A stretch of 55,976 bases of DNA from a virus (Duplodnaviria > Caudoviricetes): the IMG/VR virus record IMGVR_UViG_3300043754_000130, positions 1 to 55,976 of that record; one strand, written 5' to 3'. Shown here in pieces: positions 1 to 55,976 of this stretch. A program made the position numbers and the translations under genes. Positions within the stretch are counted from its first letter, which is position 1, and every line of letters starts with the position of its first letter. Below the pieces are notes generated by a model that searched no databases, was not told the origin of the DNA, and worked only from the letters and a program-made list of their open reading frames with translations.

Positions 1-1860
1 CCCGTCGATAAAGATGTGGTCGAACACCGGTGCCCCAGAGCCCGTCGGGCCGACGTACGTGTTGCTGTTCCCGAGGTCGATGGCCCGGTCGACAATGTTG
101 TCGCCGTTCCATTGGTTCGAGTTGTTGATGAGCGTGACGTACTTGACGTTGTTCCAGACGGTGTTGTTGCCGTGGTAGCCTTCGTTCCACATATCGGCGG
201 TTCCGAAGTCCCCGGTCATGTCTGCGGGGCCGACCACGGTGTAGTTCTTCACGGTGAGCTGCAGCGTCGCGCCTTGGGGCGGCGCAGTGGCCGCCGTCTC
301 GAGGTGTCCGGCGATCCGGTGGACGCCGAAGTCCTCGATATAGATGTTCTCCATATCGACCACGGACGCGGCCGTGTTGAATACCCGGCTGCCTAGGCGC
401 ACGACGCCGATGTTCTTCAGGGTCAGGTTGCCGCATCCGAGGCCAAGCGCCATCGCACCCGCAGTGCTCCCGCTCGGGTATTCGATGTCGTCGCCGTCGA
501 TGTAGACCTGCTCGATATCCACGGCGAAGCAGCCGCTGTTCGCGGTGACGCTGATTAGGCCGCCCAGCGCGTTGCCCACCACCCAGCCTTGCGGGGGTGC
601 CGCCAGCCCTTGGGACAGCGGCCCGTAGCCCTGAATCGTGTAGACGCCCGTCTGGTTGCTGCAGATCCCGCCAGGGCAGGTCAGGATCTTGATCGAGCCA
701 TAGATATCGACCAGCGGGACGTTGTTGTCCGACTGGAGCACCTGGCTCGTGTTCATGACGCCGCCCTGGGCGGTGTTGATGGCGGTGACCGTCAGGTTGA
801 AGTTCGCCTCCTGAAAAGTGACCGGAGAGGCGTGCGAGCCCACAGCGAAGTTGGATCCGCTGTTATTCGGGGCTTGGTTAAGCGTGTAGGCTGCCTCCCC
901 CCCTTGGCATCCCGCGCCGCCGGCCGCGGTGATGTAATAGTTCACTGGAGGGTACGACGGGTTGCCCATCGACTCGCCTGTATCGACGATGAAATAGGCG
1001 GGGTTGTTCTGCACCTCGACGGTGCCCTGCGACGGCGTGCCCACCACGCACAAGGTCGTCGAGCCCGACAGGATGTAGCCCTGGAAGATGTCGCCGATGT
1101 AGGCGGTGATGTACCCCCCGCCGGGGCTGTGGCTGTTGACGTTGTTCCCGTGGCTGTCGCCCTTACCGAACATGGACGTCACGCAGCCAGGCCCGACCAG
1201 GAACTTCAGGTTCTTGATCTTGACCGTGTCCGCGGTCCCCATGTTCGGCGCGTCGAAGATCAGCGACGTGCAGCCGTACATGGTCATGTCGTAGTCTTCG
1301 ATGTCGATGGTCAGCCCGCTGAGCGAGCTCCCCGAGCAGAAGATCTGCGCGCCCTGGACCGAGCTGGCGTAGGCGCTTCCCGAGGCGTTGAACTGGCAGT
1401 CGACGCCGTTGCCGTCAGGGTTCGCGTTCCGGTCGGTGTTGATGGTCGCCGGGTCCTTCCAGCCGCCGGCCTGCGCGACCTGGGACGGCGAATAGCCTAC
1501 GCCGAAGGTCACACCTGCCACGTCGTAGTTGGAGGTCTTCGCGTAGCCGGAAGGGGCCTGGCCGCTCTCGCGCCCGATGCCCGCGCCGATCAGGCTCGAC
1601 GGGTAGTTCTGCGCCGCCGTCAGCATATTGCTGGTGTTGACGTAGCCGGTCGACGTGCCCGTGAAGAGGCTGGGCGCCTTGAAGTTCAGATCGGTGGGCG
1701 TCGAGGTGCAATTGTCGTCCGGGGTGGTCGACGCGAAGGGGCAGTTCACCCCGGCGGAAAGCGTGACGTAGCCGTGGATGGGCCACATGAGATGCGCGCT
1801 CGCGGGGGTGGTCACGAGGAGCGCGACGGCGCACGCGCCGACTTTTAGATGAGCGCGCAT
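1..1860 (-). CDS. Large Cys-containing exported protein, possible beta-helix adhesin/depolymerase (truncated at window start)
   Basis: Not in the ORF track. ATG at 1860 overlaps the upstream TAA (TAATG). Frame read open for 620 codons to position 1. N-terminus MRAHLKVGACAVALLVTTPASA looks like a Sec signal peptide. Distal part has beta-helix-like strands (VDIEQVYIDG, NLTLKNIGVV, VDMENIYIED). Confidence 0.8.
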   Translation of the reverse strand, partial: MRAHLKVGACAVALLVTTPASAHLMWPIHGYVTLSAGVNCPFASTTPDDNCTSTPTDLNFKAPSLFTGTSTGYVNTSNMLTAAQNYPSSLIGAGIGRESGQAPSGYAKTSNYDVAGVTFGVGYSPSQVAQAGGWKDPATINTDRNANPDGNGVDCQFNASGSAYASSVQGAQIFCSGSSLSGLTIDIEDYDMTMYGCTSLIFDAPNMGTADTVKIKNLKFLVGPGCVTSMFGKGDSHGNNVNSHSPGGGYITAYIGDIFQGYILSGSTTLCVVGTPSQGTVEVQNNPAYFIVDTGESMGNPSYPPVNYYITAAGGAGCQGGEAAYTLNQAPNNSGSNFAVGSHASPVTFQEANFNLTVTAINTAQGGVMNTSQVLQSDNNVPLVDIYGSIKILTCPGGICSNQTGVYTIQGYGPLSQGLAAPPQGWVVGNALGGLISVTANSGCFAVDIEQVYIDGDDIEYPSGSTAGAMALGLGCGNLTLKNIGVVRLGSRVFNTAASVVDMENIYIEDFGVHRIAGHLETAATAPPQGATLQLTVKNYTVVGPADMTGDFGTADMWNEGYHGNNTVWNNVKYVTLINNSNQWNGDNIVDRAIDLGNSNTYVGPTGSGAPVFDHIFIDG

Positions 1861-2789
1861 TAGCCGATCCCCATGAGAAGGCCGGCACCCTTGGCTGTGC
1901 TGGCGGGCGTGTATTCAATGATGAGGATGCCTTGGTAGCCGGATCCGACGGATCCGGTGTTCATGGCGCCGCCGCCGGCCCCGCCGTAGGACATCGCGCT
2001 GCCGCCGTTCGGGTGGGCTACGTTTCCGCCGCCGCCGCCGCCGCCAGCGTAGACCGAGACGCCGTTCATGCCGCTGTCGCCGCCAGTGCAGACCGCGAGC
2101 AGCTGGCCTTGTCCGCCCGGGGCCGCATTGGACGTGTTCGCCCCCGCGCCGCCGGAGTTGCTGACGCCCCCGCCGTTGCCGCCGTTGCCGCCCGCGCTGC
2201 TCGCGCCGCTACCTCCGGAGGTGCCGTTGGCGCTGATGCCTCCGGCCCCCCCGCCGCCGCCGCCGCCGTTGTTGGAAGCGTCGCCGCTGCCGCCGTGCCC
2301 GGAGTTGACCTCCGTCCCAGTGCCCCCGACGTTGTTCGAACCGTTGTTGCTGCCCGCCGGGGTGGCGGTGCCTGGCGTGCCGGGCTGCGATCCGACCTGG
2401 GTCGTGCCGGTCGTGCTGTTGGAGTTGCAGGCCGAGGTGTTGGCGCAAAGCCAAGTCGCCCCAGTTCCGCTGGCCCCGGCCGTTCCCCCGGCCGCCCCGA
2501 TCTGCATCGGGTAGTTTTGGCCGACGGTGTAGGACGTGGTCCCGGTGAAGTAGTACATGGGGCTGGCGCCCCCGCCGCCGCCCCCGTTGCTGCTCCCGTT
2601 GGCCGCGCCGCCCGCTCCACCAGCCCCTAGGGCGTAGAGCGTGACGCCGGAGTTGTTCCAGTTGGCCGGGGGCGACCAAGTGCGGCCGGTCCCAGTGGTG
2701 ACGTAGCAGAGGTTGACGGTCGCCGCCTGCACCGCCGGTGCAGCGATAGCAAACGCGGCGACTACTGATGCGAGAAGACGACGGTTCAT
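1860..2789 (-). CDS. Glycine-rich exported protein (phage glycine-rich domain)
   Basis: Likely start ATG 2789, just after the upstream stop. Signal peptide MNRRLLASVVAAFAIAAPAVQA, GGAGG/GGGGG tracts, and a G-x-x-G-I-L-I-I-E-Y ending typical of phage glycine-rich domains. Confidence 0.8.
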   Translation of the reverse strand: MNRRLLASVVAAFAIAAPAVQAATVNLCYVTTGTGRTWSPPANWNNSGVTLYALGAGGAGGAANGSSNGGGGGGASPMYYFTGTTSYTVGQNYPMQIGAAGGTAGASGTGATWLCANTSACNSNSTTGTTQVGSQPGTPGTATPAGSNNGSNNVGGTGTEVNSGHGGSGDASNNGGGGGGGAGGISANGTSGGSGASSAGGNGGNGGGVSNSGGAGANTSNAAPGGQGQLLAVCTGGDSGMNGVSVYAGGGGGGGNVAHPNGGSAMSYGGAGGGAMNTGSVGSGYQGILIIEYTPASTAKGAGLLMGIG

Positions 2790-2791
2790 GG

Positions 2792-3586
2792 TCAGAAGTC
2801 CTGGCTGTAGCCTTGAACGTTGCAGCCGATGGTGGTTTCGGCTGGCGACGGGGTGAAGGTCAGGGCGGTGTTGGCCGCTACCACCCAGTCCACGTTGGCG
2901 TTGCTGCCAAGGCCGGCGGGCAGCCACAGATTGGACCCGGCCAAGTCGCTGAAGGTGACGTTGGTGCCGGTGCCGCTGCTGTTCCAGCACTGGACCTTGG
3001 TGATGTGGATTTTGACGCCGGAGCCCTGGGCTGCGAGCAGGGTTACGGCCGTCGAACCGGTGGTGGACTGGAACGCTCGCAGCCTGTTGGCCTCGGGGGC
3101 GTCAGGCGTGACGATAAGCGCGCCATTCGGATTGCAGACGGCCGGGGTCGCGGTGCCGTCCGTCACGGCGCTGAGCAGGGTGGACGTCGCACGGCACGGC
3201 ACAGCACCCGTGCTGGCGGCGAGGATTGCCTTATCGATCGCGTCGATAGTGCAGGTGCTCGTGGGGCCGGCGCAGGCGGAGTCGGTCGTGTTGCCTTCGG
3301 TGACATCCAAGCCGGCGGCGATCGACACCGCTCCGCCCCCTCCCCCTCCGCCCGCCCCTGCAAGAGAGCAGGTCGTCGTCTGTCCGATGATGCAGGGAGT
3401 GCCCGCGAGGCTATCGAAGCCGATCAGATAGGTGGGGTTCGGCGTCCAATTCTGGCCGCCCGTCCATTTGATTTGCGGGGGGGCACCCGACTGGGCCGAC
3501 GCCGGTGACGTGAAGGTGAGCGCGAAAGTGCACGCGAGCACGAAGGCGCACGCGAGCGCGGCCGCGCGCGAGAGGCTGCGGATCAT
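2792..3586 (-). CDS. Exported Cys-rich protein, beta-sandwich-like C-terminal domain
   Basis: RBS AGGAG upstream; signal peptide ending PASA; several Cys; Thr/Ala/Gly-rich. Confidence 0.8.
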   Translation of the reverse strand: MIRSLSRAAALACAFVLACTFALTFTSPASAQSGAPPQIKWTGGQNWTPNPTYLIGFDSLAGTPCIIGQTTTCSLAGAGGGGGGGAVSIAAGLDVTEGNTTDSACAGPTSTCTIDAIDKAILAASTGAVPCRATSTLLSAVTDGTATPAVCNPNGALIVTPDAPEANRLRAFQSTTGSTAVTLLAAQGSGVKIHITKVQCWNSSGTGTNVTFSDLAGSNLWLPAGLGSNANVDWVVAANTALTFTPSPAETTIGCNVQGYSQDF

Positions 3587-3653
3587 CTTGGAGGTCTCCT
3601 GGGGAAAGCGCCTGTGGCGCTACTCGGAAGGGGTGTGGCTCGGCGCCGTACGC

Positions 3654-4040
3654 TTACGCTTTGACGGCGACGAACTGCGGATCGGCCGGCGGGTCTTGCC
3701 CCTCCGTCTGAGTGACGGTCGCGTCGCCCAAACGTCGGCGCATGGCCAGCACGACGCCGACGCCGCGGGATCCCTGGCCGATGGCGTGCCACTGGGCGAT
3801 CATGGCGAAGTTCGCGAGCTGGGCGCAGAGGGCCTGGCCGGCGCTATCGAGCGAGGCGGCGCCGGCGTAGAGCGCCTCCCCGGCCCGGCAGATCTTGTCG
3901 ACGGGCGATGGGTAGAACTGCTTCAGCGCTGCCTGAACGGCCGCCGGCAGAGACGCCGCTGCGGCGCTGTAGGCGTAGGCGTCCACCGCCGCGGCCATCG
4001 TCGCGATGTCGGAGACGGGGGGAATGGTGACGGTCGTCAT
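3654..4040 (-). CDS. Hypothetical protein
   Basis: 128-aa ORF tightly packed in the late operon with phage-like codon usage. Confidence 0.7.
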   Translation of the reverse strand: MTTVTIPPVSDIATMAAAVDAYAYSAAAASLPAAVQAALKQFYPSPVDKICRAGEALYAGAASLDSAGQALCAQLANFAMIAQWHAIGQGSRGVGVVLAMRRRLGDATVTQTEGQDPPADPQFVAVKA

Positions 4041-4050
4041 GTCGGGCGCC

Positions 4051-4449
4051 CTACTGGTTGTTCGCCGGCCAGCCCTGGGTGATGTCGAACGCCGACACCG
4101 CCGCGAGGGTCGTGAGCTTGGCGAGTTGAGCCTTCAGGCCACGGACGTTGAAGATCAGCGCCGCCACGTAGGCCTGAACCGCCAGGATGAACGCCTTCAC
4201 CTGAGCGTCGGTCATGCTGACCTCGACGTTGACCATCGAAGGCCACGCGCCGCCGGACGGGTTGGTCTGGCCCATGAGGAAAGCCAGCATGACGGTCTGC
4301 ATGTTCGAGATGGCCGTCGCATCGATCGCGTAGACGTTGCCCTGGTAGTTCATGCCGGCCGCGATCAGGTCGGCCTGGTAGGCATCCACCGCAGCCTGCT
4401 GGGCCGCGATGGCGGCGGCGATCTGGGTCTGCTTGCTGACGGTGATCAT
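4051..4449 (-). CDS. DUF4376-like tail fibre-associated protein
   Basis: G-M-N-Y-Q-G-N-V-Y-A-I-D, W-P-S-M-V-N-V-E-V-S-M-T and C-terminal DITQGWP pattern; ATGA-coupled to the upstream gene. Confidence 0.7.
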   Translation of the reverse strand: MITVSKQTQIAAAIAAQQAAVDAYQADLIAAGMNYQGNVYAIDATAISNMQTVMLAFLMGQTNPSGGAWPSMVNVEVSMTDAQVKAFILAVQAYVAALIFNVRGLKAQLAKLTTLAAVSAFDITQGWPANNQ

Positions 4450-4847
4450 GACGCCGTGACCTCGAAGGACACGTCAAGGAAGGGCCACAGGCTCAGGTCG
4501 ACGGTGTAGGTCCCGGCATCCGAGAAGGTGATGCTGTCCGATCCGGTGGCGTCGACGACGCCGACGCTGTTGCCGTCGATCGTCACCGCGGCGCCAGTGG
4601 GTGCGGTGAGCGTCACCGCGGTCCCGACCGATGCGGTGGCCGGGCACGTGTAGGCGACGGGCGTCCGCACATGCACGGCCCCGGAGGCGTCCACGTAGCA
4701 GCCGGTGAAGGTCCCATCGTAGACGGTGTTGTCGGTCACATCGAGGACGCTCTCGCCAGCCTGCGGCTGGATCTGCAGATCGGAGGCCTGACAGTAGCCC
4801 TTCCGGGTAATCTTGCCGGTCGCGTCGTAGGTGATGAAGTTCGGCAT
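4446..4847 (-). CDS. Tail-associated protein
   Basis: Directly after the tail tip gene; Y-D-A-T-G-K-I start and Ig-like C-terminal strands (ITFSDAGTYTVDLSLWPF). Confidence 0.7.
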   Translation of the reverse strand: MPNFITYDATGKITRKGYCQASDLQIQPQAGESVLDVTDNTVYDGTFTGCYVDASGAVHVRTPVAYTCPATASVGTAVTLTAPTGAAVTIDGNSVGVVDATGSDSITFSDAGTYTVDLSLWPFLDVSFEVTAS

Positions 4848-4850
4848 CGG

Positions 4851-7800
4851 CTATCGCTTCAGCTCGACCGCGTAGACTGAAGATTCAAGCGCGCTCCCGC
4901 TGGTCTGGCTGGAACTGAGCGTCACCGTTATGTCGAAAGTGTGCGCCCCAGCGGCCATCGCTCCGCCGTACTGGAACGGAAACGCATAGATTCCGCTGCC
5001 GCTCGACGGGGTCGTGAATTGGACCTGCATGAGATTTCCAAGCTCGTAAGCCAACGCAACAGTGACGGTCTCGGACGCTGAGAAGGTCAACTGCACGTAG
5101 GCCACGCCAATGGCGAGTATGTTGTTCCCCGTTGTAGTAAGCGATACGCTTGCCAGCGTATTCGTGCCTGGACTCGTAAACCCTTTGCTTCCCTGAGAGG
5201 AAGCGGCTCCGGCGGTCACGGAGTTCGGGTTGATCTGCGTCGTGCCCACGCTGCCGAGCGTCGCCAAGCCGCCCTGCCCCGCGATCCCTGCGGCGATGTT
5301 CGAGCTCGTGACGTCGGCGCCGGGGATGGCGTTCGGGCCGGGGTTGAAGGACGGGAAGACCGTCTGTCCTGCCTGGATGCCGCAGACAAACGGCACCGAG
5401 AGGATGAAATCGAACGCGCCAGCTCCAGACGCCTGCGCATAGCACCAGAGCTTGGCCGACACGGCGTTGGCGGGAACCTGCGTCGTGAAGGGGAGAGCCC
5501 ACGGATATGCCCCCGTCGCCTCCCCAGACACCGCGCTGGAGATGTTGTTGCTGTTGCCGTCGAAGAACTGAATCCCGAGCTGGCAATACGCAGTACCACC
5601 GCCGCCGGTATATCCGTTGATATACAGCCACTCCCCCCCAACGACGGGGATCGGATACGTCTGTTCAAAGGTTATGCCGTCGCCAGCCGCCGTCGCTGTC
5701 CCGTTGAGTTGGAGGAGCGACAGGCCCTGATAAGTGGACGTGCTGAACGAGTTGAACCAGCTGTGCGGGTCGTAGCTGACGGCCCAGCCCGTCGACCCCT
5801 TCTCGAACTGCGAGAGGGTGACCCGGTTGACGCCGCCCGCCGGCACGTAGGCGTTCACGACCTGGCCGTCGCCCAGCGCCGCGCCGGTGCTGCTCCAGAG
5901 GTTGACGCCGGATTGGGCGCCGACCGTGGCGCCCTGCTCCGCGTTCGGCCCCGCCAGGAAGTTTGGGAACGAGGCCTGCGTCGCCGTCGCGCCGGCCACC
6001 ATCGGGTGCGCCAGCCAGGCGACGAACGACCCCGAGCCCGTCGAGGTTGTGACCAGCGACAGGCTGGCCGTGACCGCGCCGCTCGGCACGGTGACGAAGC
6101 CCTCCTCGGTCGCCGGGAAGGCTGGATTGGCGAAGCTCGCCACCGTCGTCGTCGAGACGGTCGACCCGTTCGATGCATAGAAGGTGAGATCGAGCGCCGC
6201 CGTGGTGTTCGCGTTGAACCCGACGGTCGCCTGGACCGACAGCCTCTCGCCAGCCGTAACCGGGAACGGCGTCGCCTGGGCGATGACGAGCGTCTGGCCG
6301 CTGGCCGAAGCCGTGCCAGTCGCCGCGAGGATCGGATAGCCCGCGCTCGTCGTCGTCGACTTGGACTGGCTCCCCACCGAGCCCGAGACCGTCCAACCAT
6401 TTGAGGCGCCGGCCTCGAACAGCGAGAGCACGACTCGGTTGACGCCCACCGCCGTCGCCGCAGCCTGCGTCGGCGGGGTCGGCACGATGGTGTAGGCGAT
6501 GCAGTCCGAGATGTTCTGGACCGCAGAGCCGTAGATGTTGAAGCTCTGGAACTTGACGTAGACGGTTTCGCCGACCGTCGTGGCCATGTACGGGAGTTGG
6601 AAGATCGCGTCATCCAGGCGGATGAAGATCTCGTTGACCGGGTGCGCCTCGTTCAGCGTGCCCAGGACCCCGCGCCGGGTGTAGCTCGTCAGGTTGTAGC
6701 GGTTCTGCGCGACGAGGTTGGCCGTCGAGTAGGAGATCAACTCGGTCCCGAGGATCGACAGCGAGCCCGAGGCGTTCGCCGCGGCCTGGGAGGCGCTGGT
6801 CAGCTGGCCGCCGCTCTGGCCGAGGTCGATCGTGAAGGTGTCGGTCGTGTCGGGGTCGGTCCCGGCTCCGACCGCATTGACCAGGCGCCCATAGCGCGAC
6901 GGCGCGGTGACGGTGCCGACCTGCTCGTAGTTGGTCCCGTCGCTCGAGACCCAGACGTTGGCGCCGCCCCAGTACTCGCCGCCGGCCACGGCCGCCCAGA
7001 TCTCGTTCTGGATTCCGTTGACCAGCGCCGGCGGCGCATCGAACAGCAGCGGCGTGGCGTAGTTCGCCCCGGTGTAGCAGTAGGCCGGGAGGTCCGCGCC
7101 CTGCTTGACCTGATGACCCCAGGCGTAGAGCCCGCTCGTCCCGTCGCCGGCGAAAGAGGTGTTCTCGCCGTTGTCGGCGACCTGCAGAATCGCGTTCAGG
7201 GTCGTCGAGGTCGGGAAGGCCCCCGTGATCGAGACCCGGAACCAGCCATTCCCGGCGCTGGCGATCGAGTTGCCCACCAGGACCGCGTTGCCGGTCTGAC
7301 CTCCGGTCAGGAGCGTGCCGGCGGTCGAGTCGAAGGCGACGTTGACGTAGTTCCCGTTGCCGTCGCCGAGCTCGATGATGCCGTAGTGGTAGCCAGCCGG
7401 CTTCACGTAGACGCAATAGGTGTAGTTGAGCGTCTCGAAGCACGGGAAGAGCTGGTCGACGTAGTGCGTGCCGCTCGTGGTGGTCGGGATCAGCTTGTCG
7501 GCCGTGCTCGCGCCGAACAGCGGGTCGGTGGCGACGTTGGACGAGATCGTGGCGTTGGTCTTGGCCCACGCCGTCTGCGTCATGTCCTCCGACCACAGCA
7601 GCAGGTTCGCCTCGACGCTGCCCGGGTCGACCTGGGTGTTGGGGATCCAGCCCTGGCCGTTCTGGCGGGTCAGCAGCGGCGAACTCGCGGCGCCGACCGG
7701 CACTTCCTCGGCGGTGAACTCCCAGTCGCCCGAGCTGTCGTCCATCTCGATGATGCGGACGAGCTGGTTGGTCATCCTCGTCGTGGTGAGGGTGACCAAG

Positions 7801-8942
7801 TCCATGCAATTCAGGATGCCGAAGTGCTCCCCGGCCCGCCACTTGTAGGTGTTGCGGACGTTGCAGGAGCGCTGGACGATCAGCTGGGCGATCGTGGCGG
7901 CGATCTGGCCCAAGCAGATCGAATGCAGGCTCGTCGGGCTCTGGTTCGGCCGCTGGCCGTACTGGGCGATGTTGGCCGCGTCCGACGCCGGCTCGATGGC
8001 GGTGCGGTAGGCGTTGGTCCGGTCCAGGTACTCGACCTGGACATAGTTATAGGCGTCGGCCGCGCGCTTGATGTCGACGGTGACCGGGTCATCCCCTTCG
8101 GACGCGGGGATGTAGTCGTCCATCGTGAAGGCGTAGATCGGCGTCAGGTTGGGGGTCCAGGTGACTCCGTTGCCGGTGATCTGGGTGTCGCCGTAGGGCG
8201 CGACCTGAAAGACCCCGTCCGCGAAGAAGCAGTTGGAGTTCGACGCAGTCATGATCTCGGTCAGGAGATCCGACGCCTGGCGCTGGCTGTCCATGTAGGG
8301 TGACAGCAGCAGCCCGGACGCGAAGCAGTAGTTCTTGTAGTTGGTGAAATCGCCGTTCCACGTCGCCGACCAGAACGGCACCTTTGGCAGGAAGTCGTTC
8401 AGGATGTCGGCCGGGTTGGCGTCGTCGAGCGTGGTCCCGTTCACCACGGCCCGGATCGCGGATTGGACCTCGAAGCTGTGGTTCGGCGGGGTCGCGGAAT
8501 CGTCCAGCGCGTAGTTCGCCGCGGCGACATAGGCGATCCCCGAATAGCCGATGGCCTGGCTCGGGAAGTTGTTGTCGAGGTAGGTCCAGTCGGCCTGGCC
8601 GATCTCGCCGCCGAACCCAGTCAAGCCGACCTGCGCCAGCGCGGTCTCGCCGCCCGTCGGCGTGTAGATCGTGGCGTCCTTGTAGACGTTGCGGATCTCG
8701 GAGATGGCGCCGCGGCAGATGCCCAGCACGAGCGAGGCCGTATAGCTGTAGCCGGTCGTCGCGCCGCCGCCCTTGCCGGACGACGTCTGCGCCTTGGACT
8801 TGAAGTTGCCGTACCACAGCAGGTTACAGCCGACCTTGAAGGTCCCCCAGCCCCAGGGAATGCAGGTGCCCAGCAGCGCCGACTGGACCTGAATCCCGTC
8901 GTAGCGCGTGATGCTGTTGGAGGCCGTCTGACCGCCGCCCAT
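4851..8942 (-). CDS. Tail tip/host-specificity protein (GTA g15/gpJ-like) with carbohydrate-binding-like modules
   Basis: 1363 aa after NlpC/P60; N-terminal tip motifs (IPWGWG, GYSGIAYV, DANPADI, RRGVLGT); two tandem ~190-aa repeats in the C-terminal half. Confidence 0.9.
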   Translation of the reverse strand: MGGGQTASNSITRYDGIQVQSALLGTCIPWGWGTFKVGCNLLWYGNFKSKAQTSSGKGGGATTGYSYTASLVLGICRGAISEIRNVYKDATIYTPTGGETALAQVGLTGFGGEIGQADWTYLDNNFPSQAIGYSGIAYVAAANYALDDSATPPNHSFEVQSAIRAVVNGTTLDDANPADILNDFLPKVPFWSATWNGDFTNYKNYCFASGLLLSPYMDSQRQASDLLTEIMTASNSNCFFADGVFQVAPYGDTQITGNGVTWTPNLTPIYAFTMDDYIPASEGDDPVTVDIKRAADAYNYVQVEYLDRTNAYRTAIEPASDAANIAQYGQRPNQSPTSLHSICLGQIAATIAQLIVQRSCNVRNTYKWRAGEHFGILNCMDLVTLTTTRMTNQLVRIIEMDDSSGDWEFTAEEVPVGAASSPLLTRQNGQGWIPNTQVDPGSVEANLLLWSEDMTQTAWAKTNATISSNVATDPLFGASTADKLIPTTTSGTHYVDQLFPCFETLNYTYCVYVKPAGYHYGIIELGDGNGNYVNVAFDSTAGTLLTGGQTGNAVLVGNSIASAGNGWFRVSITGAFPTSTTLNAILQVADNGENTSFAGDGTSGLYAWGHQVKQGADLPAYCYTGANYATPLLFDAPPALVNGIQNEIWAAVAGGEYWGGANVWVSSDGTNYEQVGTVTAPSRYGRLVNAVGAGTDPDTTDTFTIDLGQSGGQLTSASQAAANASGSLSILGTELISYSTANLVAQNRYNLTSYTRRGVLGTLNEAHPVNEIFIRLDDAIFQLPYMATTVGETVYVKFQSFNIYGSAVQNISDCIAYTIVPTPPTQAAATAVGVNRVVLSLFEAGASNGWTVSGSVGSQSKSTTTSAGYPILAATGTASASGQTLVIAQATPFPVTAGERLSVQATVGFNANTTAALDLTFYASNGSTVSTTTVASFANPAFPATEEGFVTVPSGAVTASLSLVTTSTGSGSFVAWLAHPMVAGATATQASFPNFLAGPNAEQGATVGAQSGVNLWSSTGAALGDGQVVNAYVPAGGVNRVTLSQFEKGSTGWAVSYDPHSWFNSFSTSTYQGLSLLQLNGTATAAGDGITFEQTYPIPVVGGEWLYINGYTGGGGTAYCQLGIQFFDGNSNNISSAVSGEATGAYPWALPFTTQVPANAVSAKLWCYAQASGAGAFDFILSVPFVCGIQAGQTVFPSFNPGPNAIPGADVTSSNIAAGIAGQGGLATLGSVGTTQINPNSVTAGAASSQGSKGFTSPGTNTLASVSLTTTGNNILAIGVAYVQLTFSASETVTVALAYELGNLMQVQFTTPSSGSGIYAFPFQYGGAMAAGAHTFDITVTLSSSQTSGSALESSVYAVELKR

Positions 8943-9385
8943 CAGCGCCCCCAGAGCGTGAAGAAGCGGGCCGGGTGGCGCACGGCGTTGGCGAGGTCGT
9001 GGTGGATCGTCATGTCGTCGATCTGGACCCCGAGGCCGATGTAGGAGTGGATGACCATGGGGAAGTCCAAGACGATGCCGCCGTGGCTGTAGGTGCGGCC
9101 CCAGCGCCAGAGCACGAGGTCGCCGGTCTGCACCTCACCTCGAGCGATCTCGCGGCCGTATTGCAGGACGTGCTGGACGTAGAGCTCCTCGCTGCGGTGG
9201 AGGTGCCACTGCGAGGAATAGGACGGGTCGATCGGCGGGATCAGACCCACCTCGGCATAGACGGCGATCGGGAGCTGAGCGCAGTCGACGCCGACGCCTT
9301 TGACGCGGGCGTTGTGGTGATAGGCGGTGCCCAGCCAGCTGCGCGCTTCGCGCGCGACGGCCTGGCGCTGCTCCTGCTCGGTCAT
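8942..9385 (-). CDS. NlpC/P60 tail cell-wall peptidase (GTA g14-like)
   Basis: Start MTEQEQR (ATGA overlap); EARSWLGTAYHH, GVGVDCAQL catalytic Cys, SHGGIV His. Confidence 0.9.
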   Translation of the reverse strand: MTEQEQRQAVAREARSWLGTAYHHNARVKGVGVDCAQLPIAVYAEVGLIPPIDPSYSSQWHLHRSEELYVQHVLQYGREIARGEVQTGDLVLWRWGRTYSHGGIVLDFPMVIHSYIGLGVQIDDMTIHHDLANAVRHPARFFTLWGR

Positions 9386-10353
9386 GCGCGCCGGCCGATC
9401 ACGGTGTGGGTTCCGCCGCCCTTGCCGCCGCTGGACGTGCCCGGCGTGGTCGCGCCGCTGACCACCGCCACCGGCAGCGGGACGAACGGCTGGCCGCGGA
9501 AGTGGGCTTTGTTGTTGAACTTGTTGATGCAGGTCGAGAGCTGGAGGTCGCAGCCCTGCACGATGTTGAACGTGTCGCCAGGCGCCGGCGCAGCCGGGAA
9601 CGGCGCGATCAACGTCAGGTTTCCGGAGCCATCCTGCGTCTGGACCGAGCGCTGGACGCCCTTGTTCACCCCGGAGGTGAAGACGACGTAGCCGAAGTTG
9701 TAGACGCCGGCCGCCCCTGAGACGTTCGTCGGGAACGCCTGCGATGTGATCGTGCCCGACTTCACGGACGACGCGGTCGTGTAGTTGGCCGCGCTCAGCG
9801 TGCAGTTGGCGTCGCAGAAGGTGTTCAGGCAGCTCGCGCTGTAGAGATCGGCCGGGACCGAGGTGTCGAGCACTTCCTCCGGCGAGCAAATCACCACCGT
9901 CGCCTGCGTCTCACCGACGTCCTGGGCGGCCGAATAGCGGCCCAGGAACCGGATGAACGAGCCGACCGCGGCGCCGCCGTACATGTCGATCCAGGAGGCT
10001 GCCCAGATCCGGTCGACCCGGATGATCGCGCCATCGAAGCCCTCGTTCAGGATGAACGTGGCCATCTGGGATCCGGAGATCAGGGTGTTGTCGTCATAGT
10101 AGAAATCGACGGTGAGCTGATCGGTGTTGACCCCGACCTTCTGGTTCAGTCCCTTGTCCTCGATCCTCGGTCCGCAGATAAACGTGGTCCCGCCGCTGGC
10201 CGACTGCGACGACGCGTTCCAGGTTATCGGCTGGTCCGACGACGTCCAGTAGAGCGTCGCCCCGCCAAGTAGCGTTACGGTGTAGAGGTCCGCGTAGACG
10301 CGCGTGTAATTGTTCAGCAGAAACTGCTGAAGCGCTGCCGTGCTGTTTTTCAT
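9382..10353 (-). CDS. DUF2163/BR0599 baseplate hub protein (GTA g13-like)
   Basis: CLNTFCDANC and GCDLQLSTCINKFNNKAHFRGQPFVP motifs. Confidence 0.9.
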   Translation of the reverse strand: MKNSTAALQQFLLNNYTRVYADLYTVTLLGGATLYWTSSDQPITWNASSQSASGGTTFICGPRIEDKGLNQKVGVNTDQLTVDFYYDDNTLISGSQMATFILNEGFDGAIIRVDRIWAASWIDMYGGAAVGSFIRFLGRYSAAQDVGETQATVVICSPEEVLDTSVPADLYSASCLNTFCDANCTLSAANYTTASSVKSGTITSQAFPTNVSGAAGVYNFGYVVFTSGVNKGVQRSVQTQDGSGNLTLIAPFPAAPAPGDTFNIVQGCDLQLSTCINKFNNKAHFRGQPFVPLPVAVVSGATTPGTSSGGKGGGTHTVIGRRA

Positions 10354-10356
10354 GGG

Positions 10357-11049
10357 TCAGGGCTTCAGCGAAACGAAGGTCAGGCCCTTGCTCTGGGTCC
10401 AGAGCAGCGAGGCGAGCTGGACGAGCTCGAGGTCGTCCTGGTCGAACCGGCAGACATAGAGCGGGCATCCAGTCCAGGTGATCGTCTGGCCGTTGGCCGG
10501 AGCCGTGTTGAACGTCAGCAGGCCCCACGGCGAGATCGTGTAGGTGGTCGGGGACTGGACGACGCCGCCGACGGACACCGAGAGCGGGTTGACGCCGCTT
10601 ACGCCGCCCGAGGGGTTCCAGACCGCATAGACCGGCTCGGTCGTGGCGTATGGCGTCGTGACGCCGCGCGTGCGCAGGAGTTGGAAGGTCGTCTGCGAGC
10701 CGTTGCCGACCCCGAGGCCGATACCGGCGACCTGCTGGTCCTCGGGGTCGTAGTAGTAAAAGAACCCGTATTTCCCCTGACGCCCATTGAAAAACGCAAT
10801 CAGGCTTTCGAGTTCCTGCCAGCCGGTAAGGTTCCGCAAGAACTCGTGCGTGATCTTGAACTCGTAGAGCGGGGCCGACCAGTATGCCTCGCGCACCTCT
10901 CGACCCGACGCCGCCCGCTTGACCCCCGTCGAGAACGTCGGGCTTTTCGAGGCGACGAACTCCTCGCCCGGCAGCAGCGGGAAGACCTCAGTGTCGTTGT
11001 AGATCGGGTTGGTCGTGACGACGCCGCGGTCTGGCGAGTAGTAGGTCAT
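10357..11049 (-). CDS. DUF2460 distal tail protein (GTA g12-like)
   Basis: PTFSTGVKRAASGRE, LIAFFNGRQG, GNGSQTTFQL and CRFDQD motifs; follows the tape measure gene. Confidence 0.9.
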   Translation of the reverse strand: MTYYSPDRGVVTTNPIYNDTEVFPLLPGEEFVASKSPTFSTGVKRAASGREVREAYWSAPLYEFKITHEFLRNLTGWQELESLIAFFNGRQGKYGFFYYYDPEDQQVAGIGLGVGNGSQTTFQLLRTRGVTTPYATTEPVYAVWNPSGGVSGVNPLSVSVGGVVQSPTTYTISPWGLLTFNTAPANGQTITWTGCPLYVCRFDQDDLELVQLASLLWTQSKGLTFVSLKP

Positions 11050-13844
11050 GCGAAAGCCGCCCTGTTGGTCCGCGTGGCCCGATGGAGCGACTTGGCCATC
11101 TTGTCGGCGTGCTGGTCGAAGAACCGCTGCACGCTCTTCCCGTCGAGCGCTGAGACGTGGAGGGCCGGAGCCGCGCCGCCTTGCGCGCCGCCAGGCGTGA
11201 AGGGCGTCACGGCCGAAAGGGGAGCCGCCGCCGCCGCGGCCAGGTTCGCGCTCGGCGCCGAGTAGGAGGAGATGATCGAGCGCAGCGGCGAGGCGATCGA
11301 CGCCGGCAGGATCATTTCGTCTTTGTGGACCTGAGCGATCTGGTCCTCGGGGATCTGGCCCCAGCCGCCGGCCGCCGATGCCATCGGCCCGAACATGCCG
11401 AGCACCTGGGCGTAAGTCGCTGCACCGTCGGCGATAGCGAGCTCGGGGCCGATGATCGGGATGCCAGCGACCGCCGCAGCCGCCGCCGAGCCCGCCACGG
11501 CGGCGTTGGAGTTCACGAGCGCCACGTTGGTGGTCGCTGTCGTCGCGACCGCCTCCGCGCCGGTGACCATTTGGATCGCCTTGCGGATTGCCGTCTGGGC
11601 GTTGGTGACGCCAGTCTTCATCGCCTCAGCGGCGATCCAGTGCACGACCTGCTTCTCGACCATCTGCAGGAAGCTATCGAGCACGCCGTCGAGCACCTTG
11701 TAGAAGGCGGACTGCCAGGTCGTAGTCCCCTTGATCAGGCCCTCCATGGTCGTGCGCCACTCGTCGCCGATCCGGGTGGCCATCCTCTCGAAGGTCGAGA
11801 CGGCTTGGTTCTGCTGGCTTTGCAGGAGGGTCTGGTACTGCTTGTCGGCGGCGACCTGCGAGGCGCTCACCGACTTCTCGAAGGCGGTTTCGGCCGCCAG
11901 CTTGTCGTCGAGGGCCTTCTGATACTCGGTCGTGCCCGGCGCGTACTGCGCCATCGTGGCGTTATCGAGGGCCACGCGCGCGGCGAGGATCTTCTGAGCG
12001 GCCGCGCGCTCGTCGGCGACCTCTTGATCGAGAAGCGCCCGGACTTTCGCGGCGACCTCCTGGCGGGAGATCAGCCCTTCCTTGCCCGCATCCTCGATGG
12101 AGCTGATCTGCGTTTCGATCGCCGCCTTCTGCGCGGCCAACTGCTCGGTGGCCGCCGCTTCGACGGTCTGGGTCTGCTCGCGCGCGGAGTCGGTGACGGC
12201 CTGGGCGTTCTGCTTCAGCAGCGCGTTCTTGGCCTCGGCGAGCTTGCGCTCGACCTCTTCGCGCTCCTTGGCCGACAAGGTCTCGGTGTCGAGGATGGTC
12301 TGCCAGTAAGCGGCCGCGTCCTGATCCTTGTTCAGGACCACGCCGCCGAGGTCGTTGGAGTTCTGAACCTCGGTCTGGTCGAACTGCGTCTGCCAGTCGC
12401 CGACGCGGCTCGGGTCCTGCTTGGGCTTCCTGTAGTCGGCGCGGTCGATCCGGCGGCGCAGCGCGTCGTCGTACTTGGCCTCGTTGGCGAAATAGTCCTG
12501 GGCCTCAGCGTCGCCCGGGTTCGCCGCCAGGCGCTTGGCCATCTCGTCGTGCAGCGACTTGACCGCAAGCGCAGCCTGTTCGGCGGAGGACTTCAGGCTC
12601 AGGAAGGTCTGGTGCGACTTCTCATAGGCGTCGTTGGCCGCTGCTTGCAGGCGGGTGCCGTCAGCCTCAGCCTGCGCGAACCAACCGGCCGCCTGCGTAA
12701 CCCCGACAAGCAAGTCGCGCCGCTGCGTCAGGCTCGCGATTTCCTGGTCGTTCTTCGCCTGCTCGGCGCTAGAGGCTGGCGGGTTTTGCTGCAGGTGCGC
12801 GATCTGCGCGTTGATTTCCGCGATCTGCTGGGCGTCCGACAATTGCCGCGCGCCGATGCCGACTTGGAACGCCTGCACCGTCGCGTCCCAGGCGTTCCCG
12901 AGCGTGCGGACCAAGGCGGTGAGGCCGGTGACGCTGGTGCTTTGCTGGTCGAGCCAGTGGGTCAGATCCTTGACCGCCTCGGCGGTCGCGCCTTCCTTGT
13001 CGCCCTGCTCCTCCAGCAGCCGGATGTGCTCGACCTGAGCGAGGCTGAAGGCGTGGTAGGTCGCGTCGAACTCCTGGACGTAGCGCGACGGGGCGTCAGC
13101 GAGCTTGATCCAGCCCTTCTGGACTTCGTCCGTCTTCTGGCCGGTCAGGTCGGCGAATTTCTGGGTGTCGCTCCCAAGCTGGCTCAGCTCGGCGCTGGTG
13201 AAGCGGCCGCTCGCCACCAACTGCTGGAGAATGTCGCGGGCGTGGCCGACGCCGACGTTGCTCGAGGCGGCCATACGCTGGGCCATTTCCTCGAACTGGC
13301 TTGCGGTGACGCCGGCGAAGTTCCCGGTCGACGAGATCGACTTCTGGAACCGGTCGACCTCGCCCTCGACGCTGGCGAAAGCGGCCACGACCGCGCCGAT
13401 GGCTCCGGCGACCGCCGCAAAGCCCCAGGTCACCGGGTTCGCGAGCACCGCACCCAGCGCCTGCCAGCGCTCGGCCAGGACCAGCACGGATCCGCCGAGA
13501 CGGCTGAAGCGGCCCGTCGCCGCCTCGTGGGCCATGACGATCAACTCGCGGCGCAGGCCGGTCGACGAATGCGCCGCCTGGTTCATCGCGTCCGTCGCGC
13601 CGCGCATCCCGCTCGCGATGCCGGCGCCTGCCGAGCGCGCTGCCGATGACGTCGACTCGATCGCCGCCGTGACCTGGCGAAAACCGCTCGCCATGGTTGC
13701 GGTCTGCTGGCGCGAGGCGTCGGCCATCTGCTGGAGATAGCTGCGCAGGCTGGTGACTGCCCCCTTCGCTTCGTCCGCGCCGGACTGCACGCCCGAGGCG
13801 TCGGCGCCGAACTTGATCTCCAGATCGTTGTCGGCCAAGGTCAC
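11046..13844 (-). CDS. Tail tape measure protein
   Basis: 932-aa Ala-rich helical protein, lambda-like TGNFAGVT motif, C-terminal AQVHKDEMILPA; canonical position. Confidence 0.92.
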   Translation of the reverse strand: MTLADNDLEIKFGADASGVQSGADEAKGAVTSLRSYLQQMADASRQQTATMASGFRQVTAAIESTSSAARSAGAGIASGMRGATDAMNQAAHSSTGLRRELIVMAHEAATGRFSRLGGSVLVLAERWQALGAVLANPVTWGFAAVAGAIGAVVAAFASVEGEVDRFQKSISSTGNFAGVTASQFEEMAQRMAASSNVGVGHARDILQQLVASGRFTSAELSQLGSDTQKFADLTGQKTDEVQKGWIKLADAPSRYVQEFDATYHAFSLAQVEHIRLLEEQGDKEGATAEAVKDLTHWLDQQSTSVTGLTALVRTLGNAWDATVQAFQVGIGARQLSDAQQIAEINAQIAHLQQNPPASSAEQAKNDQEIASLTQRRDLLVGVTQAAGWFAQAEADGTRLQAAANDAYEKSHQTFLSLKSSAEQAALAVKSLHDEMAKRLAANPGDAEAQDYFANEAKYDDALRRRIDRADYRKPKQDPSRVGDWQTQFDQTEVQNSNDLGGVVLNKDQDAAAYWQTILDTETLSAKEREEVERKLAEAKNALLKQNAQAVTDSAREQTQTVEAAATEQLAAQKAAIETQISSIEDAGKEGLISRQEVAAKVRALLDQEVADERAAAQKILAARVALDNATMAQYAPGTTEYQKALDDKLAAETAFEKSVSASQVAADKQYQTLLQSQQNQAVSTFERMATRIGDEWRTTMEGLIKGTTTWQSAFYKVLDGVLDSFLQMVEKQVVHWIAAEAMKTGVTNAQTAIRKAIQMVTGAEAVATTATTNVALVNSNAAVAGSAAAAAVAGIPIIGPELAIADGAATYAQVLGMFGPMASAAGGWGQIPEDQIAQVHKDEMILPASIASPLRSIISSYSAPSANLAAAAAAPLSAVTPFTPGGAQGGAAPALHVSALDGKSVQRFFDQHADKMAKSLHRATRTNRAAFA

Positions 13845-13870
13845 GCCCTCAGGGGTAGTGGGGAAAGCAG

Positions 13871-14248
13871 ATGAAGCTCGTCGTGGCGGCGCTCGGCGCC
13901 GTTGTGCTCGCGGCGTCGGCCGCCTTGGCAGCTGCGCCGGCGCCCGATCCGTCGCAGTTCACGGTCGGGACTTCGACGATCAGCGACGTCGAGGCGGTCT
14001 ATGGCCAGCCTACGACCCAGTCGGTGGTGTCGACCGGAGATCGGGTGCTGATCTACGCCACCAGCCATGCCCATGTGAAAGCCGTGACCTTCGTCCCGGT
14101 GGTCGGCCTCTTCGCAGGCGGCGCGAAGGCCTCGGCCCAGTCGATGAGCTTCGTGTTCGACAAGGACGGGAAGCTGAAGGCCTACTCGGGCCAGACCACC
14201 AACGTGGACTGCAGCTCGGCGATCATCAGCGCGACCTGCGGGCACTAG
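13871..14248 (+). CDS. Exported BamE/SmpA-like moron protein
   Basis: Opposite strand inside the tail operon; signal peptide; G-T-S-T-I-S-D-V-E-A-V-Y-G-Q-P and F-D-K-D-G-K-L motifs. Confidence 0.75.
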   Translation: MKLVVAALGAVVLAASAALAAAPAPDPSQFTVGTSTISDVEAVYGQPTTQSVVSTGDRVLIYATSHAHVKAVTFVPVVGLFAGGAKASAQSMSFVFDKDGKLKAYSGQTTNVDCSSAIISATCGH

Positions 14249-14538
14249 CCCCGGAACAGCGCCATCAGCTCATTCACCGACTCCGCGGCCCGCTTCGGCT
14301 TTTCCTTCTTTGAGCGCTTGGTCGGCTTGAACTTGAAGTATGCCGCGGCCCAGGCTGCGATCGGCGGACCTTCATCGGCCCAGCACTGCTGGATGGCGAG
14401 ATACCGCGGGAAGGTCCAGTCGCGCTCGACCGTTTCCCAGTCCGATGAACCGAGACCGACGAGGATCCGACAGATGAGCCTGTCGAAGTCCCCGTCGAAC
14501 TCGTCGTCTACGCGCTTTCGGCCGCCGCCGGAGCTTCC
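14245..14538 (-). CDS. Tail assembly chaperone gpT part (reached by -1 frameshift)
   Basis: The -1 frame is open from the slippery site to TAG at 14245-14247 (..WETVERDWTFPRYLAIQQCWADEGPPIAAWAAAYFKFKP..). It has no start codon of its own. Confidence 0.75.
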   Translation of the reverse strand, partial: GSSGGGRKRVDDEFDGDFDRLICRILVGLGSSDWETVERDWTFPRYLAIQQCWADEGPPIAAWAAAYFKFKPTKRSKKEKPKRAAESVNELMALFRG

Positions 14539-14855
14539 CCCGACTTGAAGCTGTTCTCCTCCATGATCGCGGGGAGAGCGAGTTGCAGGCCCACGATTTC
14601 GGAGGCGAGGATGTCCTCCTCGATCTGCTCGGCCGAGAGCCGGTCGGCCTCGTTTTCCGAGCGCGAGAGGGCGCAGGACACGAACTGGATCAGGTCGGAG
14701 ACGGCCTGCATCTCGGCCTCAGGGTCGGCGACCTCGCCCGCTTCGGGCTTGGGCGCATTCCTCACGCGGGCGAAGACGACCCAGGCCCTCTTCCAGGTCT
14801 TGAAGTTCATGGGGGCAGTCGAACGCTCGACGCCCCCGATCAGGATCTTAGCCAT
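14508..14855 (-). CDS. Tail assembly chaperone gpG
   Basis: Between tail tube and tape measure genes; carries GGGGGAA near its 3' end. Confidence 0.8.
   Translation of the reverse strand: MAKILIGGVERSTAPMNFKTWKRAWVVFARVRNAPKPEAGEVADPEAEMQAVSDLIQFVSCALSRSENEADRLSAEQIEEDILASEIVGLQLALPAIMEENSFKSGEAPAAAESA
14535..14541 (-). other. Programmed -1 frameshift slippery site GGGGGAA
   Basis: TCG GGG GAA in the chaperone frame, with the -1 frame open for 97 further codons. Confidence 0.75.
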
Positions 14856-14899
14856 GTCGTCTCTTCAGGTTGTGTGGGAACCGTCAGCAGCCGTCAGGC

Positions 14900-15649
14900 T
14901 CAGCTCGACATCGAGATGAAGCCGACCTGGCCGGCGGCGTTGGTCTGGGCCTGCCACTCGATGTCGGTCTGCATGAAGTCGTCGGCCTTCAGCGGCATCG
15001 ACAGCTTCGACGCCGTGCAGGCGTATAGCGTCATCGTCAGGGTCTGGATCGACCCGTTGTTGTTGAAGCTGTCGCCTAGAGTGCACTGGAAGGTCGGGGC
15101 GAGGCCCATCAACTGGTTGTTGATGGCCAGCGTGTGGCCCGAGGCCGCGACGGTGTAGGTGTAGTTGATGAGGACGGCCACACCCTCGTCGGAGGCGCTG
15201 AAGGTGTAGACGCCGGTCGTGGAGTTGACCGAGTACTGGCCGGCGGTGGTCGGCGACACGACCTGCTTCAGCGGGAGCCCCGTGGCGGCGTAGACGACGC
15301 CCATGTCCTGCACGAAGGTCGCGCCGTTGGTGGCGGTGATGGTGTAGGCGGTCGAGGTCGGGACCGAATGCTGCTCGCCCTGAGCGAAGGCGGTCGATCC
15401 GGCAGTCACCGTCTGGCCGAAGAACACCTGATTGAACAGGTTGACGTCGAACTGGCCAGACGTGGCCTTGCACTGGATCTTCGACTTACCGCGAGCGACG
15501 GCCTGCGGGAAGGTGTACTGGCCGTTCATCTCCTTGATGTCGCCGCTGATGTCGACGGACACGTCCAGGAGCGAGGCGAACAGAAGCGGCGAGCCGCCGC
15601 CGACCGGCTGAACCGACAGGGCGCCGGTGCCGAAAATGTACTGACCCAT
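14900..15649 (-). CDS. Major tail (tube) protein
   Basis: MGQYIFGTG, LLDVSVDISGDIKEMNGQYTFP..VARGK pattern; position; inserted Ig-like module. Confidence 0.85.
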   Translation of the reverse strand: MGQYIFGTGALSVQPVGGGSPLLFASLLDVSVDISGDIKEMNGQYTFPQAVARGKSKIQCKATSGQFDVNLFNQVFFGQTVTAGSTAFAQGEQHSVPTSTAYTITATNGATFVQDMGVVYAATGLPLKQVVSPTTAGQYSVNSTTGVYTFSASDEGVAVLINYTYTVAASGHTLAINNQLMGLAPTFQCTLGDSFNNNGSIQTLTMTLYACTASKLSMPLKADDFMQTDIEWQAQTNAAGQVGFISMSS

Positions 15650-15652
15650 GGT

Positions 15653-15862
15653 TCAGATCTCCAAGGCGAGAGCGGACGCCAGAGCGGGGAGCTGGGCGTT
15701 CAGGTGGTTGATGGCGTCGGTCGATCGGGAGACCGGGGAGCTGTAGATCCGCTCGACCATCCAGCGGTCGATGACGGCGGTGATGGCGGCGAGCTTGGCG
15801 TCGGGCGCTTCGGCCACAGGCTCGAGCGCCGCGACTTGCGCCCCGGTTTCGGCGTCGATCAT
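15653..15862 (-). CDS. Hypothetical protein
   Basis: 69-aa ORF filling the operon gap, with GAGG RBS. Confidence 0.65.
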   Translation of the reverse strand: MIDAETGAQVAALEPVAEAPDAKLAAITAVIDRWMVERIYSSPVSRSTDAINHLNAQLPALASALALEI

Positions 15863-15872
15863 GTCGGAGACC

Positions 15873-16334
15873 TCAGGGGATCAGCAGGGTGATCGGCACG
15901 ATGAACAGCGCCTGGCCGTCGAGGTCGCCGGACTCGCGGAACACCTTGCCGTTGATGAAGCAGTGGTGGACGAGGCCGCCCAGCGTCTGCCGGTATCCGG
16001 GGTTGTTCGGATAGGGCGTGATCGCCGCCCCGATCGCATCGAGCAGGTTGTTCGTCGTGGTGGACGGAACCGCGCTCGGGTCGTTGCCGGCCGTGTGGTA
16101 GAGCAGCCAGGACGCCGAGAAGGTGCGCTTGTATGGCAGATTGGTCTGCTGCGCGTAGGTCTCGCCGTGCTCGGCCTGGCAGAGCGCCGGCTGGGCCGGG
16201 AGGTCGCCGAACAGCTTGACCCGGCGCGAGGTGAACAGCAGCGTCTCGCCGCCGGCGCCAGTGATCTTGCCGGGTTGCCCCTCCCCTTGGCTCACCAGGG
16301 CGAACAGGGCCGAATAGATCGCTTCCCGGCTCAT
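15873..16334 (-). CDS. Tail terminator/completion protein
   Basis: Start MSREAIYSALF (ATGA overlap); QTLGGLVHHCFI..GDLDGQALFIVPI pattern; position. Confidence 0.75.
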   Translation of the reverse strand: MSREAIYSALFALVSQGEGQPGKITGAGGETLLFTSRRVKLFGDLPAQPALCQAEHGETYAQQTNLPYKRTFSASWLLYHTAGNDPSAVPSTTTNNLLDAIGAAITPYPNNPGYRQTLGGLVHHCFINGKVFRESGDLDGQALFIVPITLLIP

Positions 16335-16819
16335 TCCGCCGCCCACGCCTGTGCAGGCGCCTCCCGGTAGGTCTGGATGATCCGCTCCTTCCAATCGGCG
16401 AGCGTGCTGCGCAGGAAGGACCGCTCCGGCATCTTCGAGCCAGGGTGGTGCACGACCTTGGCGAAGACCTGCTTGCCGCCAATCATGAAGGCGAGAGCTT
16501 TGGCCTTGTCCGGGACGATGTCGTGGGGCGGCGTCGTGCCGCCATATTCGTGAATGGCCGCGTACTTGACGTCGCCGGCGCTGAAGACGCGGCCGGTGAC
16601 GCTCAGGGCCGTCGAGGTCACCTCTTCCTGGATCGACCGGGCCAGATTGCCGGAGCGCTGGTTCAGCACTTGGCCGTGGAGCTTCTGGCTGACGACGTAG
16701 CCCTGCATGTCGACGGCGAGGCCCTGCGTCTTCTGGAGCAGGACCGCCTTGAACGCGATCGGCATCTCGTCGAAGCGCTGGATGAGCTCCCGGTCGCCGG
16801 CGACCTTGACAGTGATCAT
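16331..16819 (-). CDS. Neck/virion morphogenesis protein (HK97 gp10/Mu gpG-like)
   Basis: RSGNLARSI, YAAIHEYGG and HPGSKMPERSFLR motifs. Confidence 0.85.
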   Translation of the reverse strand: MITVKVAGDRELIQRFDEMPIAFKAVLLQKTQGLAVDMQGYVVSQKLHGQVLNQRSGNLARSIQEEVTSTALSVTGRVFSAGDVKYAAIHEYGGTTPPHDIVPDKAKALAFMIGGKQVFAKVVHHPGSKMPERSFLRSTLADWKERIIQTYREAPAQAWAAE

Positions 16820-16823
16820 CGCC

Positions 16824-17648
16824 CTAGACCGGCAGAACCTTGGCGTAAGGCTGGAGCTGCGCCTTGATGTAGCCTGGGATGTCGGAGAGGTCGTAGGAGG
16901 CCGTCTCCTGGCCGCCGAGGCTCTTGGTCTTCTGGCCGATGCGGTCGCGGTAGCGGAAGCGCTCTGAGACCCAGTTGATGCAGGCGTCCTCGAGGTCCGC
17001 CGGCGTGAAGCTGTAGCTGAGCAGGACCGCTTGGCCGACGTCCGCCGCGTTGAAGGTGTAGACGCCGTCGGCGACGCTGTACTGGCCCTGCGCAGGGCTT
17101 GAGACCACGGCGGCGAGCGCCGAACCGTTGGCGTAGGTGACGCCGCCGTCGGCCGCCCACGGGCCGATGAGTTGGCTGGCGGTGACCTGATAAGCCTCGC
17201 CGACCTGGGCGACTGTCTGCGCCTCGCCAGCGACGAGATAGCCCGCTGTGTAGGCGATCGACACGTTCAGCCTGCCGCAGCGGAACTTGTGGCCGATGAG
17301 CTCGACTGGCTGCTGGCTGCCGGGGCCGAAGCCATCCCACGCCTCGAAGCGCCAGCCGGCCACCTGCGAGTTCTGGCCGATCTGCATGACCGACTCGGGA
17401 ATGACCTGGCCGTCGACCACGACCTGCGAGACCGCCGTCACCGGCCAGTTGTCGAGGAACTCATGCGAGCCTCCCGCCCCGTCCGTGACGTCGGTGTAGG
17501 TCTGCGAGATCAGGCTCGGCCGCTGGAGGTAGTTCAGGATCATGCGGCTGCACTGGCTGATCAGCCGCTGCAGGACCGCGTCGGTGTTGGTCTGGGTGAC
17601 GCCCAACCACGCCTTGACGTTGGTGAGCGTGGTCAGGTCGCCCTGCAC
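16824..17648 (-). CDS. Head-tail adaptor protein with inserted Ig-like module
   Basis: DLTTLTNVKAWLG..DAVLQRLI, YTAGY, PADLEDAC motifs; GTG start. Confidence 0.85.
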   Translation of the reverse strand: MQGDLTTLTNVKAWLGVTQTNTDAVLQRLISQCSRMILNYLQRPSLISQTYTDVTDGAGGSHEFLDNWPVTAVSQVVVDGQVIPESVMQIGQNSQVAGWRFEAWDGFGPGSQQPVELIGHKFRCGRLNVSIAYTAGYLVAGEAQTVAQVGEAYQVTASQLIGPWAADGGVTYANGSALAAVVSSPAQGQYSVADGVYTFNAADVGQAVLLSYSFTPADLEDACINWVSERFRYRDRIGQKTKSLGGQETASYDLSDIPGYIKAQLQPYAKVLPV

Positions 17649-17650
17649 GG

Positions 17651-17899
17651 CTACTTGCCCTTGCCCTTCGGGGCTTCAGCGGCCGCGGGCTCGTCGGCTT
17701 CGGATTCCGCTTCGGGGGCGGCTTCCGGCGCCTCGACCTCGCCGATCTGACCGCAGGGCATGAAGCCGTGGGACATCAGATCGTCAGCGGCCTCGAACGG
17801 CACGGCGATCTCGCCGTCCGCGTTGGCCTCGAAAGTCTGGCCGCGCCAGGAGGCAGAGCCGCCTTGGCCGTCGCTCATCTTGAGGAGAAGTTCGGCCAT
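17651..17899 (-). CDS. Small head-associated protein
   Basis: GGAGG RBS before ATG 17899; follows the capsid gene; acidic then Lys-rich tail. Confidence 0.7.
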   Translation of the reverse strand: MAELLLKMSDGQGGSASWRGQTFEANADGEIAVPFEAADDLMSHGFMPCGQIGEVEAPEAAPEAESEADEPAAAEAPKGKGK

Positions 17900-17913
17900 C
17901 AGGCCCTCCAATG

Positions 17914-17944
17914 AAAAGCCCCGCGCCATCACCGGCGCGGGGCT
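17914..17944 (-). terminator. Intrinsic terminator after the major capsid gene
   Basis: AGCCCCGCGCC-loop-GGCGCGGGGCT followed by TTT on the minus strand. Confidence 0.75.
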
Positions 17945-17962
17945 GCATCAGAACAGACGACT

Positions 17963-19579
17963 TTAGCCGTTCGCGATGTTGCCGAGGACGCCCATCGAGA
18001 AGGGGGCGTACACGGCCAGGGCTTCCTGCGAATACACGCCGTAGTAATCGGCGCGAGTCGTGCGGGTCCAGTCTTCGGTGTAGACGTCGCGGCGGGTGAG
18101 GATCTCAGCCACGGCCGGCGTCTCGTTGGAGACGTACCAGGGCGGCAGGCTCTCGGCCCAGCCGATGATCGTGCCCGGGGCCAGATCCGGGTGGATCTTG
18201 ACCGGGATCCGGGCGCCGCCGTCGGCGGTGTAGGGGTTGAAGTAGTAGGCGATCGTGCCGGCGGCGGTGAGCTTGTACTCGGCCACGCCCTGCTGATCGG
18301 CCTCGACCTGATAGCGCAGCAGCGGAGCCGCGCCGCCGCCGTTCAGCACCTTGGCGGTGATGTTCTTCAGCTCTTGCGAGTTGACGTACAGGACGGTCGG
18401 GCTGATGCGGTACTGGTCCCACATCGACTTGAACATGGCGTCGATCTCGTTGACGCCGCCGGCGCCCGACGAGGTCAGCGCCGTGCCGGTGCCGGCCGTG
18501 CCGGTGCCCAGCAGATTCACGTAGGCGTTGGTGCCCGCGTTGTTGAACGCGGTGGTCAGCAGGCCGTCGAACGCCACGCCGTTGTTGTTGGAGCGGTTCG
18601 CCGTGATCGCGGTGGCGGCTTGCTGGCCGGTAGCGAGCGGGGCCGAGAACTGCACCGAGTTGATCGTGGTGATCGCCTGCAACGTCTCGGAGCCGGCCGC
18701 GCCGACGTACCAGGCATAGGCCACAGCGCCGTTGACGGTCGGGGTCGAGGCGGTGAGCGCCTGGCCGGAGGTGATCCCCTGCGTGGCGTTGCTCGACTTG
18801 TTCGAGCTGCCGCCGTTCAGGGTGTACTGCTGGCCGTCGTTGCCGGTGATCTGCGTCTGCTGGACGACGCCGCCGGAGAGCGACGCGGCGCGATAGCCTT
18901 CCTGCGTCAGGGCCACGACGATGACCGAGTAGGTCGCCGCCGGCAGGGTGGAACCCGCAACCGTCGGCTGGCCGGTCGAGGGCGCGTTCGGAGTCGACAG
19001 CGACAGCGAGTTGTTGCCGCCCAGGATCGCCGCCTCTTCCTTCTGGAAGAACTTCAGCATCAGACGGAGCTGGACGAGCGCGTCCTCGTCCTCGAAACCC
19101 AGCGCCGCGTACTTGGCTTCGTCGGACAGCGAGTCTTCTTCGCCGAGCGTCGCGTACGGGATCGAGTTGTTCTGGACCGTGTAGCTCATCGAGGCCGCAC
19201 GGCGACGCTCGGGCACCCAGCCCATGGACGAGATGCCCGAGCCGGTGGTCGCGAGGACCGACTTCCAGTGGGCGGCGTCGCCCGGGTTGGGGCGCTGGCG
19301 GCGCGCAATGGCGTTGCGCAGCGGCGTCACGGTCGGGAACAGGTTCAACGCCGGCGCACGCAGGTCGTAGTAGGTCAGGCCCGTCGAGACGTTGACGTCC
19401 TTGGCCAGTTGGCCGCTCTCGTGGAGCGAGTTCGCAAAGGCGCCCTTGAACAGGTCGAGGACGTGCGCGGCCCGGTCGCGGGTCAGCGCATAGGCGTTGG
19501 CGGGGTCGGCGAACGAGGTGCCGTTCACCGCCTTGAGCATGCGGTCGATAACGACCTCACGCGGCAGAACGTGACGCAT
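17963..19579 (-). CDS. Major capsid protein
   Basis: 538 aa after protease/scaffold and before a terminator; GLTYYDLRAPALNLFPTVTPLRN start; EALAVYAPFSMGVLGNIANG end. Confidence 0.88.
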   Translation of the reverse strand: MRHVLPREVVIDRMLKAVNGTSFADPANAYALTRDRAAHVLDLFKGAFANSLHESGQLAKDVNVSTGLTYYDLRAPALNLFPTVTPLRNAIARRQRPNPGDAAHWKSVLATTGSGISSMGWVPERRRAASMSYTVQNNSIPYATLGEEDSLSDEAKYAALGFEDEDALVQLRLMLKFFQKEEAAILGGNNSLSLSTPNAPSTGQPTVAGSTLPAATYSVIVVALTQEGYRAASLSGGVVQQTQITGNDGQQYTLNGGSSNKSSNATQGITSGQALTASTPTVNGAVAYAWYVGAAGSETLQAITTINSVQFSAPLATGQQAATAITANRSNNNGVAFDGLLTTAFNNAGTNAYVNLLGTGTAGTGTALTSSGAGGVNEIDAMFKSMWDQYRISPTVLYVNSQELKNITAKVLNGGGAAPLLRYQVEADQQGVAEYKLTAAGTIAYYFNPYTADGGARIPVKIHPDLAPGTIIGWAESLPPWYVSNETPAVAEILTRRDVYTEDWTRTTRADYYGVYSQEALAVYAPFSMGVLGNIANG

Positions 19580-19661
19580 GGAGGAGTCTCCGATTTTCGG
19601 GGATTAGCGAGCCGTTGCCCAAGCGGCGCGTAGGGCGATCCGGCTCGCGGCCGGAAAGGTG

Positions 19662-21443
19662 TCAGCGGCCGGAGCCGCCCGGCGCGTAGGCGGCCTTGCT
19701 CAGCAGGAAGTTCGCCTTCTCCGGACCCGGCGGCAGAGCGTCGTACTGCTCCTTCCAGGTCTTCGCGGCGGCCGCGGCGCCCGTGCCGTGGTCAGTGACG
19801 GCGCCGTCCTTCTCGACGGCATACAGCACGCCCTTGGCCGGCATCGGCTGGCGCTCGAGCGCGTCGAGCCGCTTGGTCAGATCGGCGACCTGGGCGACGG
19901 CGGCGTCGCGGTCTTTGACCAGGCCCTCCACCACCGGGACGGAGTCGGCGATGACCTTGTTCAAGCGCTCGACCTCGCCGCTGGCCTTCTGCAGATCTCC
20001 GCTCGCGGCCTTGTCGCAGTTGCCGCTGTCGCACTTGGCCCCGAGCGAGGTCATGTGGTCGTGCGCGGCCTGGACGTGCTTCTGGTCGGCCTTGGAGTTT
20101 CGGGCGCCGCGCTTGGCGAGGTCTTCCGGCGACAGGGCCGAGAGCTCGGCCTTCTGGAGCTCTCCGACCTTCGCGGCGTGCTCCATGATCGCGTCGTTCT
20201 CAGCGCTGGCGATCAGGGCGATGGCGTCGCCGCCGTTGCGCTCGCAGGCCTCGGCGAACTCCTCGCACTCCTCCTCGATGTCGGCGATGAGGTGGGCGCG
20301 CATGGCGTTGAACACGTCCATGGCGCTCTGCGGCAGCTTGCTCTCGGAGTCCTGCTCGTAGGCCTCCTCCCAGATGGTGTCGGTGACGATGTCCGCCCAC
20401 GACGCCAGGGCTCGGGCGACCGAGCTGATGTTGTAGAAGCCCTTCTCCAGGGCGATCTCGCCGTGGCGCTTGACCAGCGCGAGCGAGGTGCGGAGCGCGT
20501 CGGCAGTGCCGCCGAGCAGCGCCATCTTCTCGACGGACGGCGGCCCCTTGGGGTCGATCTTGTCCTTCCAGGCCGTCTCGATCGCGGCCCGCACCTTGCC
20601 GACCTTGTCACCGAGCAGCTGGGCGTTCTTGGGCATACTCACGTACGACCAGGCGGCGCGGATGTGCGCCGGCGTGTCGATCGGATACTTGCCGTCTTCG
20701 GGATCGGCGTACTTCACGTCGCCGTAGGGCTTGGGCGCCGCGGCGGCCTTGGCCAGGGCGTCCGCCAGACGCTGCTCGGCGGTCTGCTCGACCACCTCCG
20801 TGCCGCCGTCCGGCGCTTCGGCGTGGCGCTTGATCAGCTCGGCCCGCGCCTTGACGACGTGGTCCTTCCAGGAGTCCGGCTTGCCCGCGGCCTTGGCCAT
20901 CTCGCGGGCCTCGGCCTTCACCTCGTCGTTGGTCGGCTCATAGAGTTTGGCGAGGGCTTCGAACTCTCGGTCCTCGACGATGCCGTCGGCCTTGATGAAT
21001 TGGAAGGTCGCGGACGGGATGCACGGCTTGTCGACCAACGACATCTCGGTCGGGATCGCCTCGTAGCGTCGATGGCCCTTGAGCATAGGATCGGCCCAGG
21101 TCTGCCCATAAGCGCCACCAGGGCTGAAGCCGGTGTATGTGCCCGTGGCGACCTTGGTCCATTCCGCCTCATCGGTGACCTTCGCCCAGAAGCTGATCCG
21201 CTTGGCCTCGTCGTCGTATTCCAGCGGCTCAGGAATGACGCCGGCGGCGACCTTGGCGTGCATGGCGCGGATGTTGCCGTAGCTCTTGCCGTCAGACGCT
21301 TCGGCCTGCGCCTTCGACCACGCCTCGAACCGCGGCTTGGACTTGGCGTAGTCCATGACCTCGCGCGCGTGGTCAGGGGTCTCGTCGACCCAGCCGTAGA
21401 CCAAACGCTGGGCCTCATCGACCTTGCGGAGTTGGATGAACAT
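19662..21443 (-). CDS. Prohead protease (XkdF-like)/scaffold fusion with a DUF6582-like insert
   Basis: KVDEAQRLVYG, IRAMH, YTGFSPGG, EMSLVDKPC; central PYGDVKYADP..KYPIDT..HIRAAWSY; coiled-coil C-terminus. Confidence 0.85.
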   Translation of the reverse strand: MFIQLRKVDEAQRLVYGWVDETPDHAREVMDYAKSKPRFEAWSKAQAEASDGKSYGNIRAMHAKVAAGVIPEPLEYDDEAKRISFWAKVTDEAEWTKVATGTYTGFSPGGAYGQTWADPMLKGHRRYEAIPTEMSLVDKPCIPSATFQFIKADGIVEDREFEALAKLYEPTNDEVKAEAREMAKAAGKPDSWKDHVVKARAELIKRHAEAPDGGTEVVEQTAEQRLADALAKAAAAPKPYGDVKYADPEDGKYPIDTPAHIRAAWSYVSMPKNAQLLGDKVGKVRAAIETAWKDKIDPKGPPSVEKMALLGGTADALRTSLALVKRHGEIALEKGFYNISSVARALASWADIVTDTIWEEAYEQDSESKLPQSAMDVFNAMRAHLIADIEEECEEFAEACERNGGDAIALIASAENDAIMEHAAKVGELQKAELSALSPEDLAKRGARNSKADQKHVQAAHDHMTSLGAKCDSGNCDKAASGDLQKASGEVERLNKVIADSVPVVEGLVKDRDAAVAQVADLTKRLDALERQPMPAKGVLYAVEKDGAVTDHGTGAAAAAKTWKEQYDALPPGPEKANFLLSKAAYAPGGSGR

Positions 21444-21496
21444 AGAGAGGGGCTCCTCGCCGGGCGGCGGAATGCAGGCTGTTTGCTGATGAGGGG

Positions 21497-21832
21497 TCAG
21501 GCCGCTTTCGCGACCTCGGCGGATTCATCTGCCGCCCAGTAGTGAACACACAGCGGGTCGCTGCCCGCGACATAGGACCGGCACACCTGCGGGCGATCCT
21601 CGTAGGCACCACACCGGCCGTCAGTCTGCAGCTGGGTGCAGGAGAAGAACCATTCGCCGCTGGCCATCTGCGCGGCAGGGATGAACGGGGCGCCGTTCTC
21701 AAGGACGAGATGCTCAGCATCTTCGCGCGACATCGGCTCGCCCAACCGATGGCCCTTGCGCGCGCCTCCGCCGCTGAGCGTCATCATCTTGCAGCACGCG
21801 CCCGGCGATAGGCACACGTCGCAGAGACTCAC
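21497..21832 (-). CDS. YkgJ-family CxxCxxCC cysteine-cluster protein
   Basis: CDVCLSPGACC and CTQLQTDGRCGAYEDRPQVCRSY motifs. Confidence 0.8.
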   Translation of the reverse strand: MSLCDVCLSPGACCKMMTLSGGGARKGHRLGEPMSREDAEHLVLENGAPFIPAAQMASGEWFFSCTQLQTDGRCGAYEDRPQVCRSYVAGSDPLCVHYWAADESAEVAKAA

Positions 21833-21834
21833 GA

Positions 21835-22146
21835 TCAGACCGCGGCGCCGGTGCAGGGGTTGCGCCAGGCGAGGCCATCCCAGAGGACCGCGTAGCCGAG
21901 CGTGGTGTCGAGGTAGGTGTAGCCCTTCGGCAGGATCAGGCCGTTCGGCAGCTTCGTCGGCCGCGCCGTGGTCACGCCGGACGCCTGGGGCGTGCTGAGT
22001 TGCAGCCAGCCGCTGGCCAGCATGTGGCCGGCGTCGAAGTCCGGCACGTCGATGAATGAGCCGGTCGCCGCGGTGTAGGTCCGGCCGTGCACCTTGATGG
22101 TGCCTTGGTTGCCGCTCGCCGGCGGGAGAAGGCGCAGGGTGGCCAT
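21835..22146 (-). CDS. Small head-module protein
   Basis: GAGGA RBS; SGVTTARP..GYTYLDTTLG..WDG..W pattern seen in phage structural proteins. Confidence 0.75.
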   Translation of the reverse strand: MATLRLLPPASGNQGTIKVHGRTYTAATGSFIDVPDFDAGHMLASGWLQLSTPQASGVTTARPTKLPNGLILPKGYTYLDTTLGYAVLWDGLAWRNPCTGAAV

Positions 22147-22156
22147 GGGGTCCTCG

Positions 22157-24379
22157 TCAGTCTTTGGGGGCGGCCTTGCGGCGAGCCCAGGTCACGCAGC
22201 GGCAGCGAACATGCGCGGGCGAGTTGGTGTCGCCGGACGGAAAGGGCCTGCCGAAGTTGACCGGGCTGGCCTCGGCGTTGGTCTCGCAGGCGTCGCAGCA
22301 GCCGAGGTTCGAGGTCTGCCAGAAGACCTCCAGGTCGAGCCCGGTGCTCGCCGCGACGTTCCAGCCGGCCTGCTTGCCGCCCTCGTTCGCCATGGTGATT
22401 TCGGTCTGGGCGATCAGCTCAGCCCGATCCGCCGAGAACGCCGTCGACTCCTGGATGGCGTCAGCGATGGCGTCGCCGCCGATGTTGTCCTCAAGCCCCT
22501 TCACGATCACGTCGCGGATCATGTTGCGGGTGGTCTCGACGATGTTCTTGTCACCGTCGACGCTGACGAGTTCGGCCGCGCGCTTCTTGGCGTAGTCGAC
22601 GGCCGCCTGGTTCACCTGATTGACCAGAGCGTCCGTGGGCTCGACGTCGACCGAGGTCAGGGCGAGCTGGCCGCTATCGGAGGCGACGTCGAACAGGTCT
22701 TCGTATGTGGCGTCGAGGATGTCCTGCAGCGTCGACAGGTTGACCTGGTCGGCCAGCTTACGGGCGAAGTCGCCGTCGTCGGCTGCCTTGCCGAGCCGTC
22801 CGCGCAGCCGAGGCGCGAGCATCGCGGCGACGTGGTCGCCCGTCTTCTGCAGGATCGGCTCGAGCTTCTTCTGCATCGACGCGGCCGCACGCCTGGCCTT
22901 GGGTCGGTCAGCCTCGATCAGCTTGGCGGCCTTCGCCAGTTTCTCGGCCGGTGGCGTCTTGTCGGTCGTCTTGCCGCCCTTCGCGGGCTTGGGCTCTCCC
23001 GGAGCCGGCTGTCCCGGCGCACCAGGCGCGTGCATGACCACAGGCGCCGGCGGCTCCGGCGGATCCAGCACGTCCTTCAGCGGCGTCGCGCCGGTCGCGG
23101 TGTAGATCAGCGGCGTCTTGCCCAGGCCGTTCGGCAGCGGGTCTTCGCCGTTGCGGTCGCGGACCTCGTCGATCCACAGCGAGCCGTTCTTCAGGCGTAT
23201 GTCCTGGATCTGCGTCGCCACGAGCGGATCGAACTCGCGGTCCTCACGCCACACGAACTCGAGGTCCGGGCGCTGGAAGTCTTCGGCGATCAGGCGGTCC
23301 ATGATCCGCTTGACGAACGCCATGTAGGTGGCGACGCCGCCCTCTTCGGCGACCTCCTGCTGGCTCTCCTGGTTGCCGCGGCTGACCTGCTTGATGAAGG
23401 GCTGCGGGCTGGTCGAGAACGCGAAGCAGACGATCCGCGCCAGCCACTCGTCGAACTCGTCCTTGAGTGGCGGCTGCTTGATCTGCTCGAACTTGGTCCC
23501 GTTCGGCACCCACCAGCCCTTGCGGCGCTGCTGGACGTTGCCGGCGAAGATCGAGTCCCAGTAGCCCTGCCAGGCCTTGATCTGGTCGACCTTCCACTCG
23601 GCCGGACCCGAGAACAGGCCGTCTCCGATGTTGCCCTCGGTGAAGTAGGACTTCTGGCCCTTCACCCGCTCGATGAACGTCTCGACGTAGTCGAGGATCT
23701 GCTCGACCGGCGGGTAGCCGTAGGGATTGTCGGCGCTGACGTTCTTTGGCCAGTAGATCAGCTCGTCGGTCGAATAGTCGACGGCCGGCACGCCCTTGAG
23801 GATCTGCTGGAAGGCCGGGTCCGGCGCCATCGGGCGACGACCGGAGCCGTCGATCAGCAGCCGGATCGTGGCGCCGTCCATCAGCTCAAACGCGTAGGGT
23901 CGGCCGCCGCGGTCGCGCCGACGATAGATCGTCAGCGCGTCGAGGACGAACACCTGCTCGAGCAGCGCGCGAAGCCATTGCGCCCAGTCGTGGATTTTGT
24001 CCGGGTAGCGGAGGAAGGCTTCGATGTCCTGGATGGCGGGGTCGTTCGCCGCCGCCGGGCGCTTGCCGACCACGACCTCGCGCGGCTTCACGTTCCAGTC
24101 GAAGCTTTCGAGCAGATCCTTCTGGCGCTCGATCACCGTGCGCAGGACACCGCAGCTCTTCGACAACTCCTTCAGCCGCGGAAATTTGACCTTCCGGTCT
24201 GCCCGCGGGAGGTAGTTGATGTTGTAGGAGACCGGGAAGTCGTACTGGCGGCCCTCTACCTGCTGCGCCTGGGGCGGCAGCGGCTGGCTCGGGCTCATCC
24301 AGGTGTCAGGCGTGACCCCGGAGAGGGTGTAGCGCACCGCCTGGACGGCGCGGCCTACGAAGCTGGTCTTGTCGGCCAT
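22157..24379 (-). CDS. Portal protein fused to a MuF-like (head morphogenesis) domain
   Basis: Portal region (ELMDGATI, YGYPPVEQ), Pro-rich linker, then RAELIAQTE..CDAC..N..FPSG..PAHVRCRC. Confidence 0.9.
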   Translation of the reverse strand: MADKTSFVGRAVQAVRYTLSGVTPDTWMSPSQPLPPQAQQVEGRQYDFPVSYNINYLPRADRKVKFPRLKELSKSCGVLRTVIERQKDLLESFDWNVKPREVVVGKRPAAANDPAIQDIEAFLRYPDKIHDWAQWLRALLEQVFVLDALTIYRRRDRGGRPYAFELMDGATIRLLIDGSGRRPMAPDPAFQQILKGVPAVDYSTDELIYWPKNVSADNPYGYPPVEQILDYVETFIERVKGQKSYFTEGNIGDGLFSGPAEWKVDQIKAWQGYWDSIFAGNVQQRRKGWWVPNGTKFEQIKQPPLKDEFDEWLARIVCFAFSTSPQPFIKQVSRGNQESQQEVAEEGGVATYMAFVKRIMDRLIAEDFQRPDLEFVWREDREFDPLVATQIQDIRLKNGSLWIDEVRDRNGEDPLPNGLGKTPLIYTATGATPLKDVLDPPEPPAPVVMHAPGAPGQPAPGEPKPAKGGKTTDKTPPAEKLAKAAKLIEADRPKARRAAASMQKKLEPILQKTGDHVAAMLAPRLRGRLGKAADDGDFARKLADQVNLSTLQDILDATYEDLFDVASDSGQLALTSVDVEPTDALVNQVNQAAVDYAKKRAAELVSVDGDKNIVETTRNMIRDVIVKGLEDNIGGDAIADAIQESTAFSADRAELIAQTEITMANEGGKQAGWNVAASTGLDLEVFWQTSNLGCCDACETNAEASPVNFGRPFPSGDTNSPAHVRCRCVTWARRKAAPKD

Positions 24380-24389
24380 GCCGTACCCT

Positions 24390-26006
24390 TCAGACGTGGG
24401 CGCAGCCGGCCCTCAGCAGCATGTCGACGTCGGCCTGGAGCACCGAGACCGTCCGGTCGGCGCCGACGGCGTAGGAGCGCCCATTGTTCAGGTTGAGGCT
24501 CGAGACATTGGGCGGAGCGCGGAGCGTGACCGTGAAGACCACCTCGGGCTCAGGCGCGGGCGCCTCGTTGGCGACCATCGCGGCCGGAATGGCGGGGCTC
24601 GGTGCAGCCACGCCGCCGGCGAGGTCGCGGTAGTAGTCGATCCAGCCCTGAGCGGTGTCTTCCAACATCAGCTCCGTCAGAGCCCAGACCAGAGCGTCGG
24701 CGCGGTCGGGAGAGCCTGAACCCTGGTAGCCGGCGGTCGTGAACATCCCGAGCTGTTCTTCGAGCTCGGCGAACTCGTTGACTGCGCCCTCGGTGGTGAC
24801 GTGGTGTACGCGGCCATCTCGTATCGGTCGGCCGTCGGCGTCGCGCACCGTCTCGTAGAGAGCGGCGATCGGCTCGGCGCGGACGTGCTTGCCGCGGCTG
24901 GCGGTGACCGCCTTGAAGTTCACCGACTCGTCGACGGTGCGGATGGTGTTCTCGACCATCGCGCCGCCGTAGTTGACCTCGGCAACGATCAGGTCGGCGC
25001 CGAACTCGTGGTAGGCGTCGACCGCACGCTTGGCCCATCCCTGCGGCGACAGGCGGCAGGAGCGATCGGCCAGCACGTAGGCGTGGCCGTCGACACCGAG
25101 GCCAACCACGATGATGCCTTGGCAGTCGCCGCCGGTTCCGTCCGAGCCTGAGGGGTCGACCGCGACGATGATGCGGGTCAGGAAATCCGGGCGCGGCCGC
25201 GGGCGCCGCAGCGCCTCGATGCCGTCCAGAGACCACAGCGCGCCCGGGATCTCGCTGAGGTACTCGCCCTCAAGGAACCGTTGGCGCTGCCGGGTCGGCA
25301 GGGCTGCGTAGATCGCGAGCGTCGCCTTCGGTAGGTGCGGGTTGTCGGCTGGGTTCAGCCTGACGTAGGCGTAGGCCTCCGGGTCATCGAGCGGCAGGCC
25401 GTTCTCCGGCCTCACCTTCTCGACGAACTCCTTGTGCGTCCAGTGTCCCCGGCCCACCGGGTTCAGGTCGTAGTAGGCCTTCAGGTTCAACGGTCGGCCG
25501 TCGACCTTCTGGCAGTTCTGCGCCAGGCGCGTCCGAAGCGTCAGGATCGTGTCGTACGCGACCTGCGACGACTCGTTGACGTAGACGGTCGCGTATTCCT
25601 TGCCGAGGATCTTGTCGACCCGCTCCTTGTCGTCCAGACCGCCGAACCAGATCTCAGCGTCGTTCGACAGGGTGACGTACTGATCAGACTTGTTCGTCGT
25701 GTACGGAACGCCCGGAAATGCCAGCCGCATCATCTTCGGCCAGGTGTCCATCATCACGGACTGGCGGACGTCGATGTTGTGGTGACGCGAGATCAGGTGC
25801 CGGCTCTCAGGCGCCATCAACGCCCGATTGGCGATGCACCAGCAGAACCCGAACGTCTTGCCTGAACGGCCGCCCCCGTACCCCAGGATGTGCGTGGCCG
25901 GCGAAGCCGCGGCGTCCCGAAGGAGCGCCTGCCTCTCGGTGAGGCTAAAGGTCCGCGTCGGGGCCAGAGCCGATGTTGACCGTGACGCCGCCGCTGACCT
26001 TCGCAT
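24390..26006 (-). CDS. terL: Terminase large subunit (start uncertain)
   Basis: Walker A GGGRSGKT, Walker B YVNE, LNP coupling motif, nuclease AVDPS and SPDRADAL. Confidence 0.93.
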   Translation of the reverse strand: MRRSAAASRSTSALAPTRTFSLTERQALLRDAAASPATHILGYGGGRSGKTFGFCWCIANRALMAPESRHLISRHHNIDVRQSVMMDTWPKMMRLAFPGVPYTTNKSDQYVTLSNDAEIWFGGLDDKERVDKILGKEYATVYVNESSQVAYDTILTLRTRLAQNCQKVDGRPLNLKAYYDLNPVGRGHWTHKEFVEKVRPENGLPLDDPEAYAYVRLNPADNPHLPKATLAIYAALPTRQRQRFLEGEYLSEIPGALWSLDGIEALRRPRPRPDFLTRIIVAVDPSGSDGTGGDCQGIIVVGLGVDGHAYVLADRSCRLSPQGWAKRAVDAYHEFGADLIVAEVNYGGAMVENTIRTVDESVNFKAVTASRGKHVRAEPIAALYETVRDADGRPIRDGRVHHVTTEGAVNEFAELEEQLGMFTTAGYQGSGSPDRADALVWALTELMLEDTAQGWIDYYRDLAGGVAAPSPAIPAAMVANEAPAPEPEVVFTVTLRAPPNVSSLNLNNGRSYAVGADRTVSVLQADVDMLLRAGCAHV

Positions 26007-26466
26007 TCACATTGTCCGTGAACATGCCCAGGTGACGGCCGATCTGGGTGAGCGCTCCGAGCTTGTCGTTGAGCTTGATCTTGTGGACGTGCTCGACCTC
26101 GCGACGATCCTCGCCGGGGACCTGCCGCACGACGACCTCGACGGACTGCACCGCCGCCGCCATGTCGTCGCTCATCTCCGAGGGGTTCTGTAGGCCGCCG
26201 TCGTCCGTGAAGATGCGCCGGATGTCGGAGAAGCCGATCTTCGCCAACTCCTCGAGCACCCGGTCCTGCGTGATTTCGGTGCGCGTGGAGCGGGCCTGTT
26301 GCGCCGCAGAGATGGCCTCGGTGACGTGAACTTTCGTTAACAACCGAGCAGCCTGCTCTTTGGCCGTCTTCGCACTGTATCCAGCTCGGATCGCGGCCTG
26401 CGCGCCGTTCAGGTCGACGAGGTATTCCTCGACGAAGCGCGCTTGCTTCGGGGTGAGCGCGCTCAT
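25945..26466 (-). CDS. terS: Terminase small subunit
   Basis: MSALTPKQARFVEEYLVDLNGAQAAIRAGYS..; GGAG RBS before ATG 26466. Confidence 0.93.
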   Translation of the reverse strand: MSALTPKQARFVEEYLVDLNGAQAAIRAGYSAKTAKEQAARLLTKVHVTEAISAAQQARSTRTEITQDRVLEELAKIGFSDIRRIFTDDGGLQNPSEMSDDMAAAVQSVEVVVRQVPGEDRREVEHVHKIKLNDKLGALTQIGRHLGMFTDNVNAKVSGGVTVNIGSGPDADL

Positions 26467-26575
26467 GCGAACTCCATGGGAAGGGATACCGACCGCGTCG
26501 GGCTGCTCGGCGTGATGCACGGGTGGGAGCGGAGCCGAGGGGCGGCCGGGATGGCGATGGGCGCACCGATGCGCG

Positions 26576-26638
26576 CCACGAAAAATGTGGCTTATATCGA
26601 CCCACAACCATTGTGGGCCACAAGCTTTGTGGTATTAT
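26576..26638 (+). promoter_or_regulatory. Promoter with three CCACAA-N3-TTGTGG operator-like palindromes
   Basis: CCACGAaaaATGTGG (26576), CCACAAccaTTGTGG (26602) and CCACAAgctTTGTGG (26618), the last abutting TGgTATTAT (extended -10). Confidence 0.7.
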
Positions 26639-26688
26639 CTCTTTGTCCCGAGGCGATCCCCGCCGACGGACGAACCAGGGAGAGAAGG

Positions 26689-26784
26689 ATGGATTTCCAC
26701 CTTCAACTTTCTGGCCCCCTCGCTCTCCGGCTGATGGCCCTGATCCTGGCAGGTCTGGCCGTCAGTCGGAGGCGGAGGCGCTAG
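26689..26784 (+). CDS. 31-aa hydrophobic peptide with poly-Arg tail (type I toxin-like)
   Basis: GGGAGAGAAGG before ATG; MDFHLQLSGPLALRLMALILAGLAVSRRRRR. Confidence 0.6.
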   Translation: MDFHLQLSGPLALRLMALILAGLAVSRRRRR

Positions 26785-26789
26785 ACGAA

Positions 26790-26815
26790 GGGGGGGAGCC
26801 GAAAGGCTCCTCCCC
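26790..26815. other. Strong GAAA-tetraloop hairpin
   Basis: GGGGGGGAGCC-GAAA-GGCTCCTCCCC between the peptide and XRE genes; no U-tract. Confidence 0.65.
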
Positions 26816-26849
26816 GGGCCTGGGGCAAATCTACCGTAGGAGGGTTGCC

Positions 26850-27236
26850 ATGTCGACAACGAGCCAGCTCACAGTCCACCAGCCGCTTACGGCAGAGGAG
26901 GTGCGGGCCTTCCGGCAATCATTGGGACTTACGCAGGTCCAATTCGCAGCAAAGCTCGACGTGTCCCGGAGGGCCATCGAGGTGTGGGAATCGGCGTCAC
27001 CGTCCAGGCCGCCGCACTACCTGCGCTTTGCATTTGCGGCGATCGTCGCGGGGCTGGAGCCATGGGCACCAGGCACCTCAGAGGCACCCAAGGAAATCAC
27101 CCCGGAACCCAAGCCCGCCAAGGCTCAGCGCGCCAAAAAGGCCGCGAAGGAAATCGCCCCGAAGCCAGAGATGAAACTGGAGCCCAAGGGTCGGCTCGTC
27201 GGCTTTACGCCGTCAGGCGAGCCGATCTACCGCTGA
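26850..27236 (+). CDS. XRE-family HTH regulator
   Basis: AGGAGG RBS; LTAEEVRAFRQSLGLTQVQFAAKLDVSRRAIEVWE. Confidence 0.85.
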   Translation: MSTTSQLTVHQPLTAEEVRAFRQSLGLTQVQFAAKLDVSRRAIEVWESASPSRPPHYLRFAFAAIVAGLEPWAPGTSEAPKEITPEPKPAKAQRAKKAAKEIAPKPEMKLEPKGRLVGFTPSGEPIYR

Positions 27237-27246
27237 CCCCGAATCG

Positions 27247-27278
27247 AAAAGCCCCGCGCCATCTCTGGCCGGGGCTTT
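27247..27278. terminator. Bidirectional intrinsic terminator
   Basis: AAAAGCCCCG..CGGGGCTTT between convergent genes. Confidence 0.7.
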
Positions 27279-27335
27279 GCGAACGCAACTCGTCACGTTC
27301 AATTTCGGAAAGACTCCGTGATTTTCGCGGGGCTG

Positions 27336-27803
27336 TCAAGCTGTCGCGTCACGCCCTCCCCCGACTATCTCGCAGCCGTCGTCAGCTCTTCCGGCGGGGA
27401 TCGCGATCTTGGCCTTCTTGCGCCGAGCGACCTCGATCTGGACGCCTACTGCGGCGGTCATCTCCTCAGGCCACAGGCCGCGACTGCATTGCGGGCAGCA
27501 CGGGAGCATCCTCTTCCCGCGCCACATGCGGTCGAGTTCGCGCACGGCCTTCAGGATCGGGACCCACGCCTTCAGCTCCTTCGCCTCGGCGCGGAGAGCC
27601 CGCACGCGCTCCCACAGTCGGTTTTCCTCCTTGGCGATCTGGACAAGGACGTGGAACGCCGACAAGGACGCGCCGCACTCCTTGCATTCGACCGTGCCGT
27701 TCTGCTGGTCGACTATCGTCCTCGGGTGTGCGCAGGTCGGGCCCGGTCGCTTCGCGAGACGCCAAGCCTCCAGGCTGACAATCGCTTCGTCGTCCTGCAC
27801 CAT
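27336..27803 (-). CDS. Zn-binding hypothetical protein
   Basis: CAH, CKECG and CPQC motifs; TGATG-coupled start. Confidence 0.75.
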   Translation of the reverse strand: MVQDDEAIVSLEAWRLAKRPGPTCAHPRTIVDQQNGTVECKECGASLSAFHVLVQIAKEENRLWERVRALRAEAKELKAWVPILKAVRELDRMWRGKRMLPCCPQCSRGLWPEEMTAAVGVQIEVARRKKAKIAIPAGRADDGCEIVGGGRDATA

Positions 27804-28591
27804 CACGCTCTCCGCCGCCGCAGGACCTCGACCTCCGCTCCCGCCCGATTCACGATCGGGTCCGGCTGGCCGTCCTCGTCCACGTAGGCGACGACCTCCT
27901 CGATCACGGGGCCGCCGAGGAACGGGTGGTCTCGCTCTGCCTGGGCTTGGCCCTGCGCCTTGGGCGGCGTCAGCACCGATCGGATCTTGGTCAGGCCCTC
28001 GACCAGCTCGGCGCGCTTCTGCATCCACTTCGTCGAGATCTGCTCAGGCTGGCGGCCGGCGACCATCTGCATGGTCCACAGCGGCCAGGACTCGGCGATG
28101 CAAACCGAGTGGACCTCGGCCGAGACGCGATGGCCCATGCCGATCCAGAGGCCGCGGAGCTTGGCCATGGATTCGGCGTCGCCGTTATCCTCGCCGTTCT
28201 CTGCGATGACGACCTTGCGCCGCTCGATCACCTCCCAAACCTGGGCGATCTCCTCGGGCGACCAGTCCTTCACGCGCCGACCGTCCACGTTCGCCGTCTC
28301 CGGCGCCTCCTCCAGCTGCGCAGTCACTCGCGACAGGAACAGGCCGGCGCGGCGGTAGAGATCGGCGTAGGCGCGGCCCGCTCGAGCGAGCGACGGGTCG
28401 ATCCACCCTCGTGCCGCCATCGTGTCCAGCGGGTTCTCCGCCGCTCGGGTTTCGTGCGGCTTCGCGTCCGGATTGCCGAGGATGGCGCGGCGCTTCGCCA
28501 GCACCTCCTTCGTCGGGCCGGAAGGCTCAGCCTTGAGCTTCCCGCACTCGTGGCGGGGGCCTTGCTTACGGGGGCGTCCTTTGCGGGCCAT
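27803..28591 (-). CDS. Hypothetical protein, possible late-gene regulator
   Basis: MARKGRPRK..GKL N-terminus; sits at the end of the replication operon, before terS. Confidence 0.65.
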   Translation of the reverse strand: MARKGRPRKQGPRHECGKLKAEPSGPTKEVLAKRRAILGNPDAKPHETRAAENPLDTMAARGWIDPSLARAGRAYADLYRRAGLFLSRVTAQLEEAPETANVDGRRVKDWSPEEIAQVWEVIERRKVVIAENGEDNGDAESMAKLRGLWIGMGHRVSAEVHSVCIAESWPLWTMQMVAGRQPEQISTKWMQKRAELVEGLTKIRSVLTPPKAQGQAQAERDHPFLGGPVIEEVVAYVDEDGQPDPIVNRAGAEVEVLRRRRA

Positions 28592-28632
28592 TAGGCGGCG
28601 CTCCTTGGCGATGATTTGGTGAAGGGGTTCAT
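28591..28632 (-). CDS. 13-aa coupling minigene MNPFTKSSPRSAA
   Basis: ATGA overlap with the upstream stop and TAATG overlap with the downstream start. Confidence 0.45.
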   Translation of the reverse strand: MNPFTKSSPRSAA

Positions 28633-29696
28633 GCGGCTTGCTCAGCCAGGCAGAGTTCGATGCCGCGCTCGCGCAGCACCCGGCCGACCTCCCGCTCGAT
28701 CTGGTCGCGGGCGTAGGCGTTGGAGACCAGGAGGGCCTTGGTCGGGACCTCCTGAAAACGGGAGTAGCCGTCGATGTAGCCGCGCACCCACGCCTCACCG
28801 CCGGGCGCGGCGCGCACGAGGGCGGCGCGAAGGTCGGCAGGGCCACTCCAGGACCGAGCGGGAGGCGCGGCCGCGCTCTGTTCTGCGACCATCCACTGGT
28901 CGTAGGTCCCGTCGCGCAGCCAGATGTGCAGGCCTGGGCCGCCCGTGCGCTTCACGTCCGGGTCCTCGCGGACGTAGCGCTTCATCGCGGCCACGATCTG
29001 CTCGGGCTCGACGCGGCGCTTGGCCTTCAGCCACTCCGGCCAGGTCTTCTCGCGGCTCTTGCCCCTGCGCCGGCCATCAGGCGTGCAGGCGCCCCAGAGC
29101 TCGGCGAAGTGCGGGTCCTTCTCCCAAGGATGGACCTTCGGAGAAGCCTCCGATGCGACAGGAGACGTAGTCTCCTTCTTATCCTCTACTCTCTTCTCTT
29201 CTATTACAGCGGACAGGGCTGTTTGGGTGTGTTCGTCACGCGCGCCCGACGTCATGTCACACGTGACATTGCCGTTTTCAGCCGTGACACCCCTGGCCCG
29301 GTCGCGCTGGTCACGCTTCCTTTTGGCGTCGTCACGGCGCTTCGAGGTCGCCTTGTCCCACACACCCAGCACGACCTCGCAGGTGGTCGGGTGGTACCAG
29401 CGACCGTCCGCGCACAGGATCCACGGAGCCAGAATCTCGTCCTTCACGGCGAGGAAGGCGTCCACGTCCATGCCGTATCCAGCGGCCTCAGCGAGCTCGT
29501 CGTCGTCGTCCGGCAGCGAGCCGGCGGGCTGCGCCTTGTAGGCCTCACCCCAGAGCATGACGTTCCGGGCGCGCGCCGTGTCGGAGGCGCGGCGCCACCA
29601 CTTCGACTTGCGCAGCCGGTCGAAGTAGAGCGGGAAGTAGTCATGCCCGCGCAGCACACACTCAGGCGGGACCGGAGGCGCTGGGCGTTCAGTCAT
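28629..29696 (-). CDS. Replication initiator (DUF1376/YdaU-like)
   Basis: Start MTERPAPPVPP; YFPLYFDRL, PAGSLPDDDDELA, WILCADGRWYHP; adjacent to dnaB. Confidence 0.85.
   Translation of the reverse strand: MTERPAPPVPPECVLRGHDYFPLYFDRLRKSKWWRRASDTARARNVMLWGEAYKAQPAGSLPDDDDELAEAAGYGMDVDAFLAVKDEILAPWILCADGRWYHPTTCEVVLGVWDKATSKRRDDAKRKRDQRDRARGVTAENGNVTCDMTSGARDEHTQTALSAVIEEKRVEDKKETTSPVASEASPKVHPWEKDPHFAELWGACTPDGRRRGKSREKTWPEWLKAKRRVEPEQIVAAMKRYVREDPDVKRTGGPGLHIWLRDGTYDQWMVAEQSAAAPPARSWSGPADLRAALVRAAPGGEAWVRGYIDGYSRFQEVPTKALLVSNAYARDQIEREVGRVLRERGIELCLAEQAA
29160..29340. promoter_or_regulatory. Putative replication origin inside the initiator gene
   Basis: Pyrimidine tract (29171-29205), clustered GTCAC/GTGAC repeats, palindrome ATGTCAC-AC-GTGACAT at 29254-29269; lambda-O-like placement. 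Confidence 0.55.
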
Positions 29697-31179
29697 CGGC
29701 GTATCCGAAGTTGGTGCGGCCCGCGCCGAACTCCTCACGGGCGAGGTTTCCAAACCGGGTGGTGTCCGCATCGAACGCGAGCCGGACGGTGCCGATCGGG
29801 CCGTGGCGGTTCTTGCCGATGATGACCTCGGCGACGCCTCGGCAGGCGTTCATCTGGTCGATCCAGCTATGGTGCTCGATGCTGTCGGGCTTCGGCTCGG
29901 CGCGCTCCAGGTAGTAGCTCTCGCGGTAGACGAACATGACGCAGTCGGCGTCCTGCTCGATCGAGCCCGACTCCCGCAGGTCGGAGAGTTGCGGCCGCTT
30001 GTCGTCGCGCTGCTCGACCTGGCGGGAAAGCTGCGACAGGGCCAGCACCGGTACGTCGAGATCCTTGGCCATGGCCTTCAGGCCCATGGTGATCTCGGTG
30101 ACCTCTTGCACCCTCCCCTCGCCGCGCCGGCCCGGAGCCGAGGCGAGCTGCAGGTAGTCGACCACGATCAGGTCGAGGCCGCACTGGCGCTTCAGCCGCC
30201 GGGCGCGCGCCGCGAGCTTGTCGATGGTCAGGCCGCCCGTGGCGTCAATGTGCAGGGGCGCGGCCTGGATCTCGATGATGGCGTCGCGGATCCGCGCGTA
30301 CTCGGCGGCGTCAATCTCGCCCTTGCGCATCTTGTCGCCGGAGACGCCGGAAACATCAGCCACGATGCGCAGGCCCAACTGCTCGCCGGACATTTCCAGA
30401 GAGAAGAAACCCACGACGCCGCCATCGGTTGTCTTGCGCGAACCGCTATTATCGTCGTATTTGTACCTACGCGCAACGTTAAATGCTATATTCGTAGCCA
30501 GCGCTGTCTTACCCATACTTGGGCGACCCGCAAGAATTAGAAGATCAGACCCGTGCAGACCGCCGAGTTTTCTGTCGAGGTCTACAAGACCAGTAGAAAC
30601 ACCAGACAGCCCCCCGTCCCGCTCGAAGGCCGCGGTGACGAGCTCCAAGCTCCCGACCATCGTGTCGGAGAAGCTGACGAAGCCCTTGGAGGCTGAGCCA
30701 CGCTCGGCGAGGTCGTAGAGTTGAGCCTCGGCCTGCTCGATGTGCTCCCGCGCCGTGGTCTCGCGGTCCTGGTCCGCAGCCTTCGCGATGTCGCCGCCGA
30801 TCGCCACGATCCGGCGCCGGAGCGCCAGGTCGAGGATGACCCCGGCGTAGTCCTGGGCGACCGCGGCCGGCGGCGCGTGGTCGACGAGATCGGCGAGGTA
30901 GGGGAAGCCCCCCAACTCGACAAAAGCCGGGTCGTGCTTGAACCGCTCGGCGATGGCGAGCGGGTCGATCCCCCTGCCCTGGCGGATCATTAGGGCGAGC
31001 GCCTCGTACATCCGTCCGTGCAGAGGCTCATAGAAGTGCTCGGCCGCGAGCGATTCCGAGACGCGCTCGAGCACGGCGTTGTCGTAGAGGACAGCGCCCA
31101 GCAGACCTTGCTCGGCCTCGACGTTGAAGACGCCCGACGCAGCAGCGTCTGCGTCGGCGGCGGGGGAGAGCGCGTTCAT
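29689..31179 (-). CDS. dnaB: Replicative DNA helicase
   Basis: NVEAEQGLLG, GRPSMGKT, FSLEMS, IVVDYLQL, LSQLSR, SDLRESGSIEQDAD, KNRHGP. Confidence 0.97.
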   Translation of the reverse strand: MNALSPAADADAAASGVFNVEAEQGLLGAVLYDNAVLERVSESLAAEHFYEPLHGRMYEALALMIRQGRGIDPLAIAERFKHDPAFVELGGFPYLADLVDHAPPAAVAQDYAGVILDLALRRRIVAIGGDIAKAADQDRETTAREHIEQAEAQLYDLAERGSASKGFVSFSDTMVGSLELVTAAFERDGGLSGVSTGLVDLDRKLGGLHGSDLLILAGRPSMGKTALATNIAFNVARRYKYDDNSGSRKTTDGGVVGFFSLEMSGEQLGLRIVADVSGVSGDKMRKGEIDAAEYARIRDAIIEIQAAPLHIDATGGLTIDKLAARARRLKRQCGLDLIVVDYLQLASAPGRRGEGRVQEVTEITMGLKAMAKDLDVPVLALSQLSRQVEQRDDKRPQLSDLRESGSIEQDADCVMFVYRESYYLERAEPKPDSIEHHSWIDQMNACRGVAEVIIGKNRHGPIGTVRLAFDADTTRFGNLAREEFGAGRTNFGYADD

Positions 31180-31970
31180 GCGGCCACCCCGAACAGGTCG
31201 ATCTGCTCGGGCTCCGCGGTCGCCGCGCGAGCGGCGCGGGCCTCAACGAAGTCGCAGCAGACGATCTCAACCGCGGGAGCAACGCCGCGCCACTCCTTCC
31301 GGTAGAAGTCGCAGTCGATTCCGCAGTTGGGCGTCAGCGTCAGGCCTGTCTGCGAGTGGAAGGCCTCGTAAGCCTCCGACCGGCGCTCACAATATCCCGG
31401 GCGACCGCTGTACTCGAACGGCGAAGAGCCCTGCGGAATGATGAACACGCCGTAGTCGGCAATGTCGCTCGCGATGTCGATGACGTGCAGGTCGAAGTTT
31501 TTCCCGCGGTACCTCGGCGCGTCACCTGATCGCTTGGTCGCACCAAACGGCGGGTTGCTGATCGCCGTTTCGAACCTGCCTATCTGCGGAAGCGCGAACA
31601 CGTCCGCTTCAATCCAGGTCGCCTCCGGAAGGATCTTCCGGCCTACGGCCGCGTAATCGGGGTTCAGCTCAATGCAGACAATATCGACTGCCGCCCTCGC
31701 CCCCTGGGCCTTCAGCCAGACCTGAAACGCCAAACCTCCGATCCCGGCGCATAGGTCGACCACGCGACCGCGTTCTGGAACCTCGATCGCGAAGTCCCGC
31801 GCCAACATGGGGGGTGTGAAGAAGGCGCCGGCGGCCGAGTTCACATGACGCGCGGACTCCTGCCAGTTCTCCAGCACGAACCAGCGGTCGTCCTCGGTTA
31901 GTCGATCCTTCTTCAGAAGCTCGCACGCCTCCTCGTGAGCCTTAATCTGCGGCTTGGTGAGCTTGCTCAT
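31176..31970 (-). CDS. Amino (N6-adenine-type) DNA methyltransferase
   Basis: GAFFTP, VDLCAGIG (motif I), ISNPPFG (motif IV). Confidence 0.88.
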   Translation of the reverse strand: MSKLTKPQIKAHEEACELLKKDRLTEDDRWFVLENWQESARHVNSAAGAFFTPPMLARDFAIEVPERGRVVDLCAGIGGLAFQVWLKAQGARAAVDIVCIELNPDYAAVGRKILPEATWIEADVFALPQIGRFETAISNPPFGATKRSGDAPRYRGKNFDLHVIDIASDIADYGVFIIPQGSSPFEYSGRPGYCERRSEAYEAFHSQTGLTLTPNCGIDCDFYRKEWRGVAPAVEIVCCDFVEARAARAATAEPEQIDLFGVAA

Positions 31971-32311
31971 GCCGCCCCTCCCGCCCGCTTGGTCAGCACC
32001 GCAAAGACCGCCTCCCCTTGAGCGACTGCAGTTGACCGAGGCTCAGGCGGACACAGCCGGTAGGCTTCGGCGCCGAGGAGACTCGCGGTCGTGTACGGTC
32101 CCTCGATCTTGGCGAGCTGGCGGGTGACGACCTTGTGGGCGGCGCGCAGGACGGCGGCCCGGTGTTGATCCGGCTGGGTCTCCAACAGGGCGGAGACTGC
32201 GGCCTCGGTGTCAGCTTCTATCCGAGCTTGCAGGATCTCGGCGCGGGTCTTGGCGCGGCCGCGGCGCGTCAGGCGCACGACGCTGCCACGGAAAAGCTTC
32301 GGCGCGCTCAT
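31967..32311 (-). CDS. Hypothetical protein
   Basis: ATGA-coupled at both ends. Confidence 0.7.
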   Translation of the reverse strand: MSAPKLFRGSVVRLTRRGRAKTRAEILQARIEADTEAAVSALLETQPDQHRAAVLRAAHKVVTRQLAKIEGPYTTASLLGAEAYRLCPPEPRSTAVAQGEAVFAVLTKRAGGAA

Positions 32312-32505
32312 GCGGCCCTCCAGAACATGTCGAGTTGATCGTCAGCAGGCTCTTCGACCCGGACAGGCTCAGGCTCTCCGCCGCGGTCGGCGAAGGCCTG
32401 GGCGCGCTCTTGGGTGATGTGGAGGCCGATCAGAACGCCGTCTCTGGAGACCTGCCATTCCCATTCGTCGTCACGGCCGGTGGGCTCGACGGTGAAGGTG
32501 GTCAT
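32308..32505 (-). CDS. Hypothetical protein
   Basis: ATGA-coupled at both ends; QLDMF clamp-binding-like motif near the C-terminus. Confidence 0.65.
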   Translation of the reverse strand: MTTFTVEPTGRDDEWEWQVSRDGVLIGLHITQERAQAFADRGGEPEPVRVEEPADDQLDMFWRAA

Positions 32506-33332
32506 GCAGCCCTCGCGGCGAGGATCGCGCGGCCGATCAGTTCGGGGACCTGGGGGACGACGGCGTTTCCGAGGGCTCGCAGTTGAGGCTGCACCACTCG
32601 GCGGGGAACCCCATCAACCACTCGATCCAGCGCGGGTTCAGGAGCCCAAGGAGCGCGTTCCTGCCGTGCGATTGCAGTCCCGACCAACGAGAGGCCGTCG
32701 GCGTTGGCCAAAGCACCTTCGCCGCGACCGCTTCGATGAAAGAACCGCTTGACCCCTTCCTCCGGAAGCGCTCGGCCATCGACGGCGACGGCGCCGACGC
32801 CACACATGCGTCCGCTGTTGGGGTAGGCAACCAGCCATACCCGGTCCCGGATATGTGGGGCGTCAACGGAGGCAGCCGGTATGCAATGCCACTCCGCATC
32901 AAACCCGATCGCGGCCAGGTCTGCGAGAACTCGGCCAAACCAAGCGCCTGGTTGCTCCTCGGGTCCGCGAAGCAGGTCTGCGACGTTCTCCACGATGACG
33001 ACGGCAGGTCGAAGCTCGCCAATAAGTCGGGCGTACTCGCGCCATAGGCCGCTGCGCTCGCCATCAATTCCGGCTTTCTCGCCCGCGCTCGAGAGGTCTT
33101 GGCACGGGAAGCCTCCGCAGATGGCGTCAACGGCAATTCCATCTGCGGCCAGGCGATCGGCGGTGAGGGTTCGCACGTCATCGAAGCACGGCACCTCCGG
33201 CCAGTGTTTGCGGAGCACCGCCCGCGCGTAGGGTTCGATCTCGCAGAAGGCGACGGTCTTGAATCCGCCGGTGCGCTCGAGGCCGAGGCTGAAGCCCCCG
33301 ATCCCAGAGAAGAGGTCGAGGAGCCGGAGCAC
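32502..33332 (-). CDS. C5-cytosine DNA methyltransferase, alpha subunit (motifs I-VIII and X)
   Basis: DLFSGIGG, GFPCQ, ENV, PHIRDRVW, LGNAVVP; motif IX is absent from this frame. Confidence 0.93.
   Translation of the reverse strand: MLRLLDLFSGIGGFSLGLERTGGFKTVAFCEIEPYARAVLRKHWPEVPCFDDVRTLTADRLAADGIAVDAICGGFPCQDLSSAGEKAGIDGERSGLWREYARLIGELRPAVVIVENVADLLRGPEEQPGAWFGRVLADLAAIGFDAEWHCIPAASVDAPHIRDRVWLVAYPNSGRMCGVGAVAVDGRALPEEGVKRFFHRSGRGEGALANADGLSLVGTAIARQERAPWAPEPALDRVVDGVPRRVVQPQLRALGNAVVPQVPELIGRAILAARAA
32537..33181 (-). CDS. C5-methyltransferase beta subunit in an overlapping frame (motif IX and target-recognition region)
   Basis: 214-aa nested ORF with LPTP/WPTP motifs and LNPRWIEWLMGFPAEW (motif IX); true start uncertain. 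Confidence 0.8.
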   Translation of the reverse strand: MTCEPSPPIAWPQMELPLTPSAEASRAKTSRARARKPELMASAAAYGASTPDLLASFDLPSSSWRTSQTCFADPRSNQALGLAEFSQTWPRSGLMRSGIAYRLPPLTPHISGTGYGWLPTPTADACVASAPSPSMAERFRRKGSSGSFIEAVAAKVLWPTPTASRWSGLQSHGRNALLGLLNPRWIEWLMGFPAEWCSLNCEPSETPSSPRSPN

Positions 33333-34060
33333 TAGGCCGCCTCCTGCCGCTCAGCCGCAACCTTCGCCGTCGGCCGCCAGACCGGAGCCGAGACCTCCTG
33401 CAGCACGTATCCGCGGCCCCAGACGTTTTGGATGTGGCCGTCGGCGTTGGCTTTGCGGAGCTTGGCGCGGACCTTGCAGACAAAGACCTCGATGATCTTG
33501 CCGCTCTCAGGCTCGTCCATGCCGCCGTAAAGCTGGGTCAGGATGGCGTCCTTCGAGAGGGTCGAGCCCTTCCGAAGAGCCAGAAGTTCGAGCAGTTGAT
33601 ACTCGCGGCCGGTCAGGTTGATGCGCTCGCCGCCCACCTCGACGCGCTTCTGGTCGAGCAAGACCTTGATCGGTCCAGCGTTGATTACGGCCTCCGCGTG
33701 GCCCCTAGAGCGTCGGATAACGGCGCGGACCCGGGCGACGAGCTCGTCCTTGTGGATCGGCTTCGGCAGGTAGTCGTCAGCGCCGGAGTCGTAGGCCGCG
33801 ACCCGCGTCTCGGTGCTCTGGTCGTCGGAAATGATGAGGACCGGGGCTGAGACCTTCGCCGCTCGGATGCGCCGCAGCACGTCCAGGCCGGAGATGTCCA
33901 GAAGCCCCCCGCCGACCAAGACCGCGTCGAAGTCGAACCGCTTGGCGAGATCGACCCCCTCTTCGCCGAGATCGGTGTCCTCGATGTTGAAGCCTGCCGC
34001 CCGCAGCACGAACAGCATGGCGTGAGTGGTGCCGATATTGTCGATGACGAGCAGGCGCAT
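33332..34060 (-). CDS. ctrA: CtrA homologue with a degenerate receiver domain
   Basis: TDLGEEGVDL, GADDYLPKPIHKDELVAR, RRSRGHA, LTGREYQLLELLALRKG, LYGGMDEPE, VWGRGYVL are CtrA signatures; the phosphoacceptor position is Gly. Confidence 0.92.
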   Translation of the reverse strand: MRLLVIDNIGTTHAMLFVLRAAGFNIEDTDLGEEGVDLAKRFDFDAVLVGGGLLDISGLDVLRRIRAAKVSAPVLIISDDQSTETRVAAYDSGADDYLPKPIHKDELVARVRAVIRRSRGHAEAVINAGPIKVLLDQKRVEVGGERINLTGREYQLLELLALRKGSTLSKDAILTQLYGGMDEPESGKIIEVFVCKVRAKLRKANADGHIQNVWGRGYVLQEVSAPVWRPTAKVAAERQEAA

Positions 34061-34846
34061 TTAGGCAGCCTCCCTCAGAGCTTCAGTGATCGCGTCGGCG
34101 GAGACGTCGAACAGGTGCGCGACCTCGTCGAGCCGCCAGTTGGCTTCCAGAAAGCGGCGGATGAACCCGAGCTTGCGCGGGGTCATGGTGACGCCGCGGA
34201 CGCGGGGAGCGCCGGCCCATCCGGGGTGTTTGGGGAGCTTGGGTTTGGGGTTGTCGGAGACCAGACGGAGCTTCGGGACTCGACCGGAGGCTCGCCCGCG
34301 CTCCAAATTGATCGCCCCCATGCGGGCGCCGTTCTCACGGCTGGCGCGGAGGGAGTTGACGACGTTGTAGGCTTCGTCGCGCTTCCACTTGTTGCGGAAG
34401 ATGATCCCCGCGACGGCGGCCGGGGTCGTGTCCAGCTTCTCGGCGATCTCCGTCTGGGACTTGCCCGCGAACCACATGGCCTTGACCTGAAGGGTGCGTT
34501 CGCTGGGGACACTGGACCGGCGCTTGTGCGTCCGGTCGATGCCTGCGCGCTTCAGGACCCAGGTGATCGTCGAGTTCGGGACGGACGTGAGAGCCACGAT
34601 GACTTTGCGCTCCTTGCCCTCCTTGTAGAGCTTGACGACCTCGGCCTCCTTCTCGGGGGAGAGCCGGGTCTTCGGGGCGCGAAGCTCTATGCCGTTGCGG
34701 TTCAGGACGTCGGACACCGTGGACTTGCCGACGCCGGTCGCGTCCATGATCTCCCGACGCGGGGCCTTGTCCGCGTACATCTGCAGGATGACGGCTTCGG
34801 TCTCGGGAGAGAGCGGGACGCCGCGCTGATGTTGGGGGGCGCTCAT
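34061..34846 (-). CDS. Multi-HTH protein with a GcrA N-terminal-like unit
   Basis: Three to four HTH units; QVKAMWFAGKSQTEIAEKLDTTPAAVAGIIFR resembles the GcrA N-terminus. Confidence 0.65.
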   Translation of the reverse strand: MSAPQHQRGVPLSPETEAVILQMYADKAPRREIMDATGVGKSTVSDVLNRNGIELRAPKTRLSPEKEAEVVKLYKEGKERKVIVALTSVPNSTITWVLKRAGIDRTHKRRSSVPSERTLQVKAMWFAGKSQTEIAEKLDTTPAAVAGIIFRNKWKRDEAYNVVNSLRASRENGARMGAINLERGRASGRVPKLRLVSDNPKPKLPKHPGWAGAPRVRGVTMTPRKLGFIRRFLEANWRLDEVAHLFDVSADAITEALREAA

Positions 34847-35151
34847 GCGCGCACCCCCAGGTCGACAGGTTCCAGCAGCTTGGAGATCAGCGAGCCGTCA
34901 GGGCGGTAGACGCGGCGGAAGCGTGTCGAGCGGTAATAGCTCTTGACGTATCGCCGCCCCAAGCAAGGCTTGCCGACGCCGGGTGTCGGACACTCCGAAA
35001 CATCCACGTTGTAGTCACCGTCGACATCTGGCGTGGGGCTCACCAGACTTACCGTGTAACAAGACCCCTTCTGCAGGGGACACGGTGTTCCCCATGGGGC
35101 TGGGCCGTCATCCACGCACACAACGACATCACCGGGAGCGAAGTCACACAT
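34843..35151 (-). CDS. Hypothetical protein
   Basis: Start MCDFAPGDVVVCVDD; common phage FxxGDxVVCV..RFR pattern. Confidence 0.7.
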   Translation of the reverse strand: MCDFAPGDVVVCVDDGPAPWGTPCPLQKGSCYTVSLVSPTPDVDGDYNVDVSECPTPGVGKPCLGRRYVKSYYRSTRFRRVYRPDGSLISKLLEPVDLGVRA

Positions 35152-35383
35152 GAGCGCGCCCCCTCTGGAGATGACCGAGGACGCGGGCTTCCAGATCAGC
35201 CTGCGCCTTCCGAGCCCCCTTGGAGTGGGCCGAGCGGAATCGTGCCCGCTCTTGCAGGAGGCGGCGGTACTCGATGTCGACTTGCGCCAAGGTTGGCTTG
35301 ACGATTCCGACCCAGACCAGCGCATCGCCGACCAGGTCGCGGAGGATGGACCGGCGCGTGTGGGCCTTGCGGGGGCGGTTCAT
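35144..35383 (-). CDS. Hypothetical protein
   Basis: Coupled in the operon. Confidence 0.65.
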   Translation of the reverse strand: MNRPRKAHTRRSILRDLVGDALVWVGIVKPTLAQVDIEYRRLLQERARFRSAHSKGARKAQADLEARVLGHLQRGRAHV

Positions 35384-35568
35384 CGGCCGATTCCCGCCGT
35401 CCAGATCAACGATAGGAGCGAAGCCATCGCGGCGGCGAGCGATGAGACAGCAGCGACCTTCAGGATGGTCTGGATCGGTTCAACCCCGATCGTCGCGATA
35501 CCGAACGGCGTGATCGCCAGTGCGACGAGCGAAAAGGTCAGCATCAGCTTGAGTTGGATCGGCATCAC
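35380..35568 (-). CDS. Small two-TM membrane protein
   Basis: Two hydrophobic segments; coupled at both ends. Confidence 0.65.
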   Translation of the reverse strand: MMPIQLKLMLTFSLVALAITPFGIATIGVEPIQTILKVAAVSSLAAAMASLLSLIWTAGIGR

Positions 35569-35846
35569 GCAGCACTCCTCATCTCAGGTTGAGCCACCGC
35601 GCCCCACAGGCTCAGGATCGCCCGCGTGGCCTCGTTGATGCTCTTGCTCTCGCTCAGGATCGGGGGCTCGCCGCGGAGGCGGCGCAGATGGGTCTGGATG
35701 GCCCGCTCGCGGTACTCGGGGAGGACGAAGCCCCGGCACGTCAGGACGACCACGCCGCCGGAGTGAACCGTGAAGCAGAGGTTGTTGCCCTCGCCGTAGC
35801 GGGTGACGTTCAGGGCGCCGAAGGTCTGAGGAAGTTCGCTGGTCAT
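35565..35846 (-). CDS. Hypothetical protein
   Basis: Start MTSELPQ through an ATGA overlap. Confidence 0.65.
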   Translation of the reverse strand: MTSELPQTFGALNVTRYGEGNNLCFTVHSGGVVVLTCRGFVLPEYRERAIQTHLRRLRGEPPILSESKSINEATRAILSLWGAVAQPEMRSAA

Positions 35847-36139
35847 TGGATGACGGGCCTCCCGGTCGAGGGGTCGCGCTGCATGAGCGAGATACGCTTG
35901 GCCTGATCGAGGGCATGGCCGGGGTTGAGGGCGACCTTCAGGAGGTCGAACACCGTCGCGACATCTCCCTCGTTGACCGCCTCCTTCAGCGTCTCCAGAT
36001 CGGCCTTTCGAAGGCTTTCGAGCGCAGCCGACGTGAAGTCCACCCGGCGCTCTTTCAGCTCGTCGATCAGTTCTTGGTCCGACATCTCGTCGAGAACCTC
36101 GTCGACCCGGATATTGACGTTGACGAACCCCCGCATCAC
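35843..36139 (-). CDS. Hypothetical protein
   Basis: DEMSDQELIDELKER motif; coupled at both ends. Confidence 0.7.
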   Translation of the reverse strand: MMRGFVNVNIRVDEVLDEMSDQELIDELKERRVDFTSAALESLRKADLETLKEAVNEGDVATVFDLLKVALNPGHALDQAKRISLMQRDPSTGRPVIQ

Positions 36140-36414
36140 AGCTCACCCAGCGAAGAGAGGTACAGGTCGATCAGCGCTTCTTCTTCCTGACGCGCAGCCT
36201 TGCTGACCTTCCGCAGCTTCAGGATCTTGCGCATGATCTTGGTTTGAAAGCCCTCTCCCTTGGCCTCAGCGAACACTTCCTTCAGGTCGTTGGCGATGGC
36301 CTCCTTGTCTTCTTCAAGGCGCTCGATGCGCTCAAAGAACGACTTCAGGCGCCCTTGCGCCTGCTGCGTCAGAACGTCCGGATGAGCGGCGAATTGTTCA
36401 GCGTGTTCGGTCAT
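36136..36414 (-). CDS. gapR: GapR/DUF2312 nucleoid-associated protein
   Basis: HPDVL..AQGRLKSFFERIERLEEDK..KEVFAEAKGEGF..RQEEEALIDLYLSSLGEL closely follows Caulobacter GapR as recalled. Confidence 0.92.
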   Translation of the reverse strand: MTEHAEQFAAHPDVLTQQAQGRLKSFFERIERLEEDKEAIANDLKEVFAEAKGEGFQTKIMRKILKLRKVSKAARQEEEALIDLYLSSLGEL

Positions 36415-36594
36415 GTTTGTCCCTCTCAGGCCGCTCTTTGAGGGAGGCGGCGGATCCCTACGCTTTCAGGTCGGATGGACTCTCGACCTGTCGGCTAACC
36501 TCTTGTTCAGACGCCGTTTTGACGTTTGGAGCGGCCGAAGGACTTGGCGCTCTTGGAGCGGCCAGCCCGTTCGAGAATCCGCAGGGCCGAGTTC

Positions 36595-37071
36595 TCAAGA
36601 AGAGATCCGGCCGCGACGCCAATTTCCCCGAGGTTCCGGATCACCCAACCCAGCCCCGCCATCGGCGCGAGGACCGGCAGCAAAGGCCCGCGCCCAAAGC
36701 GCTTTGGCGTTGCTCCTGCGTTCCTCCACCCGGCGTTGGGCATGAGCGATCTCCTCAAGTTCGGTCTGGATGAATTGGTCGAGGGCGCCGCCCATGACCG
36801 CGCGGAGCACGGTGACGGCGACGCGAGGGCCGCCATTGGGGTGACGCCAAATCAGGTCGATGGTGCTGCCGGTCGCCGCGCCTTCGAAGACGGAGCGGGC
36901 CTGCACCACGGTCAGGTCGAAGGTCCGGGCCAGTTCCTTCTGGCTGCGGAACTCCGTTCTCGCCCAGCAGGCGAGGGCTTCGCGCGTCGAGCGATTATTC
37001 GTGGAGGTTGAGCAATTGGTCGTGGAAAAAGCACGATTTCCCAGAGGGACAGCCATGTTTGCCTCGGTCAT
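36595..37071 (-). CDS. Putative CII-like HTH regulator
   Basis: SQKELARTFDLTVVQARSVFEG HTH-like segment; downstream of cro. Confidence 0.55.
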   Translation of the reverse strand: MTEANMAVPLGNRAFSTTNCSTSTNNRSTREALACWARTEFRSQKELARTFDLTVVQARSVFEGAATGSTIDLIWRHPNGGPRVAVTVLRAVMGGALDQFIQTELEEIAHAQRRVEERRSNAKALWARAFAAGPRADGGAGLGDPEPRGNWRRGRISS

Positions 37072-37436
37072 GTTCTGGACCTGTAGGCAGACCGGACCTG
37101 GAGGGGCCGCAGATGTCGGAAGTGGTGTTTCTTACGGGTACTGAAGAGGCTCGGGGCTGGTTGCAGCTGGCCCGGAGCGCCGAGACGCTGGACGACGTGG
37201 CGGCTTTGCTGAGCCTCCACTCGGCAGCGATGAGACGTCGAAGAGTTGCGGCCGACGCTGGTTCCCTTAATCCCAGCGTCGGCCACTTCGCCGTTCAGCG
37301 TGGCCGGTCGGCGGCGCGAAGCTGAACGGAGAATGGGGGAGCGCGCGCCGCCGGGAGGACGGGAGGCAGCGGCGCGCGCGGTCGCCAGCCCCAGGGGGAG
37401 GAAGGCCGGCGAATGGGGTGAGGTCGCGAGGCGCAT
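37068..37436 (-). CDS. Low-complexity linker ORF spanning RNA hairpins
   Basis: TGATG and ATGA coupling at its ends; product does not look folded. Confidence 0.35.
   Translation of the reverse strand: MRLATSPHSPAFLPLGLATARAAASRPPGGARSPILRSASRRRPATLNGEVADAGIKGTSVGRNSSTSHRCRVEAQQSRHVVQRLGAPGQLQPAPSLFSTRKKHHFRHLRPLQVRSAYRSRT
37113..37325 (+). CDS. Putative small antisense protein
   Basis: GGAGGGG RBS before ATG; MSEVVFLTGTEEARGWLQLARSAETLDDVAALL. Confidence 0.4.
   Translation: MSEVVFLTGTEEARGWLQLARSAETLDDVAALLSLHSAAMRRRRVAADAGSLNPSVGHFAVQRGRSAARS
37331..37418 (-). ncRNA. Cuckoo/alpha-r14-like double hairpin with CCUCCC loops
   Basis: Two adjacent stems with loops UUCCUCCCCCUGG and UGCCUCCCGUCCUCCCG; G-U pairing favours the minus strand. 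Confidence 0.6.
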
Positions 37437-37654
37437 CAGGCGGCGCCCCCTGGTTCGAAACCAAGGCAGATCTTGCAGGTGTCACGATGACGGTCGGACT
37501 GCGCGTTCAGAGCGGCGCGGGCGCATTCCCGCTGCCAGAGAAGGTCCAGCAGTTCGATCTGGACCGGCGTCAGGTGCTCAAGCGGGAACTCGCGCAACAA
37601 GCGGAGGACCGAGCGCTCCTGACCATAGGTCAACATCAAGCCGCCCGCGCTCAT
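37436..37654 (-). CDS. Hypothetical protein
   Basis: Start MSAGGLML through an ATGA overlap; HRDTCKIC motif. Confidence 0.6.
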   Translation of the reverse strand: MSAGGLMLTYGQERSVLRLLREFPLEHLTPVQIELLDLLWQRECARAALNAQSDRHRDTCKICLGFEPGGAA

Positions 37655-37797
37655 CGGGCACCCCCGATCCTGCGACCGAAGACACAGCAGACGAACAGGC
37701 CGAGCCCGACGGCTCCGACCTTGAGCACGGTCCACGCCACCCAGACCAACAGGCCGAGCAACGCGGCGTCGAGCAGGAGGGCGAGGAACTGGCCCAT
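37651..37797 (-). CDS. 48-aa membrane peptide
   Basis: Translated by hand: MGQFLALLLDAALLGLLVWVAWTVLKVGAVGLGLFVCCVFGRRIGGAR; coupled at both ends. Confidence 0.6.
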   Translation of the reverse strand: MGQFLALLLDAALLGLLVWVAWTVLKVGAVGLGLFVCCVFGRRIGGAR

Positions 37798-37928
37798 CAG
37801 CCGATCCCCGCAAAGGAATGCGACCAGCTCGGATGCGGGTCCTTCAGCCTACGGCAGATCTTCAGGGCGAGCGGGACGGGCCCGAACGTCCACACAACCA
37901 GGAACTCAGCGACGTGCAGGGGGCTCAT
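37797..37928 (-). CDS. 43-aa peptide
   Basis: Translated by hand: MSPLHVAEFLVVWTFGPVPLALKICRRLKDPHPSWSHSFAGIG; coupled at both ends. Confidence 0.5.
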   Translation of the reverse strand: MSPLHVAEFLVVWTFGPVPLALKICRRLKDPHPSWSHSFAGIG

Positions 37929-38368
37929 TTGGAGCACCCGCAGGCATTCGCTGAACGTACCGTCCGGTTCGGTGAGGAATTCGCGAGATGGGATGTCCGG
38001 CCTTTGACCTTGCCGAATCCATACAAGTTGCAGAAAGAACGACGATTTTTTACGAAATTGTAAGAATCCGACTGGACTCCCACCACCGCGGTAGGATTAA
38101 TTTTCCCCGTGTAGGGGAGCTTAATAGTGGCTGCGGAGTTGGTTTCGTCGCTGCTCGACGAGGTGGGCGGGGGCGACGTGAGTACGTCGGAGTTCTTTAC
38201 GGTCGACGCTGTAAGACAGACGGACGACCCAGCGAGTTGTTTGAGACAGACGATGCGGTTTGTCCGCGCACAAGCCAGACAAAGGCCCAACCTGGGCAAC
38301 CCAAACATCGCTTGGATGCGGGCGCGCTGCGCGGCGTGCGGGGAATGCGGAGCCTGAGCGTCGCGCAT
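37925..38368 (-). CDS. Linker ORF coupled to cro
   Basis: TGATG overlap with the cro stop and ATGA overlap with the next gene; atypical codon usage. Confidence 0.4.
   Translation of the reverse strand: MRDAQAPHSPHAAQRARIQAMFGLPRLGLCLACARTNRIVCLKQLAGSSVCLTASTVKNSDVLTSPPPTSSSSDETNSAATIKLPYTGKINPTAVVGVQSDSYNFVKNRRSFCNLYGFGKVKGRTSHLANSSPNRTVRSANACGCSK
38127..38357 (+). CDS. Putative small antisense protein convergent with cro
   Basis: GGGGAG RBS, GTG start, AT-rich upstream region, CxxCxxC C-terminus. Confidence 0.5.
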   Translation: MAAELVSSLLDEVGGGDVSTSEFFTVDAVRQTDDPASCLRQTMRFVRAQARQRPNLGNPNIAWMRARCAACGECGA

Positions 38369-38565
38369 CAGGCCGCACATTTGCTGGCGTCCTTCACCCA
38401 ATGAGCGACGGGAATTCCAAGCTCGCGCTCAATGCGAACCGCCAGGGCCAGCGACGGCTTGCGCTTGCCGCTGGCCAGGTCGCTCGCATATCCCTTGCTG
38501 AGGTTCAGCCGGTCGCGGAGCGCCTGGGCGGAGATGGCCGGTTGCTCTGTGTTGGCGGTGTCCAT
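38368..38565 (-). CDS. cro: Cro-like HTH repressor
   Basis: LNLSKGYASDLASGKRKPSLALAVRIE; divergent from cI. Confidence 0.85.
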   Translation of the reverse strand: MDTANTEQPAISAQALRDRLNLSKGYASDLASGKRKPSLALAVRIERELGIPVAHWVKDASKCAA

Positions 38566-38573
38566 AGCGAGAC

Positions 38574-38657
38574 GTTCGCACAGTGCGAACTTCAAATCAA
38601 CAGGAAGTTCGCAACCCGCGTGACGACGCACGCGTTCACGCAATGCAGATTGCGAAC
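38574..38657. promoter_or_regulatory. O_R-like operators, GTTCGCA-N3-TGCGAAC
   Basis: Perfect 17-bp palindrome at 38574-38590; degenerate copies near 38607 and ending at 38657; lies between cro and cI. Confidence 0.8.
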
Positions 38658-39323
38658 ATGACCCCGAAAGCTTTGCCGAAAAGCGGTTGGCACCTGCGCG
38701 AGTGGCGCCTGAGCCGCGGACTGTCCCAAGAGCAGCTCGCCGAGCGGATCGGCACGTCAAAGGGATACGTCAGCGATCTCGAGCGCGGCGAGCGTCGGTA
38801 CAATCAGGACCTCGTCGAGGGCCTTGCCGGCGCGCTGGACATCTCGGTAGCGCAGCTCCTCGGCCAGAGCCCGACGGAGAATAAAGCCGAGCGCCTCGTC
38901 CCCGTAGTCGGCTACGTCGGAGCCGACACTGAGGGCTCAGTCCTGTTCGCCAACGGGCAGGGAACGGGAGAACTGGCCCCCATACCGCCAGGAGGAACAG
39001 AGGCAGCGAGCGCCTTGGGCGTAAGGGGACACTCTATGAAAGGCTTCGCCGACGACGGCGCCCTCATCTATTTCGAGGAGCAGCACTCCAAGCCGACCCG
39101 CGACATGCTGGGGCACGTCGTCGTGGTCGAGACCCGCGACGGCAAGGTTCTGGTGAAGCGGCTCCTGAAGGGTTCACACCCCGGCGTCTACGATCTGGAA
39201 TCGATCGTCGGGCCGACGCTGGAGGACGTGGAGATCCGATGGGCGGCGCTCGTGACCGCCATCGTCCCGCCAGCTCAAGCGCGCAAGGTCATCGTGCGCG
39301 ACGGGGACAACCAGGCCGCCTAA
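38643..39323 (+). CDS. cI: CI-like repressor (HTH + S24 peptidase); alternative start at 38658
   Basis: LREWRLSRGLSQEQLAERIGTSKGYVSDLERG; GHSM (catalytic Ser); LVKRL (catalytic Lys). Confidence 0.92.
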   Translation: MQIANMTPKALPKSGWHLREWRLSRGLSQEQLAERIGTSKGYVSDLERGERRYNQDLVEGLAGALDISVAQLLGQSPTENKAERLVPVVGYVGADTEGSVLFANGQGTGELAPIPPGGTEAASALGVRGHSMKGFADDGALIYFEEQHSKPTRDMLGHVVVVETRDGKVLVKRLLKGSHPGVYDLESIVGPTLEDVEIRWAALVTAIVPPAQARKVIVRDGDNQAA

Positions 39324-39348
39324 TAGACACTCACTCCTGACGCTTAAG

Positions 39349-39373
39349 AGCCCCGCTTCGCCGGGGCTTTTTT
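39349..39373 (+). terminator. Intrinsic terminator after cI
   Basis: AGCCCCG-CTTCGC-CGGGGCT-TTTTT. Confidence 0.8.
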
Positions 39374-39390
39374 ATTGCCTCGCGCCAGCC

Positions 39391-39441
39391 GTTCGCAGAA
39401 CGCGAACTTTCCCATTGCCAAGCTGTTCGCACTGTGCGAAC
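39391..39441. promoter_or_regulatory. O_L-like operators
   Basis: GTTCGCAgaaCGCGAAC (39391-39407) and GTTCGCActgTGCGAAC (39425-39441) upstream of the early operon. Confidence 0.82.
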
Positions 39442-39486
39442 TTCCTTCCATCGACGGAGCGGCGACGCTCCGAACGGGAGGACGAA

Positions 39487-39804
39487 ATGGTCAATTCCGC
39501 AGAGACGAAGTGGACGCCGGGACCCTGGAAGGTCGACTTCAGCCACCCCAACAATCTGCCGGGTGGGATTTCCCAAGCCGCTCGCAGCCGGCGCTCTATC
39601 ACCCGGTTCAACGCGTTCTCGCGTCCCACCACCGCTGAGGCGCTGGCCAACGCGCACCTCTTCGCCGCGGCGCCGGACCTCTACGAGTCCCTGGCCGACA
39701 CGCTGGCTCTCGCTGAGCTGAAGTACGGCAACTCCAACGCGACCGCCGTGGAGTGCTTCACGCAAGCCCGCGCTGCCCTCGCCAAAGCTCGCGGGGAGGC
39801 CTGA
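39487..39804 (+). CDS. Phage early hypothetical protein
   Basis: GGGAGG RBS; WTPGPW..ANAHLFAAAPDLYESL family pattern. Confidence 0.8.
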   Translation: MVNSAETKWTPGPWKVDFSHPNNLPGGISQAARSRRSITRFNAFSRPTTAEALANAHLFAAAPDLYESLADTLALAELKYGNSNATAVECFTQARAALAKARGEA

Positions 39805-39807
39805 GCC

Positions 39808-40098
39808 ATGTACGCAGAACCCTTTGCCCACCACACGCCGCAGCCTGCGCCCGCCGCGGTCGCTGCGCCGGCCGACGCCACCCAGCGCGCCCGCGCCCTG
39901 ATCTTCGCGCTCGCCTCGGCAGATCAGACCTATGACCTGATGGGCGCCAACCTGAAGCGCGCGCTCGGATACGAGCGCAACACGCTGGCCCGCACGCCCC
40001 ACATGGTCCGCACTGAGGCCCAGATCGCTCTCCGCGAGGCTGAGAAGCTCGTCGAGCATCTGAAGCGGGCGGTCGCCAACCTTCCGGTGGAGGGCTGA
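39808..40098 (+). CDS. Hypothetical protein
   Basis: GGAGG RBS; operon packing. Confidence 0.7.
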   Translation: MYAEPFAHHTPQPAPAAVAAPADATQRARALIFALASADQTYDLMGANLKRALGYERNTLARTPHMVRTEAQIALREAEKLVEHLKRAVANLPVEG

Positions 40099-40101
40099 GC
40101 G

Positions 40102-40341
40102 ATGGGCGGCAAACGCAACGACACCGATCTGGTTGCCGCCTTCCTCGCGAAGGGCGGCAACGTCCAGCGGGTCGCCGAGGGCGAGACCAACGGCATGGAC
40201 CGGCGCGACTGGCGCGCCGCCACCCGGGGCGAGCCGATCCGCCAGCGCTTCACCGAGGAGCAGTTGGCCGAGCAGCGTATGGAGCGCGTGCGGGAAGCCT
40301 ACCACGTGGGCGGTCGTAGCGCGGCCCTGGAGGCCCTGTGA
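40102..40341 (+). CDS. Hypothetical protein
   Basis: VAAFLAKGGNVQRVAEG motif common in phage early proteins. Confidence 0.7.
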   Translation: MGGKRNDTDLVAAFLAKGGNVQRVAEGETNGMDRRDWRAATRGEPIRQRFTEEQLAEQRMERVREAYHVGGRSAALEAL

Positions 40342-40556
40342 TGCGCCCCATCCGCCTCATCATCACCGACCGCGACACCTACGCGGACGACTTCATGGGC
40401 GACATTCGCGTGGTGCGCGGCCCCAGCAAGCGCTGGCGGGTGAGCCGCCGCACGGCCGGGAACTGCTGGCGCACCGTCGCCGAGCGCATCACCCGCAAGG
40501 ACGACGCCCTCGCCATCGCCCGCAACTGCGTCGCCAACACCTACGGGAGGGCCTGA
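40338..40556 (+). CDS. Hypothetical protein
   Basis: Coupled; GGAGG RBS. Confidence 0.65.
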   Translation: MMRPIRLIITDRDTYADDFMGDIRVVRGPSKRWRVSRRTAGNCWRTVAERITRKDDALAIARNCVANTYGRA

Positions 40557-40559
40557 GCC

Positions 40560-41195
40560 ATGGCTCGCAAGATCATCGACACCTATCCGCAGTTCACCGT
40601 CTCGGTCGGCGCCCCGAAGCGCGGCTCGCAGATCATGACGCGGGAGCAGGCCGAGGAAGCTCAGGCGGAGTTCGCCGAGCTTCTGGACGCCCTGCAGTCC
40701 GCCACGCTCCGCCAGTTCGACGTGGAGTCGAAGCTGGTCGAGGATGTCCGCTGCGAGTTCTGCAACGCGACTTGGCTCGGCGGCGACATTTGGAACCTCG
40801 ACTGTTGCGGCAAGGACGCCGCGAGCAGCCCGGTGCGCCTCTCCGAACTGGTGGAGGCGGCCGAGGAGGTCGAGAACGACGACCTCTACACCCGCGACGA
40901 GGACGGCAAGCCGAGCCGCGTTCCGATTGACTGGGCCTCTACGCTCGGCGGCGCGGCTGCGCGCTGGCTGAAGGCTGGGCGTCCGGCTGATGGCGTGGCG
41001 GCGCTCATGCCGCTCATCCAGCGCGTGAAGTCGACGGACTGGTGCACGGTCTGGAAGGACCCAGGCGTGTCGGGCGCGAGCCTCGCCCGCCTCCCCGACG
41101 AGATCCGGCGCGACTACCGCCCCGAACGCCTCGCCGACGAGCTGCTGAGCCTCATCGACGATATGGACCTGCTGCCTGCGCGGAGGGCTGCCTGA
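40560..41195 (+). CDS. Hypothetical protein with CxxC..CC
   Basis: RBS; CEFCNATW..LDCC. Confidence 0.7.
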   Translation: MARKIIDTYPQFTVSVGAPKRGSQIMTREQAEEAQAEFAELLDALQSATLRQFDVESKLVEDVRCEFCNATWLGGDIWNLDCCGKDAASSPVRLSELVEAAEEVENDDLYTRDEDGKPSRVPIDWASTLGGAAARWLKAGRPADGVAALMPLIQRVKSTDWCTVWKDPGVSGASLARLPDEIRRDYRPERLADELLSLIDDMDLLPARRAA

Positions 41196-41464
41196 TGTCG
41201 GCCCGCGAACTCCGGCTCCGCGCCGCCGCCCACGACTCCGTTGCTGATCGTCTGGGAGACATCGCAGCACGCCTCACAGGAAAGCTTGAGCACCTGAGGA
41301 AGTCGGGGGCTTGGGACGAGGCGCGGCTCGTCGAAATCGGGCTCAGCGCCACGATCAGAGCCGAGGAGCGCGCCTACGACCGAGCCTTGGACCTCCGCGT
41401 TGAAGCCGCCCGTCTTGAACACCACGCCGCTCACTCTGCGGCCATGCGGGAGATCGCAGCGTGA
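41195..41464 (+). CDS. Hypothetical protein
   Basis: Start MSARELRL through TGATG. Confidence 0.65.
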   Translation: MSARELRLRAAAHDSVADRLGDIAARLTGKLEHLRKSGAWDEARLVEIGLSATIRAEERAYDRALDLRVEAARLEHHAAHSAAMREIAA

Positions 41465-41823
41465 GCGGCTTCTGCATCAAAGGGGCCGAGTGCATGTGCG
41501 GCCCTGCGCTTCAACGTCCGGGCGGGTGCTCGACTTGGCGCGAGGTCACGAGCGGACCGAAGGGCGAAAGCGCCCTCGCCCGCATCGGAGAGCTTGAGGC
41601 GCAACTGGCGGCGACGACCGCCGAGCGCGATCAGCTCCGCGCCGCCATCAAGCCGTTCGCCCGCGCCGGTGCCGAGATCCCGAGCCACTGGCTCGACGAA
41701 ACCAGCGCCGTCCGCTGGACGCCCGGAAAGCACGCCTGGTTCCTGACCGTTGGCGACTTCCGCGGCGCTGCGGCGGCTCACGGGTCCGCCCCCTCCACCC
41801 AACCTGAAGGAGCTTCGCTGTGA
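41461..41823 (+). CDS. Hypothetical protein
   Basis: GTGA-coupled; AIKPFA..LTVGDFRGA pattern. Confidence 0.65.
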   Translation: MSGFCIKGAECMCGPALQRPGGCSTWREVTSGPKGESALARIGELEAQLAATTAERDQLRAAIKPFARAGAEIPSHWLDETSAVRWTPGKHAWFLTVGDFRGAAAAHGSAPSTQPEGASL

Positions 41824-42140
41824 CTGAAGCTGAAGCGAAGACGAAGTGGTGTCCGCAGGCGCGCGTCGCTATCGGCGAGGACTTCGAAACCGGAAGCGGC
41901 ATCCAGTTCATCGCCGCGAACCGCGCTGAGGACTTCCCAAACCCGCACCATGCCCGCTGCCTCGGCTCCGAGTGCATGGCGTGGCGCCGCATTCCCGAGC
42001 AGTCGGGCGACCTGATCCAGGCCATCAAGGACTACCGGGTCAAGCACGACTGCGACCTGCTGACCGCCAAGAACGCGGTCGAAGCGGCGCGGCGCAACGA
42101 GTTCCAGGGCTACTGCGGCCTCGCGGGGGCTCCGCAATGA
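41820..42140 (+). CDS. Cys-rich phage protein with a bL12 C-terminal-like insert
   Basis: KTKWCP..CLGSECMAWR..GYCGLAG, with LIQAIKDYR..DLLTAKNAVE inserted. Confidence 0.7.
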   Translation: MTEAEAKTKWCPQARVAIGEDFETGSGIQFIAANRAEDFPNPHHARCLGSECMAWRRIPEQSGDLIQAIKDYRVKHDCDLLTAKNAVEAARRNEFQGYCGLAGAPQ

Positions 42141-42490
42141 GCGCCCACACCCTTCCCCGCGCCCATCTCAAGCTCGTCCCGGCCGCGCCAGCCCCGAAGC
42201 CTGCGCTCCGGAAGCTGATCTCCTCAGCAGCCCAGCGCAACGAAGCCCAAGGCAAGCGCCCTTACGACTGCAAGCCCGTCGACCCCAAGCAGATACCGGC
42301 GGCTTACCTGTCGATGACCGCTTTCCCGAGACGGGTCGAGCGGAAGACCTGGCGGACGCCGGTTGCGGTCGTGGTCGGCACCCTGGTCGGGCTGGCCGCC
42401 CTCGGCGTCGGCGCCGGGTTCGTCGCCTCCGGTGTCACGACCCTGCTGGTCGGCGCTGCCGTGGCCCTCAGCGATGGGTGGACGCGATGA
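42137..42490 (+). CDS. Membrane protein
   Basis: Start MSAHTLP through ATGA; hydrophobic C-terminus. Confidence 0.65.
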   Translation: MSAHTLPRAHLKLVPAAPAPKPALRKLISSAAQRNEAQGKRPYDCKPVDPKQIPAAYLSMTAFPRRVERKTWRTPVAVVVGTLVGLAALGVGAGFVASGVTTLLVGAAVALSDGWTR

Positions 42491-42672
42491 GCGCCTGGGA
42501 CATCACCGGCGTGTTCGTGTGGGGCGTCTTCGGGGCGCTGTTCGTGCACGACCTCGTGACCGGGCGCCTGACGCCGAAGAGCAAAGACGCAGCGGAAACG
42601 TTCCTGTTCGGGATCGGCTGCTTGGCTGGCGTGATCTTCTGCATCGCACGTCTCTGCGGAGCGCACATATGA
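42487..42672 (+). CDS. Small two-TM protein
   Basis: ATGA-coupled; two hydrophobic segments. Confidence 0.6.
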   Translation: MSAWDITGVFVWGVFGALFVHDLVTGRLTPKSKDAAETFLFGIGCLAGVIFCIARLCGAHI

Positions 42673-42881
42673 ACTGCCGCGCCGCCCCGCCCGCCAGACC
42701 CGAGCCCATGAGCGCCACCCAGGCCCTGGACCGGATCGACAACCTCTTGGGCCACGTCCTCCGCCGCCAGGACGACGGAGCCTCCAAGGCCGAGGTCATG
42801 GCCCGAGTCTTTGAAGCCCAGCAGATCGCCATCATCGGCGCGGCTTACGAGCGCCGGCGCGAGCGGGGGGCGCAGTCGTGA
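42669..42881 (+). CDS. Hypothetical protein
   Basis: ATGA/GTGA-coupled. Confidence 0.6.
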   Translation: MNCRAAPPARPEPMSATQALDRIDNLLGHVLRRQDDGASKAEVMARVFEAQQIAIIGAAYERRRERGAQS

Positions 42882-43480
42882 GCAAGCCAGCCAGCAAGCC
42901 CGCGTTCTTCCTCGACCCGATCAAGGAGGCCCGCGCCGTCGCCAGCCTGAAGGACAGCCTGGCGAAGATGGGCGCGGCCGACGACGAGGAGATCGTCGAG
43001 AGCTCGATCGAGGGCGAGACCAGCCTCTACGAGGCCATCGACCTGATGCTGGAGCGGATCCGCAACGCTCAGGTGATGACCGAAGGGCTAGCCGCGGTGA
43101 TCGCCGGCCTGGAGTCCCGCAAGGCCCGCTACGCCAAGACGATCGAGACGCACCGGACCCTGATCGAACAAGCGCTGATGATCGCGGAGATCGAGGAGAA
43201 GATCGAGCGGCCGACGGCCACGGTCAGCCTCGCCGCCCGCCAGCCCAAGGTCGAGGTCCAGACCGAGGCGGACATCCCGGCCCGCTTCTTCAACGCGGCG
43301 CCGCCGGTGCTCGACAAGAAGGCGCTGCTCGCGGCGCTGAAGGAGCGCGCCAAGGCCGTGGCTGAGGTCTCCGACCTTCCGGCGGAAGAGCGCGAGGCCG
43401 CCATCGCTGCGCTGCCCCCCGAGATCCCCGGCGCGTGCCTGAGCAACGCCGCCCCGTCCATCAACATAAGGGTGAAGTGA
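42878..43480 (+). CDS. Siphovirus Gp157-family protein
   Basis: SIEGET, KIERPTATVSL, IPARFF..PVLDKKALLAALK, IPGACLSN; precedes the recombinase. Confidence 0.85.
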   Translation: MSKPASKPAFFLDPIKEARAVASLKDSLAKMGAADDEEIVESSIEGETSLYEAIDLMLERIRNAQVMTEGLAAVIAGLESRKARYAKTIETHRTLIEQALMIAEIEEKIERPTATVSLAARQPKVEVQTEADIPARFFNAAPPVLDKKALLAALKERAKAVAEVSDLPAEEREAAIAALPPEIPGACLSNAAPSINIRVK

Positions 43481-44457
43481 TGAACGCCATCGTCCCCGTC
43501 CGCCCCTCTTCCGTCTACTCCGGCGCCCAGCTCTCGCTGATCCGCAAGACGGTCGCCGCCGACTGCAACGAGGCTGAGTTCGACCTGTTCGTGACGGTCG
43601 CCAGGCACACCGGCCTTGACCCGTTCCGCAAGCAGGTCAGCGCGCTGGTCTTCAACAAGAAGCAGCCCGAGAAGCGGCGCATGGCGATCGTCACCACGAT
43701 CGACGGCCTCCGCGTGACTGCGGCGCGGAGCCTCCGCTACCGGCCCGACGACGACGAGCCGCAGTTCGAATACGACCCCGAGGAGAAGAGCGAGACCAAC
43801 CCGCTCGGCCTCGTGAAGGCCAAGGTCAAGATTTTCATGCGCGACGAGGGCGGCTCCGAATGGCGCACCGTCGTCGGCGTCTCCTACTGGGGCGAGTTCG
43901 CGCCCATCACCGAGGAGTGGGCGGAGGACCCGGAGACGGGCAAGCGCCGGAAGACCGGCCGCATGATGCTCGACCGGTCGGGAAACTGGTTCCGAATGCC
44001 GCGCCTCATGCTGGCGAAGACGGCCGAGGCCCAGGCGCTCCGCAAGGCGTTCCCCGAAGACCTCTCGAGCCTCTACGAGGGCTCCGAACTCGACCGCGCC
44101 CGCGCGCTCGACATCGAAGACCTGACGCCTTCCCAGATGATCGGCGAGCACAACGCCGCCACTCGGCTGGAGAAGATCGGCGGGGCCAACACCGTCCTGT
44201 TCCAGTTTCTGCCGAACGAGGCGCTGGAGTCGGTCCCGCTCGGCAAGCTGGCCGATCGCATCCTCGCCACCGCCGAAGGCTTCACCAGCCTCGCTCAGGC
44301 CCGCTGGTTCATGGAGGCCAACACCCAGCCCCTCCGCGAGTTCTGGGCGCGCGCGCCCGGCGAGGCGCTGGAGGTCAAGAAGCGGCTGGAGGTGCTCGCC
44401 GCGAAGCTCCAGCAGGCGGAAGCCGAGGCGACCAAGGAAGCGGAGGAGGCAGCGTGA
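43480..44457 (+). CDS. bet: RecT/Bet single-strand annealing recombinase
   Basis: EFDLF..GLDPFRKQ, TIDGLR..A, W..MPRLMLAKTAEAQALRKAFPE. Confidence 0.92.
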   Translation: MNAIVPVRPSSVYSGAQLSLIRKTVAADCNEAEFDLFVTVARHTGLDPFRKQVSALVFNKKQPEKRRMAIVTTIDGLRVTAARSLRYRPDDDEPQFEYDPEEKSETNPLGLVKAKVKIFMRDEGGSEWRTVVGVSYWGEFAPITEEWAEDPETGKRRKTGRMMLDRSGNWFRMPRLMLAKTAEAQALRKAFPEDLSSLYEGSELDRARALDIEDLTPSQMIGEHNAATRLEKIGGANTVLFQFLPNEALESVPLGKLADRILATAEGFTSLAQARWFMEANTQPLREFWARAPGEALEVKKRLEVLAAKLQQAEAEATKEAEEAA

Positions 44458-44969
44458 AGCCGATCCGCATGACGTGGGACGGCGAGGCCCTGCGCCCCGC
44501 TTCCCCCTACTGGGGCCGACTGGCCGACGAGCAATTCGTCATCGGCGCCGTCCACATGGTCGAAGAGCACCCAGAGCGCTCGGACAACACCCACCGGCAC
44601 TACTTCGCGACCATCAACGAGGCGTGGAAGAACCTGCCAGAGGACCTGGCGCAGGAGTTCCCGACCGCCGAGGCGCTCCGCAAGAAGGCGCTCGTCAAGG
44701 CCGGCTTCCACGACCAGCAGACCTTCGTCGCCAGCTCCAAGGCTGAGGCGATCCGGCTAGCCGCCTTTATGCGCCCGATCGACGAGTTCGCGGTCATCTC
44801 GGTCGACGGCTGCGCGGTCGTGCGGCTGACGCCCAAGTCGCAGAATTATCGAGCCATGGGGCGGGCGGAGTTCCAGCGCAGTAAAGAGGCCGTGCTGGCG
44901 ATCGTGGCCGACATGATCGGCGCCCCCGTCGCCGAGATCGAGCGCCAAGCCGAGAGGGCTGCGGCATGA
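44454..44969 (+). CDS. NinB/DUF1367-like protein
   Basis: GTG start; ERSDNTHRHYFA..AWKNLPE, PKSQ..MGRAEFQRSK. Confidence 0.7.
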   Translation: MKPIRMTWDGEALRPASPYWGRLADEQFVIGAVHMVEEHPERSDNTHRHYFATINEAWKNLPEDLAQEFPTAEALRKKALVKAGFHDQQTFVASSKAEAIRLAAFMRPIDEFAVISVDGCAVVRLTPKSQNYRAMGRAEFQRSKEAVLAIVADMIGAPVAEIERQAERAAA

Positions 44970-45829
44970 TCGGGTTCGGAAAACATCGCCGACCGCGCGA
45001 TCCGCAAAAGCAACAGGACCTCGCCCGCGCGGCCGAGAACATCGCCCAGCACGTCTGCACCCCACGGCGCTCGCGCTCGTTCGACTTCCGCACGCCGGGA
45101 AAGGGGTCGGTCTACGCCTTTTCCCTGACCTGGACGCCCGGGTCGCTGGCCCTGGCCGGCGACTGCGGCGAGATGATCCTCACCCATTGCCAAGCGCTCT
45201 GGGAACTGAAGGCCGGCCTGAAGTGGGCGGCCGGAAGCGACATCGACTACCTGCTCGGGAAGTCGAACCTGCGTCAGGTCATCGACAAGGACGGCACCGT
45301 CGAGTGGCTGATCGACACCGCCAACGAAGGAGCCGTCAGGACCGTGCGCGGACTCCGAGACGACCGTCGCCGCTGGCGGGCGTGGAAGCCAGACGTCTAC
45401 GCTTGGCAAAATCCGGGTGAATGGCCGGACTGGTATGACGACTGGGTCAGGGAGCAGCCGAAGCTTGAGCTCCACGAGAGCACTCGGAAATCCGATTACT
45501 GGCCCTACGAGCGGATCACCACGACTGTCCCCGAGGACGGGTACGAGTTTTGGGACAAGCTGCGCCGGGAGTTCGCCGACCACCTGCCGGTCGAGGCCGT
45601 CTACGGCGGCTCCGGCCGGCGCGAGATCCGCGAGGAGATCGAGCGCTGGATCGACGAAGCTGGCAACGACGCCATCGGCGAGATGACCTACCACACGCTC
45701 GGCCTAGAGGCTGGGCCTGACGAGAAGTGGTCATTCTCGGCCATCCAGAGGATCGAGTGCGTTCGCCTCGGCGCGCGGCTCGCGCTGGAGGCGCTGGAGG
45801 CTGAAGACGCCGAAGCGAGGGCGGCATGA
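44966..45829 (+). CDS. Hypothetical phage protein
   Basis: ATGA-coupled; PGSLALAGDCG..DYLLGK pattern. Confidence 0.75.
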   Translation: MIGFGKHRRPRDPQKQQDLARAAENIAQHVCTPRRSRSFDFRTPGKGSVYAFSLTWTPGSLALAGDCGEMILTHCQALWELKAGLKWAAGSDIDYLLGKSNLRQVIDKDGTVEWLIDTANEGAVRTVRGLRDDRRRWRAWKPDVYAWQNPGEWPDWYDDWVREQPKLELHESTRKSDYWPYERITTTVPEDGYEFWDKLRREFADHLPVEAVYGGSGRREIREEIERWIDEAGNDAIGEMTYHTLGLEAGPDEKWSFSAIQRIECVRLGARLALEALEAEDAEARAA

Positions 45830-46332
45830 GCTTCATGCGCCACCTGGACCGAGAGACCCAGCAGAAGGTCAGGACCGCCAAGAAGACCGCGGCGAAGGAG
45901 TCGAAGGCTGATCGCTTGGCGCGCGCCCGCGTGGCCCTGCAGTCGGCCGAGAAGAACGCCCGCAAGCCGCGCGAGCGCAACGGGGCGTTCCTGTCCTGGC
46001 TCCGCGCCGGCCGGTGCCTGGCGTGCGCGATCCGAGGAGGCGCCCAGGTCCAGCGCACCGACGCGGCCCACATCCGCCGGTCCTATCCAGAGACTGGCTG
46101 GCGGCCGGTCGGCGGCGCCGAGAAGCCGAGCGATTTTCGCGCCATCGGACTCTGCCGCCGAGACCACGAGGACCAGCACCTGCACGACAATCACGGATGG
46201 TACGCCGACCTCGGCATCTATCCCCCCGACGTCTGCGCCGAGCTTATGCGCGCTCACCTGGCTGGAGCTGATCCAGTCGAAGCCGTCGAAACCATAGCAG
46301 CGCAGATACGCGCAGAACGGAGCCAAGCGTGA
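45826..46332 (+). CDS. DUF968/HNH-like nuclease
   Basis: FLSWLR..CLAC, DAAHIR, KPSD..LCRRDH..QH. Confidence 0.82.
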   Translation: MSFMRHLDRETQQKVRTAKKTAAKESKADRLARARVALQSAEKNARKPRERNGAFLSWLRAGRCLACAIRGGAQVQRTDAAHIRRSYPETGWRPVGGAEKPSDFRAIGLCRRDHEDQHLHDNHGWYADLGIYPPDVCAELMRAHLAGADPVEAVETIAAQIRAERSQA

Positions 46333-46658
46333 CCACCATCAGCAAGCAAACCGCCATGGACATTGCCTTGGCCTATCGCGAGGTCGAGACCGCCGAGAAG
46401 CTTTTGGCCGATGTCGTTGAGGCGAGGAGTCGCCACAGCGTGCCGGACATTAGGGACGCCTTCGGCCGCCTCCAAGGCGGACTTCAACTCGGCGTCCCGA
46501 TGGGGACAGGACACACTCTCTACAACGTCCCCTGGTCAATCGCGAAGCCGATCATCGAGACCCACATCGCCCATCACCGCGCGGCGATTGCGGCCCTGAC
46601 GGAGAAGGCCAAGGCTGAAATGGCCCTCCCTCCCGAGGAGCAGATCCATGCAGCGTGA
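46329..46658 (+). CDS. Hypothetical protein
   Basis: GTGA-coupled. Confidence 0.7.
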   Translation: MTTISKQTAMDIALAYREVETAEKLLADVVEARSRHSVPDIRDAFGRLQGGLQLGVPMGTGHTLYNVPWSIAKPIIETHIAHHRAAIAALTEKAKAEMALPPEEQIHAA

Positions 46659-47121
46659 GGAACTTGAGGGGCTTGTCCTGAAGCTTCGGGGGTTGCTGTC
46701 GAGCGTTCAGGAAGACGGCATGTATATGCTTCCATGGCGCGTCCACGATCACGAGATGATGGACGAACCGGATAAGTGGATCGGCTATGCGTGGGTTGGT
46801 GCGGACGGCGAGCGAGACGGTCGGTTTGATCGCCGTGTCGCGGATCTCGATGCGCGAAAAGACGGCTCAGAGAAGTGTCGCCGCACAGCGACCCTTCGCG
46901 CCAGACTGATCGCTGAAACCATATCCGCCCTCCCCACCCTTCTCGAAGCCATCACCCAGCGGCCGAGTGTGGAGGAGATCGCATGGGCCATCGTTGATCC
47001 TTTCGCGACCTTTGGCGGAAACCCGCCCGTCTGGGCGATTGCCCGTGCCCGCGCCATCGACGCGCTCTTCTCTGGCCGCGCCCTTACCCAAGAACAGGAG
47101 CCCGAGCATGACGCGGGATGA
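46648..47121 (+). CDS. Hypothetical protein
   Basis: GAGGAG RBS; overlaps its neighbours. Confidence 0.6.
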   Translation: MQREELEGLVLKLRGLLSSVQEDGMYMLPWRVHDHEMMDEPDKWIGYAWVGADGERDGRFDRRVADLDARKDGSEKCRRTATLRARLIAETISALPTLLEAITQRPSVEEIAWAIVDPFATFGGNPPVWAIARARAIDALFSGRALTQEQEPEHDAG

Positions 47122-47860
47122 GATTGCGCGGGTTTCCCGCTACGCAAACGGTGCGGACTTTTCCGACGTGTACGACCAGACCGGCATCCTGTCTGCGGTC
47201 GCCGCCTTTCGATCCGATCTGCTCGCTCTCCTCTCCCGCCTCTCCGTACAGCTAACGGACGAGCAGAAGGAATTGGGTTCGGTCGGCATGAAGCCTTCCC
47301 CGACAGACGGGGAGCGGGCGGCGGCTCCGATGCCTGCCGACGTGGCAGCATGGGTCGATCATCTGGAGGAGCGTCTCGCGAAGGCGCCCCAAGGACCCTG
47401 GCTCTATCGCCCCCGGCGCTCGCTTGACGATTGGGGCATGATCCGCTGCGAGGACGCAGACGGCCCGATCGTGGCCCTCAGCCGTGCTTGCGGTGACTAC
47501 GACTACGACGACTGCCGCCGGGACGGGGTCGATCCATATGAAGACGCCGGCCTGCTGATCGTCGACGCGATCAACGGTCTTCCCGTCCTGATTAGAGCGC
47601 TACGCGACGTGACGACTTCCGAGGCGCCACCGCCGGCCCCGTCTGTCGGGGAAGGGCTTGTCCCGACCGAACCCAATCCTTCCCACCCTCAAGAGCTTTC
47701 ATCCGAGGCTAGGGGGGAGATCGGGGAGGCTTGGGACGAACACGAAGAGGCGATCTACCAGATCGTCTTCGGCCACACGGGCGCCTCAGCGACGTCGAGC
47801 GAGCGCGCCGCGTCAGCCGTCATTCGGTACCTCGAAGCCCTCACCGGAGACCGCCCATGA
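47108..47860 (+). CDS. Hypothetical protein
   Basis: AGGAG RBS before MTRDEIAR; KAPQGPW motif. Confidence 0.6.
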   Translation: MTRDEIARVSRYANGADFSDVYDQTGILSAVAAFRSDLLALLSRLSVQLTDEQKELGSVGMKPSPTDGERAAAPMPADVAAWVDHLEERLAKAPQGPWLYRPRRSLDDWGMIRCEDADGPIVALSRACGDYDYDDCRRDGVDPYEDAGLLIVDAINGLPVLIRALRDVTTSEAPPPAPSVGEGLVPTEPNPSHPQELSSEARGEIGEAWDEHEEAIYQIVFGHTGASATSSERAASAVIRYLEALTGDRP

Positions 47861-48198
47861 GATCAGAACAGTACGAACACGGTCGCCGCAACGCCATCAA
47901 GGCCTGCGTGGAATGGCTTCACGCCAGAGCCGCCGAGATGAACGACCCGCACGCCCGCAACGTCCTGAACTCGGCCGCTTTCGATATGGGGCGCACGTTC
48001 AAGGACGGCGGCTCGACCGTTCTCACCGCCCCCTCAGCCTCAGGGGATGGGAAGCCGCAAGAGCCGGACACCGACGCTGGAGAGGCGTCAGAGTGCCCGA
48101 ACTGCAAGGACTACGCCGGGAAGTGTCCATATTGCTACGCGCGACGTCCACTTCTTCTCCCCGCCCCTCCCCTCTCCCCTGCAATAGGAGATCGGTGA
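47857..48198 (+). CDS. Hypothetical protein with a Zn-ribbon
   Basis: Start MRSEQY through ATGA; CPNC..CPYC. Confidence 0.6.
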   Translation: MRSEQYEHGRRNAIKACVEWLHARAAEMNDPHARNVLNSAAFDMGRTFKDGGSTVLTAPSASGDGKPQEPDTDAGEASECPNCKDYAGKCPYCYARRPLLLPAPPLSPAIGDR

Positions 48199-48199
48199 G

Positions 48200-48787
48200 A
48201 TGAGCGAGAGCATAGTTCGCGCGCCGTCCCTCTATGACCTTGCTAGCGAGCAGATGAACAAACCCGACCCGACCACGGACAAAGCGACTGCCGAGGCGTT
48301 CACCGCCGAGCACAAGCACACGCGCGCTAGGTATTCTAGCTCAGAGCCAACAATCTTCACTCACCTGAACGACGAACGTCGCAGTTGCCGGTGTTGGGGC
48401 GAGACGGCCGAACGTGGACGGATCACTCGCTGGCACCAGTGCGGGAAGCCCGCGAAGGTGACGCTCGCTGACGGCTCGACGTGGTGCGGCGTTCACTCAC
48501 CACAGGCCGTCGAGCGCCGCAAGGAGCAGGCCCGGAAGCGTGACGCTGAGAACGACGCCGCCTCGCGCAGGCGCATGGCTCAGTGGCGGTTCGAGGCGAA
48601 GCGCAACTCGGACTTTCCCAAGCTCCTCGACGCCCTGCGCCAGATCGCGCGCGGCCACAACGACCCGCGCACCCTGGCCGCCGAGGTGCTGGCCGATTGG
48701 CCCGAACCCGCAAAGACAGACGACCGCTCCGAAGCGGCGCACGGGACGGCGCGACACCCCCAAAATCCTCCCCAAGGTGACGCATGA
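48200..48787 (+). CDS. Hypothetical protein
   Basis: AGGAG RBS; C..HQC..WCGVHSP motif. Confidence 0.65.
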   Translation: MSESIVRAPSLYDLASEQMNKPDPTTDKATAEAFTAEHKHTRARYSSSEPTIFTHLNDERRSCRCWGETAERGRITRWHQCGKPAKVTLADGSTWCGVHSPQAVERRKEQARKRDAENDAASRRRMAQWRFEAKRNSDFPKLLDALRQIARGHNDPRTLAAEVLADWPEPAKTDDRSEAAHGTARHPQNPPQGDA

Positions 48788-49107
48788 CTGACTCCACATC
48801 ACGCGACGAAGCGGGAGAGCTGGCGGCTGAGCTTCGCGACGACGCGGAAATGGTCGAGGCGTGCGGATACGCTGAAAATGCCGCCGTGATGCGCAAAGCC
48901 GCCGACGCTCTCGACGCCCTGAAGGCGCGCTGCGCAGCTCTGGAGGACGCGCTTAGGCCGGTGGCGGGCGAGCTTCTCAAGCTTGCGCCTATCGTCCGGT
49001 CCGCCGCCTATCCGGCCTATGCAGACGCCGCTGAAGCCGTGGCGGAAGTAGCCCTCGGCCTGCTCGAGCAAATCCCTTCTACTCAGGTAGGAGATAACCG
49101 CACATGA
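48784..49107 (+). CDS. Hypothetical protein
   Basis: ATGA-coupled at both ends. Confidence 0.65.
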   Translation: MTDSTSRDEAGELAAELRDDAEMVEACGYAENAAVMRKAADALDALKARCAALEDALRPVAGELLKLAPIVRSAAYPAYADAAEAVAEVALGLLEQIPSTQVGDNRT

Positions 49108-49301
49108 GCGCCACCAAGCTCGCCTACCGCATCAACGAGGCGGCCGAGGCCGTTGGGCTGAGCCGCGCCACGATCTACAACGCGATCAACGCGGGCGAAC
49201 TCGAGATGGGCAAGCTGCACGGTCGGTCGGTCATCCGGGCAGACGTGCTGATGGCTTGGTTCGAGCGCCAGTACGCGCCGGTCAAGAAGACCGCCGCTTG
49301 A
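49104..49301 (+). CDS. xis: Excisionase (HTH_17-like)
   Basis: LAYRINEAAEAVGLSRATIYNAINAGEL; convergent with int and overlapping its 3' end. Confidence 0.88.
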   Translation: MSATKLAYRINEAAEAVGLSRATIYNAINAGELEMGKLHGRSVIRADVLMAWFERQYAPVKKTAA

Positions 49302-50526
49302 GCTCCACCACGCTCGATCCCGCCGCCAGATACCGCGCCCACGCCTCCATGAGCTTGCGGCGCTTTTCCAGGGCGTCGCTCCGGCGATAGGCGCGCTCGA
49401 CCTCGCTACCTACGACATGGGCCAGGGCTTCCTCCGCGATCTCCCGGGGGAAGCTGGTCTTGTCTCCCGCCCAATCCCTGAAGGTCGCCCGGAAGCCGTG
49501 CGGCGTGGCGTTGACCTTCATCCGCTTGAGCACCGCATCCATAGCCGTGTTGGACAGAGGGCGGCCCTTCTTGAAGCCGGGGAAGAGGTAGTCCTCCGGG
49601 CCGATGTCTCCCGCGGCGAGCATGTCGCGCACGACCTGGACGGCGGCCGGCGACAGCGGCACCCGGTGATCTGGCGAGTTCGTCCCCTTCATCCGGGCGC
49701 CCGGGATCGTCCAAAGCGCTGCGTCGAGATCGAACTCCTTCGGGACCGCTCCGAGCGCCTCGCTTTCGCGCACGACCGTCAGGACGGTGAACTCCAGCGC
49801 GCGCGCCGCCGCGCCGTTGCGCTCCTTCAGGTCAACCATGAACCCCGGCGCCTGGTCGTAGTGGATCGCCCGCTGATGGCCTCGAACGAGCTTCGGGCGC
49901 CGCGGCAGCAGATGGTCGAGGTGGCCGCGCCAGCGGGCCGGGTTCTCGCCGGAACGCATGTTCCTCACCTTGGCGGCGTCGAGCACGCGCTCGATGCGCC
50001 CCCTCACCTTCCCGGCGGTCTCCGGCTTCTTCAGCCAGAGCGGCTTCAGCACCTCCAGCACGTGGTCCGTCGACACCAGAGCGACGGGCACCTTCATCAG
50101 CGCCTCCGCGTAGGCTGGCCCTTTCACCGTGGGGTGGAAGGTCTTCTCCCACTGGTCGCTGTGCTTGGGGCTCTTCCACCCGGGTCGCAGCGACTTGATC
50201 AGCTCGTCGGCCACGTCGCCGAAGGTGGGGCCGCCTTCCGGCCCCTTGGCGCGCTTGCGCTCCTCGATCGGGTTCTTGCCTTCTCCGACGAGCTTGCGGG
50301 CGGCCTCGGCCTGATCGCGGGCGTCGGTGAGCTTCACGCCCCCCGGCAGCGTGGCGGACCCGAGCCCCATCTCCGTCCGCTTGCTGCGCCATTGGAAGAT
50401 GAACACCCAGCGCTTGGCGCCCGTGGCGTCGACGTAGAGGTAAAGCCCCTGCCCGTCCGCGTACCGCCCCGCCTCGACCGTGGTCGCGACCGTGCGCGCG
50501 CTCAGCCTGTTGATCGTCCTCGCCAT
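49282..50526 (-). CDS. int: P4-type tyrosine integrase
   Basis: Arm-binding N-terminus GRYADGQGLYL..GAKRW; catalytic R(ESE), HGFR, LAH, AY. Confidence 0.96.
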   Translation of the reverse strand: MARTINRLSARTVATTVEAGRYADGQGLYLYVDATGAKRWVFIFQWRSKRTEMGLGSATLPGGVKLTDARDQAEAARKLVGEGKNPIEERKRAKGPEGGPTFGDVADELIKSLRPGWKSPKHSDQWEKTFHPTVKGPAYAEALMKVPVALVSTDHVLEVLKPLWLKKPETAGKVRGRIERVLDAAKVRNMRSGENPARWRGHLDHLLPRRPKLVRGHQRAIHYDQAPGFMVDLKERNGAAARALEFTVLTVVRESEALGAVPKEFDLDAALWTIPGARMKGTNSPDHRVPLSPAAVQVVRDMLAAGDIGPEDYLFPGFKKGRPLSNTAMDAVLKRMKVNATPHGFRATFRDWAGDKTSFPREIAEEALAHVVGSEVERAYRRSDALEKRRKLMEAWARYLAAGSSVVELKRRSS

Positions 50527-50567
50527 GACGCCCTCCCGACGGGGGAAACCCTGCCGCCGAATCTTCG

Positions 50568-50817
50568 CGCCCTCAATCGCGCCCTAAAAGCGTGCGCTGG
50601 TTTGTGGTGGATAACTATGGACGCGCGTCGCCGGTTCGTCCGCAGAACCCCAACGCCAGCAAGGGAAAGATCGCCAACCTTAGCCATTCATGGACGGGGG
50701 TTTAGTTCCTGTCGGGGCCGCCAGCGCCACCAGCTATCCATCTGCGATCGCTGGACTTTTCCGAACCGCTCAGCCTTCCGCCCTCAATCGCGCCCTAATG
50801 GCTTCAGCGCCCTCAAA
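50568..50817. repeat. Integrase arm-type sites flanking the attP core
   Basis: Exact 20-bp direct repeat CGCCCTCAATCGCGCCCTAA at 50568-50587 and 50779-50798; extra CGCCCTCAA at 50808. Confidence 0.8.
50707..50723 (+). other. attP: attP core resembling a tRNA 3' end (possibly tRNA-Arg)
   Basis: TCCTGTCGGGGCCGCCA parses as T-stem 3' strand + acceptor 3' strand + G + CCA; lies between the arm repeats upstream of int. Confidence 0.75.
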
Positions 50818-51082
50818 TCCGGGAATCGCCCTCAGCCACTACCGCTCCCTCGGCCCCGGCATGGGCGTCGAGTTCAGGTGCGTCGCCTGCCAGGACTGGC
50901 GCACGGTCGAGCTCGAAGCGGTGATCTCCCGACTGCATGCGCGCGGCGTCGGCGGACCCGAGACCGGCGTCCGGGACGTGGCGCGGTTCATCGAGAAGCC
51001 GTGCGAGCGGTGTGGCGGCCGGCGGTTCGAGACGAGGCCTGACTTCCCGGCGGCGCGGAACACGCCCCAAGGGCGGCGTTGA
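50798..51082 (+). CDS. Zn-ribbon protein (start uncertain)
   Basis: CVAC..CERCGG. Confidence 0.6.
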   Translation: MASAPSNPGIALSHYRSLGPGMGVEFRCVACQDWRTVELEAVISRLHARGVGGPETGVRDVARFIEKPCERCGGRRFETRPDFPAARNTPQGRR

Positions 51083-51199
51083 GAATCCGGCGTTTTCTGA
51101 TATAGTTCCGGTTGCACCTTAGGGACCGGACGCGGCCGGTTCGGGGTTGGCCCGCTACCCTGCGGCCCCGATGCGACAATCTCCAAAAAGGGACGATCA

Positions 51200-51436
51200 A
51201 TGAGCGAGATGGTCGAGCGCTTGGCGCGGGCGATAGAAGCGGCCGTGCCCAACGGGATTGAACCGATCTCCCACATCGCCGCCCGCGCCGCGCTCCAAGC
51301 GATGCGGCAGCCGAGCGAGCGGATCACGGCTGAGATCGAACGTCAGTTGCTCGCGTTTCGACCGGGCCAGAGCTTCCCCACCGCCTACGCAGAAAATCTG
51401 CACATCGCTGTGATCGACAAAGCGCTGGAGGACTGA
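51200..51436 (+). CDS. Hypothetical protein
   Basis: MSEMVERLARAI..ARAALQAMRQPSE..VIDKAL phage family pattern. Confidence 0.7.
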   Translation: MSEMVERLARAIEAAVPNGIEPISHIAARAALQAMRQPSERITAEIERQLLAFRPGQSFPTAYAENLHIAVIDKALED

Positions 51437-51437
51437 A

Positions 51438-51686
51438 ATGGACCCGTTTGGCCCCCTGACCCTCGCCGACTTCCCGCTGACGAACATCGGCCCGTGCGTC
51501 TATCGGAAGACCTGCAGCTCGCCGGTCTTCACGGCGCCGAACGATATGGTCGCAGCGGACCTCGTGACCCGGATCAACCGCGACCACTTCAACGGTATGA
51601 CAGGAGCGGCCCCGTGGCGCGAGCAGCAGGCCGCGCAAGAGAGCTCCACGATCCCGGTCGGCTCGCTCGTGTTCGGCAGTCGATAG
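51438..51686 (+). CDS. Hypothetical protein
   Basis: GGAGG RBS; directly follows the previous gene. Confidence 0.55.
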   Translation: MDPFGPLTLADFPLTNIGPCVYRKTCSSPVFTAPNDMVAADLVTRINRDHFNGMTGAAPWREQQAAQESSTIPVGSLVFGSR

Positions 51687-51698
51687 TCCTGAAACGAC

Positions 51699-51731
51699 AA
51701 AAAGCCCCCTCCACCCGAAGGTGAAGGGGGC
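51699..51731 (-). terminator. Intrinsic terminator ending the late/lysis operon
   Basis: GCCCCCTTCACC-TTCG-GGTGGAGGGGGC-TTTTT on the minus strand. Confidence 0.85.
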
Positions 51732-51784
51732 GAAAGGGTCAGGGAGAGGATGCGGCCAGCACTCCCGGGCCGCTCGGGGTTCTG

Positions 51785-52669
51785 TCAGGTCGGGTAGGCC
51801 GCGCGAACGTATCCGGCGGTCGCATCGTCGACGCTGTGGCACTGGGCGACGTAGTCGAGGCCGTTGGGCGCGGCCAGGCGCGCGAGCAGCTGGGCGGCGC
51901 GGAGACGCTCGAGCCCGTCCGACTCGCCGATGATCGAGCCGTCGGCCTGGATGTAGCCCAGCCGCCCGACGGAACCGTAACCGAGGTCTGCCTCGGTCAG
52001 CAGGTGGGCCAGAGCTTCCGGGGCGCCCATCGCTGCGGCCAGGTCAGGATCGGCCGGTAGATGCGGCACCACGTCGTCGCTGAACTCATAGCGGACGTGG
52101 TCGGCGATCCGGACGCCGTAGGCCGCGGCGAAAGCGCCATCCCCCACCCTCGCCGGCGCGAAGGCTCTGACGATGATCTTGGCCAGCGGGAAGTCCTGAG
52201 CCGCCCGCCAAGCCACGAGCGCCGTCAGCGCGCCGCCCTTGGAATGGCCGGTCACGTAGATGGTCTTGGCCGAGTTCGGCACCATTGTCGCGGCGACCAG
52301 CGGCTGCAGCTTCGCCCAGAGGCGCGCGGCCGCCTGGTGGAAGCCCCAGTGCACGCGGCCCGGCATCCCCTCAGCGACGATCAGCGGCGCGGCGAAGTCG
52401 TCGGCCCAGTCGATCAGGAACCGGTCACGGTCTGGCTCGGGGCTGGCGGTCGTGCCGCGGATCGCCACCACGACTCCCTCGGCGAAGGACCCGACGAAGG
52501 CTGCGTCCTGAGCGCAGAGGCCCGCGACGACGCCCTGCGGCGCCATCGACCAGCCCACGGCCGCTGTCGGCGGCACCGGACCGATCCCGCCGACGGGCGC
52601 GACCGGAACATCGCCCGCGATCAGGTAGGTCTGGCGGCAGGCCGAGAGCAGGCGCAGCGACAGGTTCAT
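51785..52669 (-). CDS. Class 3 lipase (alpha/beta hydrolase)
   Basis: VVAIRGT, GRVHWGF, VTGHSKGG nucleophile elbow, ARVGD, DDVVPHLP, distal H. Confidence 0.9.
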   Translation of the reverse strand: MNLSLRLLSACRQTYLIAGDVPVAPVGGIGPVPPTAAVGWSMAPQGVVAGLCAQDAAFVGSFAEGVVVAIRGTTASPEPDRDRFLIDWADDFAAPLIVAEGMPGRVHWGFHQAAARLWAKLQPLVAATMVPNSAKTIYVTGHSKGGALTALVAWRAAQDFPLAKIIVRAFAPARVGDGAFAAAYGVRIADHVRYEFSDDVVPHLPADPDLAAAMGAPEALAHLLTEADLGYGSVGRLGYIQADGSIIGESDGLERLRAAQLLARLAAPNGLDYVAQCHSVDDATAGYVRAAYPT

Positions 52670-52743
52670 GGGAACGCCCCCAGGTACTTGAGAAGCTCAG
52701 CCGCCGCCGCGAGCGAACCCGCGACGGCGGCCAGAGGCAGACG

Positions 52744-53268
52744 TCAGGCCGCGAGCGCGGTCTCCGCGGTCTTGATCGCGCCGGCCGCGGCCGACTCGGC
52801 GTCCTTCACGAACACGCCGAGCGCGTTCCACAGGGAGACGACGCCGTTGACGAAGTTGCGCACCTGGACGGCGAGCGAGCTCCAGTCGGCCTTGAGGGTC
52901 GGCAGGGCGTTGTTGACGTAGGTCTCGGTCGCGTTCAGCACGGCGGCGAGCTTCTCGTCGCCGGTCTTGCCGGTCTGCTCGGCGAGCTGGACGGCGTTCA
53001 CGACGAAGGCCTGGACCAGTTGGACGTCTTCGAGGGCGGCGCCGGCCTTGGTCAGGACGGTGAGCACGACCGACGAAGCGGAAGTGAGAAGTTGAGCGGC
53101 GTTCATGGGGGGCGGCCCTCCTTGGGCCTGAATAGGCGGTGTGGGCGCCTGTGCGGGGACTTCGCGCACGGACCCCGGCTCCAGGGAGGGGGAAGCTGGA
53201 GCCGAGGCCCGTGCGCCCGCGCGCGGCCACACCCGCGCGCGAAGCTTGTTGAAGAGGTCGAAGGTCAT
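52744..53268 (-). CDS. LL-H-holin-like protein; second in-frame start at 53106
   Basis: AVQLAEQTGKTGDEKLAAV motif; ATGA-coupled to the endolysin; AAGGAGG before the internal ATG. Confidence 0.6.
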   Translation of the reverse strand: MTFDLFNKLRARVWPRAGARASAPASPSLEPGSVREVPAQAPTPPIQAQGGPPPMNAAQLLTSASSVVLTVLTKAGAALEDVQLVQAFVVNAVQLAEQTGKTGDEKLAAVLNATETYVNNALPTLKADWSSLAVQVRNFVNGVVSLWNALGVFVKDAESAAAGAIKTAETALAA

Positions 53269-53726
53269 GCGGCGCTCGCTGGTGCCGAGGTGACGTCGAA
53301 CCGGTAGAGGTTCGAGCCATTCATGATGGCGATGAGCTTGCCGCCGTAGGCCGGGTCGGTGGCGTATCGGCCGGTCAGCATCCGGGCGAAGGCTTCCGGG
53401 CTCGCCGCCTCAGCCATCGCTGGCCGGTAGCGGGGATCGGTCGCCAGGAGTTCACCGTGGGCGTCGAAGGCCGCGTCGATGGAGGCGAACTTGCGGAAGC
53501 GCGCCTCGACGTGGACGACCTTTCCGCCTTCGACCTCAGTCGTGGCAGCGGTGACGAATGGCTGGCCGGGCGCCGCCTTGATGCCGAAGGGGTTGTCGCT
53601 CCCCTCCGGGACATCTTTGCCCCATGCGCTTTCGTCAGCCCATTGGGCCAGCGTGACCGATGCGGGCACGCCCCATTTGCGCGCAGCCGCCTGCGCGGCC
53701 GCGATAACGTCCGGTGTCGGTTGCAT
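53265..53726 (-). CDS. Endolysin, GH73 glucosaminidase/FlgJ-like
   Basis: PASVTLAQWADESAWG, NPFGIKA, FRKFAS, YATDPAY. Confidence 0.92.
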   Translation of the reverse strand: MQPTPDVIAAAQAAARKWGVPASVTLAQWADESAWGKDVPEGSDNPFGIKAAPGQPFVTAATTEVEGGKVVHVEARFRKFASIDAAFDAHGELLATDPRYRPAMAEAASPEAFARMLTGRYATDPAYGGKLIAIMNGSNLYRFDVTSAPASAA

Positions 53727-53751
53727 AACGATGTCCCTTGGGTTCAGCCGA

Positions 53752-53946
53752 TCAGTCGGCGGCTTCGTCGTCGATCGTCCCGGGCGCGGGTTTCGACTTC
53801 CACGCGTTGGGCTTTCTCACCGGCCACGGCGACAGTCCCGGCAGGATGTCGGCCGCTTGCCGGACGTATTCCCGGCGCTCGGCGTGCCAGTAGAGTTGCT
53901 TCATTCTGGCCGTGTCTTGGAAGGCGGTCAGCTCGTCGGCGGTCAT
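53752..53946 (-). CDS. Hypothetical protein
   Basis: ATGA-coupled; GGAG RBS. Confidence 0.55.
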   Translation of the reverse strand: MTADELTAFQDTARMKQLYWHAERREYVRQAADILPGLSPWPVRKPNAWKSKPAPGTIDDEAAD

Positions 53947-54122
53947 GGGGTAAGCTCTCCGGTCTTCCAGCGCTCACGTTCGCGACGGATGCGATCGCGC
54001 CAGTTCGCGACGTGAAAGGTCAGCTCGACGCCGCTGCGACGGTCTAGCTCGGCCAGCCAATCCTTGCCGTCCGGGGTGGCGAGGACGCGGGCAGTCAGTG
54101 CCGAGAACTGCGCCTCGGTCAT
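53943..54122 (-). CDS. 59-aa hypothetical protein
   Basis: Translated by hand (MTEAQFSALTARVLATPDGKDWLAEL..); ATGA overlaps at both ends. Confidence 0.6.
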   Translation of the reverse strand: MTEAQFSALTARVLATPDGKDWLAELDRRSGVELTFHVANWRDRIRRERERWKTGELTP

Positions 54123-55384
54123 GCGGCGAACAGGCCGAGCTTGTTGGTCGGTTGATCGGTCGGCGTCGGGATTCCGAGCCGGTTCGCATCGTCCATCACC
54201 ATCTCAGGCGTGACGACGTCACGGCCGCGCGGCCCGAACTGCGCGTGGTAGTGGAAGGCCGCCATTTCCCGCTCCGAGAACCAGCCTCCGCGCGTCGAGT
54301 GGCTATCCGGCGCCGCCAGCGTCCGGTGCTGGACGGTCCGGATGCCCGGGTGATCCTTCTCGTCACCGCTGTGATAGTGGCCGGTGTGGATGTGGCCGAC
54401 TTTGGTCCTCCCCCAGAGTTCGCGGAACATGGCCGCGAACAGCATGGGCAGGCTTTCCTTCTTCCGCTTGTGGCCGTGGCTGAAGCCGAGGAAGTTCACG
54501 CCGAACGCGATGGCCTGATACGGCAGGTCGCAGTCGAGAATGTCGACGCGGGGCTCGGCCTCGTAGTGCGTCAGCAGGATCTCGCGGAGCCAAGGCGTGC
54601 TGCTCAGGTCGTGGTTGCCTTCGATGACGACAATTCGGACCTTCCCGTGCTTCTCCAACAGGATCTGGACGACCCGGCGAAGCGCCCGAACGACGGTGCG
54701 GACAACACGGCGCTGGCGACCATCCGCGTCGAGCGGGTGTCGGTGCGTCGGCGTCACGGGGTCCGGGCCGTCGAAGTGGAGCAGATCGCCCATCAGAGCC
54801 AGGATCGCCGTTCCACTGTTCGACTTGGCCGACAGGTACGTGATGGCCCGAACCAGCGTCTCTTCGGCGATTTCGAGGTTCCAGTCCGCTCCGACGGCGT
54901 CGCTGTCGCTGGCGTGCGCCTGCATCCCGAAATGGTAGTCGGTGACGGGGTATAGGGTGCACAGCTCGTCGTTGACGCAGACCGGCAGCTCGGCAGGCGC
55001 AGCCTTCGGGACATCCTCCTTCAGCCCCTCAACGAACTCGCGGAGTTGCTCGACGATTGAGGAGGCTTCCGGGTGCTGGCGAGGCCAATATTCAACGACC
55101 TTGCCGTCCTTCACATGGGTGGTGACCTTGCCCAGGATGTAGCCGGGCGCAGTCCCTCCCACCCAGTGCCCCGGCGCGTAGCCTTCGCTCGCAGCCTTCT
55201 TCTTCAGGGTCTCAATCGAATCCCTCGGCCGGTCGTGACTGACGCCCAAGGCCCGAGCTGCAGCCTTGTAGCTGCCGTGCAGGTTGACCGCGGCGATGTA
55301 CTCTTTCTGGCGGTCGCTCGCGAAGTCGGCGAGCCGGGGATCAACGATGTAGGCGTCGGACGCGTGGGTCTCCGCCGCGGTCAT
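54119..55384 (-). CDS. HTH-fused calcineurin-like metallophosphoesterase
   Basis: HGSYKAAARALGVS HTH; DYHFG, GDLLH, GNHD, HGH, GHYH. Confidence 0.88.
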   Translation of the reverse strand: MTAAETHASDAYIVDPRLADFASDRQKEYIAAVNLHGSYKAAARALGVSHDRPRDSIETLKKKAASEGYAPGHWVGGTAPGYILGKVTTHVKDGKVVEYWPRQHPEASSIVEQLREFVEGLKEDVPKAAPAELPVCVNDELCTLYPVTDYHFGMQAHASDSDAVGADWNLEIAEETLVRAITYLSAKSNSGTAILALMGDLLHFDGPDPVTPTHRHPLDADGRQRRVVRTVVRALRRVVQILLEKHGKVRIVVIEGNHDLSSTPWLREILLTHYEAEPRVDILDCDLPYQAIAFGVNFLGFSHGHKRKKESLPMLFAAMFRELWGRTKVGHIHTGHYHSGDEKDHPGIRTVQHRTLAAPDSHSTRGGWFSEREMAAFHYHAQFGPRGRDVVTPEMVMDDANRLGIPTPTDQPTNKLGLFAA

Positions 55385-55387
55385 CGG

Positions 55388-55597
55388 TCAGCCCCCCGGC
55401 TGTTGAGGCGCCGAAAGCGCCTTCACGGCGCCGTCGACCGCCTTCATTGAGAGAGCCCCGACGAGTCCGGAGACGATCGCCAGAACAATGTCGTGGCTGT
55501 TCGGGTCGATCGGGTGGAGCACCGCCAGAACCCCGATCACGCCCAGCACGACGACGGCCGCCAGCACGACGGCTGCGGCCCAGTTGAACTTTTCCAT
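55388..55597 (-). CDS. Putative two-TM holin
   Basis: 69 aa, two hydrophobic helices, upstream of the endolysin. Confidence 0.6.
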   Translation of the reverse strand: MEKFNWAAAVVLAAVVVLGVIGVLAVLHPIDPNSHDIVLAIVSGLVGALSMKAVDGAVKALSAPQQPGG

Positions 55598-55604
55598 GAT
55601 CCCC

Positions 55605-55976
55605 TCAGTGACCGAGGATGGCTTGGCGCAGTGCCTGGCCGAACACCGCGAAAGAGGGCTCGAGCATCTTACAGATGCTCAGCGCGCCAACGATGATGCC
55701 GACGCCGTAACTCCCTGCCTGAAGGGTCGAGAGCCCCCCTACCCTGCGGCCGAACCGCTTCACCTCGCCGCCGCGCTTGAGTTCTTCCTCTGTCGGGAGA
55801 CGGACCCCCATCGCGTCGGCGATGGCGACAAGCTGCTGACTGTGGACTTTGACGGTGCCGCTGACGGCATCGACCGCAGCGCCCACGTTCTCAAGGCATC
55901 CATGAACCTCGGCGACCTGCTTCTGGAGGTCGGCGTTTGTCGGCCGGTCCTTCTGGGGGAGCTTGGAGACGGTCAA
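55605..55976 (-). CDS. Coiled-coil protein with a C-terminal hydrophobic segment (5' end may be truncated)
   Basis: Open to the window edge; precedes the holin candidate. Confidence 0.55.
   Translation of the reverse strand: MTVSKLPQKDRPTNADLQKQVAEVHGCLENVGAAVDAVSGTVKVHSQQLVAIADAMGVRLPTEEELKRGGEVKRFGRRVGGLSTLQAGSYGVGIIVGALSICKMLEPSFAVFGQALRQAILGH

Follow-up and report, generated by a model that had tools for sequence, protein, structure and literature searches.

The window (the whole stretch of DNA analysed, 55,976 bases) is a temperate siphovirus-like provirus that carries a full-length CtrA paralogue whose receiver is, by its sequence, a pseudo-receiver. The phospho-acceptor aspartate is replaced by glycine (Gly50), and the protein therefore probably acts outside the control circuit of its host, a probable alphaproteobacterium. 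In Alphaproteobacteria, replication initiation, division, flagella and pili are under the control of CtrA, which is itself normally governed by phosphorylation and proteolysis. The preferred reading, given a slightly better than even chance, is a phosphorelay-independent DNA-binding protein of the CtrA type that is made in lytic growth and targets CtrA sites of the host. The gene and its parts are located as follows.

33332 to 34060, minus strand: ctrA-like gene, 242 amino acids, pseudo-receiver and OmpR-type winged helix (open reading frame, Pfam, NCBIfam)
34069 to 34076, minus strand: ribosome-binding site GAGGGAGG, 8 nt ahead of the ATG, read from the sequence
34037 to 34042, minus strand: codons of Asp7 and Asn8, the degenerate acidic pocket, E-D-D in canonical CtrA (alignments)
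33911 to 33913, minus strand: Gly50 codon GGC, in the acceptor-aspartate column (alignments, Logan contig)
33707 to 33814, minus strand: alpha4-beta5-alpha5 face, residues 83-118, with G93, D95, D96, P101, R110, R116 and R117 (alignment)
33395 to 33679, minus strand: CtrA-type winged-helix domain, residues 128-222, with YGGMDEPE, CKVRAKL and VWGRGY (Pfam, alignments)
33335 to 33394, minus strand: C-terminal tail, residues 223-242, with the Ala-Ala end at codons 33335-33340 (translation)

The reading frame runs from an ATG (34058-34060) to a TAG (33332-33334) and encodes 242 amino acids without interruption. Pfam identified Response_reg (PF00072) at residues 7-112, with an E value of 1.5e-17 and two of the five canonical active-site residues gone, and Trans_reg_C (PF00486) at residues 144-220; phrog_731 matches the protein end to end. 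The top NCBIfam family is CtrA (NF045991, 264.7 bits), followed by PhoP with 132.8 bits. This score is below the curated equivalog cut-off of NF045991 (350 bits, whole-protein score), CtrA still being the top family by a wide margin. In a quick tree with long outgroup branches, the 51 CtrA and CtrA-like sequences stand apart from 5 sequences of other OmpR-family regulators on a branch with support 100. A CtrA-family protein on a phage, as a sequence-only reading of this DNA had proposed, is borne out by the family assignment and by the phage genes on both sides. The AlphaFold2 model (mean pLDDT 89.4) comprises a (beta-alpha)5 receiver of normal shape and a winged helix. A Logan contig from a second assembly (27,231 nt, depth 19.2) showed no differences over 32400-35400, Gly50 codon included, which argues against an assembly slip; the contig comes from the run that is the probable source sample and is not independent biology. 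The stretch is present in one DNA run (a soil metagenome, the probable source) with no RNA run listed, which is uninformative on expression.

The sequence-only reading had placed a glycine codon at a lost phosphorylation site, and GGC was found exactly at 33911-33913. Gly50 is the last residue of predicted strand beta3 (46-50 in the AlphaFold2 model) and corresponds to D51 of Caulobacter CtrA, the phage protein being one residue shorter near the N-terminus; the correspondence agrees with an alignment of the Brucella CtrA receiver. Whether an alignment would place a functional Asp here had been proposed as a check. Gly50 itself sits in the acceptor column, where Asp is present in all 17 near homologues aligned (17 picked of 120 listed) and in 160 CtrAs, namely 80 of 80 bacterial genome loci and 80 of 80 metagenome loci among the matches listed, the latter all canonical and at most 57% identical to the phage protein. 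The five canonical active-site residues are divided between three that are kept (Asp7, Ser78 and Lys100) and two that are changed, the second acidic Asp to Asn8 and the acceptor Asp to Gly50. The acidic pocket, which reads E-D-D in every one of the 80 bacterial genome loci, is thus partly gone. The KP motif is intact, with Pro101 following Lys100. Since the acceptor Asp is absent no phosphotransfer is predicted, and from response-regulator chemistry we infer that no phosphoryl group can be accepted from the CckA-ChpT relay. The strings quoted in the sequence-only reading are all present: IDNI (residues 6-9), AVLVGGGLLD (46-55), GADDY (93-97) and K100-P101 in the receiver, and IIEVFVCKVRAKL (189-201), VWGRGY (213-218) and the end ...QEAA in the C-terminal half.

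The change from DLN to GGG requires several substitutions, and conserved residues nearby are changed too (L51G, P54L and G79D). Conservation was scored over the 158 columns with at least 95% conservation among the 80 bacterial CtrAs. The phage protein retains 47 of 74 conserved receiver columns, against 56-63 of 75 in four Asp-bearing sisters. Helix alpha1, the usual partner-specificity surface of a receiver, is heavily altered (A12T, I15M, E16L, L17F, M18V). The alpha4-beta5-alpha5 residues G93, D95, D96, P101, R110, R116 and R117 are invariant across a 49-sequence alignment, and the dimer-face residues are those of canonical CtrA. A homodimer prediction for the receiver (residues 1-122, two copies) scored 0.40 against a mark of 0.42.

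The DNA-binding domain had been described as intact. This stands for the conserved columns, 55 of 79 being retained against 57-60 of 79 in the Asp-bearing sisters, and for the recognition-helix core (C195, K196, R198, K200 and L201), which is unaltered. It does not stand for four changes unique to the phage protein at nearly invariant positions (N175T, H176Q, D191E and T212N), nor for a one-residue insertion at 187 in the alpha2-alpha3 loop; these could reflect either altered specificity or relaxed constraint. The C-terminal Ala-Ala, which serves ClpXP degradation of CtrA in Caulobacter, is present; among the 80 bacterial CtrAs the C-terminus is AA in 41 and A in 75. The alignments thus agree with the earlier description of a kept dimer face, CtrA-type winged helix and Ala-Ala end.

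The canonical dimer face and the Ala-Ala end would also suit a dominant-negative protein or decoy regulating no promoter itself, which would poison host CtrA through mixed dimers on the alpha4-beta5-alpha5 face, through titration of ChpT or CckA by its receiver-like domain, or through competition for ClpXP and its adaptors by the Ala-Ala end. The same pathway offers a precedent in PMC9430884, which describes direct inhibition of CckA by a protein resembling a response regulator. We consider this explanation unlikely. A pure decoy would have no need of a DNA-binding domain, yet the domain is conserved as in the sisters and in 53 divergent representatives that lack the Asp, and the altered helix alpha1 speaks against tight ChpT binding.

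Among the 80 bacterial CtrAs, the closest reaches 57% identity. The nearest relatives (P0003, P0004, P0006 and P0091) are 53-62% identical, all Asp-bearing, and form a clade with the phage protein (support 95) in which its end branch measures 0.91 against 0.29-0.75 in the four others. No homologue above 62% identity was identified among 5.8 billion proteins, although portal proteins 84-86% identical to that of the phage exist (P0275-P0277, portal relatives being almost without organism names), so that there is no sign of a Gly allele kept in sister phages. At the DNA level, the closest relatives share about 55% protein identity, and synonymous sites are saturated. Recurrence of the D51 loss, a further proposed check, is found at the level of the family and not in the phage's own lineage, where the loss is a singleton. 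Asp is absent in 11 of 22 other CtrA-like genes on viral contigs (E in 6, N in 2, A in 1, G in 1, S or deleted in 1) and in 53 of 133 divergent CtrA-like cluster representatives (E in 14, G in 11, A in 8, N in 6, S in 5, others in 9), a set that comes without genomic context and does not establish an origin in mobile elements. It is absent in none of the 160 canonical CtrAs (0 of 80 bacterial genome loci and 0 of 80 metagenome loci among the matches listed). The count of independent losses rests on a large tree with weak support, in which 14 of 155 branches are starred.

Among the representatives, Lys100 is found in 18 of the 53 without Asp against 66 of the 80 with it. G93, D95, D96, R110, R116 and R117 are at least 96% conserved in both sets, P101 reaches that level in the Asp set but 87% in the non-Asp set, and the DNA-binding residues are conserved to the same degree in both. 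The Ala-Ala end is present in 24 of the 53, including 7 of the 11 of the Gly type. All four full-length members of the P0189 family, each from different contigs, contain Gly, and on this alignment evidence Gly at the acceptor site is stable in other lineages. The nearest Gly-type representative, P0143, was not found on viral contigs. In 401 sampled genomes of the class of G002, a CtrA-like match was identified in 289 and two copies in 5, and all the second copies read carry Asp. Three CtrA-like proteins on viral contigs (L018, L021 and L024) have no receiver.

These comparisons bear on a second alternative, in which a captured CtrA-like gene lost phosphorylation by chance and is drifting without function. 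The singleton loss, the long terminal branch, the unique substitutions and insertion in the DNA-binding domain, the lack of a close homologue despite related phages and the NCBIfam score far under the CtrA cut-off are in its favour. Against it, the full-length frame is intact and shows no frameshift relative to 49 homologues, the fold is confidently predicted, and the core and dimer-face invariants are all kept. The additional receiver changes found only in the phage protein (D8N, D50G, L51G, P54L, T72A and G79D) gather at the active site and are not evenly spread, and Gly and the Ala-Ala end are maintained in several other lineages. The gene also follows a good ribosome-binding site and overlaps an adjoining gene, and its codon bias is like that of the rest of the phage (GC3 0.87, in line with the other phage genes). 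Decay is accordingly held to be quite improbable.

The neighbourhood of the gene comprises the following elements.

34061 to 34846, minus strand: upstream gene of the operon, 261 amino acids, several helix-turn-helix units (Pfam HTH_23 and HTH_28)
32502 to 33332, minus strand: downstream C5-cytosine DNA methyltransferase with a GTG start (PF00145, E 1.4e-41)
38583 to 39323, plus strand: CI/LexA-type repressor (Pfam HTH_3 and Peptidase_S24; phrog_4)

The TAA stop of the upstream gene directly abuts the ATG of the ctrA-like gene, and the GTG start of the methyltransferase shares one base with its TAG stop. The upstream protein has a weak GcrA match (E 0.006, 17.4 bits against a cut-off of 26.9). 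The order in the leftward early/replication operon is repressor-divergent region, helix-turn-helix protein, ctrA-like gene, dcm, second methyltransferase and DnaB, and the repressor points away from it. Terminase, portal, tape measure, tail, DnaB, RecT, integrase and CI-type repressor genes surround the ctrA-like gene, with more than 15 kb of phage genes on each side; it is a phage gene and not host flank. Comparable modules were identified in other phages: ctrA-like, dcm and DnaB in L013, ctrA-like and DnaB in L011. No close phage relative was found, the top terminase match being 49.7% identical and from Synechococcus phages. A tRNA search of the window found none, a search for att-site repeats gave nothing but one 20-nt repeat, and a sigma-70 scan of 29000-39500 gave no promoter-like site, with terminator-like sites at chance level.

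The sequence-only reading had found no full TTAA-N7-TTAA box in the phage, and the 55,976-base window contains none even at up to one mismatch (0.54 expected). At up to two mismatches there are 8 matches against 13.96 expected, fewer than by chance. TTAA tetramers number only 8 in the window, two of them 24 nt apart (38097 and 38121) in the repressor/cro switch region, and neither CtrA boxes nor half-sites are enriched. A middle or late activator of the phage itself, descended from CtrA with a diverged recognition motif, could draw on the position of the gene in the early operon, ahead of the genes for replication and structure, on D191E, T212N and K199A, which are in or near recognition elements and could shift specificity, and on that TTAA pair, but it has only a slim chance of being right given the missing CtrA-type dyad, the shortage of near-matches, the failure to identify any repeated candidate operator in the window and the unchanged recognition-helix core.

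The phosphorelay-independent DNA-binding protein of the preferred reading would dimerise through alpha4-beta5-alpha5 without phosphorylation and bind CtrA-type sites, as suggested by analogy with HP1043 and ChxR and by the conserved residues. As the phage lacks CtrA boxes, its targets would be host CtrA-controlled promoters or the host origin. Its activity would be set by the timing of phage transcription and possibly also by ClpXP-dependent turnover, with the Ala-Ala end as the signal. In lytic growth it might overrule or block the cell-cycle programme of the host, either as a transcription activator or as a mere occupier of sites. The 'G1 lock' and 'origin silencing' named in the sequence-only reading are extrapolations from Caulobacter.

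Many other divergent CtrA copies also seem to be outside host control. A wider reading, offered tentatively and at somewhat less than an even chance, is that divergent CtrA paralogues, many on phages and other mobile elements of Alphaproteobacteria, form a large undescribed class repeatedly freed from CckA-ChpT, and that an uncontrollable CtrA taking the host regulon is a general viral strategy of which this protein is a Gly-type example. Escape would have come by exchange of the Asp, either for Glu as a natural phosphomimic or for Gly, Ala, Asn or Ser, or by removing or replacing the entire receiver, with the dimer face and CtrA DNA-binding domain kept throughout and the Ala-Ala degron often. 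In the literature searched, work on phages and CtrA dealt with the binding of phage DNA by host CtrA and, briefly, with a CtrA-like fragment in RDJL Phi 1; it contained no description of full-length phage CtrA copies without the acceptor Asp. If active, such proteins would offer a direct way into the reprogramming of the alphaproteobacterial cell cycle by phages and would be natural experiments on the capabilities of an unphosphorylatable CtrA. A few purified proteins would suffice to test the family-wide pattern, in which Asp is missing in about 40% of divergent CtrA-like clusters and the dimer face is intact.

Compared with CtrA of Caulobacter and other Alphaproteobacteria, the phage protein has the same receiver and OmpR-type winged helix (53-58% identity over residues 1-222), the motifs YGGMDEPE, CK-R-KL, VWGRGY, GADDY and KP, and the C-terminal Ala-Ala; T168 and T170 of Caulobacter CtrA correspond to T167, which is kept, and S169. 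It differs in having Gly and not Asp as acceptor, a D-N and not an E-D-D pocket, a diverged helix alpha1, the one-residue alpha2-alpha3 insertion, a tail about 10 residues longer, 264.7 bits against 350, and in being encoded by a prophage. The degenerate receiver site with alpha4-beta5-alpha5 and winged helix kept is shared with the atypical OmpR/PhoB regulators HP1043 of H. pylori (PDB 2hqr, a sequence match at E 1.3e-17), ChxR of Chlamydia and GlnR of actinomycetes. Many such atypical regulators, these three included, dimerise without phosphorylation, mostly through alpha4-beta5-alpha5, according to portions of PMC12632262. They are, however, chromosomal, from other lineages and in no case CtrA paralogues, whereas the dimer of the phage protein is a prediction.

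Phage-borne and unphosphorylatable CtrA-like proteins without a receiver occur in Roseobacter phage RDJL Phi 1 ('ctrA', an ORF said in a brief remark in PMC5026251 to resemble a portion of CtrA), in Rhodobacter phages of the RcAqua type and in Paracoccus phage vB_PmaS-R3. They share the CtrA-type DNA-binding domain (at most 54.9% identity, residues 148-218), whereas the protein described here has a full-length, inactivated receiver. The laboratory alleles ctrA(D51E) and ctrA(D51A) change the same residue, but they are single changes engineered into the gene of the host; the phage protein is a divergent paralogue with Gly and further active-site decay. Glu, as in D51E, occurs naturally in 6 viral-contig homologues and 14 representatives. 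Passages of PMC10589892 report that, with the D51A or D51E form, phage Jorvik infection of Rhodobacter is supported only in part, and passages of PMC9437464 and PMC10589892 that host CtrA binds phage DNA. Regulators with an atypical pseudo-receiver and CtrA fragments carried by phages are known already, and the protein of this provirus is a variant of both kinds.

The ctrA-like ORF of the window (33332-34060, minus strand) is open over 242 codons and its product lacks the acceptor aspartate of CtrA. In the alignments the canonical Asp column is occupied by Gly50 (codon GGC at 33911-33913), the segment VLVGGGLLD facing LLDLNLPD of other CtrAs. The acidic pocket is D7-N8, being E-D-D in 80 of 80 bacterial CtrAs, and two out of five residues in the active site are missing. 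Ser78, Lys100-Pro101 and GADDY (93-97) are retained, as are the segment IIEVFVCKVRAKL of the recognition helix, VWGRGY in the wing and Ala-Ala at the C-terminus. The sequence-only reading had described a phage CtrA without its phosphorylation site but with its DNA-binding domain and AA tail; all the strings it quoted were found in the protein where it had placed them. The feature is real and was correctly read, and the interpretation given to it for this gene is reasonable but unproven. The acceptor column is Asp in the 17 nearest database homologues aligned (chosen out of 120 listed), in 80 of 80 CtrA loci from genome contigs and in 80 of 80 metagenome loci among the matches listed. A Logan contig from a second assembly (27,231 nt, depth 19.2) showed zero differences from positions 32400-35400, a match that counts only against an assembly slip since the run is probably the source sample.

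The protein comprises a receiver domain (residues 7-112, Pfam E 1.5e-17) and an OmpR-type Trans_reg_C domain (residues 144-220, E 1.5e-17). The top NCBIfam model was the CtrA equivalog NF045991 (residues 2-222) with 264.7 bits, under its cut-off of 350 bits, followed by PhoP with 132.8 bits. Since the protein scores below the curated threshold and has no acceptor Asp, both of them defining for the equivalog, it is not classed as CtrA proper. Among solved structures, the closest in sequence is that of the receiver domain of Brucella CtrA (4qpj chain C, E 9.5e-29). The AlphaFold2 model is confident (mean pLDDT 89.4, input alignment of 49 rows) and presents a winged helix preceded by a receiver of normal (beta-alpha)5 fold, with residue 50 at the end of strand beta3, the usual seat of acceptor aspartates. 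By analogy, this descendant of CtrA would work like an atypical OmpR/PhoB regulator.

The pattern of Asp loss across the family is a more interesting result than this single gene. Two IMG/VR scans provided 24 CtrA-like rows from viral contigs. The first contributed 16 of 27 loci (L002-L017), in which the match extends as far as the receiver; in the remaining 11 (L018-L028) it is confined to the DNA-binding part, and these were left out of the receiver count. From the 80 loci of the second, 8 were added, all sharing 39% identity or more with the query and none of them a re-fetched contig; the unused ones were re-fetches or ordinary OmpR-family genes at most 38% identical. The acceptor column is covered by 22 viral rows: Asp in 11, Glu in 6, Asn in 2 and Ala, Gly and Ser (in a deleted loop) in one each, so that half of the copies on viral contigs are devoid of the acceptor. 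No full-length viral row exceeds 76% identity to a member of the set of 80 bacterial CtrAs, which show about 90% mean identity to their own consensus; the viral rows therefore do not stem from host genes trapped at the edge of a provirus.

From 1.84 billion 50%-identity cluster representatives a search yielded 150 proteins resembling CtrA, 133 of them spanning both domains, with Asp in 80 and other residues in 53 (Glu 14, Gly 11, Ala 8, Asn 6, Ser 5, others 9). Lys100 is kept in 66 of the 80 Asp representatives and 18 of the 53 non-Asp ones, and Ser or Thr at position 78 in 69 and 39, respectively. G93, D95, D96, R110, R116 and R117 are kept in at least 96% of both sets, and Y178, R198, K200, T212, W214 and G217, of the DNA-binding domain, are at least as conserved in the non-Asp set as in the Asp baseline. 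The Ala-Ala end is present in 20/80 and 24/53, including 7 of the 11 Gly representatives (absent from P0185, P0205, P0232 and P0258, the last apparently misaligned). The alignment of Gly representatives comprised those seven and the 90%-cluster mates of P0189 only; in that cluster Gly is kept in four of four full-length members, from different contigs. A weakly supported FastTree tree (159 rows) calls for no fewer than 33 switches between Asp and non-Asp, a figure to be read as "many times" and not as a count. The recurrence of Asp loss thus holds at the family level: divergent CtrA copies have repeatedly lost the acceptor, keeping what, judging from conserved residues, would be all that is needed to dimerise and bind DNA.

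Established for the window's protein are its CtrA family, its phage location, the loss of the two active-site residues and the retention of the dimer-face residues, DNA-binding domain and Ala-Ala end. The reading favoured here, on balance the probable one, is a phosphorelay-independent CtrA-type dimer that would bind CtrA-type sites of the host. From established response-regulator chemistry, phosphorylation by CckA-ChpT should be impossible; by analogy with the atypical regulators HP1043, ChxR and GlnR (PMC12632262; PMC3960148; PMC8345958) and from the conservation pattern, the protein would dimerise constitutively on alpha4-beta5-alpha5 and recognise CtrA-type sites. A dominant negative or a decoy is an unlikely reading, though the best placed of the alternatives.

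Slightly less likely still is a captured gene in decay, on which the history of the protein bears. A tree of 56 rows (quick IQ-TREE search, long outgroup branches) places it in a clade (support 95) with four database proteins, P0003, P0004, P0006 and P0091, each of which bears Asp and shares 53-62% identity with it; its terminal branch is longer than those of the other four (0.91 vs 0.29-0.75). Over 158 columns at least 95% conserved among the 80 bacterial CtrAs, it keeps 47 of 74 in the receiver vs 56-63 of 75 in these sisters, and 55 of 79 in the DNA-binding domain vs 57-60 of 79. Its unique receiver changes at universally conserved columns lie around the phospho-site (D8N, D50G, L51G, P54L, T72A, G79D); further ones are conservative (A12T, Y42F, L49V, K86R, K119R). 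These counts and the placement of the changes indicate a relaxation of constraint specific to the phospho-site, the rest of the protein looking maintained. Unique changes in the DNA-binding domain (N175T, H176Q, D191E, T212N), with a one-residue insertion in the loop between alpha2 and alpha3 (position 187), would leave room for altered specificity or some decay. Caulobacter CtrA T168 and T170, linked to promoter-class choice in one source (10.1101/739516), correspond to T167 (kept) and S169. Among 5.8 billion proteins no homologue above 62% identity was found, in a collection where public assemblies hold phages with portals 84-86% identical to that of the window (P0275, P0276, P0277; longest contig 53,283 bases). 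Therefore the Gly allele is not known to be shared by other phages, and the early region may be mosaic.

The absence of TTAA-N7-TTAA from the window, already noted by the sequence-only reading, was borne out, with 0 sites when one mismatch was allowed (0.54 expected) and 8 two-mismatch sites, fewer than the 13.96 expected by chance. Because the phage carries no CtrA boxes, the targets of the proposed phosphorelay-independent dimer would be located in the host; that it regulates the phage's own genes by way of a diverged motif is the least probable alternative. Only 8 TTAA tetramers exist in the whole window. Two of them are 24 nt apart (38097-38124), a spacing different from the N7 of the CtrA box, in the repressor/cro switch region, which is A+T-richer (about 45% G+C around 37976-38125).

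The window is a provirus record of IMG/VR (66.7% G+C) whose gene content is that of a temperate siphovirus-like phage:

4851-8942, minus strand, tail protein
11046-13844, minus strand, tape measure
22157-24379, minus strand, portal
24390-26006, minus strand, large terminase
29689-31179, minus strand, DnaB helicase
31176-31970, minus strand, second DNA methyltransferase, matching phrog_3820
32502-33332, minus strand, C5-cytosine methyltransferase downstream of the ctrA-like gene, its GTG start sharing one base with the ctrA-like TAG
34061-34846, minus strand, multi-HTH protein (261 aa, three or four helix-turn-helix units) encoded immediately upstream of the ctrA-like gene
38583-39323, plus strand, CI/LexA-type repressor (HTH_3 plus Peptidase_S24)
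43435-44457, plus strand, RecT-like protein
49282-50526, minus strand, integrase

The ctrA-like gene is on the strand opposite to the repressor and belongs to a leftward run of closely spaced genes ordered multi-HTH protein, ctrA-like, C5-cytosine methyltransferase, small ORF, second methyltransferase and DnaB. It is preceded by GAGGGAGG, and its ATG abuts the TAA stop of the multi-HTH gene. From its position in this run we infer expression with the early lytic genes and not in the lysogen. The same module was identified on other viral contigs: ctrA-like, dcm-like and DnaB in L013, ctrA-like and DnaB in L011, and a CI-like gene upstream of ctrA-like in L014. Neither methyltransferase matched the CcrM-type N6_N4_Mtase family of Pfam. 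Residues 114-176 of the multi-HTH protein gave a weak, sub-threshold match (E 0.006, 17.4 bits, cut-off 26.9) to GcrA, which besides CtrA regulates the cell cycle of Caulobacter; no homologue of this protein was found beside other viral CtrA-like genes in the neighbourhoods inspected. A perfect 20-nt direct repeat, CGCCCTCAATCGCGCCCTAA (50568-50587 and 50779-50798, copies 211 bases apart), just upstream of the integrase start, may represent integrase arm sites or part of att. Past the integrase there is a further stretch of phage-like genes, about 5 kb long and including an SbcD-like exonuclease (54119-55384). The CtrA ancestry of the gene and the G+C content point to an alphaproteobacterial host.

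Other CtrA-derived sequences were identified on viral contigs. Eight IMG/VR proviruses (L019, L020, L022, L023, L025, L026, L027 and L028) range from 11 to 41 kb, with five at about 40 kb, and have at their end a 3' fragment of CtrA less than about 200 bases from the record edge (match at about 5001-5200 in each locus). The fragment encodes only the last 55-65 residues of canonical CtrA and its start is identical in all eight (…LNHLYGGMDEPE…), preceded by unrelated sequence; this looks like a prophage family integrating into the 3' part of host ctrA. Proteins of about 155-165 aa with only the CtrA-type DNA-binding domain (L018:4926-5393, L021:2578-3042 and L024:4944-5441) are, as predicted from their domain content, another route to an unphosphorylatable CtrA; that of L021 has a heptad-like, coiled-coil-looking N-terminus in place of the receiver. 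A C-terminal winged-helix extension of about 70-80 residues, still ending in Ala-Ala or a similar pair, was identified in P0005, P0007 (with a precomputed match to PF12802, MarR-type), P0051, P0091, L011:5001-5912 and L014:5001-5906.

In the open-access literature nothing relevant was found on phage- or prophage-encoded CtrA or CtrA paralogues. Host CtrA acting on phage DNA is the subject of PMC9437464 and PMC10589892, the latter reporting that the D51A and D51E forms gave only partial support of Jorvik infection. Phage-borne CtrA derivatives without receiver are already in GenBank, in RDJL Phi 1 (an ORF annotated "ctrA", remarked on in one paper, PMC5026251), in Rhodobacter RcAqua-type phages and in Paracoccus vB_PmaS-R3, whereas the protein of the window differs in having a full-length receiver domain.
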